NCBI GenBank assembly: GCA_008632985.1
Contig: QPGO01000039.1
Coordinates: 558,001-604,498 of the forward strand
Source: Psammoneis japonica
Taxonomy: Eukaryota
Length of the DNA stretch: 46,498 nucleotides
Direction of reading: 5' to 3'
Shown here: piece by piece, positions 1-46,498 of the stretch
Layout: every line of letters begins with the position of its first letter
Numbering within the stretch: the first letter of the stretch is position 1
Notes under the pieces: model-generated
What the model was told of the DNA's origin: nothing
What the model saw: only the letters and a program-made list of their open reading frames with translations
Databases searched by the model: none
Position numbers and translations under genes: made by a program

Positions 1-3000
1 ACTCCATCATCAACCTCATGCAATTTGCATGCCAAATGAGATCCACAAAAAGTGCAATCAACAAAAGAGAGTCGAGTGGCAGCTTTCTCGCAAAACAACG
101 AGCAGTTGCTGTCGTTCTGTTGTTGGCGCCCTTGCCACAAATGTTCTTGAACATTTAACGTGATGTCATGTTCGAAACAATGAAGACATCAAAAAACAAT
201 GAGAACCGAGGACAGAGAGATCAGTCTCACCGCACGCAGACCGCAGCGAATCATCGCAAGACACAATGAAAAACAAAAGAACTGAACTGTTGCTGTGAAC
301 GAAAAAACAAGAATGTGAGTCATTGCTCAGTCGAGGCTGCTGTGATCCACGGAAAAAAAGTCCCATTGCTGATGCCAGTCGTCACTTTTAGAAGGTTGTG
401 AATGTTTGCGCAGGGCCCTGAGATTGTGGTTGCGTGAACGACGCGTCTCTTTGCCAAAATAAAGAGTGCCTTCACAAAACTCGCTGAAAGCAGCTCAATG
501 CAATTGGGCCCTTTTGTGTGTTCTTTTTCGTTGTTGTCATCGTCACATGCTCCTTTGTGCGTTCGATCCACCGGAGAGGTGACAATGTGATGGACGGCAG
601 GGGTTCGGGTTCTTTTTGCCCCCAAACACCCTGTCAAATGACTGCATTGATTTGGCGTTTTGTTGTTCTTTTGTCGATCGCAGTTGTCATGACGACACTC
701 ACAAGACAAAGCGCCTTTCTAAACTTCCGTTGCATTCTGTGTGGGGTGCCCTTTAAAGCGAGGAGCAAGAGAGAAAGCAAAAGAACTCATGGTGACGGGC
801 AACAGGGAGAATTTCCGTGTGCGCACCATCACAGGGAGCTCAATGGTGCTCCCCACGATCTCGGGTTTTTTGCCAAATTGTGGAAAGCCTGGTGCAGATG
901 CCTGCAAGATTGCTGCTTACAATGATCTCAAGGGTGTTGAGGCCAATGGACTGGACAGAAACCATGTGATGGTCAACGACATTCAAGCCGCTGACGACAA
1001 TTTCAAGCCCACAGGCAGCAGTGGTGACACCTGCAGTTGTGAGGAATGTGACATGCCGTTCACTGGATCGTTTGATGGTGGCGGACATGCCATTCGCGGT
1101 TTGTCCACATTTCTGGGGGAAGATCACGATTGTGACAGCACCGGCTCGGGTTTGTTTGGTGGTGTCGCTGGTGACGCCGACATCCGCAATCTCATCCTCA
1201 ATGACACCAAAGTTGAACATTGTGGCCACTGTCCAAACCATGCCGGATCACTTGCTGGATGTGTGGATGGTGGCACGATCCATAATGTCGCTGCAAGAAA
1301 TTCACAAGTCGAAGGGGATGTCTGTGCTGGTGGGCTTGTTGGATGGGCAGATGGGGGCAATTTCTCCTGCTGCCAGGTTCTTGGTGGGAAAGCATGTGGG
1401 GATGCAGCTGGTGGTCTTGCGGGATGGATTAAAAATGTTGCCATCAAAGAATGCAGTGTGCAAAACATCTCTCTGAAAGATGGGTGTGAACCGTGGTGTC
1501 ACAGGTCTTTTGGCGGTTTGGTTGGCCGAGCCGACTTCTCAGTCATCAACAATTGCTTTGTGGCTGGTGATGTCACTGTTTTGAGCAATTTGCCTGTGGG
1601 TGGCCTTGTTGGGGAAGCATGGGCAACGAACATGTCAAAGAGCCATTTTCCAGGTGATGTGAAAGGAGGTCACACCGCTGGTGGTCTCGTTGGCATGACT
1701 TACAAATCGTCGATTAAGAGCAGCTTTGCCACAGGTGAGGCCACAACAGAGAAGAGCTTGTGTGACGATGATGTTTTCACAGGTGGATTTGTTGGTCGTG
1801 ACAGCTCCGATGACTGCGAGTTGCGACTAGAGGGCAACCACTGCGTGATGGACCCTGCAGTTGGGGGCGAGCATGAGGCAGCCGACACCGAAGTAAAGTC
1901 GTGGAAAGCAAGTGCAGTGTGCCTCGCTGCTGGACAACACGGCGAGACCGTGTGTGAGCCTCTTGCACGTGGCAACGCAGCATTGTTAACACGTGCCTGG
2001 GAAGCACGACCACAGGAGGGCGTGGCTCCAGGTCTCAGGCAATTCTAGAAGGATGCTGAGAGAGCATCCGTGTGAAGCACACTAGCCCGTCGTCTGGCCC
2101 ACGATGGCAGCGTGATTCCACACGATGACATCACTCGTGCATGGCGCGTGATGGCTTGATTCGCACGATCCACAATGCAAATGCACGATCGATTTGATGC
2201 GATCCAAATGCGAACGAATGGGGATTTGGCAAGATTCCCCATTCGCACGATCCCATTTTCTCTGCTCTAAACTGGCTCACAATTTTCACAACGACAAAGT
2301 CGCAACACATCTTCTTTTCAGTGCCTGGCACATGCACAGGGCACAAGGAATTCTTTCGTGATCCCACCAATCCGCCACACTCTGGCTGGGACAGCAACAT
2401 TTGGGCCCAGCCACACAACAGTGAACACCCCCATCCAACCCTTCAGTGCCAATCTTCTGGTCAGAGCAATGCTCCCCCAGTTGCCGTTGATTTCCCTTTG
2501 TCAGGAATGATCAAACTGGACTCGTGCAAAAAACTTGATGACACGATCACCTTTCTGAGTCCGGAGCAAGATCAAACTGCTGACGTCAAGACTTGGGGAG
2601 TCCCCGGTGGAATGACTGCGACAAACAAACCTGGAAATGCAGCGACTGTTCGTCTCGAAATGACACCGACGGCGAATGCGCGGTGCAAGCTGTTCTTCAA
2701 GGCCCAAGACAGCAAGGGAGCTGTTGCCAAGAAGACGCTGCTTGTCACAGTGTCTGGCTGCAAGATGGCAAAGGCACCAAGAATGCGCTGCAAGGAACGA
2801 GACAAAAAAGCCATGTCGTCTTCAAAGTGCTGTGTTTGGACAACAATTGATGACGGGTCCAAATCTTTTGACTCCAAGCCTGTTGTCTTGACGCAAGTCC
2901 CTCCTCCGCCCTGCGGCGTCGGTGTTGCGGACGCAACACTCACAGCTGCGGACAGCGAAGGCCGCACAAATGCCTGTGCGAGGACTGCAACGGTTCGTCA

Positions 3001-3900
3001 ACCTCGGCATGGCGTCTGTCCTGTAAACAAGCCACCAGTTGTGTGCTGCAAAAATGGGGATAAAAGAGCCCGCCCTTCCCCACTTTGCAAGGTGTGGACG
3101 ACGATTGACTTCGATTCGTATGATCCCAACGGTGACACATTGACGCGCGTCCTGGACCCTCCGCCTCCCTGTGGCATTGGAAATAGAACAGTGACACTCA
3201 CAGTCACAGATGGCAAAGGGGCGTCCTCATCGTGCACAAGACATGTCAACGTTGGACCTCCCAGCGATGGCACTTGCTAATCCGGGTGCAAAAACCTGTG
3301 GAAACCAAGGGAGTCAGCGACGTTTAGGAAAGAACAAGACCTGTTCACATTTGGTCCTTCAGTTTTACCTGTCAACATTTATTTTGCACGGTTTTGACAC
3401 TTGTTGGATGCAGTCTTGCGTGAGTTTAGTTCCCACAGTGAACCAAGCAGGTGATGGACCGTTGCAACCTTGCCACAATGATGTTAGACAAACCGCGTGA
3501 CATTTGGAATGCAGAGTGTTTCGGCCATTCTGGCGGCGTTTGCCGTTGAGCGAGAAGTGCACTCCGTGATGCGAGCCAACGGCGAGCCAGAGAAGTGCAG
3601 AATGCTCTCCGCAACGCTGCTCCAACAGATGTCTCTTCAAAGTTCTTGTTGATGGAACGGGCCGCTTGGGCGCCGTGTTTGCCGCATCACACAGGGCTGC
3701 CTTTGACCTTTGAAACGCTGGTTGCACCATGGATTACACACATTCGACATTGTATGTTGCATCATGGGTGGGAAAGGCGATTTGTGCACAGCTGAGAAAC
3801 CATGATTTGAAGGACCACCGAACTCGTGTCCATTTCTCCATCTTCAATCTGCGCAAGTCCGACCACGATCCATTGCATGTCGGGGATCTATCATGTTCAA
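1..3900. other. TpA-depleted domain 1
   Basis: No TA seen in 181-360, 920-1282 or 2270-3023. Many residual TAs lie in TTA/TAA contexts. CpG is retained. Normal TA density returns by ~4240. Confidence 0.9.
638..3280 (+). pseudogene. Secreted GLUG-motif protein with C-terminal Ig/HYR/PKD-like domains, degraded by TA->TG/CA mutation
   Basis: Signal-like MTALIWRFVVLLSIAVV at 638. ORF 741-2048 has FTGSFDGGGHAIRGL, GLFG and repeated GGLVG motifs. ORF 2321-3280 has WDSNIW..HPHPTL and two IDxxSxD..PPPPCG.G..VTLT..D repeats. Tyr is nearly absent and Cys/His are in excess. Exon structure is unresolved. Confidence 0.65.
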
Positions 3901-4437
3901 CTTTTGTCGAATCTCGATGGCCTCAGACACTCAGAACTAACAATGCAAGCCGCCCATGTTCAACGTGCTAGCACCTTATGAAAACAGTGCTCTCACAGAC
4001 TTCGTCGCTGATGCAAGTGCGCGGGGCGACATTGGAACCCACTGTCATGCTTCTGCCGTCGATGCTAATTTCAATGGCATGTCATTCGAGAGGAACATGG
4101 TTACAAGAAATAGAGAAAACAGAAAGAGTCGTCGTAGCAAAAGAGAACAAGCAACAGCATCATCTTCTGATTTTCAATTTCTGATCAAAAAATGCGAGAA
4201 AGCACGACGGCCCGAAACAGAATGAGCCAAGTCAAACAAAATAGGAGTAGACAGATTGTAATACGAACATTAGGTGAGAGATTCTTAATACGCTTATACA
4301 TTAATAATTGTACTGATTCTACGCAATACTGACGTGCTGTAGTTGCCGTATCTTTTGGATAGGCCCTATTTTTCCATTTATTTCGAATCAAAAAATCATT
4401 CCCAACCCCAACAAGACGACGTTCTTGCTTTCCAATC

Positions 4438-5471
4438 ATGCTGCGGCAATGCCTCTTCCTTTTGTTTCTCTCTTTGATTTCCCATTCATCATTAGCCAAG
4501 AAGAATGATGGCGATTTCATTGTTGCGGGGTATCTCCCGAATTATCGTTTTGATGATTACAATACAACAGCCGCCGCTCCATACCTGACGGACATTTTTT
4601 TGTTTTCAATTGAAGCCAACAAGTACGGATTGATTTCCACGTGTTGTTTGGAGGAACGTCATTACAGTATGGATGATAGTAGTATTCGTCGCTGGGTCAC
4701 GGTGGGTGGTGCGGGACGGAGTCATGGTTTTTCAGCTATTGCAGCGTCTCCCCAAAAGCAAGCAAACTTTCTGCAACGACTCGTTGATTTGTGGTGCGTT
4801 GTAATTGTTGTTGTTGTTTTGATGATATAAAAATCTCAATCTACCATTCATTACTCTCTAGTCTCCAACATGGTTTGGTGGGTGTCGATTTCAATTGGGA
4901 ACAACCCACGTCTCAGGCCGAATTTCAAGCGTACATGGCGATGCTGTTGGAAGCGTGCAAACTGCTGCATTCTCAAAAGCTCTTGGTGAGTCTGTCGACG
5001 CGCTTGCATATAATACCCCACCAAGTTGTGGAGGAGTTGGATCATGTGCTGGTCAATACCTATCAAATGCCAGGACACGCCTACCATGCGGAATACAGCG
5101 TCGTGACGAAGCACGTGGAAGAGCATTGGTTATCCAAATTTCCCCGGCACAAGCTACTTTTGGGTATTCCGGCATATTCTGTTTTGGGCAGCGATACGAA
5201 AACCTACAGGGAGCTAATGGAGGATGCCATGAAATCCCATCCAAACCGAAATGATTGGGATGATTTTGAAGAATACAAGGGCTACCTGTTTGAGTCTCCT
5301 CACTCTGTACGCAAAAAGGTTGCGTACGCCCAAAGCAAGGGAATGGGTGGTGTCTTTTTTTGGGAACTGGGACAAGATTTGCAAGTCCCCGGTAATTCTG
5401 GCGGCATGTTGTTAGAGGCGGCGTCCCCACAAGCAAACGAACGACGAGAGGACAAAGAGCAGGAATTGTAA
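4438..5471 (+). CDS. GH18 chitinase-like glycoside hydrolase, 2 exons (intron ~4794-4861)
   Basis: Signal peptide; VAGYLPNY, VTVGGAG, GVDFNWE, KLLLGIPAY and GMGGVFFWELGQD motifs. A GT..AG intron restores the frame. Ends in EQEL. Confidence 0.88.
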
Positions 5472-5611
5472 AATATGAAAGACGATGGATTGTGCAAGCA
5501 AAACTCTACAAGAGTTATCGCAAAATTGCGGGTAAAAATGGTTGTACAAGATGTAGTACAATATCTCCCACAAAAAATCAATCATCATTCCTCTCGTTCG
5601 CTCGCTCGCTC

Positions 5612-7080
5612 TTATTCCGGAACACGGTAATAACGAGATTCGACAAAGGGCATTTTGGTCACCTCAGCCTTTTGCATTTTGTTTCGAATCTTGATTTGAA
5701 TTTCGGTACCCGCCTTGGCGGATTTCGTCTCGACATAGCCCATGGCAATTGGCTTTTTCAGACACGGACTAAACGTTCCACTCGTCACTTTTCCAATGAG
5801 GGTTTCACCGGTAGCGTCGTAAATTTCCGCATCACTTCGTGCCGGAGCCTTCATGCCCATGATACCCACGCGTTTTCTAGACACCTTTTTGAATTTACCC
5901 TCGGGTGTTAAAATGTGTTCGGCACCCAAGAAACCACCCTCGGTGCGACGGCGGCTGCCGGGACCACCCATGGTCCAACCAAGCGTGCCCTCGGTGGGTG
6001 TCGTCGTTTCATCTAGGTCGTTTCCATAGAGACAAAGACCAGCCTCCAATCGGAGCGAATCTCGAGCGCCCAAGCCCGTGGGCAAAACGGAGGGATCCTC
6101 CAATAGCTTGGATGCAATCGAAACGGCATGCTCGTGAGGCATGGCAATTTCAAAACCGTCCTCACCCGTGTAGCCGCAACTATAAAAAGTGAGAATAATT
6201 TTATGCGGAAGTAGTATATGAGAAGGCAACCAAGAAACAAAAAGTATAGAAGCAAAATTCAATAGTAGAACATCATAACGTACCGAGTAATACGACATCC
6301 ATCAATACCATCCAATGTCGTGTTGGTTCCCGTCATGAAGGCCATGTTGACCAAATCAAATCCATCCGGCAAGAGCTTGGCGACAGCCTCCGCCGCACCG
6401 GGTCCTTGCACGGCCAAGAGCTGCATGCTGTCTTCCAAATATTCCATGCACACTTCGCCATCAAAATCCTCCATTTGTTTTCGAAAATGCTCCATGTCGC
6501 CAAATTTCGTGGCACCGTTCACCACCATGTAAATGTAGTCGCCGGCATTGGTAATGACCGTGTCGTCAATGATTCCGCCCTTTTCGTTTGTCACCAGAGA
6601 CAAGCATCCCGAGCCCTCGCTTAGACCGCCAATGTCGCCAACCACGATTTTTTCTAAAAACTTGACGCGGTCCTTGCCGTGCCATTTAATCTGTAAATAT
6701 AGGATGAAAGTATTGGTGTTTAGCTCGGTATCGATAACAATCAGGCATGCAAGTCGATTTTCCACTACAGCAGCCAAAACAATTGTTACACTCACCTGTC
6801 CCATGTGAGACACGTCAAAAAGAGACGATTTTCCCTCGGAACGACAATGCAAATGCTCCTTCATGACGCCACCGTTTTCACCCTTGTACAAGACGGGCAA
6901 TTCATAGCCGGCAAAAGGCACCATGTCACCTCCGAGCTCCTTGTGCAAATCATAGAGCGCCGTTTTCACCAAGGGTTCGTCGGAAGCGGCGGCAGCAGCA
7001 AAGGACCGCTTAGAATTTGCAACAACGACACGACGTCCCAAGGCGAGACCCGCAGCACGACTTGACGACGAAAACACCAT
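5612..7080 (-). CDS. gcvT: Glycine cleavage system T protein (aminomethyltransferase), mitochondrial; introns 6691-6795 and 6180-6283
   Basis: KTALYDLH, FDVSHMGQ, GGIIDDTVI, TRCGYTGEDGFEI, GLGARDSLRLEAGLCLYG motifs; Arg/Ser/Ala-rich presequence. Confidence 0.97.
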
Positions 7081-7854
7081 GGTTGCAAAGGAATGATGGA
7101 TGCGTCGTTGTGAGAAAAGTGAGAGCAAAGATTTTTCTGGTACTGAAATCACGTTGAAATCTACGGATACTTTGTATTCGAAGTAAGTACGTCATACCTA
7201 CCGACGTCATCATATCGTCACATCCACGTCATCGACTCTTTGCATTCTGTCTGTTTGATCTGTTTGTCCGCCAAAAATATGATCGTTTTCCCGATTTGAA
7301 TTTTGAATTTTGATTTGTGTTGTTTGTCCGACCTCCACTTTATTTTCATCTCCATGATTGAAGTGTGAATATAATGTACGTCATATTCAACGAATTCAAC
7401 AGAGAACTCCAGAATCACCTTTTAGCCAATCAGATCGTCAAGATTTCGAAATGTTTCCGTTGAACAGCTGTTCTTTCTTATCATCAACGAATATTCTGTG
7501 ATGATTCAAACAGGACGTCACGACTGATGGATGCTGTCAACCACGTACCAATCACTTCATGGTATGTTTCTACGTATATTCTACGAGGAATTCTTCGCAA
7601 AGGAGGTGGCGGGCGGCGGGCGGCGCGCCGGCATTTTTGCGTGTGCTTTTTCTGCCCGTGCTTTTGCCGCGGTATTTGCATCGGCAAAAAACGTTCTTCT
7701 GCTTGTTGCGATCCAACAACCATCCAACGAATTGTTGGTTCAAACGGGATCGAACAACGAACAAGAGGGTGTCACAACTCTAGAGAGCAATCATATCGTT
7801 CGTTCGAAAGCGAGTGCAGTGCATATAGAAGACGAGACTTTCATCAAGACGGAC

Positions 7855-8178
7855 ATGAAGAAACAGGTCTTTTCGTTGCTTTTGTTCTGCAGCACGGTTA
7901 CTTCGGGTCAAGCCTTTGTTGTTGTGTCGACTCATCCGCAGCACACTGACCATGCACTTCGATTGACGCCCGATCAAGCACCCTATCTTGAAGAATGTGC
8001 GGCAGATCTCATGAAGGCTGCTATTGTAGCGCAGGCGGCGGCTCGAGAAGCTCAAAAGGCTGGAGCAGAATCGGAATACTACCGTGTAGTGCCACGCAAG
8101 TCTCGAGTGCCGGTGTGGTGTCAAAAGGTGATTCATAGCATCACACATCATCATGATGGACAGCAGCAGCAGCGTTGA
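7855..8178 (+). CDS. Small putative plastid-targeted protein of unknown function
   Basis: MKKQVFSLLLFCSTVTSGQAFVV looks like a signal peptide plus A-F motif; 107 aa. Confidence 0.6.
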   Translation: MKKQVFSLLLFCSTVTSGQAFVVVSTHPQHTDHALRLTPDQAPYLEECAADLMKAAIVAQAAAREAQKAGAESEYYRVVPRKSRVPVWCQKVIHSITHHHDGQQQQR

Positions 8179-8630
8179 TGTAAACAAGAAAGAAAACAAG
8201 CATGTACAATGAAAACAGCGCATACGTTACCGAATCAATGCTTGCGCGTCCATTCATCTCTAGGTGTAACGAAACCTATAACTAATCTAGTTCAAGAGTT
8301 ATATGGTCGAAATAATCTATGCTAGCTGGCATATGATCATATCTTTTATATCTAGAGTTAAGCGGCGAGTTGCACACTCTAGTTTTGAAAAGATTACAAC
8401 TCCATCTAGCTATACACAGACTGCGTGATCTAGACACTCCTCTACGGTATGTTTCAGTGTTAGCGCCATAGTACTGTCTTTTCTCTTTGCTTTACCATCA
8501 CAGATATGTCAAGCCTCACATTCTCGAGCACTTAGACGACCTTAGCAGGTACAACAAACAGCTACAGGTACCAACCAGAAAACTAACTACGCAATACAGT
8601 AGCTACGAAAATTTAAGTTGCTATGGGCTA

Positions 8631-9704
8631 TCATGTCTTTTTGTCTTTTCCCCTCACTTCCCCTCCATGAATGGTATAAGTCCCATAATTCTTGTTTGGG
8701 TCGTACGTTTCCCATCGACTGGCTGGAAAAATGTGCTTGTTGCGCTCATACCATTTCCGCTCCACCACTTTACCGGGATGCGATTCATCCTTTTCAATAC
8801 GTGAATCAATCGGTCCCACCCGGACATCGTCATGAACATCAAAATGAAAAAGCGGTCCCGACTTGCCTCGAGCCTTGGTGACAATCAAATCATAAAACGA
8901 AACATCAAACGGAAGAATCAAATCTTCCTTGACATACAAGAGTGCGTCGGCGGCGATGGATTGGAGTTCCTTGAATTCCTTGCATAAATCCTTGCGGACG
9001 ACTTCGAGAAAGGCGCCAATCGAATCGCCTTTTTTGCAAATCACCTTGCGGCGATGGCCGGATCCGTCCCAATACGAATAGACAATTTCGAGTTTTTCGT
9101 CTCGCATGGCAGCTTGTTTTTCCGTCCACTCTTTTTGCAGGGCTTGGCGTTGTCGTAGCAAGTCTAATTCGCGTTGCTTGTCGGGTAGAAACGATGTGTC
9201 TGTGGAGGGATCCTTGAATACAGCCTTTTGTGTTTCTGCTTCTTCTTGTGTTTCTTCGTCTTCGAGTGTCTCGTCCTCATGAGCAAAACTCAGTGTAGAC
9301 ATGGCCTGACGTTTCTTCTTCTTTGCTTTTTTTGATAGCTTTTTCTTTTTCTTGGCCTCTTGTTTCAATTCTTGTGCTATAATTTCATTCTCTTCAATAA
9401 GATTATCGTCTTGTTTCTTTTCTTTAGCTTGCGCCGCCTTTTTAAAGTCTTCCGCCGAAACGAGTCCAATCGTTTGAGAGCGAAAGGTTTGTTCGGCTTG
9501 TGATAGGGACGAGTTGCCTGCAAATTTTTCGTGAATGGACTTGGCCGTATTCTGATCGACAATTTGTTTCTTGCGTTGTTCAAACTCTTCTTGCTGCAGT
9601 TGTCGTTTCTTTGTAAGGGATGCCGCACGAGCCCCCGCGACGTTGCCCTCGACCGTGTGAATGCCAGATTCGGGTAAACGAAAATTTGCAGAGAAATCAC
9701 CCAT
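8631..9704 (-). CDS. XAP5: XAP5/FAM50 family nuclear protein
   Basis: [66 protein letters not shown]. Confidence 0.96.
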
Positions 9705-9997
9705 TGTTTCTTTGTAGATACTGTTGTAAAATTATGATAAGGCGCTAGGGAAGGCTCGAACTGACAGAGGAAGAAAGCATGAAAGGAGGAGCAATGAGCA
9801 ATACAAGTCCAAACCCAACACAGACAACGCAATTGCGGTTTCCGTATTTTAAAATAGAAGATTAAGGAAGCCTATGTAGAGCGGAAGGTAACAGCAGAGG
9901 GAGGCACGGAGGTAGCTGTAGAGACGGTAGAGTAAAAGGGTCGATGGACGCAAGACGAAGGGCGTTTTGTGGAAGGTATGGGTGAGGAGGGGGCAGG

Positions 9998-10344
9998 TGT
10001 GACAATATTCATATTTGCATGTTTTTACAACAACATCGGACCTCCACGATTCCAATCAGAGATCCAAGATTCGAACCCCGTGTGCGATGCTCAGTCTCGA
10101 ATCCCGCGGAAGCCGAGTCACGAATGCGATGTTTGTTCCTAGCTTCGCGCTTGTTTAACTTCGCGTTTCCTTTAGATGGCAGCTGCATCTGCTCATAAAA
10201 ACTGCTCATAATCTTTCTAACGTATTGATTATCACCTCTCAACTTTTGGTTCAATAAAGTTACTGATTGATTGTTGTGTCGCAATCACAGCTTTTGATCA
10301 CTGAAAGTGCAGACGAATCTCAGAATTCCGGCTACTTTCCCACA
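9998..10344 (+). repeat. 5' LTR
   Basis: TGTGACAATA...TTTCCCACA; no differences from 16227-16573 seen by eye. Confidence 0.97.
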
Positions 10345-10358
10345 CGCTTCCTCTGCGC
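10342..10358 (+). promoter_or_regulatory. Putative primer binding site
   Basis: (ACA)CGCTTCCTCTGCGC at the 5' LTR end. Its reverse complement GCGCAGAGGAAGCG resembles the D-arm of eukaryotic initiator tRNA-Met. Confidence 0.55.
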
Positions 10359-10418
10359 AACCTACAAGTTAAGTCAATCGATCTTAAGCTCTCGATTCTA
10401 CTTTACTTTGCTGTTACT

Positions 10419-11924
10419 ATGGTCACGCAGACACGAACCGCGGCTGCTCTAGCTGCCTCTGTTGCAGCTCCCGCTGCTGCACCCGCTGCAGCTCCTACCA
10501 CTGCTGCTGCTCCGGCAACAGCACCTGCTCCTGCAGCCGCTCCAGTTGCTCCTGTACCTCCCCCAGTCGTTCCTCCCGGTGCACCTCCAGGAGGAGGTGG
10601 CGGAGGAGGTGGAGGAGGAGGCGGAGGTGGAGTCCCACCAGGTGGAGTCCCGCCAGGTGGACCACCATTGGCACCTGTGCCACCACTGCCGATCTTCGCG
10701 TTGACTCCAGGTCAACACCGTCCCAACAACTTCATCGACTACGGCACATCGCAAGGCCTCAAGCTTTGGAACGCCGCTACTGCACCGCTGCCGCACGAGT
10801 TCAACGGCGATTCAGAAGGTCTCAAACGGTTTTGTGAGACACTCAGTCAACGAGCTGCCGAGGCAGGATGGAAAACAGGGGCAGGAGACATACTTACCAT
10901 TCCCGACGCGAATGGAACTCCACGAGATCTCATCTCCGAGTACGGACTACTCACTCTACAGGATGTTAGAACCCACGCGAACACCTTCGCGAATCTACCT
11001 ACGCGACAAGCACAGAACAATGTGCAGATGGCCGAGGCGATCTCTCAATCCCTTACGGAGGAAGCAAGAGACAAGATATTGGCTGAGATAGATTCCTATA
11101 CGATCAATGGAAATCAAATCGGCACACTATTCTTCAAGCTACTTACGCAAAAGGCCATCGTTGACACACGCTCTACCACTAACTACTTCCGCGAGAACTT
11201 GTCAAGCCTGGATACCTACATGGCGGCTGTTAACTCGGACATCGAAGAGTTCAACAAGTACGCCAAGCTCAACGTTGATGGACTCCAAGCTAGAGGAGAG
11301 CAGTGCGACGACCTTATCATGAACCTATTCAAAGGATACGCCGCAGCTGCTGACGAAGTATTCGTCAAGTACATCATGTTATACAAGGACAGGTACGACG
11401 ACGGTGAGGAATTCACGCCGACGCAAATCATGACGTTGGCACTGAACAAATATACTAACCTCAAGCGCGAGAAGAAGTGGGGAGCACTGTCACCGGCTGA
11501 AGAGCAAATCGTCGCGCTTACAGCCAAGGTGGACTCCATCAAGGATCAGAACCTTCAGCTATCTAAAGCTTTGAAGGCCAAGGCTGGTTCAACCAAGGAA
11601 AGAAGCACACGGTCAAGGAAGACCAAGACTACTCCACGTCAGAGACAGAAAGCGGACGAAGCCTGGAAGAAAGTCCCGCCTAAGGAGGACGCTCCTAAGA
11701 AGACAGTGAACGGTCATCAGTACTATCACAAGCGCGTCAACTATCGCGACTATCACTGGTGCCCATATCACACTGCTTGGGTCATACACTTACCTGATGA
11801 TCCGGGCAACCAAGGCTGTAGACTCCGCAAGCAACAGTCTGCTCCATCCACAGACACGTCGGACAAGAAAGTCTCCTTCGCAAGTGCTATCTCTACCATC
11901 CTAAATGAAGTGGATCAAGAGTGA
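10419..11924 (+). CDS. gag: Copia Gag
   Basis: First ORF after the LTR; Ala/Pro/Gly-rich N-terminus, helical core, C-terminal WCPYH..WVIH...C motif. Confidence 0.85.
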   Translation: MVTQTRTAAALAASVAAPAAAPAAAPTTAAAPATAPAPAAAPVAPVPPPVVPPGAPPGGGGGGGGGGGGGGVPPGGVPPGGPPLAPVPPLPIFALTPGQHRPNNFIDYGTSQGLKLWNAATAPLPHEFNGDSEGLKRFCETLSQRAAEAGWKTGAGDILTIPDANGTPRDLISEYGLLTLQDVRTHANTFANLPTRQAQNNVQMAEAISQSLTEEARDKILAEIDSYTINGNQIGTLFFKLLTQKAIVDTRSTTNYFRENLSSLDTYMAAVNSDIEEFNKYAKLNVDGLQARGEQCDDLIMNLFKGYAAAADEVFVKYIMLYKDRYDDGEEFTPTQIMTLALNKYTNLKREKKWGALSPAEEQIVALTAKVDSIKDQNLQLSKALKAKAGSTKERSTRSRKTKTTPRQRQKADEAWKKVPPKEDAPKKTVNGHQYYHKRVNYRDYHWCPYHTAWVIHLPDDPGNQGCRLRKQQSAPSTDTSDKKVSFASAISTILNEVDQE

Positions 11925-14900
11925 CTGCTCTACAGGTTCACTCTGACACTGCTGCTGTCCTTGCAGATAGCCGTCACTGTGTCAGTGCTCCTGATAGCGG
12001 TCGCTGGCGTCATGAAATGTGCAGCACCGATCTGGATCATACTACTATTCATGATGCTATCCCTTCCTTCAGAAAAGTGTAAGCGCCTGTCACATGCCGT
12101 AATGACGCTGGGTGAGTGGGTCATCTCACATATCCTGGCTGAACTAGGCACAAGACGAGTTAAGACTTACCAGCGACGGCCAACGACGAGGTACTGCGCA
12201 CGGTATCATACGTCGACGAGGCCAGGTCACCGCTCCAGAGTGGCCACCAAGAAGGCTCGCTATGTCATTACGCGATACAAGACGGTTAGAGCGTACAACT
12301 CAACCACACCATACCGTCCCGAGCGAACGGAGCCCACTTACGATTCGGACTCATTCGTAATCGGTGTCGATTCGCATTCTTCCTGCACCATGTCCAACGA
12401 CGAGGCACACTTCATTGGTCCTCTTCGCAAATCCAACAAAGTGGTACTCGGTGTCAAGGGCTACTTACGTGCTAAGGGAGAAGGAACAGTGCAGTGGGCA
12501 ATTGAGGACGACATGGGACGAGTGCACAGCATTAAAATTCGAGACGCACTCTATGTACCCGACTTACCTCATTGTCTTCTCTGCCCGCAGCAATGGAGCC
12601 AGCAAGCTAATGACCACACGCCAGAGCCTCACGGAACCGTATCTTGGACTAGGGACGACGGACTATTACTCATGTGGGATCAACGCAAGTATCATCGCCT
12701 GATTCCATGGTCCGCCAACTCTAACGTCGCCAAGATGCGCTCCGCACCCGGTTCCAACAAATACCGGACCTTTGCAGCCGCTGTCGAAGAACAAACCGAT
12801 ATCGAAACTATCGAGCACGTGGCCTATCAAGCTCACATCATACCACCAGACGACGAGAGTATTGCGAATGATGACGAGGCTGCAATTGATACAGACGTCT
12901 TCAGAAGTCCATCCGAGACACGTCCTTCCGAGACGCAAGACGCACGCAACACTACTGATGAGGATGCTCCTGTCTTATTTGAGCCAACAGACGGAGCAAG
13001 TCGTTCAGACTCAGACGAGGAAAACCTAAGGGATTTCACGACACCGGAGGTACAGCAGGACTTACCGGAACCCATCAACATCATACCAAATGATGACGCC
13101 CTTGCTGCCACAGATGACCAGGGTGAACTATTGCGTTGGCATTACCGCCTGGGCCACATGTCATTCAAAATGATAAAGCTATTGGCCGCCCTAGGCATTC
13201 TACCGAAACGCCTTACAAAGGTACACAACCCAAAATGTGCCGGCTGCCTATACGGTGCCATGACGAAACGACCATGGCGCTCCAAGTCCAAGCGGAACCG
13301 ACGAATCCACTTGGCAACTTCGCCTGGAGAAGCCGTATCCGTCGACCAGCTCGAAAGTCCTACTCCTGGACTGATCCCACAGCTCAAAGGGAGACCTACG
13401 AAACAAAGGTATCGAGCAGCGACAATTTTTGTTGATCATTTCAGCGGATTGGGATACATATATTTGCAGAAAGGACTTACCTCAGCCGAGACGCTCGAAG
13501 CCAAGCACGCTTTCGAGGCATTCGCACGCCGGATGCACGTCCGTATTCAACACTACCACGCCGACAATGGAAGATTTGCTGATAATACTTTCATACAAGA
13601 CGTCAAGAAGCAACAGCAAACAATATCCTATTGTGGGGTCAACGCCCACTTCCAAAACGGCATCGCGGAGAAAAGAATAAGAGACCTCCAAGAGCAATCT
13701 CGGAAGCAACTCCTGCATGCAAAAGTGAGATGGCCAACGGCTATTGAGTTGAACTTATGGCCAAGCGCTCTCAGGAACTCAAACGAGATCAAGAATCACT
13801 TACCGAATCACGAGGACGGCTCTTCTCCGCTGGAACGTTTCTCGTCCGTCAAGGTCCAGCCTAATCTCAAACAACACCATACCTTCGGCTGCCCCGTCTA
13901 CGCCTTGCACAACCGGTTGCAGGGAGGAGGTAGGCTGCCTAAGTGGGACCCAAGGGCAAGGTTAGGAATCAATTTGGGACCATCAACAAGACACGCAGGT
14001 TCAGTTACCTTGGTTTTGAATTTGCAGACCGGACTCGTATCGCCGCAATTTCACGTACAATTTGACGACTTCTTTGAGACTGTTCGTCCATCTGCTGGGA
14101 ATCCTCCTACATTCTCACAATGGCAAGGCATTACAGGTTTCAGACAACTCAAGACAAGGAGTACTTTCAACATCTTTGGGAAATCAAGTGACGTACCGGT
14201 TGAGGGATCAGTCCCTACCACAACGGAACCACCTGAGCCGAATTCGGATATCCCGTCTCAGCTGCTGCATCCTACTGATACGTCTACCACTGATGACTCA
14301 TTTGACAATGCCCAACCGGATGATGAAATGCTATACACGCCTCCAGATGATTCTGACGCACCATCTGAGCCACAGCGCACTATGGGTCAACCCAGTACCA
14401 GTAGGTCCGGCCGACAACGACGCCCGACCGAAAGAATGCGCGAGAGCCAACTACAACGGGCTCAAGGCATTGTCTCCTACAATGCAGAGGCAGAGGCATA
14501 TTATGATGCGATGCACGAGGATGATTACAAACTGCAGGACGATATGGACTCACCTATCTCTTTTCTGGCGAGCTCGGACCCCGACACCATGTACTTTGAT
14601 CAGGCCATGCGTGAACCTGACAGAGACGAATTTATCAAGGCCTGTGTTAAGGAGGTCAATGATCATATTGAAAGGAAACATTGGATACTCATTCCAAGAG
14701 AGGACGTACCTGACGATGTTGATGTTCTCCCTTCGGTATGGTCTATGAGGCGCAAAAGAGATATTAAGACCCAAGCCGTCTACAAATGGAAGTCCCGACT
14801 TAATGTGCACGGTGGAAAGCAAGAGTATGCTGTCAACTACTTCCAGACCTACTCTGCCGTGGTCTTCTGGTTCACTATCCGGCTCCTACTGATCATTGCC

Positions 14901-16183
14901 ATTCTTAAGAAGTGGCATACACGCCAAGTCGACTTCGTTCTGGCGTATCCGCATGCCGATATCGAATATGATATGTACATGGAGTTACCTGCAGGAATTG
15001 AAACAAAACATGGCAATGGTAAGACTCATGTTCTGAAGTTGCTCAAGAACTTATATGGACAAAAGCAAGCAGGGAGAGTATGGCAAGAACACTTACGTGA
15101 TGGATTGTTAAGGATTGGTTTCGCACAATCGGCGGTTGATGAGTGCCTGTATTTTCGTGGCAATGTCATTTTCATTCATTATGTCGATGACGGTATCTTT
15201 GCATCCCCTGACAAGTCTGCTATTGACAAGGCGATACAGGATATCAGAGATGAGAATTTTGATATTGATGATCAAGGCACTCTGGACGACTATCTCGGTG
15301 TCAACGTCGAGACACTACCAGACGGCAGAATGAAACTTACCCAACCTCACCTTATCAATCAGATACTGGAGATGGCCAATATTCCAAAGAGACTACCAGA
15401 TAAGTCTACTCCTGCTCCTTCCTCCAAGATCCTCCACAGGCATATGAGTGAGCCTGCTTTCCAAGGGAGCTTTCATTACCGATCCATCATCGGCAAGCTC
15501 AATTTTCTGGAGAAGAGCACTCGACCGGATATCGCTTACGCGGTGCACCAAGTCGCACGCTTTTCTTCCGATCCCAAGGTTTCTCACGGTGAAGCCGTAC
15601 TATGGCTCTGTAAGTACCTAAGGTCAACCAGAACTGAAGGTATTATACTACAGCCCTCAACGGACAAGTCCCTTGAAGTTCACGCCGACGCGGACTTTGT
15701 GGGCAATTGGAATAAGCTGACTGCACCCAATGACGTCGGCACTTCCAAATCTCGAACTGGGTTTGTCATCACCTATGCAGGGTGTCCGATTGTCTGGACG
15801 TCCAAGCTACAGACTCAGATCGCGCTCAGCACTACTGAAGCTGAATTTATCGCTCTTTCGGAAAGTCTTCGAAGCGCCATCCCAATTATGAACCTCATTC
15901 AAGAATTTATGGATCACGGTCATAATGTCCCTTCCAAGACACCAGTCGTACATTGTAAGGCTTTTGAAGACAATTCTGGAGCATTGGAGATCGCGAGATT
16001 GCCTAGATGCGTCCTCGGACAAAACACTTCAACCTCACTCTCCACCACTTTAAAGACCATGTTCGCAAAGGTCTCATATCAATCCTACCAATTGATACGG
16101 CGGATCAGATTGCAGACATTTTCACCAAACCTCTACCACAGAATCTCTTCGTTAAACACAGGAAATCGCTCCTTAAGTGGTAA
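11925..16183 (+). CDS. pol: Copia Pol (protease, integrase, RT, RNase H), in frame with gag; 1-nt frameshift near 16005
   Basis: IGVDSHSS (PR); WHYRLGH..C..C, VSVDQ, HADNG, QNGIAE (IN); LYGQKQAGRVW, YVDDGI (RT); HADADF, STTEAE, EDNSGA (RH). The shifted frame continues MRPRTKH...QIADIFTKPL to TAA at 16181-16183. Confidence 0.95.
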
Positions 16184-16226
16184 GACGTTTTCGAGTCATC
16201 ATTCCACCCGACATTGTTGAAGGGAG

Positions 16227-16573
16227 TGTGACAATATTCATATTTGCATGTTTTTACAACAACATCGGACCTCCACGATTCCAATCAGAGATCCAAGATT
16301 CGAACCCCGTGTGCGATGCTCAGTCTCGAATCCCGCGGAAGCCGAGTCACGAATGCGATGTTTGTTCCTAGCTTCGCGCTTGTTTAACTTCGCGTTTCCT
16401 TTAGATGGCAGCTGCATCTGCTCATAAAAACTGCTCATAATCTTTCTAACGTATTGATTATCACCTCTCAACTTTTGGTTCAATAAAGTTACTGATTGAT
16501 TGTTGTGTCGCAATCACAGCTTTTGATCACTGAAAGTGCAGACGAATCTCAGAATTCCGGCTACTTTCCCACA
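16227..16573 (+). repeat. 3' LTR
   Basis: Copy of 9998-10344, followed by GCAGG. Confidence 0.97.
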
Positions 16574-18249
16574 GCAGGGAGAGAGGAGGTGAATCGGAGG
16601 ATGTGCGTAGAAAGGTGAAGAACAACGTTGTAGCCAAGAGTTTGGGTGGCCCACTGGGATGGGGTGGCTGTACGGCAGGTGTTTCCAAAGCGATCGGCGG
16701 ACAGGCGACGCCATGCGGAGTCAGCAGAGGGAAGGATTGCAGACGGAGATGATAAAGCATAGAGGAAGGCGGAGTAGGAGGCATCAGAGTGACGAAGGTC
16801 AGAGGAAGAGGACCAGGGTGGCTTGGGCTGAGAGCAGACGGAGGGGGATGTAGAACCAAAGAGCAAGCGGTGGGCAAAGTGGCCGAGACCACCAAGGTGA
16901 TCTACAGTGAAGGGGAGCAGAAAGATGCCATTGTTGTCAAGCGAAGAAACAACAAGGGATCCATCGGCAGAGGAAGTGGAGGGGCCAAGAAACTTCAATC
17001 TCGCGCTCGAGTGGTGTGCCTCAGTTAAGACAGGAGAAAAGGGGGCAGGCAGACCTGGAGGAGGGCGAGAGGAAGCTTGAGGGACGGTGACGTCCACTGC
17101 AATGTAGTGATGGCGGGAGGGAGCGGAAAGGGAGGCGGGAGGGGGGATTGAAATGCCGACATCGGCGGGACGGAGAAGCGGGCGGGTGGGGAGTAGGTTG
17201 GTGGGTTCAAGATGAACGTCATTGGGGGATCGACAGAACTCTGCAAGAGGACCCAAAGTTTGGGCTAGGATGAAAACAGTGTCACGGAGACCATTGGAAA
17301 GCTTGGACTTGTGAGCACGGCGGCAAGAAAAGGCATGATCACCACAGGCATCCAGAATGGCATGGCCACAGGGACAGGGAGTGTTGACAAGGGACGGAGG
17401 AAGGATGGGGAGACGAAGCTTACGAAGGGCGGCAACAGCGCAGGCGTCCGAAGAAAGGCAGGAGCTTGGAAAGCGACGAGAAAAGGAATGAAGAGGGAGG
17501 CTTGTAAGCGGAGATAGCAATGAAGGGAGTGAAGATTGCACGTCGTAAGATGAGTTAGCAAGGATGGAGGTCACTGCTTGTTGCTGATGTTCATGGCAGA
17601 GACGACGGGCCAGGCCGGGGAGAGTGGCCGATTTAACCAGGGCAGCCAAGGAAGAAGAGGAAAGGGTAGAGGCGGAAGCCAGAACGGGAGCATGACGGCG
17701 GAAGAGCGCATGGAGTCGTAGGGAAGAGCGAGGGTTGGACCAGGAAGACAGGGAGAGCCGAAAGCAGCGCGGAAGGGAAACAGAAGCGCCAGATGGCAGG
17801 CTGACACCGTGCGAAGCAAAGCGGAACGAGCGGAGAAGCGACACCAAGAAGGAAGGAATGGCGGTGGCTGTTGGGTCCCGGAGACCGAACCCGCCTAAGG
17901 AGGCAGGAAGGAAGGCGATGGCAATGGAGTGGTCGGGAAAAGGAGCGGCGAAGGAAGTGACGCAGTGTAGAAAGCGGTGAGTGATGGTGAGGAGGAAATC
18001 TTGAAACGGAGAGGTCCAGAGAAAGGGGTCGGGAGGATCATCGGGGTCGAAGTTGCAGTGGAAGTCAGCGCCAAGGAGGTGAGCAGAGGATGGAACAAAA
18101 CAGTGCTTGAAGAGTTGAGCCTGGGTTTGGGTCCGTTGGGCCCGGTGGGCCTCGCACGCAGTTGGGGACGTCTCCAGCCAGCCAGCCGCTGGCTGAAAAA
18201 ATTCTGTCCGTCAGTGCGTTAGGGGCACAGCATTCCACGACCCAACGCA

Positions 18250-21200
18250 CTGTTGGCGCAATTTGATGACGATGACGATGGCAAAAGACGGCTCCCGGGG
18301 GCTTCTATTTTGTGCACTACAATGTGTCCAACGCCTTCCACAAACACTGTCACACCCAATGCAAGTGATGATGAAGAAAGCTCGCTGCAATTCGAGGTGT
18401 CCGTTGCCAACGGCAGTGATGTGTGCAAGGCGGGGTTCGTGCTTCCATCGTCACCCGCTGGATCCATGGCTCCAATTCCAGTGGCAAAGATTCGTGGAGT
18501 CAAGGCTCTCATTGACTACACCATGCTGCCAAACAACATGAAAGACAATGACAATGGCATGTGGACGGATCCAAAGCTCCACACCGAGCTTTGCAAGAAT
18601 CTCAGAGCACTCCCGCGCGGAACGAAAACTGCTGCCGATGGACGTCGCTTGCCAATGTCCCTCATCCTTGATGCAAGGACACTTCAAGAGAAGCTCATTG
18701 TAATTAATTGGTGGTGCAGCTTGTCTCCGGATGATAAAAGGAAGGAGTTTGACAGATTGAAGTGCATGTGTCAACGTCCTGCTGTTTCCAACGAGCGCGT
18801 TCCGGAGCCCGAGAAGGTCGTGCTTTGTTCCGATGCTCAGGAAATGCTGGACGAGCATGTCAGGAACAGTGCAAGTGGGAAAAAGCTTTCAGGAAAGTGC
18901 CAACGCACTCGTGAAGACTTGCTGGTGAAGCCACACCATGCAATGTCACGTCCTGTCCGCAGAGCAGTGTGCGAGATGTTCCCGTCAACTGCAAGTTGTC
19001 TCTTGTTTTGGAGCGAAATGTTGGTGCACCACGCAAAAATGGAGTTGCTCCACTAGATGAAGCCATTCCACCTCATCCAAAGAGAATTGTTGTCATTGGT
19101 CTCAACCGCAAGAACCTTCCTTTTGACGATGACTGCATCAAATGCATGACTGGCGATGACGACAGCACTGTGCTCTGTGGTTGCTTCATGACAATGAGAG
19201 TGAGACTCACTCAGAGAGAAAAGTGAAGCATGGAAAGAGTGAAATTGTCAAGAACTCAGCAGAGATGAGCCAAAACACTTGTCACACATCATGCATCATC
19301 AACTTGGATTCAGAACTCTGAGTGATCCAACACTCTCAGCTCGTGCGAGCACACCAGATGCCACTGACACTGTGTCAAGATTCAGCCAAAGAACTTCAAC
19401 TTGAGCCTGCTGTCATCTTCTGCTCTCTCTGTGACTCCATTGAGATTGAGCAAGGCTTCAAAACAACTGGAGTGGATTGCACCTGATGTGTGCAATGCAA
19501 TTGGGCGCTGCAGATTGTCTCAGCTGTGACTGCAACAAACCTTTTCTGTCAAGACAGAACTGATCCATGCGCGCTGGGCACTCCCTCTGTGCACAAAACT
19601 TGTCACCCAGCATTTCCTGTCTCCTCTCTTGTGATCCTGCTGACTGGAACAAAGTTGTTGAACATCTGGCTTGTTGCCAACATGCCAAAGATGTGGGATC
19701 TTCTTGGTGGTGACAAACAAATGTGGAGGAGAGCACAATTCATTGCACTCCTCGACCCCCCACGGTGTCACATCAAGGTTGTTCAGAATGGCAGCAAAGT
19801 CAGACAATGCCACTTCCCCAATTTCATGTGTGTCTTTTTTGCTTGGCAAGAACACTGCCAGGACTTTGTCAGCAGCACTTTCCTTCATCCATTTGTTCCA
19901 ATTGGTGTGATTTCAATCAAGTGGAGGATCCTGATTGCAGGGCAGTTCACTGATCAGAGGCACCTGCAACAGCATTGCTGTCCATTCAGCAGCACTGCCC
20001 TGACCGTCCTTCATGTTGACATTGTCCCCAGAACAAACAGGAGGCTTGTGAGTTCCAAGATCAATGCGCTGAGCCATTGCCTCTGCGCTGCCCTTCTACA
20101 AAGATCATGTGAAAGCACACTGCAAGACTTGACAAGTCTCATCCTTGCCAAGAGCTCACAAAGCTGTGTTTGTTGGCTTGTTTGAACTTGAAATGACAGA
20201 ATGTTTGCAGCACAACCAACGCCCTTCTTTGGATCCACTGCACGGACTGTCAGATCTTGGCAGATGGCCACAGCAAAAACCTGGGGCTGTTGCCCGGCAT
20301 CTTTCAGGTTGATGTTTTGATGTGGCACAACCCCAGTGCTCATCGCAAAAAACCCTTCCCGAGCATCGTGAATCAACATTTGCCACATGTCAAAGCAGAT
20401 CATCAAGAGTCTGCACATTTGAATGCCCCTCTTCCTTGTTGCCTTCTGATGAAGCACATGACAATGGCATCACAGCCGAATGGAGCCAAACATTGGTGTC
20501 GACGTGGTTTTGTTCATCAGTTGCCGAGGGAAGGAACTCAGCATTGGCAGACAGAGTGCACTGGAGCTTCTGCAGTTCAAGTTGGTGATTCTCAGAAAAT
20601 GGTGTCTTGTGCATCATGTTTGCCAACAATCCATTTCCCACCCAGTCTCTTTGATCTGATTCACCCATCTTTCTCAAATTTGCTGGCCACAGACGGAATG
20701 CATCGACAACCTCATGAGGCTCAACAATGCTTCGTGAAATCTCTTGCACCTCAAGCTCATCTCCATCAACATTCCTTGCTCTCTTCTGTCCTGTCCTTGT
20801 TTGACTTTTTGTTGTTGGTGCTCTCCAAATTTGATGGCTGGTGATGGCATGGTCACAAGCCGTGCACTGAAGCGAGCTCTTTCCTCCAGATGCTTCCAGT
20901 TCTGACAGAGAGCAAAGACACAAAAGATGGCCACAAGGATTGAGCTCAACTCTTGGCATCTTACACTTGCCAGCAATGTCTGCTGCACATTGTTGGCAAT
21001 GCGCTGGAGCTTCCGTCATCATGGTGAAACATGTGCCACTCGTCACTCTTGGTCCAGGATCAAAATTGGACATGCTGCTGAGCTTGTCAGCTGCTGCACT
21101 TGCCTCAAGAGCACTCTGGAGGCCAAGTGTCACAAGCTGTCTCAAGCTCTCTGTGTCCTCCTGTCCAAGTGCGCCATTCTGGAAGTCACGAGTGTGATCA

Positions 21201-21900
21201 ATGCAGAGCCCCATCCTCTTGCGTCATCCATCCACGTGAGAGTGTGCATGGCGCGAGTTTGGGGCAGGAAATCAAGTCATTTTTTCCCTCACAGCACATG
21301 AGCAGCACATCACAAGTGGGAACATGGTGCTTCCCAGTCAAGTTTCATTGGCTCTGGGAGCATGCAAGTGACAAGTGCTTGCTCTGCAAGTGTGCTGCCA
21401 GCCAGTGGTCCTTGGGCCACCTCGCCAAGCCTGTCACTCACGGCACCAGCGGAAGTCTCGAGTGCAGCCACTGTGTGAATCAAGGCTGGTGATTGGTTTT
21501 TGTTTGTCACTCATTTGTGGCCTGGTTCAATGTGAAAGAAACCCCCATTTGTCTCTAAACTTACAAAACCCGCCTTGTTTGAGTGAGAGGGAAAGTTGGG
21601 GTTGCTGTTTGTCCTTTTGTTTTGGGATTCCTGATCAATCTCATTGAGTCACAAGCTGCACATTTTAAACATGGCCAGTGCTCATGGTTCCTGCATTCTG
21701 CACAGCTCAACAGCTGTTGTCAGTGCCTGTCTTATTGGTGCAATGTCAGTTGAACGTAAAATGCTGTTGGTGAGTCTTCTTGGTTGTTGCATTCTGTCTG
21801 TTAAAAGAGTTCACATCAGGGAGCACTGTGGCGTTTGAAAAGTTGGTCTTGAAAATCAAAATTTCACACAAGTCTAAGCGATTCCTCAAGCATGCTTGTA
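18250..21900. other. TpA-depleted (and partly CpG-poor) domain 2; unidentified coding relic with a RING-like motif
   Basis: No TA seen in 19056-20096 and very few up to ~21550. The minus-strand ORF 20390-21214 contains C..C...NPCGHLLCLC...QCTAC. Confidence 0.8.
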
Positions 21901-22172
21901 AGCAATGTCGAACAGCAGCAACGTCGCCTGTTGTTCCCCATCAAGACAATTTACACAACATTTACCGATCTGTCGCGCACTACACACCAGTTTTGAGTTT
22001 TGAGTCATTTTACAGATGCGCCTAGTAGTAGCAGTGATGATAGAACTATTAGAAGGATACGATCGCAGTTGTGACTAGATTTAGGAATCTAATAAGGACT
22101 AATCTAACAAAATGTAATTGAGAAGACAAATGCAGCGGTCCGTGACGGCCGATAGGGCTCCAAACGACGATT

Positions 22173-24927
22173 TCACAGTTTGGTCGAAGGCATGACAACA
22201 GAGGTGCAACTGCGACGGTTGTTGGCCTTGTCCCTAGCGACAACCTTCAATTCCACTTTTCCTGCGCATTTGATCTTGAGATCACCGTTGGGCTTCTTCC
22301 TGAACAGGCACTTATCATTATTGCTCTCTTCAAGGAAGACCTTACTACCAGCTTGGACCTTTCGGACCTTCCCTCCAGCTTTGATAATGGCATTGGTAGA
22401 CTGAACACCACAGTTGTCGGTTGCTCCGAATCTGACGGAATATTTACCACGGCGAGGGTTAATGGATTTCAAAGTGCACCATACACGAGGACGCGTGAGA
22501 TCTTGAACAGCGATTGTCGCCTTGCACGAGCTTGACTGGCCACTCTGATTCTCGGCCGTAAGTGTCACAAGATTGTTCCCAACATTTTCACATGTAAATG
22601 AGCGAGGGGTTGCCGAGAGCGACACGTTGCCGCAGTCGTGAAGCGTTCCGTCGAAGATTTCAGATACAGAAACGGCTGCCGATCCACCACCACCAATGGC
22701 AAGGGCCGTGCTTTTGCACTTAGGTTGAAGATCGCATTTTGGCTCGACCTTTGGACACACATCATCGATTGTCTCCTCGGAGCTGTATTCGATACAACCC
22801 CCGCCATTTCTTGCGTTGCATTCGGTGCACGCTCGAGCATCACTTTTACATCCAATGCATCGAGCAGTGATACTCGCGTTGTAACAGCTATTTTGACCTG
22901 AACAGGATAGAAATACGAATCGGGTTAAATGATCGCCAAAATCGAGAAATGCATCTAAAAGGTTCATACGGTATGCGAAGCGTACCCGTGCAATCCACAA
23001 TGTCTGCGTTGATTTCGGCATCTTTGCAGCTCCAGAGGTCTAATAGAGAGAATAATTGTGTAAGAACAAAAAAAAAATGTGATAGGAAAAGAGAGAATCA
23101 TCAAAAGCAGTTGGTCGCACCTGAGCACTCGATTTTGCTTTTTGTCGCATTTATCTTGGCGCCACGACAGTTACCTTCAACGTGCACAACACATGTAACA
23201 GTAAGAGACATGCAATTGGCGACAAGCGAACATATCAAGTTCAAGCGTACCGGAACAGTCGACTTCGTCAGCTGTAATCTTTGCTTCGGAACACGTCCCA
23301 GAGCAATTGACTTCATGGGCATCGATTTCGGCGCGGTAGCAATTTCCTTAGACATAAAGCAACAAAACAAAATCGTAAGTCAAATCAGCGATGCGTATGC
23401 ACTGGTACTCAAACTTAATAACCTTACCCGCACAATCCACTTTTGCTGCCTTGAGCGTAGCATTGTAGCAAGTACTGAAAGGACCAGTACAATTTACATT
23501 CTTTGTTGTCGTGATACTGGAATGCTCGCACGCATATTCACCGTCGCAATCAACACCATCGGATGCTGTGATTGTGGCATTGGAACAACTCGTGACCCCG
23601 CTACAGTTGACGTGGGCTGATATAAAGAGTGCGGCATCTCTGCAACTGTCACTACCTGGAAGCCCCGGTTGCGCATGGTTGAGAGAGGATGAGAAAACAA
23701 GACGATCTTTTCGAGCATAAGAGAAGAGTTCGGGAAGAGTGACGTACTTTGGCAATCGATATCAGCCATTGCCATTATGGAGGCACCTTTACAGCTTGCA
23801 GAAGCTGAGAAGGTGAAGCGCGAAGCGTACCGTAGGATGAGTGTATTAAGGGCCGCGTCGAGAAAACATGGAGATACAACAAAAGACTATTCCGAACGTA
23901 CCAGAGCAATCGACCTGGGTTGCATTGATTTCCGAATCCACGCAAGAATGGGAATAACCTAACCCAACAAAGCAATGATCAGAATACCGCCCTCTCTAGT
24001 GACGACAAACCAAATGACTCGCAATCATGATTTGCACTTACCGGCGTTACTACAATTTACCATTGTCGCCTTGGAGATTTTGGCACCGTCGCAGACTCCT
24101 GGAGCAAGAACAATTTGACACATGAGAATTGTGAGTGACCCGCGACTCACAGAGTAAGAGGCGACGGGTAAAAAGTACGTACCATGTCCAAAGCAACTGA
24201 CGTTGTCCGCCTTGATAATGGCTCGATGACAACAGCCTGGAAAATGAAAAGGAAGAAACATGAGTAACAGTAATTGTATCCAAATTTTCAGGTTCTCACG
24301 TATGCAATTTACCTTTACAGTTTTGGGAGCAATGTACCTCATCAGCTGAAATTTTCGCATCTGCGCAGCTTCCGATTTGACCAACACAATCGACTTTGCT
24401 TGCCGTGATTGTGGAGTTAACGCAGCCAAAATAGCCTAGTCAACAAGGAAAGGAAGCAAAAATTGAGTGTGCCAGACACGGCAGATTATTCAAAGAAGAA
24501 GCATCAGAAACGCAAAGCGCAGCCGTACCGCATGTGACAGCCCCCCCGGCGGAGATGGTAGCATCACGACAATTCCCCTTATTGATGTCTCTGAAAGAAA
24601 ATGGACCAGGGAAGCAAGAGACGTCATTCTTTGCCAAGATTGATGACCCGGAACAGCTTGAAGATACTAACACAAGAAAGAGAAGAATCACAATTGAAGC
24701 GAGAGAGTAAGAACGCCGCCGCCATATGTATGTGTGAAGTCCGCTGACTGCGACAATCGAATTATCATACCATAACATCCAACATTTTCACAGCCACTTG
24801 TGGAGCAGCTACCGCACTTTGACCTGGGATAGTCATCCTTCGCAAATGAGCACTGCAGGAGCGAAGGTTGGGCGCTTGTTGAGCCGCTCAGAACGAGGGC
24901 AATCATCGAAGCAAACTTGCGAATCAT
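22173..24927 (-). CDS. Secreted Cys-rich repeat protein with C-terminal HYR-like domain, about 12 exons
   Basis: Signal peptide MIRKFASMIALVLSGSTSA. Short GT-AG-bounded exons encode C..A.I.A..V.C.G units. The last exon has DCG...FTCENVGNNLVTLTA...SCKATIAVQDLTRP. Confidence 0.75.
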
Positions 24928-25593
24928 CTTTTATAAATAGTAGAGACTCTTGAAACTGCTCGGGAATGAAAGAGACAGAGAGAGACAGAGAGAGAGAGAG
25001 AGACAAACCTCTTTAGATTTATCAGGGGATAGTCAAAGCGACATAACGGGGAAGAGAAGCAATAAACTGCTGTCCTAGCAAAAAAGACACGAACCTGTAT
25101 GAGGTTTCTTTTGTATCCACTCAGTGTTGCACCACGATTGTGGATGTATCCGATTGGCACTCTCAGGAAGATTGCTGACAAAAAATAATGAGCTTGATTC
25201 ATTCATCGTTTCATCCGCGATCCGCGACTTTCATCCGCGACTCGCGGCTTGCGGAAGAACAAAATTACAAGATCTTCTACCTTTCTCCTCCACCCGCCAC
25301 CTCTTTGTCCATGTTACAATCTTGTTTTCTCGATTTCTTTGGCAATCTTTCCAAAGTTCCATAAGTGATCTTCTAGCGCAAGCTCAGTTGCAACAACTGT
25401 TGAAGAAATGTTAGATTTCAGGTTCAAGGTTTCGCTCGCAAAGTCACTCATCATTGGCTAAATCTCTCACCCTACTACTACTCCCATCCTAGATAAATCA
25501 AATCTCTAAAACAACCCCATTCTGTAAAACACATTGCAGTTCGTGGAGTTCTTGTTGCGGCGAACCATCATCATGGTGCCGTTTTCAGTTTGG

Positions 25594-25689
25594 ATCCACT
25601 CTCCATCGTGAGTCTATGCGGAGACCTTCGTGTGCGTGCGAGCGCGCGCGAAGAACGGTCGACGCATAGACTCACGATGGAGAGTGGAT
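25594..25689. repeat. Perfect 27-bp inverted repeat forming a ~96-nt hairpin
   Basis: ATCCACTCTCCATCGTGAGTCTATGCG (25594-25620) and its exact reverse complement (25663-25689). The inner segment also pairs. Confidence 0.95.
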
Positions 25690-26232
25690 TGGATCGGACG
25701 TAGGACGGACTAACCGAGTTTTCGAATTCCGATTCCGGCTTTCAGCGATTGAACAAATCCTGTTAAATATCCGGGTCGCGATATTTAACGGTCATTCTCA
25801 TCTCGCGTCATTGTGACATGTGCACAAGAGTTGTCGCCCTAAGTATCAATGTAACATTTTCAGAAAGCCATCATAAACGTTAAGTACACTTTCCACGACT
25901 GTAAACGTCACAAGATTAACGAGAGCCAATGATTTTGCAGCATTTCGTTTTGGGTGCAAATTTTCGAAAGAACTCGCCTATCTAATTCAAGTGCGTGGCA
26001 AATCGCTTTAGTACGTTTCTACGTGAATTCTCCGTAGAGAATTCCGATGGTTTTCTGCCTGCCGTGGCAACAAAACAGCGCACTCCTCACAACAACATCA
26101 GCTGCTGCACCAGATCAGAACTGTTTCGGCGAAACTATTGCTCTGACATTTGTTCTTTTTGATCCACATCATCATTCTCTTTTCGAAGTTGCAATTGCGG
26201 AGACCATCGAAAGTCTACCAAGTATTTTAACC

Positions 26233-26718
26233 ATGCGCCCGGTCATCAAGGCTACCGTTCTAATTTCCGCATCGGCGTTTCTCTCTGTCGAGGCCTTTTC
26301 CCCGGCGCCCCAGCATCAAAAGATCTCTTCTTCTTCTACAAGACTCGGTTTGCTCCCCGAACAAGGATCTCAATTGGTGGCTGCCTTCAACGCAGCAGCA
26401 CACGGCAACGCTGAGACTGACGAAGATATTGACTTTGATTTCTACCACGAGATGGAGCAACATGCTCCATGCATGGTAGACGCACCCGAAGAGAAACATC
26501 ACGTGACGGGAGCCATGAGAGCCTTTGTATCACGTTTGTTTCACCTTTCCCCCGAAGATGACATTGTCATGTATCCAGTGGTTGGCTTTCAATGGATCAA
26601 GAGTGACAACAACGAATACCGGGTCCTGCCCACCACGAGTGCTGCTTCCTGCAGGCTTCCGCAAACCAATGATGAAGAAGTCGTTGGATGGTTCAGTCCG
26701 TCATGTTATTTGGATTAG
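26233..26718 (+). CDS. Putative plastid-targeted protein of unknown function
   Basis: MRPVIKATVLISASAFLSVEAFSP signal plus AF motif, Ser-rich transit-like segment; 161 aa. Confidence 0.7.
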   Translation: MRPVIKATVLISASAFLSVEAFSPAPQHQKISSSSTRLGLLPEQGSQLVAAFNAAAHGNAETDEDIDFDFYHEMEQHAPCMVDAPEEKHHVTGAMRAFVSRLFHLSPEDDIVMYPVVGFQWIKSDNNEYRVLPTTSAASCRLPQTNDEEVVGWFSPSCYLD

Positions 26719-26882
26719 GGAAAACCACAAGATCGAGAAAAACAGAAAAAAAAGTCACTACACAAGCTCACCCAAACCATTGAACATAATCACTCACATA
26801 CTGCACAGTTCATGAACTTTATAACCTAGCATGTTTACTATTGATCATGACTACAGTAGTACTCTTTGCTATCGATACTGGT

Positions 26883-27281
26883 AGTATTGGTAGTCGCATA
26901 CTAAAGCAAGAACGTCACATGCCATTGATGCATACTTGAGGCTTGAAGGACGTGAAAAGCGCGTTGGTGGCAGATTCCGGCGACGGCTAGCTACTCTACC
27001 AGTTTCAGTGTCTTACTCTACCTGTCGGAGTCGGTTGACTTGAAGGGAGAACTAGGCTACAGTGCCAATTACTCTCCGTTTTCTATATATAGTATTGTTA
27101 TTGGCATACTAAAGCAAAAAAGGGACATGCCATTGATGTGCACATTAGGCTTGCAGGACTTGAAAAGCTTGTTGCAGGCAGGTCCTGGCGAGACGGCGAA
27201 CTGCTGTAACAGTTTCAGTGTCTTACTCTACCTGTCGGAGTCGGTTGAGTTGAAGGGAGAACTAGGCTACTGTGCCAACTA
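26883..27281. repeat. Diverged tandem duplication, period 208 bp
   Basis: Units start at 26883 and 27091 and share GCATACTAAAGCAA and CAGTTTCAGTGTCTTACTCTACCTGTCGGAGTCGGTTGA. Confidence 0.9.
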
Positions 27282-27552
27282 ATGTTCAAAGATTGCTTCT
27301 CTCCAATGAAGTCCTTTTCTGTAAGCTTATCATTTGATTGGGAAGTAAGTATAAGTCGAATTGAAACCAGCCTCATTCAATACTCGTAGGAGTTTGCTGA
27401 CAACAGTCTGAAGGTTTTAAGAAGATAAGATTGCGACAACTACGACTATCCACATTGTTTTCATTAGCGATGCCCGTGGCGGATAAAAACGCAACTAGTA
27501 GTACTGCGGTATTTTAAACGCTCAGCTTGGAGCCAACAGCGTTTTCGGTTCA

Positions 27553-28365
27553 TCAAATAGTACTACCAGAAACGAGATTGATAGCCGGAACAATTCCACA
27601 GTCTGCGCAAAGCTTCAAGGTATCGTCATCCTTGCTTCCTGACATGTAGTCGAGATAGGTGTCAGAAAGAAAGATTTTTCGTGCTGTCCGGGTGACAGTG
27701 GTAAGTGCAGACTCAAAATCCTTGCGAGCAAGATGGTCTCCTTGAAATTTGTCATGAGTTTCGCTTGCTCCGTGTGACAGCGCACGACGCAACCAGAGAA
27801 CGGATTGAACCTCATTGACGGTATGGCCACGCTTTCCCTGAAGCAAGTAGTCAAAGCCATACACCAACTGGGCACGCGCATGGTTATTATGAGCTGCCTC
27901 CTTGATCCACCGGACGCCCTCCGCCTCATTGCCTTGTTGGAAAGAACACATTGAAGCTAAAAACTGGGCGTTCTTGTGACCGGCAGAAGCCGCATCGAGG
28001 AGAAGCTTCATGCCTTTCTCGTTCTTGACGAAATCACCGAAATCAGCTTCAGCCTCAAACATTTCAAAAGCTTGATCTGCCAGTGTGTTTGCCTCCTCGC
28101 TGCAAGGAAAGGTGCAAACTTCGTCCTCGTCTTGAGTGATATGCCCCCATTCATCAGGAATATCACAAAGTAGACGACACAAGCTCTTGTGAGTTTTCCA
28201 GTCCGCTTTTTGGCACTCTCGAGTGCAGTAGCGTACAATATGGCACTTGCTACACTTCGCGACGCAGGCGGGTGCGAAGCAGGTATTGCAGACGCCCAGA
28301 GTGCCTCTGCAGATACTGCTGACGCCGTTCTCACCAATCGAGATGGAACCAAGTATCATCGACAT
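27553..28365 (-). CDS. MYND zinc finger + SEL1-like repeat protein
   Basis: CNTC..CSKCHIVRYCTRECQKADWKTHKSLC; AASAGHKNAQF and AAHNNHARAQL repeats. Confidence 0.88.
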   Translation of the reverse strand: MSMILGSISIGENGVSSICRGTLGVCNTCFAPACVAKCSKCHIVRYCTRECQKADWKTHKSLCRLLCDIPDEWGHITQDEDEVCTFPCSEEANTLADQAFEMFEAEADFGDFVKNEKGMKLLLDAASAGHKNAQFLASMCSFQQGNEAEGVRWIKEAAHNNHARAQLVYGFDYLLQGKRGHTVNEVQSVLWLRRALSHGASETHDKFQGDHLARKDFESALTTVTRTARKIFLSDTYLDYMSGSKDDDTLKLCADCGIVPAINLVSGSTI

Positions 28366-28881
28366 GATGGTGCGTCTCAGGTCAGTAGTTGGTGCTGGGC
28401 ACAGTATTAATAGTTCATCAACAGCAACGTGTCATACACAGCATGACATGTTGCGTTGTGAGATGTGAGAAGATCGATGGCACATCAAAAATGGCGCACG
28501 CACCGGGCAGGACCGCGCGTGTCGCTCATAGCTTTTTGAAAATAAACAAAAACATACAGGCATGACGGAAATTTCATGCACTCTTCAATTTATAAACATA
28601 TTCGTGACTAAATTTTATATTCAAATTGCAACGCGATTCAACACATTTTGATGCATTTTGTCGAATACCGACCAAATCAATGAGCGCGGTTCGCTTCACA
28701 TTTTCTCCATCCTTCGATCCCCCCTCCCACGTTGGGAGTGTTCGATCCCAATCTCAATCACTCTACTGTAGCAATCATTTTAAAATACGAGAAGCTACCG
28801 TGAATGAGTTTTTGCTGACGAGAGAGCATTTGCAGCAACAGTTCATCACTCCGTTGGGTCCGATATCTCACAATCAGACCC

Positions 28882-30464
28882 ATGCGTAATTCCATTAAAA
28901 GAGCAGCATCTTTGGTTGCAGCACTGATCCTGGCTACTTGCGTTAGCGGCCATGACGGGCACAACAGCTTTGTCCGCACTCATCATTGCGGAGCGCACGA
29001 CCTTACCTCTGAACAGCTTCAACAAGATGCGGCGCGAATGAATCAAAGAAGATACAGGCGACGTCGAACCGAGAAATGTGTGCAATGCATCAAAATCGAT
29101 ACTTACTTCCATATTATCAGCGGCTCCAACGGGGTTGGTAATGTGACCAACAGAGCAATACAAAAGCAGATTGACGTTCTAAATACCGCTTTTGGGAGAA
29201 CCGCCTTTTACTTCGAACTGGACAGCATTACTCGAACAGCAAATGATCAATGGTTTTCATTATCTGATCCCCGCGAGGAAACAAGTGCAGCATTCGAAAG
29301 AGAAATGAAGGATTCTCTGAGACAGGGTGGTGCAACAGCATTGAACATTTACTCGGTCGATATGAAATATCTCGGATTTGCGTCGTCACCCATTGAGTAC
29401 TCGGTCTCAGACTCCAAGAATGATGGAGTCGTTGTTCTCCATTCGACATTACCCGGAGGCGTCGCCCACCCATTCAATTTTGGTTTCACTTTAGTTCACG
29501 AGGTTGGTAAGTAGAATACGAGGTGCGAACGATAGAGCATTGATATCCATTTATTGACGAGCTGGGACTTAACCTTATTGTTGTAGGTCACTGGCTGGGG
29601 CTATTACACGTATTCGCACCCGATTGTGATGGACCGGGGGACATGGTCCATGACACTGCACCTCAACGGTCTCCAACATATGGATGTTCCGAGAGAAAAG
29701 ACTCGTGTCACGAGCATCCTGGGAAAGACAATGTGAAAAACTTTATGGATTACAGTGACGATGCTTGCATGTCAGAGTTTACATCTGGTCAAGCGGAAAG
29801 AATGCTTGACCAGTGGTACATTTATCGCCAGAAAGATGAAGAATGCGGACCAGGTGAAGTGATTATTGAAGTTGATGTCAATCTGGACGAGAAACCAGAA
29901 GAGATATCTTGGAGTCTCGTCAATGAAGGAGGATCTTCGATGGCCGCAAGAAGCTATGATGCCAACCGTGACAGCAACGACCGCCTTGTATCCGATTTTT
30001 GTATCCCTGTAGGAGTGTACGTCTTTACTATCCTCGATCAAGGAGGAGATGGAATTTGTTGCGACAAGGGAGAAGGCAGATATAAGATTTCTGTTGACGG
30101 TGAACCAATCAAAAAGGGAGGAAACTTTGGGCACCAAGAATCCACGGAAATCATGGTTCAGCATGCTAACCAAAAGGATCAACTATCAAATGAGACTGAC
30201 GCCATTGCTAACGCCCCAGATCCATCTCCTAACATAACTTCAGAATCATCTTCGTCGATTGCGACCCATGAAGGCGTAGGTCTTACATCAATGGTGGAAG
30301 AGACGGAGAATGCATCGAGTCTCCCGGCATGGTTAACATGGCTCTGCGTTATTCTTATGACATTCGCAGCGGGGTGTTTGGTGTATCTCTCTGTTCCCTT
30401 GCTCATCAGTTGCTCTTCACCCGTCGAAATCGAAACTGAGGAAGTTGACAAAGAGATTCCGTGA
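28882..30464 (+). CDS. M43 (pappalysin/ulilysin-like) zinc metalloprotease, copy 1; intron 29507-29586
   Basis: Signal peptide, HCG Cys-switch, spliced HEVGHWLGLLH, NFMDYSDDACM Met-turn, C-terminal TM helix. Confidence 0.93.
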
Positions 30465-30970
30465 CCAACAAGTGCACGGCATGGAAGATATCGTGTTTTC
30501 CTTTTCCTACAAGGCAACCAGTTTGCTGTTCTACTTGTATAGCTGACCCTCGACTCCTGGCCTCCAAAGAAATAGAAACCCTTATTTTGAGGTTGCTCAC
30601 GGGACTTGCAGACTAGCATCTCTGCGCGGTCCTTGTTGAAAAAGGTCAGGTATCAGCCATATTCGGGACTTCTGTCTTTTAAGTTACACGCAGCAGTGCA
30701 TTTGTCTACTTTACATTACATTCGACTGCGTTCGGAGACACAACATTCGTGTTTGACACTACTTTGATGGCCAAAACAGCCTCCACTATCCTCATGGACT
30801 GTGTTTGAGAAATGCTTGCCATGCACTCGTTTTGCTTGTCACGGGCTCACCGGCAACCGAAAATGGTCCCAGCTAATCACAGAAACTCTTCGGGGCTTGC
30901 GACTTCGCACCTAATTCAGGTACACCTCCCAGAACTCCGCTGTCTGCCTTTGCAGCAGCGGCGGCTGCAG

Positions 30971-31150
30971 CCGATCAAAGAAGAGACAATCGTCTCCTAC
31001 AATGATGACGCTTAGTGGCTATACTGCAACTCAGGCCGCAGCCAGCACGAGTCCAAGCCACCGATAAAAGAAGAGACAACCGTCTCCTACAATGAGGATG
31101 CGCAGTTGCTATACTGTAACTCAGGCCGTAGCTAGCAAGAGTCCAAGCCA
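30971..31150. repeat. Two 90-bp tandem units
   Basis: CCGAT(C/A)AAAGAAGAGACAA...GTCCAAGCCA at 30971 and 31061. Confidence 0.9.
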
Positions 31151-31262
31151 CACAAAAAAAGGATTCGAGAAGAAGACACAGCAGTTTTCTTTCTCAGCGT
31201 ACAGTAGAATGAAAATGCGAATGCTTATAAATCAATGAAAAGTACACTTTAAGCTAAAAGTG

Positions 31263-32657
31263 TCATTCGAAACCGCGCACGAACATATTGTTGCCGCCCT
31301 CATCTCTCCCAGAGCTGGGCCACTTCAACAAAAGGTTCGAACCTGGCCGAGATGGTGAGCCCTGAGCCAATGCCAGTTCATTGGAACTTAATTTGGGTAC
31401 GAACGCCCCGCATCCCCTCTCTGAATGATTCATAGCCTGGGCTCGAAACGGGTTCCCATCATTTAGGTTTGAATTAACTCCAATCAGCAAAATGTCTGGT
31501 GTTGGATTCAGAGGTGGTAACCATCCTTCGACCTTCACCGTGGAATTAATGTAGAGACTCGGATCAAACCTTCCGGCACAGTAATTTTCTTCGAAACTGC
31601 CTCGGTGATCTGTTTGGATGGCATAAACGTCCATAAGTCCGTCTCCATTCACATCCAGAACCTCCAAATCTGGAGAGGTGAACGGAAGCATCATTTCATA
31701 GTATGGCTGAACCATGTCAAAATATGGCTTGTCTTTCCCCAATCCGCGGAATATCTTTAATCTCTGGTTGCGAGAATATCCGACAACAGACACTAGGTCA
31801 AGCACACCGTCCCCGGTCACGTCGGCGATACGGGCGCTTCGCATACTCTTGGAGCGGGGCAGATAGTATCTAGAAAATCGATTCTTTTTTTTCTGTATCA
31901 GGATAGATGATCGTTGATTAGTTCTTGAGCAAAACAGCAAGTCATCCAAACCGTCGCTGTTAAAATCGGCAACTACAACTCGAGACAGCTTGACTTCTCT
32001 GTTGATTTTCTTGTTTCGAACTTCCCTAAAAAGCCGCCCGCTTTTATTTTTGGGTATTAATTTGTACAGTCTGTGCCAGTTTGGAAGACTATCCGATCGT
32101 GGTGCGCCGCTGGTGGTGATCAGCAATAGCTTTGTTCCGTTTGCACCTGTCAAAGGTATCGCGTCCCGAGATCGCATGGAAGGAGTGTCGTACAAACCAT
32201 GGTTGAGTACTTTTTCAAGTGAGCCATCTGGCTGTGTAATGTAAACTTCATTGTGTCCCTTTCCGGTTCCCCTTAAGGCCCCAATGGTACAAATCAAGTC
32301 CAAAAGACCGTCGTTGTTGACGTCCATGGCGCCACAACCGTGTCGATCAATGCCTGTCCTTCCACCAACTTCATCTCTATCAGCAAGACGTGCAACCTCA
32401 CTTGGTTCCCATGCACCGTCACTATTCTCGCAATAGGGTATCTCTGGCTTTTGATGACCAACCCACCAGTATGTCCTTGAATTGCCACACCACGGCGACC
32501 CCTCGGGTGCCATTATTGTGGGCCCAAACACTCGAGAGAGAGGCTCTACAACAGTTACCTCAGGTTGGTCGGCAAAGTCGCCTTGTATGCTGGCATGGCA
32601 TGGTGGAATGCCAACCGCTACACCAAAAATGAGAATCGGATTCAAGTTTTTCTTCAT
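31263..32657 (-). CDS. Secreted FG-GAP/VCBS repeat protein
   Basis: DVNNDGLLDL, DFNSDGLDDL, DVTGDGVLDL and DVNGDGLMDV motifs; N-terminal hydrophobic signal; intronless. Confidence 0.88.
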   Translation of the reverse strand: MKKNLNPILIFGVAVGIPPCHASIQGDFADQPEVTVVEPLSRVFGPTIMAPEGSPWCGNSRTYWWVGHQKPEIPYCENSDGAWEPSEVARLADRDEVGGRTGIDRHGCGAMDVNNDGLLDLICTIGALRGTGKGHNEVYITQPDGSLEKVLNHGLYDTPSMRSRDAIPLTGANGTKLLLITTSGAPRSDSLPNWHRLYKLIPKNKSGRLFREVRNKKINREVKLSRVVVADFNSDGLDDLLFCSRTNQRSSILIQKKKNRFSRYYLPRSKSMRSARIADVTGDGVLDLVSVVGYSRNQRLKIFRGLGKDKPYFDMVQPYYEMMLPFTSPDLEVLDVNGDGLMDVYAIQTDHRGSFEENYCAGRFDPSLYINSTVKVEGWLPPLNPTPDILLIGVNSNLNDGNPFRAQAMNHSERGCGAFVPKLSSNELALAQGSPSRPGSNLLLKWPSSGRDEGGNNMFVRGFE

Positions 32658-33505
32658 TGTCAGTTGTGTCGCGTTCGGAAAAGATTAAAATAAATCAGAG
32701 GGTTGTCACAGATTTGCATTGAAAATCTCACGGAAACGTGGTCGAATCGGATTTGCGAAAAAGAAAATTGCCCTCACGTTAAGTATTGGCAGGAAGGATG
32801 CTTACGATACGTTTTGTCTATGATACCTGTTTCTATAGTAGTTTCTGGTATGTAGATGGTAAGGAGTCTTTATGCCAGGACATCGTGTCTTTTCTCTCGC
32901 TTCCCGCGCCGTTTGCCCTAATTGCTCTTACAAAAAATGTCCAAACTCTTCTGTCTAATGTTAGGAAAATGCACAGGCTTATGTAGTGATTCTCGACTTC
33001 TCGTTAGGGACATTTTTCGACCGATGGATGACTGCCGCCTGACGACTGACTCTGCCTGGACGTTCACGAAAAACACAAATAATCGTGATTCTGGTTGTCT
33101 TTTGCCTTCAGTCTTGCCTCGAAACACTTCCACATAACGAGGTCATTTTGATTCAATGACAGCCGTCAAGTCTAGGCCCTATCGTTACTGTAGTGCGTGG
33201 CATGGACATCATGCAATCGTTGATTATTTGTGCTTTGGGCGCGATTCGACCTTCCCGCCTAACATTGATGATTAACGAATTCGTTGTTAGAATGTCGTCC
33301 CACTATGCAGTATTTCCATGCGAACACCATGTTGCATGTAGGGCCCTTTGACACATTCATCGAATACCGGACGGCGAAGTTGACACGGCGGATTCGCATT
33401 CGCATTCGCTCCATCATCACTCTCTGCTCTGTGCTGGTTCATTCCCATAAACTGCTCATCTCTATTCTCTATCTCTCTCTATCCCTTTCTCAAATTTTCA
33501 GTTGC

Positions 33506-35044
33506 ATGCGCGGCACCTTTGTGACAATAGCAACATCTGGGATTGCAGCGCTGATCCTGACTACTGGCGTTACTGGGCATAACAGCTTTGCCCGCACTAG
33601 TCGTTGTGGAACACACGACCTTACCGCTGAACAACGTGAGCAAGATGCTTTACGAATGGCACAAAGACAACACAATAGACGTCGAACCGAGAAATGCATA
33701 CAATGTATCAAAGTTGATACCTACTTCCACGTTATTACTGATTCCAACGGAGTTGGCAATGTCACCGAGAGAACGATACAAAAACAGATTTTCGTCCTAA
33801 ACACCGCCTTCGAGAGAACCGCCTTTCATTTCGAGCTGAAGCAAGTCACTCGGACAGCAAATGATAAATGGTTTTCATTATCTGGTCCTAGCGAAGAATC
33901 AAGCTCTGGACGAGAAATGAAGGAATCGTTGAGACAGGGCGGTGCGACAGCATTAAACATTTACTCCGTCAACATGAAATATCTCGGATATGCCACTCCC
34001 CCGATTGAGTTCTCAGTCTCGGATTCCAAGAATGATGGGGTCGTTGTTCTCCATTCGACTTTACCTGGAGGCGTGGCTTACCCTTTCAATTTTGGCTTCA
34101 CTTTAGTCCACGAGGTCGGTAAGTATGAGGTGTGAACCGCGGCAAAGTCTTGGTCGTTGCCTCCACTGACAAGCTTGAGTTGATCGCGTTGTTATAGGTC
34201 ACTGGCTTGGTCTCTTGCATGTGTTTGCCCCCGATTGTGATGGTCCGGGAGACATGGTCCAAGACACTCCATCTCAAAGATCTCCAACATATGGATGTGT
34301 TGAAAAGAAGGACTCCTGTCAAGATCATCCTGGTAGTGACAATATAAGGAACTTTATGGATTACAGTGACGATGCTTGCATGGTCGAGTTTACCGTTGGT
34401 CAAGCGGAAAGAATGCTTGACCAATGGTACATTTATCGCCAGAAAGATGAAGAATGCGGATCTGGCGAGGTGATTATTGAAATTGATGTTAAACTGGACG
34501 AGAAACCAGAAGAGACATCTTGGAGTCTCGTCAATGAAGGAGGATCTTTGATCGCCGCAAGAGGCTATGATGCCAATCGTGACAGCAACGATCGTCTTGT
34601 ATCCGATTTTTGTATCCCTGTAGGAGTGTACATCTTTACTATCCTCGATCAAGGAGGAGATGGAATTGGAGAGGGTAGGTACAAGATCTCTGTTGACGGT
34701 AGACCAATTATAAAGGGAAGAACTTTGGATATGAAGAATCCACAGAAATCGTGGTAGTCCCGGCACCAGACAATGACCAAGTATCAGACGGCGATGATGC
34801 CATTCCAAACACCTCAAGTCGACCTCCCGAAGCTTCTCCGTTGATTTCGACCCATCAAGGCGCGACGTTCTTACCGGAAGAGACGGAGCCGCCACCAAGT
34901 CTTTCACCCTGGATGAAATGGCTCTTTGTGATTCTCATGGTATGCGCAGCAGGATGTTTGGTCTACCTTTCTGTCCCCATGCTTAGCAGTCGCTCTCCGC
35001 TCGTCGAAATCGAGACTAAAGAAGTTGGCAAAGATATTCCGTGA
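33506..35044 (+). CDS. M43 zinc metalloprotease, copy 2; intron 34119-34197; 1-nt frameshift near 34720
   Basis: Colinear with copy 1, same intron position within HEVG|HWLGLLH, same TM tail. Confidence 0.9.
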
Positions 35045-35467
35045 CCAATCGCACCGAATGGACGGTGCATTGCGGTCCGTTTTAAAAGAAAACAAAGATT
35101 TGTACCTCCTCGCCCTTATGGACGAAGACCCGGTTTCGTCGACAAGCAACGCTCTAGATCAAGCGAGCTGCAAGGTCGAATAGCCGGGGCACACGTTGGT
35201 AACAAAAAATGCCCTACCGAAAATAATAGATTGCTGTTACGCTAAAGGGGTTTTATACGTACAGTAAAACGGCGCGTCACGACAGCAAAACTGAACCTGA
35301 CGCTTCATCATGTTGTGAATGACAATGAGATACATTTCAAAGAATGTATCTATAATGTATAAGCAATAGACAATTGCAAATCAAAGCACCCCAATTATAA
35401 TCATAACTGGAGTTCGACACGCCTTCTTCTGGCACCGAATGTTCCCCATGGAGAGAAACGTTGTCAT

Positions 35468-36958
35468 TCAATCACACCAGTCGCATTCCTTCTGACAAGT
35501 GTCTCCAATGAGACCCCCGTTAAGGTGATCCGCTTTTGTCGCAATGCTTTTCCGTGCGAATCTCCTGAAGCCCTAGCCACCTACACGTTTTCGTGCAGCG
35601 CTTCAAACCAAGTTTGCGGCAGATTCCAATCTTATCTGTGTTGCGGTTTCCGCCGCATTCCGGATCGGCGGCGATGGGGCGACGGCGTTCAGGGTCATCA
35701 CACCAGTCACACTCTTCCTGACAAGTATCTCCAACAAGACCGCCGTTTAAGTGATCTTGTTCATCGCAATACTTTTCGGTACGACTCTCTCTACGCCCAA
35801 GCCACCGGCACGTTTTCTTGCAGCGCTTCTTGCTAACCTGGTGGCAAATTCCAATCTTGTCCGAGCCATCGTTATCGCCACATGCTGGTTCCAGGGCGGG
35901 AGGCGGCGGTGGAGGAGGAGGGCTTGGCGTTGAGGGAGGATTGGGAGAATCACGGTCGAGCAGGGTTCCGGTGCAGGTACCGCGAGGAAGAGGCTCCTTG
36001 ACAACTCGCACTTCTTCCGGCGAGATCGTGGCCATGGTGTCAAGAGGCGGAGGCTGGTGAGTCTCTAGCGTGGCCCTAATGTCAATATCACCTTCGTCGT
36101 CATAGACCGGAGTGGTACTGTTTGTAAGCATGTGATGGCAGTTATCCAGCACCTCAATGTCGCAGTCATCGATAACACTTTGAAGAAAGTCTTTGTCCCA
36201 ACCCGCAATGTAGTCTGCATGTAGGTTGTCCGAGCCATGTGAAAAGTATGCCAGCCTCCAGGATAATCCTTGATTTGGATGAAAAGCGATAGCACTGGGA
36301 ATCGCCCGGCTTGATGAGTCGGGGGGCACTCGCCTTCAAAAGAGCCATCCAAGGGATAGGCCACGTGCGAGATGTGATCGTCGGAATCTAGGCTACCGTT
36401 CCAGCACCTCGGGAACGTGATGGAGAATTCAAAGAACTCGCATGCGGTGGAAGGAAAGAAGTTACTCTCCGTATAGTCATCGCCTTCAGCGTCATGTGGC
36501 TCTATGCAACCCTTGAATATCTCAAAGTCTCCGGGAGGAATTGAGTCGGGATCCACCCCGGCAATCATCTTTAGGCCTGGGGGAAAGGCAACCAGGTTTT
36601 CATCATCACTTTCCCAAAAGTAGTACGCAACTCCAAACTCAATTGGCGATAGAGTGTACGTGCGGGTGGAACGATCATACTTATAGACACTTGGATGCCA
36701 GTAGAGCGACATGTTTTCTCGGATTTCGCCAGTCGACTGATCCGGCGACATTCTCAAGAGATCAGCAGCAGTAGTTTTCAGGACGTAAAGCCTGCGGACC
36801 GTAAAAGGTGTGGACGTGATCCGAGAGACAAGTCTGGTTGATGATGGGATCGGTGCGTACATGGCCTGTGGGCAGGTAGTGGCTGTTGATGCGACCAGCG
36901 AAAACATCATGAGCACTCAGAGGAGGATGTGGGCGGCAGAGATGAAAAGAAACATCAT
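35468..36958 (-). CDS. Secreted DUF1996 domain protein with Pro linker and two Cys-rich C-terminal repeats (several frameshifts)
   Basis: RTDPII...SDHVHTFYG, ENMSLYWHP, AFPPGLKMIAG, FPRCWNGSLDSDDHISHVAY and LHADYIAGWD, spread across frames. The DKIGIC...KTCRWLG...CQxECDWCD unit occurs twice. Confidence 0.85.
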
Positions 36959-37677
36959 CGTGTGCCATTTTTTCTCGGGATATTGAACAATTGTGATCAG
37001 ATGTATGATGTATGAGGGTAGAAGCGAATTTGCACTGTCACAAACCTGCGAAAGGGCGACCAGCGATCACACTGTCACAACCACCGGTGCAAAGACGATT
37101 ACACTGCACAAACTGGTGAAAGCACGACCAAAAACTTCGACAAACCGGTAAAAGCCGTCTTCGACAAACCGCTAGAGAGAGAAGAACTAGCATCACAATG
37201 CCACCCGACCCACTTGTGACCTTGAAAGATAGAGTAGAGTGGCGCGATAATCCAAAAATCCAAAATGTTTCGGGCGGTGGCGCGATGTTTATCGGCTTTA
37301 GGTAGAAGTACCGGTATCTTGCAAGAAATGAATGAAATACTACTACATACCCGGTACCGGTAATCGGGCGGTATGTCCGTCCGGCCCCATTGGGGGAAGT
37401 CTGTCCAAAGAATCTTTTGTAGAAAATTTGTACTGAAACAGTCTGTCAATCAGCGAGTTTCCAGGGCTTTGCGTAGGACTGAAACGCATGCACTAACATA
37501 CAGACTCCCATGACTCTTTACGGCATACAAATCCAAAACGCACTGGTGGACGGAACTTCTTTGGACAGAGACTGTCCAGTGTCTTTCCAACCTTGATGAC
37601 GCGCAATTTGCCCGCCAAGATCTTATGCAATTTTTTCCCCTTGGGGTTCACGCACACACGCACACAAACACACCACC

Positions 37678-40348
37678 ATGACGACAGGAAACGGCAACGG
37701 TGGCGCCAAGAATAAGAGGGCGGCGCCCTCCAAAACAACAATTGCTTGGTCAAATAGCTTAGCTCTATTCGCTATCTTGTCCTTGGCAGCTTCTTTTATG
37801 GCTGGACGAATAGCACAAAGCCGCTATGGAATAGCCAATTTCAGCACGGGTGACGAGACTGATGAGACAACGACATCGCCTGAGGAAGAAATACACCGGT
37901 CGTGTCAGCACTTGATGATGGATTTAAATGACCTTGACCCGACATTCTTAGAGTCGGAGAGTGCTCTTTCGTCAATCATAGTTGAGACTGCCGAAGAATT
38001 TGACGTTAACACGACACAGTTCTCGCCAGAGTGCTCACTTCGCAAGGGTGTAAATTGCCATATTTTGTTTCCTCCGGGGAGCTTTATATCTATTCAAAGC
38101 CATGTTTCCAAGAGGGTAGCAATGATGGATGTTGTAATTTGTGATGACGATGACGACAATGATCTGTTCGAGGTGATTGAAGTTGTCGAGGAGGCGTTTG
38201 AAGACCATGATCAGGACCCTCATGTCGTATGGTCAATAAAAGTCAGAGGATGTCGATCAGAAAAATTCAACACTGATCACTTTATACGGGAAGAGCATGC
38301 AGCTTTCTGTTTCAAGGAATTGGTAAGTGAACATTGCTGTGGTGGGTGATGGGATTTTTTCCACGCTTTTGGGGCCTGATTTCAACTGTTCCTTTCAATC
38401 TTTAGGTGGGTTCGGCCGAAACGCCCTTTCAGACAATCGAAGTCTACGACTATATCGGAGTAGAAGATTACCGCCGTTTCCATAATTACCAAAAGGCTGA
38501 GACGTGTGTTGCAACTGATGGAAACTTGTGTCAGCCAGAACGAGCCGTCTTTTTGAATGGCGTGATACAGTCAACTAGGACGGGTGACGCCGCTTACCAC
38601 GAAGCCTTGGTCCATCCCGCCATGTTTGCTCACAAACGGCCCGAACGTGTCGCCATTATCGGTGGGGGAGAGGGCGCAACCCTTCGTGAAGTTCTTAAAC
38701 ACAAATCAATCAAGCAGCAATCATGGTGGAATTGACGCCGAAATGATGAGCACCTCACGAGAGCTATTGCCCAGTTGGAACTCGTGTGCGACATTCTTGA
38801 AGTACGAGTGCTGTTTTGATGATCCGCGAGCCACTGTTTATGCAGAAGACGCTCTTGCTTGGTTTATTGATCGATTCTATAAAGGAGATAGTGACCGTGC
38901 TAACGAGAAGGGTTTGGAGAATGCCGAGCCCATGGATGTTATCATTATGGATGCCCTGTAAGTTGATGGCTCGTGGTGTTGGCTCTGTGCTTTGCCCCGA
39001 CTCTCCGTTCATTTATTATAACATTGTGTCTTTGGTACAGGGATCCTGCGGATGAAGCTGATTTCTGTGAGATGCTCTACAGCAACAATGTGTTCTTGGA
39101 GTCGCTGTACAATGCTCTTTCGGAGAAGGTATTCTCGTTATGCAACTTGGCGAAGCCCCACACGCAGGCGATGCTCCAGATATGTTGACAGTAAACTATC
39201 TCCGCGCTTCTGTCGTGCAAAAGCTTGGTGAAATTGGTTTTGAGAGTATTCAAGTTTTCGATGAGGTACGTGATCTGAAAACATTTTGTCACTGTCGCTA
39301 CGACTACAATTCTTATACTTTGCCTTTTTTTGCTTCTGTCGTCATTCAAGGACTGTGAATTTGAAGCTCCCTGACCTATCTTTTTGCGTTTAAAGACTGG
39401 CATACTCGGAAAAAGTGGTTTTCCACTGAAGCTGAAATGGAACGGGAAATGCACATTCGTGCCATGCCGACAAGGTCTGGTCGGTTGCCGTTCCAGTATT
39501 TCGACGGAGCGACAATGATGTCTTATCAACAGTCATCCCGGCAGTTCCAAGAAGTTTTGTAAGCAGCACCCAACTCCCGTAGGGTGTGAAAAGAGTAAAG
39601 GATACGACCCATACGTTCCAAACGTTCCAATGACTTCCTTCGAGGTCAAGAAGAGTGGGGTCGGTGGCCAGGGGTTGTTTGCAACGGTTGATATTGCAAG
39701 GGATCATATATTGCAGCCAATACGAATGCAGATGCATTGCTTTTCTCTGACTCTACAATGAGAATGATATACTCGCTTGGCGACAAGGAACAAGTGGCAG
39801 ACGCGTTGGATCCACTGTATCGCTACTCAATTGGGTATGGTTTTGAGAGCGACGCATTCGTGAGTTTAGAAGCCACCCATGCGTTCCCTTCCCATCTTTT
39901 GTCCGTCTCTCACTTGTTTCTTCACTCTTCTATGCTCAATTTGGCGGGATGCTAATAGGGAGGAAGTGCTGTTGTGGTAGACTCAAGTATGAACGCATTC
40001 ATAAACCACGGTTACAATGGGACCGACAATGTTCGTATGGACATGCAATTTGGCTCTGTCGGATTTACAGAGTCCTCTGCGGACAAGGAGGAAATGTCTC
40101 GAGATTTCCCGGAGGGATTCGTAGAAAGATTTCCTTTCAATCCAGCAATAGACGGGCATCTTCGTCGCGTTGTTCTTGGCGGTAAAATTGCCCTACGAGA
40201 TATTCGTGCAGGGGAAGAAATTTTCGACAGCTACTCTATCATGACCTCTTCAAGCAAGAGTTGGAACCATGATGTGCGACAGCTCAGGTCCAAATGCCGC
40301 GGGCAAGCTGTTGGAGATGTATCAGAGTGCGATGAGAGAGAGTTGTAG
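37678..40348 (+). CDS. Degenerate AdoMetDC-like + spermidine synthase-like aminopropyltransferase + SET-like fusion; about 5 exons, with frameshifts
   Basis: N-terminal TM; QHLMMDL (AdoMetDC-like); ETPFQ, LNGVIQS, YHEALVHPAMFAH, VAIIGGGEGATLREVLKH, DVIIMDAL|DP; C-terminal FINHG and ALRDIRAGEEIFDSY. Confidence 0.85.
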
Positions 40349-40494
40349 TGTCGCGGGAGTGGCTTTTACAATCATAGAATTCAAATATAGGTTCTACTAC
40401 ATTAAAGAAGAAACAAAAATCTGTTCTACCAAGCATCAAGCTAACCCACATAAGATATTGTGTTCATTGCTTCACGGTTCCTGTCATAGCTTCT

Positions 40495-40776
40495 TCAAAA
40501 GAAGTCATCCTTATCAATTCGCGGTCTTAATTTTTCCCATTCTTCCTTGGTTGGCGGTCCGATCTTTGGCGGCTTTCGGATTGCTTGTGCCTCGCGTACC
40601 CGTTGCATCTGTTTCAGCATAGATTGCGTCTTTTTGGTATATAGAGTAAACCCTGCGGAAGCTCCTAGTATCACGGCGGCCAAGCCAAGCTGAAGCGCGG
40701 TTGGTGAAGACGACAACGGCGAATTTTCAGGCGGTTTCTTCTGCTGTTCGGAAGTGGACGGGGTGGGTGATGACAT
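40495..40776 (-). CDS. Small single-TM protein of unknown function
   Basis: 93 aa with hydrophobic LQLGLAAVILGASAGFTLY followed by a basic tail. Confidence 0.6.
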   Translation of the reverse strand: MSSPTPSTSEQQKKPPENSPLSSSPTALQLGLAAVILGASAGFTLYTKKTQSMLKQMQRVREAQAIRKPPKIGPPTKEEWEKLRPRIDKDDFF

Positions 40777-41131
40777 CTTTTCAATACTCTTGTTTTCTCT
40801 CTTCGAATGTGGAACGATATAAAGTTGAAGTTGATGCTCCTCCGTCAATAAGCGAAGTACGCTATCACGTGTGTGTTTGTCGTAATGCTCTTGTGAGTGA
40901 TGGTATTCAAACGCCGAATTCTGGAGGTGTCATCGTCCGTTCGTTCGAATCGTCGATCGATCATCGATCTGATGATGATGACTGATGATGATTCTTGTGA
41001 GTCGTGCGCGATCGAGCGACGCACGAACGCACGCACGACTGACCACGCGATTTTTGAGAATTTGCTCCCTTTTCACACAAAGAAATGAAACAGATCACAG
41101 AGTTCTCGTTCATTTTTTGACGGTGTCGAAG

Positions 41132-42312
41132 ATGGCAAAAGGCTGAACTTGCTTCGGATACCATGTCGGACACTCTCAAAGATTTTGCTGCTGGTACTAT
41201 GGGTGGCTTTGTAGCCAAATTGTTGGACTATCCCCTGGACACAGTGAAGGTACGGGGGGTGGGAATTGTTTGTTGTTTGTTTTGATGTGCTCCGTGCACA
41301 CGAGTGGTGTGGGTGTTGATGCGTTGCATATCCGATCATCGTTGAGGACCTGCTTGCGGAAGCCTAATGAAAAGAGAAGTATCTTGTGAAATTTCCTGAA
41401 CGTATTGTGTTACTTCCTATGAATCATAGTTTTATCGACTCATTCCTACATCTTCTGCTTTGACTACTAGGTTTTGTTGCAAACTCAGTCAGTCACCGGC
41501 AACGCGAACTCGACCGCAACAAAATCGCCTCCTTTGTATCGAGGAGCATGGCACTGTTTACAGCATACGTTCGAAACCAAGGGAATTACGGGCTTCTACA
41601 AGGGCTTGAGTTCCCCGCTCGTCGGAAGCATGGCTGAAAATGCCGTCTTGTTTCTCTCGTATAGCAAGTTCAAATCGCTTCTGGCTGGTACAGGTGGACA
41701 TCATCACGATTTGTCCTTGTTAGAGCTCGCTCTAGCTGGTGGGGCAGCCGGTGGTGTTGTTTCTTTTGTTTTGACGCCGGTGGAGCTTGTGAAATGCCGC
41801 TTGCAAGTGCAAAGTTCCGCAAGCAGTGGCTTCCGTGCGTACAAGGGTCCGATTGATGTGATTGTGCAGACGCTAAAAACAGAAGGACTAGCAGATGGGT
41901 TATTTCGGGGACACTTCAGTACAATGTTGAGAGAAGTTCCGGGTAACATCTGTTGGTATGGCACTTATGAAGCGTTTTGTATGGCATGATTCCCGAGGAT
42001 GGCACCCGCCACGACTTGGGTCCCGAAGCTCACATTGCGGGTGGTGCACTCGCCGGCATGGCTTACTGGACGGCGTTTTATCCAGCAGATACGATCAAGT
42101 CCCAACTACAGGTTCATCCAGAGCACGCTCATCATGGATTCTATGAAACGCTGGTGAAAATATGGCGATCACAGGGTTTAAAGGGTCTTTATCGAGGATG
42201 GGGCGTGACAGTGTGCCGGGCCGCGCCTGCGCATGCAGCCCTTTTTGCCACCTACGAGCAATGCATTAAATGGCTAAAGCCATCACACCTGTATCCACCT
42301 CATGGGGCTTAA
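41132..42312 (+). CDS. Mitochondrial carrier, ornithine/basic amino acid carrier-like; intron 41250-41470; frameshift near 41980
   Basis: Three carrier signatures PLDTVK, PVELVK and PADTIK; SMAENAVLF and REVPG resemble SLC25A15/ORT1-type carriers. Confidence 0.88.
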
Positions 42313-42738
42313 AAAAGACAGCGAAGTTGGCACACGATAGTGTTCGCAACGTCCTTTGTCACTATAGAGGAACTAAAAGTACCATAGATCATTATATTGT
42401 TGTTATCTGTCTCTTATCCCCTTTAGCTGCCGTATCAGATCACCTTCCATTGGCTCAATCTTTATGAATCCTATGCCCATTCCAGTCCTTCAGTCTACCT
42501 TCGCCTTGTAGGTGGTATCGCTAGAGAGAGCACTTGTTTCTTTTCCCCGAAGGAGAAAACTTGCCCGACTTCCCTCCATGGACATCATGCCACAGTACAA
42601 CTAAGAGAAGGTCGTCTGCGCTCAGGAACCATTTACCTTTTGAGACACTAAAGTACAGTTGCCTTTAGGATCATTCTAGACTATGTATATGGATTATTAT
42701 TTTCAAAAGGACAAAACTGTCAAAGGCAGTTTGACACT

Positions 42739-45512
42739 CTAGTCAAGAACAGGGACTTCGACGCGCTTGGTCAATCGTAGTATTGTTCCGCGAATGTGAG
42801 ACGAGTTAAGTCCAGCCTGCTCGTATTGTTCGTATTGAGTAGCAGTCTCAAAGTAGGTATCTGGTAGCACCATGGGTCGGAACTTGAGGTTTCCATCATC
42901 CAAAGCGCCGTCCAAGGACAAAAAGTGCAACACGTGATCACCGAACCCACCGATGCTTCCTTCTTCAATTGTTATTAGCACAGAGTGTTCATCGGCCAGG
43001 TGTCTAACCAAATCAACATCAAGTGGCTTCATAAAGCGAGCATCCGCCACTGTTACTCCCAATGTTGGGTCGCTTTCTTCCACCTCGTTGGCAGCAATGA
43101 GTGCTTCAGAAAGCCTGGTGCCAATGGAAAGAATGGCAACCCGATCCTTACGTTCCTTTCCACGTGTTGAAGATTCAGATTGGCTGAAACCTCCAGGCCC
43201 ACGGACAATGCGTCCTTTTCCGATCGGTAGAGATTCACCTGCAACATTCAACGAAAAAAAAATGAGACGAGAAGTAAAAATATGATTGCCGAGAATAGCG
43301 AATCTACTTACCCTTTGCAGGGATTTCACCATTCTCCAACTCATATCCAAACAATGACTGCAATGTCTCGGCGCCGTAACCAGTGCCACGAGGATAACGC
43401 AAAACTGTCGGACCGTCATCGAAGTCGGCGCATGTCTTGACCATGTTTCGAAGTTCGATTTCGTCACTTGGAGCCATAATCGTAAGATTGGGGATGCAGC
43501 CCATGTAAGCGAGGTCATAGCATCCGTGGTGGGTGGGGCCGTCGTTACCCACGAGGCCAGCACGGTCAAGGATCATGCGGACAGGGAGGTTCTGGATCGC
43601 CACGTCGTGGACAACTTGGTCGTAGCCACGCTGCATAAATGTTGAGTAAATGCACACAAATGGCTTCAATCCCTCGCATGCCATACCTGCTCCCATACAG
43701 ACAGCATGTTGTTCGGCAATACCAACATCAAAGGTACGCTTGGGGAAGCGTCTTCCGAAAATGTCCATTCCGGTTCCACCGGGCATTGCCGCTGTGATTC
43801 CTACAATCGCTCTGTCTTCCGTTGCTGCATCGATAAGGGAGTTCGCAAAGATTGAAGTCATACTGGGAGCCGATGATTTGCCCTTGAATTGGACGCCAGT
43901 ACCAAGGTCGAACTTGGCCACACCATGCATTCTATCACTCGCCTGAAGAGCTGGAGGATATCCGTAACCCTTCACAGTCTTGAGATGCAAAAGCACGGGT
44001 TTGTTGCTGGGGCTGTCACGAAGCTTTTCAAGAATGGGGACAAGATTGTCCAAATCATGACCGTCCACAGGACCGACGTAGTAGAACCAAGCTCCTCAAA
44101 AAGGGTACCCCAGAGACAATACACGAGCATACTCATCGAAACGCTTGTTCACCCTTTGAATGTCTTCCGGCAACAGGCGGTTAAAACTCTTGGCAAAGTC
44201 ACGGAAATCCTGGAAAGGCTTCGAAACAAGCAAATTCGAGGTGTAGGTGGATAGCTGAGATGCGGGAACGACACCTCCNACTGGGTGTACCGGTAGGAAG
44301 ACTAACTTGACCATTGTCGTTGAGGACAACAATCATGCGCGAGCGAAGGTATCCGGCGCTATTCATCGCCTCGTAGGCCATACCACCGGTAATGGCACCA
44401 TCTCCGATAACAGCAATACAGTTATTCTTTCGTTTGTTAAGGAGAGATTTCGCGACACTCATTCCTTGAGCAGCCGAGATGGACGTCGAGGAGTGTCCAG
44501 CCCCAAATGAGTCATACTCGCTCTCCTTGCGCTTGCAAAACCCAGAAATTCCCCCGAGTTGACGTAGTCCGGACATTCTTTCCCTTCGCCCTGTTAGCAC
44601 TTTGTGTGCATAACACTGATGCGATACATCCCAGATAATGTCATCTTCCGGCATGTCGAAGACATAGTGAAGAGCAACGGTGAGCTCGTTCACACCCAGT
44701 GATGAGCTCAAATGACCGCCCGTCTTGGATACGGACTCCAAAACCTCCCATCGAAGTTCATTGGCAAGCTGCTCTCCGAAACGAAAAAAATGTGAGGAAA
44801 AACTGTGTTCAACCTACATTATCACCATCCCATCGATGCCATAATCAACTCACCTGTTTCAGATCCTTCATATCGAGGCGTTTCATATCTTCAGGTGTAT
44901 GTATCGAATCTAAAACTGGTTTCACTGCTGGACCGGCATAAGGAGGACCAGGAATATTACTACCATCCTCCGCCATAAAGGCGTCTGTTGAAGTTTCCCG
45001 TCCATTGTGAATAGCACGATTGTTTAGAATGGATGACGGAACAAAAGCCACAGCCTGCGAGAAAGTTGGAGGTTGGATGGAGTTGAAAGAAAAAAATCGT
45101 ATCCAAAAAGAAACCCGGTTGTTGAAGCAAACCAAAAGCATTGCACGCAAAATCCAGTACAACCCCACGTAGAAGCAGTCGAAGGATTCAAGTGAACACA
45201 TCCATCGCGAAAGGCGGAAACAACCATGGCGAAGGAAGCGGACGCAAGAAAGGAGAAGAAAGAAAAGAAGATGCAATGAGATGAGTGCATTAAAAATAGA
45301 AACGTCAAAAAACGATAATATCATCTCAATGGCATAACACATAAGCCATTTGCCACGAAAATTATTGACCTCCAACAAAGAACAAAAATTGGATGAGGCG
45401 AACCTCGATCCGTTCATCCAAGCCCACTTCTAAGCCTTTTGAAGTCTCTCACCAGCGAAATACTTACCGATGAAGCTGCTGTGAGCAGCGTAACAACTCT
45501 AGAGAGGTGCAT
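42739..45512 (-). CDS. dxs: 1-deoxy-D-xylulose-5-phosphate synthase, plastid-targeted, multi-exon
   Basis: Spliced presequence [98 protein letters not shown]. Confidence 0.97.
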
Positions 45513-46498
45513 CGTGATGAATGAGTTGATTTCCGATGAAAATTATGGGTTGGTTGTAATCGATTGATTGATGTTCGACTGACGAAGCAAGTCCACCCCT
45601 GAATCGCGCATGCACAAAGAGATCGCGCTTGTGAGCTGTTTCCAGGTCAATTAAGAAAATTAGACACGTCACAATATAGTTAAATATTGATGACATCAGA
45701 GAGCTAAATAATTGTCTGTGCTGTCGTTTCCCTTTGCCCGCCCCCCCCCCCCCGGCGCGCGCCGCCGCCCCACGTCCAAAATGCATGAATGAATCAATCA
45801 GATGTGATCATCCCAAGGCGTCACCTCGATTTGATCCTGTACCTCGAGAACAGCGTAACGATCCTTTCTTTCACACATGTATAGTTAGTACGTAGAAGTT
45901 TCTTGGAACATTTGTGACTTGACGCATTTCGCTCTAGACATTGTAGACACTAATTGACGTCGCACCACATTCGGAGATGGATGATTCTACTGTATGAGAG
46001 AAACACGAAAATGGAAGCTAGTTATCCTTTTCTATCCCGACTTTGAAATGAAGACGAAACAAGAATCTATAGAATGGTCCCTTGACTGCTTTGCCTCGTC
46101 GAATTCAATACGACGAAAAAATCTATCCTGAGGTGCCCCACTTTTAAGTAAGGTTTTCGCCATCTAATTGAGCCATCATTCCTCGAGACATATAGGTATC
46201 ACTAGATCATTTCGTTGATTCTTCCACAAACTTGTTCACAGCCACGTATTCGAAAATGTATCTCTATAATACTTATTTATTCAATGCCGATGAACCAGCC
46301 AGGGAGGGCCGCAAAATTCAAAATTTCTATACATCATATCGTAGGAACCAATGCGCCGAGCTGCTTATGCCACTGGGTTGACCCACAGATGCCCTATTAG
46401 TGGTAGTTGTCGCCCTAGAAACGGCGGAAAGGGTGTCTTCTTATCGGAGGTAATGGGAGAATCGTCAATGGTCTTGATCAGTTCGGGTTCTGTCCGTG

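What the first reader, a model, noticed from the sequence alone, without database searches (positions are those of the whole stretch)
1..3900. 'Reverse-RIP' domain: TpA converted to TpG/CpA across a gene-containing block
Seen: ~750 bp (2270-3023) and other long tracts have no TA, whereas neighbouring genes from 4240 on have TA in nearly every line, and CpG is retained. Positions expected to be Tyr read His or Cys (HPHPTL for YPYP-like, RNHVMVND, PPPPCG twice). This fits TAY->CAY and TAY->TGY, i.e. A->G at TpA on both strands. The non-coding flanks are affected too, so codon bias does not explain it. Established: fungal RIP does the opposite (CpA->TpA); TadA-type deaminases and Pol eta both favour A->G at TA. 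Inference: a region-targeted hypermutation or genome-defence process acting on silenced or repeated DNA. I know of no description of this, but cannot search.
Basis: partly seen in the sequence, partly recalled or inferred. Interest (0 to 1): 0.92.

Follow-up and report, generated by a model that had tools for sequence, protein, structure and literature searches.

The report
TpA-erasing hypermutation in a diatom
Two blocks of this diatom chromosome have had nearly every TA step rewritten to TG or CA, a targeted mutation process so far reported only once, in 2026, in an unrelated alga.

Summary
Window 1-~4100 (B1) has 29 TA where about 161 are expected. A second block, 18201-21850 (B2), has 16 against about 151. 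The lost TA (plus lost CG in B2) roughly equals the gained TG+CA, while AA and AT are little changed. The window is nuclear diatom DNA.

The direction of change is shown. Contigs of public runs hold a sister copy of the B1 gene. It reads TA at 24 of the 40 listed differences where the window reads TG or CA. That includes YPYP for the window's HPHP and PPPPYG for PPPPCG. Distant homologues have Tyr where the window has His or Cys in B1 and B2.

The window's B1 copy carries a 434-bp high-copy insertion that the sister lacks. B2 holds two decayed genes and is also CpG-poor. A young Copia element between the blocks is untouched.

This matches the TpA>TpG/CpA hypermutation reported in 2026 in Bigelowiella natans (bioRxiv 10.64898/2026.01.13.699255). 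I found no report for diatoms. Here the targets are not viral but silenced or duplicated host-like genes. The enzyme is unknown; a DNA adenine deaminase that reads T-A is an inference. A sequencing artefact is unlikely but not fully excluded.

The parts
1..4100 (.). Block B1: TpA-depleted, TG/CA-enriched domain. It runs off the window's left end. The right edge is gradual, about 3844-4100, and is followed by a TA-rich stretch at 4101-4400.
   Evidence: TA o/e is 0.08-0.20 in every part, coding and non-coding. There are 29 TA against 161.5 expected in 1-3900.
723..1909 (+). First part of the mutated gene: GLUG-motif repeats, with Tyr almost absent.
   Evidence: Pfam PF07581, E = 4e-14. None of 10 homologue Tyr columns keeps Tyr; 4 are His and 1 is Cys. 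X1 contigs match 1293-1585 with 2 differences and 1556-1938 with 0 differences.
1910..2343 (.). 434-bp insertion of a high-copy repeat that splits the gene. It is itself TA-poor (o/e 0.17).
   Evidence: an X1 contig (depth 80) joins 1909 to 2344. I checked by hand that the join is in frame. Summed depth is 8,145-69,873 over 1666-2331, against about 54 in single-copy DNA. Loose ends lie at 1912, 2318 and 2345. TA figure.
2344..3280 (+). Second part of the mutated gene: weak HYR-like repeats. It holds HPHP and the two PPPPCG motifs.
   Evidence: Pfam HYR, E = 0.009, below the curated cut-off. The sister copy gives Tyr at places 2426, 2432, 2685 and 2913.
18201..21850 (.). Block B2: a second, more complete TpA-depleted domain.
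   Evidence: 16 TA against 151 expected. TA o/e is 0.15 for 18201-19000 and 0.05 for 19001-21850. TG+CA o/e is 1.52-1.77.
19001..21850 (.). CpG-poor core of B2 (CpG o/e 0.28). Both TA and CG have been turned into TG/CA.
   Evidence: Loss of TA (0.0395) plus loss of CG (0.0378) compares with a TG+CA gain of 0.075.
18322..19309 (+). Decayed gene of an unnamed family ('family A'), read in three different frames.
   Evidence: 33 relatives in the 1.84-billion-protein library, best E = 1e-41. None of the 13 scanned has an informative Pfam domain; one distant hit, P0164, has unrelated domains. tblastn with P0144 gives pieces in frames +1, +3 and +2. In the conserved Tyr column (Tyr in 7 and Phe in 1 of 8 aligned homologues) the window has Cys.
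20125..21223 (-). Decayed gene of a second unnamed family ('family B'), with an in-frame stop and a frame change. A RING-like Cys/His pattern lies upstream (my reading; Pfam gives no support).
   Evidence: 2 relatives, E = 3e-28. tblastn with P0143 covers 20893-20315 in one frame, with a stop, then 20358-20125 in another. The 3 columns where both relatives have Tyr read His, Cys, Cys in the window.
9997..16573 (+). Control: a young Copia retrotransposon between the blocks, not hypermutated.
   Evidence: The LTRs 9997-10344 and 16226-16573 are 100% identical. RVT_2 and gag-pre-integrase domains are present. TA o/e is 0.68.

Best explanation
B1 and B2 are stretches of nuclear diatom DNA that underwent local, context-specific hypermutation. 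At the dinucleotide TpA, the A of either strand is changed to G, so TA becomes TG or CA. This continues until almost no TA is left.

SHOWN:
- The loss is TpA-specific and is balanced by TG+CA gain.
- It is equal on both strands.
- It ignores coding frame and covers flanks and an inserted repeat.
- The ancestral state was TA, with Tyr codons.
- The affected copies are broken genes: one is split by a high-copy insertion, and two have frame changes or a stop.
- A neighbouring young retrotransposon and ordinary genes are spared.

INFERRED:
- The process acts on DNA in place, not on RNA, because both strands of one molecule carry the changes.
- Once one A of a TA is hit, the partner A is no longer preceded by T and is protected. 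This would explain why CG does not rise.
- Targeting follows silencing or duplication. B2 is also CpG-poor, as expected of long-methylated DNA, and B1 has a sister copy and a repeat insertion.
- The enzyme is a polynucleotide adenine deaminase of the ADAT/TadA kind. Its natural tRNA target A34 always follows U33. I put this at about 0.4 on its own.
- A 3' A (TAA) is a poor substrate.

Because the process can only destroy TAA and TAG, and can make TGA only from TAA, it ruins proteins without making premature stops. That leaves long false ORFs. It is the same signature as the TpA hypermutation of integrated viruses in Bigelowiella natans.
For: Composition:
- TA is 0.0074 of dinucleotides in B1 and 0.0019 in the B2 core, against 0.0414 in normal DNA.
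- CA/TG rises from 0.0728 to 0.0972 (B1) and 0.1102 (B2 core).
- AA is at 0.90 of normal in both, and AT at 0.77-0.82.
- Poisson P is 1e-37 for B1 and 9e-45 for B2.

Direction of change:
- Of the 40 differences listed between the window and contigs of runs X1/X2 (237 more were not shown), 24 are window TG/CA against read TA: 13 TG and 11 CA. Eight are window TG/CA against read CG, 3 are the reverse, and 5 are other changes.
- The X1 tally over all places is C>T 66, G>A 64, A>G 27, T>C 22 and transversions 37.
- Five of the listed differences turn the window's Cys or His into Tyr in the other copy.
- GLUG homologues: 0 of 10 Tyr columns are kept and 5 are His or Cys. By contrast Phe is kept in 3 of 4 columns, Trp in 2 of 3, Leu in 14 of 19 and Gly in 42 of 60.
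- Family B: the window has His or Cys in 3 of 3 Tyr columns. Family A: the conserved Tyr column reads Cys.
- A metagenome relative of family B has normal TA, o/e 0.48.

Reality in reads:
- X1 contigs match the TA-poor window at 1293-1585 with 2 differences, both restoring TA, and at 1556-1938 with 0 differences. The window's TA o/e in those stretches is 0.06 and 0.19.

Targets:
- A 434-bp high-copy insertion is absent from the sister copy.
- Both B2 genes are decayed.
- CpG o/e is 0.28 in the B2 core.
- The Copia element has identical LTRs and TA o/e 0.68.

Context:
- TGA gained per TAA available is 0.08, against 0.67-0.84 for TAC, TAG and TAT.
- Surviving TA are enriched for TAA, chi-square P = 1.6e-7.

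Precedent:
- In B. natans mutation-accumulation lines, 230 of 231 mutations in two viral regions were A>G or T>C, all at TpA, and 124 TpA-poor clusters were found genome-wide (bioRxiv 10.64898/2026.01.13.699255; Results and Discussion read).
Against: - No new mutation was observed here. The pattern is historical.
- At 35 of the 40 listed places, every X1 contig covering the place carries the non-window letter. X1 shows both versions at only 5 places (2989, 3139, 3147, 3411, 3436). So for much of 2344-3571 the window's own version is not confirmed by the contigs shown. The list keeps the best-supported differences, and contigs can drop variants.
- I could not tell whether the sister copy is an allele or a paralogue.
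- The high-copy element beside B2 (16579-18200) is only mildly TA-poor (o/e 0.35) with TG+CA at 1.25, and the young Copia is untouched. 'Any repeat is a target' is therefore not supported.
- No viral or clearly foreign origin was found for the targets, unlike in B. natans.
- No deaminase gene lies in the window and no genome is held, so the enzyme is pure inference.
- The 3'-neighbour effect rests on 45 surviving TA and on composition differences. At the 24 polarised sites it is only P = 0.054.
Confidence: 0.75

Rival explanations
1. Error-prone repair rather than deamination. In methylated, silenced DNA, T:G mismatches from 5-methylcytosine deamination would recruit patch repair by a Pol-eta-like polymerase. 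That polymerase misinserts opposite T at WA motifs and gives A>G at TA.
For: The B2 core has lost both CpG (o/e 0.28) and TA (o/e 0.05). Against its sister, the window's B1 copy shows 8 CpG losses and 3 gains. That Pol eta favours WA is recalled knowledge, not tested here.
Against: AA, the other WA motif, is at 0.90 of normal while TA is at 0.05-0.18. B1 and 18201-19000 have lost TA (o/e 0.08-0.20) while CpG is nearly kept (0.59-0.92), so the two decays are separable. Removal of 82-95% of all TA without other A:T changes is hard to get from a polymerase error spectrum.
Confidence: 0.1
2. RNA-level A-to-I editing of a transcript (ADAR-like on double-stranded RNA, or ADAT-like on mRNA), followed by reverse transcription and insertion. 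The blocks would then be edited retrocopies.
For: TadA/ADAT and ADAR enzymes favour U before the edited A (as stated in the preprint's Discussion). Retroelements are active here: the Copia LTRs are identical. The B1 gene has no visible intron.
Against: Both kinds of change sit interleaved on one molecule: 13 TG and 11 CA among 24 polarised sites, in 13 runs against 12.9 expected by chance (my hand count). A single edited RNA strand would give only A>G. The 434-bp insertion and the flanks are depleted too. AA is not depleted, whereas ADAR accepts A or U at the 5' side (recalled). In B. natans the changes arise in place in cultured lines.
Confidence: 0.06
3. Sequencing or base-calling artefact. 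A DNA modification at TA (and CpG) in silent chromatin makes a long-read base-caller write TG/CA, so the assembly is wrong and the DNA is normal.
For: At 35 of 40 listed places all X1 contigs carry the non-window letter, mostly TA. The window differs from X1 even in ordinary DNA, by 7 substitutions and 5 indels in 3,038 bases, some in homopolymers. The assembly therefore did not come from X1 alone.
Against: X1 contigs reproduce the TA-poor sequence at 1293-1938, with 2 and 0 differences. That stretch holds 5 TA where about 37 are expected from base composition. One of those contigs runs 29 bases into the insertion that only the window's copy has. The other copy also differs by CpG changes in both directions, transversions, 5 indels and the 434-bp insertion, so it is a different copy and not the 'true' read-out of the same DNA. 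At 5 places X1 holds both versions at about half depth each.
Confidence: 0.05
4. Native composition. The blocks are foreign DNA, from a virus or a bacterial transfer, whose source avoids TA; or selection removes TA.
For: The closest relatives found for the GLUG part are bacterial or metagenomic, at 25-34% identity. The B2 families are rare.
Against: The sister copy in the same runs keeps TA and Tyr. Relatives have Tyr where the window has His or Cys. A relative's DNA has normal TA. Non-coding flanks and an inserted host repeat are equally depleted. The viral collection gave no relative of family B.
Confidence: 0.02

Closest known systems
TpA>TpG/CpA hypermutation of integrated giant-virus and virophage DNA in Bigelowiella natans (Mettrop et al., bioRxiv 10.64898/2026.01.13.699255; abstract, Results and Discussion read)
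   Same: The changes are only A>G/T>C, only at TpA and on both strands. They are confined to blocks of kilobases. The long-term footprint is low TpA with high CpA+TpG in runs of 1-kb windows. Affected genes are mostly unannotatable. Ordinary neighbours are spared.
   Different: The organism is a diatom (stramenopile), not a chlorarachniophyte. The targets here show no viral origin: one is a host-like surface-protein gene copy split by a repeat, and two are decayed genes of unknown families. Depletion is far deeper (o/e 0.05-0.15, against Rho 0.45 for the B. natans virus region). One block is also CpG-poor. A 3'-A effect is seen here. No live mutation data exist here.
Repeat-induced point mutation (RIP) of ascomycete fungi
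   Same: Both are a dinucleotide-specific transition process that ruins a duplicated or repeated stretch, including its non-coding parts, and leaves neighbours alone. B1 has a sister copy.
   Different: The chemistry and direction are opposite: RIP turns CpA into TpA and raises TA. RIP makes stop codons, and this process cannot. Here only one of the two copies is heavily mutated in the stretch compared. Dependence on duplication is not shown.
A-to-I deamination by ADAT2/3-TadA enzymes (tRNA A34, fungal sexual-stage mRNA editing, engineered adenine base editors)
   Same: The outcome is A>G and a T/U is required just before the target A. The preference against a 3' A is compatible. These properties are recalled knowledge and the preprint's Discussion, not tested here.
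   Different: The known natural substrates are RNA loops. Here the footprint is in double-stranded chromosomal DNA, on both strands, at nearly every site of a 4-kb domain.
CpG decay of methylated transposons and repeats (5-methylcytosine deamination)
   Same: It explains the CpG loss in 19001-21850 and shares the same end products, TG and CA.
   Different: It cannot remove TA. B1 and 18201-19000 lose TA while keeping most CpG.

Membership tests
B. natans-type regional TpA hypermutation | TpA depletion coupled to CpA+TpG enrichment, with other dinucleotides little changed | tested here: met
   TA is at 0.05-0.18 of normal and CA/TG at 1.2-1.5 times normal. AA is at 0.80-0.90 and AT at 0.66-0.82. 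The mass balance holds.
B. natans-type regional TpA hypermutation | [quoted passage not shown] | tested here: met
   Windows 1-4000 have TA 0.06-0.27 and a TG/CA mean of about 1.49-1.72. Windows 18001-22000 have TA 0.01-0.17 and a TG/CA mean of about 1.46-1.82. My o/e may differ slightly from the preprint's Rho. Two of the eight windows fall just under 1.52.
B. natans-type regional TpA hypermutation | Polarity: TA is ancestral and TG/CA derived, on both strands | tested here: met
   24 of 40 listed differences restore TA, 13 from TG and 11 from CA. Tyr columns read His or Cys.
B. natans-type regional TpA hypermutation | Mutations arise de novo in cultured lines at about 1000 times the background rate | not testable with these tools
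   No mutation-accumulation data exist for this organism. The only hint is an X1 contig at 1293-1585 that differs from the window at just two places, both TA against CA/TG.
B. natans-type regional TpA hypermutation | Target is integrated viral or other foreign DNA | tested here: inconclusive
   No viral relative was found. The B2 genes and their relatives have no Pfam domain. The GLUG part has only distant bacterial-type relatives. A high-copy repeat is inserted in B1.
Fungal RIP | C>T at CpA giving TpA excess, with new stop codons | tested here: not met
   TA is depleted, not enriched. In B1 the six-frame stop words are TGA 160, TAA 27 and TAG 15.
Fungal RIP | Acts on duplicated sequence, on both copies | tested here: inconclusive
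   A sister copy exists (X2 contig of 975 bases with 80 differences; X1 joint contig). It keeps TA where the window lost it. Its own TA density could not be measured.
ADAR-type hyper-editing fixed by retro-copying | A>G on one strand only, with a 5' neighbour of U or A | tested here: not met
   Changes lie on both strands and are interleaved. AA is not depleted.
Pol-eta-type WA mutagenesis | A:T mutations at both TA and AA | tested here: not met
   AA is at 0.90 of normal in B1 and the B2 core.

The most novel reading that the evidence does not exclude
Diatoms, and by extension a wide span of the SAR supergroup, have an active, chromatin- or copy-directed genome-defence pathway. A DNA adenine deaminase erases every T-A step of a silenced gene copy or invader, one copy or allele at a time. 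This inactivates proteins (Tyr to His/Cys) without ever creating stop codons. The pathway would be a mirror image of fungal RIP that arose independently of it and works alongside cytosine methylation.
Probability: 0.35. Interest if true: 0.92.

Novelty: new member of a known kind. Interest (0 to 1): 0.78.

Why it matters
If TpA hypermutation occurs in diatoms as well as in a chlorarachniophyte, it is not a curiosity of one alga. It would be a widespread eukaryotic way of disabling unwanted DNA, comparable in reach to RIP or APOBEC editing.

Some diatom species can be transformed and gene-edited (general knowledge), so the unknown enzyme and its targeting signal would become experimentally reachable. 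A natural enzyme that converts A to G in chromosomal DNA would also interest base-editing research.

There is a practical side. The process leaves long stop-free ORFs, so hypermutated pseudogenes will be annotated as genes. Cys/His-rich 'orphan' proteins in algal genomes may be such relics. The blocks also distort estimates of substitution rate and GC bias.

Tried and rejected
- Whole genome of the window: none is held. A genome-wide scan and a deaminase search were therefore impossible.
- Earlier notes of this scan: nothing on this genome. The TpA notes found concern phages and were not used.
- Paralogues inside the window for polarising changes: none. Self-BLAST gave only the Copia LTRs and three unrelated duplications. 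The HYR-like ORF at 22173-23039 is not a close relative of the B1 gene.
- Terminal repeats around B1 or B2: none convincing.
- Pfam on 11 B2 ORFs and 5 B1-flank ORFs at E up to 5: only noise.
- Viral collection search with family B: no relative. The metagenome scan gave one locus.
- The ORF at 16561-18210(-) looked to me like the zinc-knuckle plus restriction-like endonuclease end of an R2-type retroelement (recalled). Neither Pfam nor the PDB sequence search (best E = 1.4) supports this.
- Rfam on the whole window: no match.
- Protein Atlas and cluster look-up were unavailable, so the taxa holding families A and B are unknown.
- No RNA holder was listed by the run search. X2 behaves like RNA because it has spliced joints, but its blank over 1000-2331 says nothing about expression.
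- V>A substitutions in the GLUG repeats looked like GTA>GCA at first. The codons are GCC, GCT and GCG, so this is ordinary family variation and I dropped it.
- A possible effect of the base two positions 5' of the target A (ATA>ATG gain 0.11) was not pursued. It is confounded by composition differences between the blocks and the reference DNA.
- Literature: five searches found no report of TpA-specific hypermutation in diatoms. The P. tricornutum mutation-accumulation paper (PMC6604790, passages read) reports a GC>AT bias and no such hotspot.
Full report
**1. The observation**

The window has 1,637 TA in 46,498 bases. In 1-kb windows, TA observed/expected is 0.09, 0.13, 0.06 and 0.27 for 1-4000. 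It is 0.38-0.82 for 4001-18000 and 0.50-0.81 for 22001-46498.

- B1 (1-3900) holds 29 TA against 161.5 expected at the window's normal density (Poisson P = 1e-37).
- The depletion is equally deep in every part of B1:

| Part | TA o/e |
|---|---|
| 5' non-coding part, 1-722 | 0.08 |
| First ORF part | 0.12 |
| 434-bp insertion | 0.17 |
| Second ORF part | 0.10 |
| 3' flank, 3281-3843 | 0.20 |

- All three codon phases are affected.
- The depletion fades over 3844-4100 (o/e 0.31) and is gone by 4101-4400 (o/e 0.73).
- CpG is only mildly low, at o/e 0.59-0.92 by part.

It has 16 TA against 151 expected (P = 9e-45). Its TA-free runs are 1,043, 865 and 594 bp. Its core, 19001-21850, is also CpG-poor (o/e 0.28).

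**2. Where the TA went**

Counted on both strands, TA falls from 0.0414 of dinucleotides in normal DNA to 0.0074 in B1 and 0.0019 in the B2 core. CA (equal to TG) rises from 0.0728 to 0.0972 and 0.1102.

- In the B2 core, lost TA (0.0395) plus lost CG (0.0378) equals the gain in TG+CA (0.075).
- In B1, the loss of 0.039 compares with a gain of 0.049.
- AA stays at 0.90 of normal and AT at 0.77-0.82. CG does not rise.

The change is therefore TA to TG or CA and nothing else. It is never a double hit to CG.

**3. What organism and what genes**

No genome is held for this window. The aminomethyltransferase ORF at 6259-7191(-) has its best relatives, at 58-74% identity, in many diatoms. All named hits among the 120 listed are diatoms.

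The rest of the window holds ordinary nuclear genes:
- GH18
- XAP5
- DXS
- a mitochondrial carrier
- M43 peptidases
- an FG-GAP protein

Run X2 shows spliced joints in two of these genes.

A Copia retrotransposon lies at 9997-16573. Its LTRs are 100% identical and its TA is normal, at o/e 0.68.

B1 holds two ORFs on the + strand:
- GLUG-motif repeats (PF07581, E = 4e-14).
- A weak HYR-like part (E = 0.009, below the curated cut-off).

B2 holds two convergent decayed genes of unnamed families:
- Family A, 18322-19309 (+). It has 33 relatives, best E = 1e-41. It is read in three frames.
- Family B, 20893-20125 (-). It has 2 relatives, E = 3e-28. It carries an in-frame stop and a frame change.

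**4. Direction of change**

*(a) Public runs of one sample hold this DNA.*

I laid the runs on 1-9990. X1 has a depth of about 54 over ordinary genes. Two X1 contigs reproduce the TA-poor sequence:
- 1293-1585, with 2 differences.
- 1556-1938, with 0 differences.

The window's TA o/e in those stretches is 0.06 and 0.19.

Other contigs belong to a sister copy:
- One X1 contig (depth 80) joins 1909 to 2344. It leaves out 434 bases and puts the two ORFs in one frame. The frame check is my own arithmetic from the coordinates.
- The omitted piece has a summed depth of 8,145-69,873. It is therefore a high-copy repeat inserted in the window's copy.
- An X2 contig of 975 bases covers 2528-3492 with 80 differences and 5 gaps.

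Of the 40 differences listed (237 more were not shown):

| Kind of difference | Number |
|---|---|
| Window TG/CA against read TA | 24 (13 TG, 11 CA) |
| Window TG/CA against read CG | 8 |
| Window CG against read TG/CA | 3 |
| Other changes | 5 |

The full X1 tally by kind is C>T 66, G>A 64, A>G 27, T>C 22, and all transversions 37.

Read as codons, the other copy has Tyr where the window has Cys or His at 1396, 2426, 2432, 2685 and 2913. The window's HPHP is YPYP there. The first PPPPCG is PPPPYG.

*(b) Distant homologues agree.*

- In the GLUG alignment, none of 10 Tyr columns keeps Tyr in the window. Four are His and one is Cys.
- By contrast, Phe is kept in 3 of 4 columns, Trp in 2 of 3, Leu in 14 of 19 and Gly in 42 of 60.
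- Tyr makes up 0.3-0.5% of the B1 ORFs against 2.7-4.4% in the housekeeping ORFs.
- TAT+TAC are 3 of 803 codons against 128 of 3,889.
- In family B, the 3 columns where both relatives have Tyr read His, Cys, Cys.
- In family A, the conserved Tyr column (7 Tyr and 1 Phe among 8 aligned) reads Cys.
- The DNA of a metagenome relative of family B has normal TA, o/e 0.48.

**5. Properties that bear on mechanism**

- **Both strands are hit equally and the hits are interleaved.** Among the 24 polarised sites there are 13 runs, against 12.9 expected for random order (my hand count). This argues against editing of a single RNA strand followed by retro-copying, and for action on DNA.
- **CG does not rise.** This fits a strict need for T before the target A. 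After one hit the partner A is preceded by C.
- **The 3' neighbour matters.** TGA gained per TAA available is 0.08, against 0.84 for TAC, 0.70 for TAT and 0.67 for TAG. Surviving TA are enriched for TAA (chi-square P = 1.6e-7). At the 24 polarised sites the 3' base is C 12, T 6, G 5 and A 1 (P = 0.054).
- **The process cannot create TAA or TAG and makes TGA only from TAA.** In B1 the six-frame stop words are TGA 160, TAA 27 and TAG 15. ORFs of 441 and 360 codons survive in a ruined gene.
- **TA loss and CpG loss are separable.** B1 and 18201-19000 have lost TA while keeping most CpG.

**6. What is targeted**

All three affected genes are broken. B1 carries a high-copy insertion and has a TA-retaining sister that appears in the RNA-like run.

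B2 abuts a high-copy element that is itself split by the Copia:
- The element lies at 9847-9996 plus 16579-18200.
- Summed depth is 3,424 over the last depth bin, 9658-9990.
- Loose ends lie at 9847.
- It is only mildly TA-poor: TA o/e is 0.35 and TG+CA is 1.25.

The Copia is untouched. 'Every repeat' is therefore not the rule.

My inference is that long-silenced domains are hit. The CpG decay of B2 is the only direct hint of that. Both blocks end next to TA-rich intergenic stretches (4101-4400 and 21851-22170).

**7. Comparison with what is known**

A full-text search found one matching description: Mettrop et al., bioRxiv 10.64898/2026.01.13.699255. I read its abstract, Results and Discussion.

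- In Bigelowiella natans mutation-accumulation lines, two integrated viral regions mutate about 1000 times faster than the rest of the genome.
- Of 231 mutations there, 230 are A>G or T>C, all at TpA.
- 124 clusters of TpA-poor, CpA+TpG-rich windows exist genome-wide.
- An ADAT2-like deaminase is proposed.

The preprint does not mention diatoms.

Five further searches found no report for diatoms. The P. tricornutum mutation-accumulation study reports an ordinary GC>AT bias (PMC6604790, passages read).

The present case has the same signature in another lineage, with three differences:
- The depletion is deeper.
- The targets are not viral.
- CpG decay is added in one block.

**8. Rivals**

- **Artefact.** It is weakened by the exact X1 matches to TA-poor sequence and by the many non-TA differences between the two copies. 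It is not excluded for 2344-3571. There, at 35 of 40 listed places, only the other copy's letter is seen in X1.
- **Pol-eta-type repair and ADAR-type editing.** Both fail on the unchanged AA. ADAR-type editing also fails on strand symmetry.
- **Native composition.** It fails on the sister copy and on the homologues.

**9. Verdict**

This is a new member of a kind described once, in 2026. The enzyme and the targeting rule remain unknown.

Noticed in passing
window 9997-16573: A complete Copia-type retrotransposon with 348-bp LTRs that are 100% identical and a 5-bp target duplication (GCAGG, read by eye). It was probably inserted very recently. It has normal TA content although it sits between the two hypermutated blocks.
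   Followed up: partly
window 9847-9996 and 16579-18200: The Copia sits inside another high-copy element: summed read depth is 3,424 over 9658-9990 and loose ends lie at 9847. Its 549-codon Ser/Pro/Leu-rich ORF on the minus strand has a Cys-x-Cys...His...Cys pattern. It reminded me of R2-type endonuclease ends, but Pfam and PDB searches gave nothing.
   Followed up: partly
window 28899-30468 and 33526-35048: A 1.5-kb duplication, 78% identical, that carries peptidase M43 (pappalysin-like) genes. Both copies have normal TA content, so not every duplicate is hypermutated.
   Followed up: no
window 4792-4861, 6178-6284, 6690-6796: Contigs of run X2 skip 68, 105 and 105 bases here, two of them with GT..AG-type ends. 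X2 therefore behaves like a transcriptome, and these are introns of the GH18 and aminomethyltransferase genes.
   Followed up: partly
window 4434-5002: The X1 contig differs from the window at 10 of 569 bases in the GH18 gene, far more than in 6833-9873 (7 of 3,038). This could be a local peak of heterozygosity or strain difference next to B1. The kinds of change were not listed.
   Followed up: no
window 26882-27071 / 27090-27281, and 44279: A 190-bp tandem duplication, 84% identical, and a single N in the assembly.
   Followed up: no
protein P0143 (relative of family B): At one column P0142 has Tyr, P0143 has Cys and the window has His. The relative may itself carry a Tyr>Cys change of the same kind, which hints that the family is a target in other organisms too.
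   Followed up: no

Follow-up and report, generated by a model that had tools for sequence, protein, structure and literature searches.

Near-complete loss of TpA from a repeated locus and its flank beside nested retroelements in an algal genome

Introduction

What can remove one dinucleotide almost completely from several kilobases of a genome? The question is raised by a near-TA-free stretch of 3.7 kb in an algal genome, found in a window of 46,498 nt (the window being the whole stretch of DNA that was analysed). In mutation-accumulation lines of the alga Bigelowiella natans, two integrated viral regions had acquired 231 mutations, of which 230 were A-to-G or T-to-C, those all at TpA (Mettrop et al. 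2026, bioRxiv 10.64898/2026.01.13.699255). The text of this preprint also describes 124 TpA-poor clusters genome-wide, with RT, DDE and zinc-finger Pfam families enriched among TpA-poor coding sequences. For the locus studied here, three points have to be decided: whether TA was lost or was never there, whether the loss took place in RNA or in chromosomal DNA, and whether the shortage of CpG in the same block belongs to the same process.

Results

Extent of the TA depletion

TpA is slightly under-represented in the window as a whole (observed/expected ratio, o/e, about 0.6). In the 500-nt bins from 18001 to 21500 the TA counts are 3, 4, 1, 0, 1, 1 and 0 (o/e 0.00–0.14), followed by 11 in the bin starting at 21501 and 27 (o/e 0.75) in the bin starting at 22001, and the remaining bins of the window mostly have an o/e of 0.4–0.9. 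The core of the block, 2,499 nt long, includes two TpA, as against about 104 predicted from the 41.8 TA/kb of the window's normal part (Poisson P about 2e-42), and 1,000 mononucleotide shuffles of the same sequence gave a mean of 163 TpA and a minimum of 130. The TA-free gaps 19054–20097 (1,043 nt), 20097–20962 (865 nt) and 20962–21556 (594 nt) are three of the four longest in the window. A first-pass annotation of this DNA had described about 1 kb without TA and few TAs up to about 21550, and its coordinates are right to within a few bases. On the right side the change is gradual, with 0, 0, 2, 3 and 6 TA in the 200-nt bins from 21000 to 21800 and a normal level from 22000. The TpA still present in the block lie at 18306–18735, 19054, 20097, 20962 and 21556–21950. 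The TpA that survive are enriched for a 3' purine, G included.

The core is correspondingly rich in TG (110.8/kb, o/e 1.82) and CA (112.0/kb, o/e 1.76), the normal part having 71.2 and 74.0/kb. In the 1-kb windows starting at 19001, 20001 and 21001, Rho_TpA is 0.01, 0.03 and 0.17 and Rho_CpA+TpG is 1.81, 1.75 and 1.71, the latter by our own reconstruction of the pooled formula, which may differ from the published one. These values lie within the cluster definition given in the preprint text, i.e. at least three consecutive 1-kb windows with Rho_TpA no higher than 0.43 together with Rho_CpA+TpG no lower than 1.52 (Mettrop et al. 2026). ORFs of at least 80 amino acids crowd all six frames of the domain because TAA and TAG are gone and TGA is the sole remaining stop, an explanation already offered in the first-pass annotation. 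No convincing terminal inverted or tandem repeats were seen at the block ends, tRNA and Rfam scans of 16000–22500 gave no match, and none of 83 ORFs of at least 45 amino acids in 16400–22100 matched Pfam at the curated cut-off.

A second TA-depleted region, domain 1, lies at the start of the window, with a TA o/e of 0.09 in 1–3000 and 0.27 in 3001–4000 and a CpG o/e of 0.74–0.81. Its ORF 723–2045 (441 residues, with 2 Tyr, 24 Cys and 13 His) has a GLUG motif (E 4e-14). The HYR-like ORFs 2198–3277 and 22176–23039 were considered as a mutated and unmutated pair of paralogues and rejected, the best match (E 0.002 over 26 amino acids) being too weak. The window also encodes a DXP synthase, which marks its source as a eukaryote with plastids.

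Table 1 Features of the window and the evidence or composition that defines them
Feature	Position	Strand	Basis or composition
Domain 1, TA-depleted, CpG near normal	1–3900	.	Composition
Young Ty1/Copia LTR retrotransposon	9998–16573	+	LTRs, target duplication, domains
Fragment of a non-LTR retrotransposon, 5'-truncated, with the C-terminal half of an RT protein	16574–18231	-	HSPs of relatives
Left sub-block	18221–19056		TA 8.4/kb, o/e 0.145; CpG 52.6/kb, o/e 0.79
ORF, origin unassigned	18223–19053	+	Ends in TAG at 19054
Repeat unit, several diverged copies in the organism	18234–21070	.	Contigs of sequencing run X1
TA-free, CpG-poor core	19057–21555		TA 0.8/kb, o/e 0.012
Pseudogene of a multi-copy family with N-terminal RING-like zinc finger	19808–20998	-	Protein homology
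Apparently single-copy flank, TA-free or TA-poor, CpG-poor	21071–21950	.	Contig coverage
Right transition zone	21556–21950		TA 20.3/kb, o/e 0.26; CpG 17.7/kb, o/e 0.375

The adjoining retroelements

The block adjoins two nested retroelements, as had been noticed in the first pass; the Copia element lies inside the 5'-truncated non-LTR fragment. The Copia LTRs (347 nt, 9997–10344 and 16226–16573) are identical and are bordered by the 5-bp target duplication GCAGG (9993–9997 and 16574–16578). The domains RVT_2, gag_pre-integrs, SH3_retrovirus and Pol_BBD were found, and the order gag, integrase, RT is kept. With a TA o/e of 0.68 this element is not depleted, and since it is untouched and its LTRs are identical, there is no sign of present activity of the process at the locus.

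The ORF of the non-LTR fragment (16564–18210) had 547 matches at E ≤0.001. Its full-length relatives are about 1150–1300 amino acids long, and their C-terminal halves match the window ORF. RVT_1 was found at E ≤0.001 in six of the eight relatives scanned, in four of them above the Pfam cut-off; Pfam did not find it in the window fragment. A putative CCHC and an endonuclease-like motif were seen in the fragment by eye. It is mildly depleted of TA (o/e 0.34), and the ORF offers just two conserved Tyr columns, which read F and C and have no statistical power. The HSPs of 34 relatives of at least 900 amino acids all lie between 18231 and 16564. The TA-free domain was also considered as the missing RT half of this element and rejected, as the relatives stop at 18231 and a loose tblastn of 18150–22000 gave scatter at chance level.

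A repeated target and depletion across its borders

The target is duplicated DNA. The summed contig depth in sequencing run X1 is 243–444 over 18335–21006 and a flat 59.7 over 21174–22175, so that the repeat unit stands at 4–7 times the unique level. By identity, 124 of the 357 contigs are at ≥99%, 70 at 95–99%, 88 at 90–95% and 75 below 90%, and contig joints lie at 18214–18234 and 21067–21070. From 21174 the flank is covered by one contig only (20990–22208), with zero differences. Its single-copy state was judged at a likeness of at least 80%, a level at which more diverged or unassembled copies would escape, and a longer element that takes in the flank is therefore conceivable.

The left sub-block (Table 1) includes ORF 18223–19053, which has a coding-like codon-position bias (60% purine at position 1). 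No homologue was found among 625 candidates, nor a Pfam match or an IMG/VR relative, and no PDB match was below E of about 0.6.

The TA depletion ignores these boundaries, running from the non-LTR fragment across the repeat unit and into the flank. This course fits regional hypermutation in place and does not fit RNA editing before integration, the alternative in which a retroelement transcript was hyperedited from A to I by an ADAR-like activity on dsRNA and then fixed by reverse transcription and integration. The two adjoining retroelements speak for such a route, as do the near-equal excesses of TG and CA, which editing of RNA from both strands would yield. Contigs of other copies link 18214–18234 with 21067–21070 on opposite strands, and inverted arrangements able to form hairpins may therefore exist. 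ADAR prefers U before the edited A, as is also stated in the Discussion of Mettrop et al. (2026). We nevertheless consider this route improbable. No RT or other retroelement feature was found in 18250–22000, either by Pfam (the 83 ORFs) or by tblastn with the 34 RT relatives. The three units that are depleted, one of them apparently single-copy, are unrelated, and the depletion does not stop at element ends. The Copia, the sole recent element that was certainly retrotransposed, is unedited. TA removal is nearly complete and A in other contexts has been spared, a specificity far beyond that of ADAR editing, and the 3' preference of the surviving TpA is opposite to the 3' G preference of ADAR. 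In B. natans, moreover, integrated DNA is mutated where it lies (Mettrop et al. 2026).

Direction of the change in DNA

Over the whole stretch, 406 of the 517 places that differ from run X1 contigs are transitions. Forty of 520 difference rows were classified, 38 of them in 17597–18685, two past 22200 and none in the core. Among the 38, 25 are transitions. In ten places the window has TG or CA where other copies have TA, and the reverse was not seen among the differences listed. The other listed transitions are six that make up three TG/CA swaps, four with window TG/CA against CG, two with window CG against CA, and three in other contexts. Within the non-LTR fragment, position 17597 reads CA in the window but TA elsewhere, and the pairs 17865/6, 18039/40 and 18059/60 are TG/CA swaps between copies. 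The reading of TA as ancestral and TG/CA as derived is thus supported at the DNA level by a small sample of listed rows outside the core.

A broken RING-like gene in the core

Within the core, protein homology identified a pseudogene. Twelve family proteins (P0151–P0162) matched it at E 1e-109 to 5e-9; in tblastn they begin at 20998 and reach 19808. The frame shifts near 20356 and again near 20080, and TGA interrupts it at 20390–20388 and 19915–19913. Matches of P0154 to RING are below threshold, and the family has no Pfam domain above the cut-off and no TE domain. A PDB search with three minus-strand ORFs gave nothing below E 0.37, a match to the CBL RING at E 0.6 being a hint only, and an AlphaFold2 model of P0159 from a 12-row alignment was unusable (mean pLDDT 44.6).

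Columns were called conserved when at least three homologues covered them with a majority of at least 60%. Tyr (TAY) is kept at none of six conserved Tyr columns, which read I, H, C, H, C and F, i.e. Cys or His (TGY, CAY) in four of the six. The family residue is kept at 111 of 216 conserved columns overall, giving P of about 0.013 for the loss of all six. Five more Tyr columns, each from a single homologue and read by eye, have P, H, A, C and T. Five of six V-to-A, L-to-P and I-to-T replacements use the NCA codon predicted from NTA. Among 12 first-position replacements of the A-to-G type, 8 come after a T, compared with 15 of 36 controls, a weak difference (P 0.12). Direction within the core is read only from these six (or eleven) Tyr columns, with homologues at 41–52% identity.

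Low TA could instead be the intrinsic composition of a foreign element, for instance a viral one, that never had TA, and the first-pass annotation had named equally TA-poor copies as the sign of this. What was found is the opposite. The window copy has Cys or His at two columns where eight of eight and seven of eight homologues have Tyr, and other DNA copies have TA where the window has TG or CA. This supports a mutational loss and not an intrinsic bias, and the foreign-composition reading, largely refuted by these copies, seems to us very improbable. A coding sequence without Tyr, TTA, CTA, GTA and ATA codons is also implausible as a working gene. In favour of a foreign origin, the family lacks a recognised Pfam domain and was seen on short contigs only, and weak protein-atlas leads (0.87–0.89, under the 0.9 line) name RING proteins from giant viruses and from Preplasmiviricota; two scores of 0.89 and 0.80 are likewise leads only. 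Two scans of IMG/VR gave no viral relative of the family, and DNA of the homologues was not found in JGI metagenome contigs or IMG/VR. As to the origin of the targets, the non-LTR fragment is a transposon, and the RING-like family is repeated, without an IMG/VR relative and without a TE domain.

The state of this gene also bears on selection against TA (for mRNA stability, codon usage or avoidance of TA-targeting transposons) in a functional gene cluster. The slightly low TpA of the whole window would agree with it. The frameshifts, stops and missing conserved Tyr of a pseudogene refute it; the two strands and a flank that matches no known protein are depleted to the same extent, and we give selection next to no credence.

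The CpG deficit

The CpG deficit of 19057–21800 is a second feature of the block and is separable from the TA loss. In the core CpG falls to 16.8/kb (o/e 0.28), compared with 48.3/kb (o/e 0.74) in 1–3000, 54.0/kb (o/e 0.98) in 22001–46498 and a similar level in the left sub-block (Table 1). The first-pass annotation had observed that CpG is scarce in the middle of this block, unlike in domain 1, and had taken TA loss and methyl-CpG decay to be separable processes that converge on TG/CA. Both the scarcity and the separability of the TA and CpG losses hold, since the left sub-block and domain 1 have lost TA and kept CpG; the convergence is partly arithmetic. Pyrimidine–purine steps number about 240/kb everywhere in the window except in the purine-rich non-LTR fragment (200/kb), and with a near-constant total a shortage of TA and CG forces a surplus of TG and CA. 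The TG/CA excess of the core is common to both losses, with no apportioning between them. The constant total was dropped as proof of direction, because it fits transitions and yet near-constancy is expected anyway.

Our best guess, from the sequence, is that the deficit reflects decay of 5-methylcytosine in a methylated part of a silenced region. Three of 13 family-conserved Arg columns now read His or Gln (CAT, CAA, CAA), as CGN-to-CAN decay predicts, and the CpG-poor zone continues to about 21800, inside the apparently single-copy flank. Among the differences listed, window TG/CA against CG elsewhere outnumbers the reverse by four to two, all of them outside the CpG-poor core. The deficit could instead have been inherited from an element already poor in CpG, or have followed from the G and C that were added, in either case without any methyl-CpG decay, and we hold this to be a serious possibility, if a little short of an even one. 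The change from TA to TG/CA adds G and C and makes no CpG, so that CpG o/e drops automatically, by an estimated factor of about 0.8. In the broken gene 18 of 26 Arg codons are AGR, compared with 40 of 165 in host ORFs, which could be original codon usage. The fall in CpG is abrupt at about 19056, together with the end of ORF 18223–19053, and resembles the boundary of a sequence unit rather than the edge of a chromatin domain. CpG has no occurrence in the main text of Mettrop et al. (2026), and no paper that treats B. natans, DNA methylation and Dnmt5 together was found in the literature searched.

Discussion

Taken together, the block is probably genomic DNA after a local and nearly saturating TpA-to-TpG/CpA hypermutation of silenced repeats and their flank. 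The changes would be A-to-G on either strand, invariably at an A preceded by T, and the mutated zone would comprise the dead RING-like copy, ORF 18223–19053, the 5' part of the truncated non-LTR element and about 0.5–0.9 kb of flank. The gene is destroyed, with Cys or His in place of Tyr, plus frameshifts and stops. By analogy with the mutation-accumulation result in B. natans, mutation is presumed to have taken place on chromosomal DNA, in place (Mettrop et al. 2026). The agent may be an adenine deaminase acting on DNA; the text of the same preprint proposes an ADAT2-like candidate. The first-pass annotation had read two such domains in 22 kb as a recurring, genome-wide process, which would fit the 124 B. 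natans clusters, provided that the organism is the same.

The process may be a genome defence aimed at a chromatin region and not at a sequence. More specifically, we tentatively suggest, as a reading that is more doubtful than the hypermutation itself, that TpA hypermutation works as a regional defence similar to RIP, guided by silent chromatin rather than by viral sequence as such. It would be recruited to ordinary cellular repeats, act to saturation, spread several hundred bases into unique flank, and partly coincide with the decay of CpG (5mC). The locus would represent an end state, with TpA virtually gone, the Tyr codons of the family gene all lost and only TGA stops left, and it would extend the process to non-viral repeats. 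If both the flank spread and the partly overlapping decay of CpG are real, the target would be recognised as a chromatin domain rather than a sequence, and the edges of TA-free zones, compared with repeat edges and methylation, would give a simple genomic read-out. DNA adenine deamination would then, if the region-based reading is true, be tied to the machinery of methylation and heterochromatin. The process would also be present in a second lineage, should the window come from an organism other than B. natans. For annotation, TA-free zones yield many false ORFs and mask decayed genes from homology searches.

RIP, in Neurospora and other fungi, a process that the Discussion of Mettrop et al. 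(2026) cites as well, converts CpA to TpA in repeats, which raises TpA and AT content. The block is like RIP in its dinucleotide-specific transitions in repeated DNA and in the killing of genes, and RIP can also leak into adjoining unique sequence. It is unlike RIP in that TpA is erased (o/e 0.012), CpA is in excess (o/e 1.76) and GC content goes up, which points to chemistry on adenine and not on cytosine. Repetition alone is insufficient here, as the young Copia repeat has been left untouched.

ADAR, on repeat-derived dsRNA, and APOBEC, on animal retroelements, have RNA, or cDNA in the course of reverse transcription, as their substrate and leave marks on nothing but the mobile element. Clusters of deaminase-type transitions in repeats, and the 5' U preference of ADAR, are shared with the block; the marks described here cross element borders, and their specificity for TpA is near absolute. 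The CpG o/e of 0.28 with an excess of TG/CA in the core resembles methyl-CpG decay, from which the block differs in that only a part of the zone depleted of TA has the deficit.

In the literature searched, the 2026 preprint is the sole report of chromosomal DNA undergoing targeted A-to-G hypermutation (Mettrop et al. 2026). The locus is like the B. natans clusters described in that text in that TpA is down and CpA+TpG is up to within the numerical definition of a cluster, and that the Pfam families enriched there include those of TE-type targets and a zinc-finger motif. TpA makes up 4.2% and CpA+TpG 14.5% of dinucleotides in the host part of the window, against means of 4.1% and 13.7% in B. 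natans coding sequences. The regions shown to be hypermutable in B. natans are a 186-kb insert from a giant virus (NCLDV), which is single-copy, and a 25-kb one from a virophage, and they keep many TpA (3.3% and 9.2%). The target here, unlike these, is a 2.9-kb cellular repeat with a retroelement fragment and flank, and it is near saturation (0.08% TpA). CpG co-depletion, spread across boundaries and retroelement neighbours are absent from the main text of the preprint. The kind of process is thus already known, and the new details of this locus are the repeat as its target, the spread into the flank and the co-depletion of CpG.

TpA depletion in the window

The window (46,498 nt, 48% G+C) has TpA observed/expected ratios (o/e) that are mostly between 0.4 and 0.9 in 500-nt bins. 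The TA-poor block described in the first-pass annotation is real, and its description is correct in all checkable points. In the 500-nt bins of 18001–21500 TpA o/e is 0.12, 0.14, 0.03, 0.00, 0.03, 0.03 and 0.00, and on the right side it rises to 0.28 in the bin at 21501 and then to 0.75 at 22001. The core of the block, 19057–21555, includes 2 TA dinucleotides compared to 104 expected at the 41.8/kb of normal window sequence (Poisson P ~2e-42), and shuffling the block 1000 times gave 163 TA on average and never fewer than 130. TG and CA reach 110.8 and 112.0/kb in the core vs 71.2 and 74.0/kb in the normal part.

Another TA-depleted zone, domain 1 (1–3900), has a TA o/e of 0.09–0.27 and near-normal CpG. 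Its ORF 723–2045 encodes a GLUG motif (E 4e-14) and has 2 Tyr, 24 Cys and 13 His among 441 residues, and ORF 2198–3277 has a weak HYR match. Since the GLUG motif is mostly bacterial, ORF 723–2045 may be a foreign gene that has been mutated.

TpA sites that survive in the two depleted cores are followed by a purine in 40 of 52 strand-readings of 26 sites, compared to 43% in host DNA (Fisher P 1.5e-6), a bias driven by domain 1 (n = 16 sites) and not significant in the TA-poor block alone (n = 10). The survivors may thus have a neighbour bias, TAY then being mutated more readily than TAR. Some of the surviving TpA in 1–3000 and 18000–21555 are stop codons of long ORFs.

Features of the TA-poor block and its surroundings (X1, a public sequencing run whose contigs were compared with the window)
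Feature	Coordinates	Strand	Basis or value
Ty1/Copia element	9998–16573		RVT_2 and integrase-side domains; flanking duplication GCAGG
Non-LTR ORF	16564–18210	minus	Copia inserted inside
ORF of 277 codons	in 18221–19056	plus	Coding-like codon-position bias
Pseudogene of the P0151–P0162 family	20998 down to ~19808	minus	Protein-to-window mapping
TA-free gap	19054–20097		1043 nt
TA-free gap	20097–20962		865 nt
TA-free gap	20962–21556		594 nt
Summed X1 depth, non-LTR part	17500–18334		1964–7503
Summed X1 depth	18335–21006		243–444
Summed X1 depth	21174–22175		Flat 59.7, one identical contig (20990–22208)

A broken RING-like gene within the block

None of the 83 ORFs in 16400–22100 had a Pfam match at the cut-off. 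The minus-strand ORF 20393–21223 had two related proteins at first and, after a profile search, 12 (P0151–P0162), members of a multi-copy family with an N-terminal RING-like zinc finger. These proteins come from three sources, all on contigs of 611–6193 nt, and are annotated at most as "hypothetical protein". P0154 has a sub-threshold RING finger that aligns with the Cys/His pattern of the window copy. As the stretch to which the family proteins map shifts frame near 20356 and again near 20080 and has TGA stops in frame at two places, the core holds a dead copy of this gene family. For the plus-strand ORF to its left, searches of homologues, Pfam, PDB and IMG/VR revealed no relative.

Neighbouring genes, nested retroelements and a repeat unit

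The window is eukaryotic and gene-dense, with spliced pieces of genes encoding an aminomethyltransferase, XAP5, a mitochondrial carrier, M43 peptidases and DXP synthase; the last, an enzyme of the MEP pathway, points to a plastid-bearing organism. A single N is found at 44279, within the DXP synthase region. Peptidase_M43 genes form a tandem duplicate (28819–30470 and 33272–35050, ~4.6 kb apart) with 77–86% identity over several segments.

The nested retroelements that had been noticed beside the block do exist, the Copia element sitting in the non-LTR ORF. Its LTR stretches of 348 nt (9997–10344 and 16226–16573) are identical and its pol-type frame is open over 1431 codons, so it is a very recent, possibly active insertion; its TpA o/e, 0.68, is normal. 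For the non-LTR ORF, 547 relatives were found at E ≤0.001. In full-length relatives, of ~1150–1300 aa, it is the C-terminal half that aligns to the ORF, six of the eight that were scanned have RVT_1 at E ≤0.001 (four exceed the Pfam cut-off), and in tblastn with 34 relatives of at least 900 aa every match lies within 18231–16564. The element is therefore a 5'-truncated remnant. The block as the missing RT half of this element was rejected, given the lack of a Pfam match and the confinement of the relatives to 18231–16564. Purine-rich non-LTR sequence seemingly continues left of Copia at 9860–9997, where it is TA-rich by eye; if this segment belongs to the remnant, TA depletion along the remnant would be graded towards the block.

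Run X1 contains 77% of the sampled words of 16000–22500, and 357 of its contigs match at ≥80% (124 at ≥99%, 70 at 95–99%, 88 at 90–95% and 75 below 90%). Judged by the step in contig depth, ~18234–21070 is a repeat unit with several diverged copies, and the DNA right of ~21070 looks single-copy at ≥80% likeness. Three X1 contigs connect 18214–18234 to 21067–21070 on opposite strands, so other copies either carry the unit in the opposite orientation to the non-LTR fragment or have that fragment at each end of the unit, as an inverted repeat. Inside the window no long inverted repeat was found.

Direction of change

Among 216 alignment columns that hold three or more homologues and a majority residue in 60% or more of them, the RING-like gene of the window agrees with the family in 111, but in none of the six Tyr columns. 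It has there Ile, His (CAC), Cys (TGC), His (CAC), Cys (TGT) and Phe, and at two of these columns Tyr is present in 8/8 and 7/8 homologues. CAY and TGY are precisely the codons into which TAY turns when its TA becomes CA or TG. Five extra Tyr columns (one homologue each, chosen by eye) have Pro, His, Ala, Cys and Thr. Weaker signs are the NCA codon, as expected from NTA, in five of six Val-to-Ala, Leu-to-Pro or Ile-to-Thr replacements, and first-position replacements of the A-to-G type, which follow T in 8/12 cases vs 15/36 controls (P 0.12). P0152 and P0155 have Cys at a column with Tyr in 5/8 homologues, and P0152 has His where 4/5 have Tyr; with Cys and His replacing the Tyr of other members, these copies may be partly hypermutated too.

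Among the X1 contigs, 406 of 517 differing places are transitions. Dinucleotide classes were taken from 40 of 520 difference rows, 38 of them in 17597–18685 and none within the TA-free core; these 38 comprise 25 transitions and 13 transversions. The window has TG or CA vs TA in other copies in 10 rows and the reverse in 0; at the non-LTR position 17597, for example, it has CA, and most of many other copies have TA. TG/CA swaps account for six rows, in three pairs of equal depth within the pair (17865/6, 18039/40 and 18059/60), which suggests independent hits, on opposite strands in different non-LTR copies, at one ancestral TA or CG. The others, likewise outside the core, are window TG/CA vs CG elsewhere (4), window CG vs CA elsewhere (2) and other contexts (3).

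A family of equally low-TA copies, which according to the first-pass annotation would make the bias intrinsic to a foreign element, is not what the relatives show. These have Tyr, encoded by TAY, where the window copy has Cys or His, and the family is therefore judged not to be intrinsically TA-free, from few columns at 41–52% identity. On these comparisons we consider the reading of the TA loss as mutation to be right.

CpG deficit

CpG falls to 16.8/kb in the core (o/e 0.28), with 52.6/kb in 18221–19056, 48.3/kb in domain 1 (1–3000) and 54.0/kb in the normal part. The proposed separation of CpG loss from TA loss holds, because 18221–19056 and domain 1 are TA-poor yet retain CpG. Methyl-CpG decay is a plausible cause: at 3 of the 13 conserved Arg positions the window copy now has His or Gln, and the CpG-poor zone continues into the flank. 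A composition inherited as CpG-poor may be the cause instead, favoured by the sharp drop at 19056, the end of the plus-strand ORF, and by AGR making up 18/26 Arg codons in the broken gene vs 40/165 in host ORFs; moreover, TA loss adds G and C and by this alone brings CpG o/e down somewhat, with no CpG lost. As to the supposed convergence of both processes on TG/CA, the excess is present, yet it is partly forced, because pyrimidine-purine steps total ~240/kb in all compared regions but the purine-rich non-LTR fragment (200/kb).

A possible mechanism

The depleted zone spans three unrelated parts: the 5' part of the non-LTR remnant, the repeat unit and 0.5–0.9 kb of flank matched by no other contig. 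In-place mutation across a region of the chromosome fits, since the zone crosses all three units while the Copia inside it is untouched. For the same reasons, the pattern does not fit a single element whose RNA or cDNA was edited before it inserted. In the natural ADAT/TadA substrate A34 is always preceded by U33, which would suit a TpA rule. DNA adenine deamination with an ADAT2-like candidate enzyme, as proposed in a preprint on Bigelowiella natans (Mettrop et al., bioRxiv 10.64898/2026.01.13.699255), could be the underlying chemistry. For this locus we infer the enzyme, the targeting signal and any present-day activity; the identical Copia LTRs record no mutation since insertion.

Comparison with known systems

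The process is set apart from RIP by its chemistry and its direction, and from the marks of ADAR or APOBEC by crossing element borders. A full-text literature search found TpA-targeted hypermutation in no paper other than the B. natans preprint, so the phenomenon is striking yet already described. The mutation-accumulation lines studied there had 231 mutations in two integrated viral regions, of which 230 were A-to-G or T-to-C changes, each of these at TpA; 124 TpA-poor, CpA+TpG-rich clusters occur genome-wide, and TpA-poor CDS are enriched in RT, DDE and zinc-finger domains (bioRxiv 10.64898/2026.01.13.699255). The present block qualifies as a TpA-poor cluster by the definition used there, and the host part of the window (TpA 4.2%, CpA+TpG 14.5%) is near the B. 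natans CDS means of 4.1% and 13.7%. Compared with that main text, the new features at this locus are a saturated non-viral repeat as the target, depletion that extends into the flank, partial co-depletion of CpG and a possible neighbour bias of the surviving TpA.
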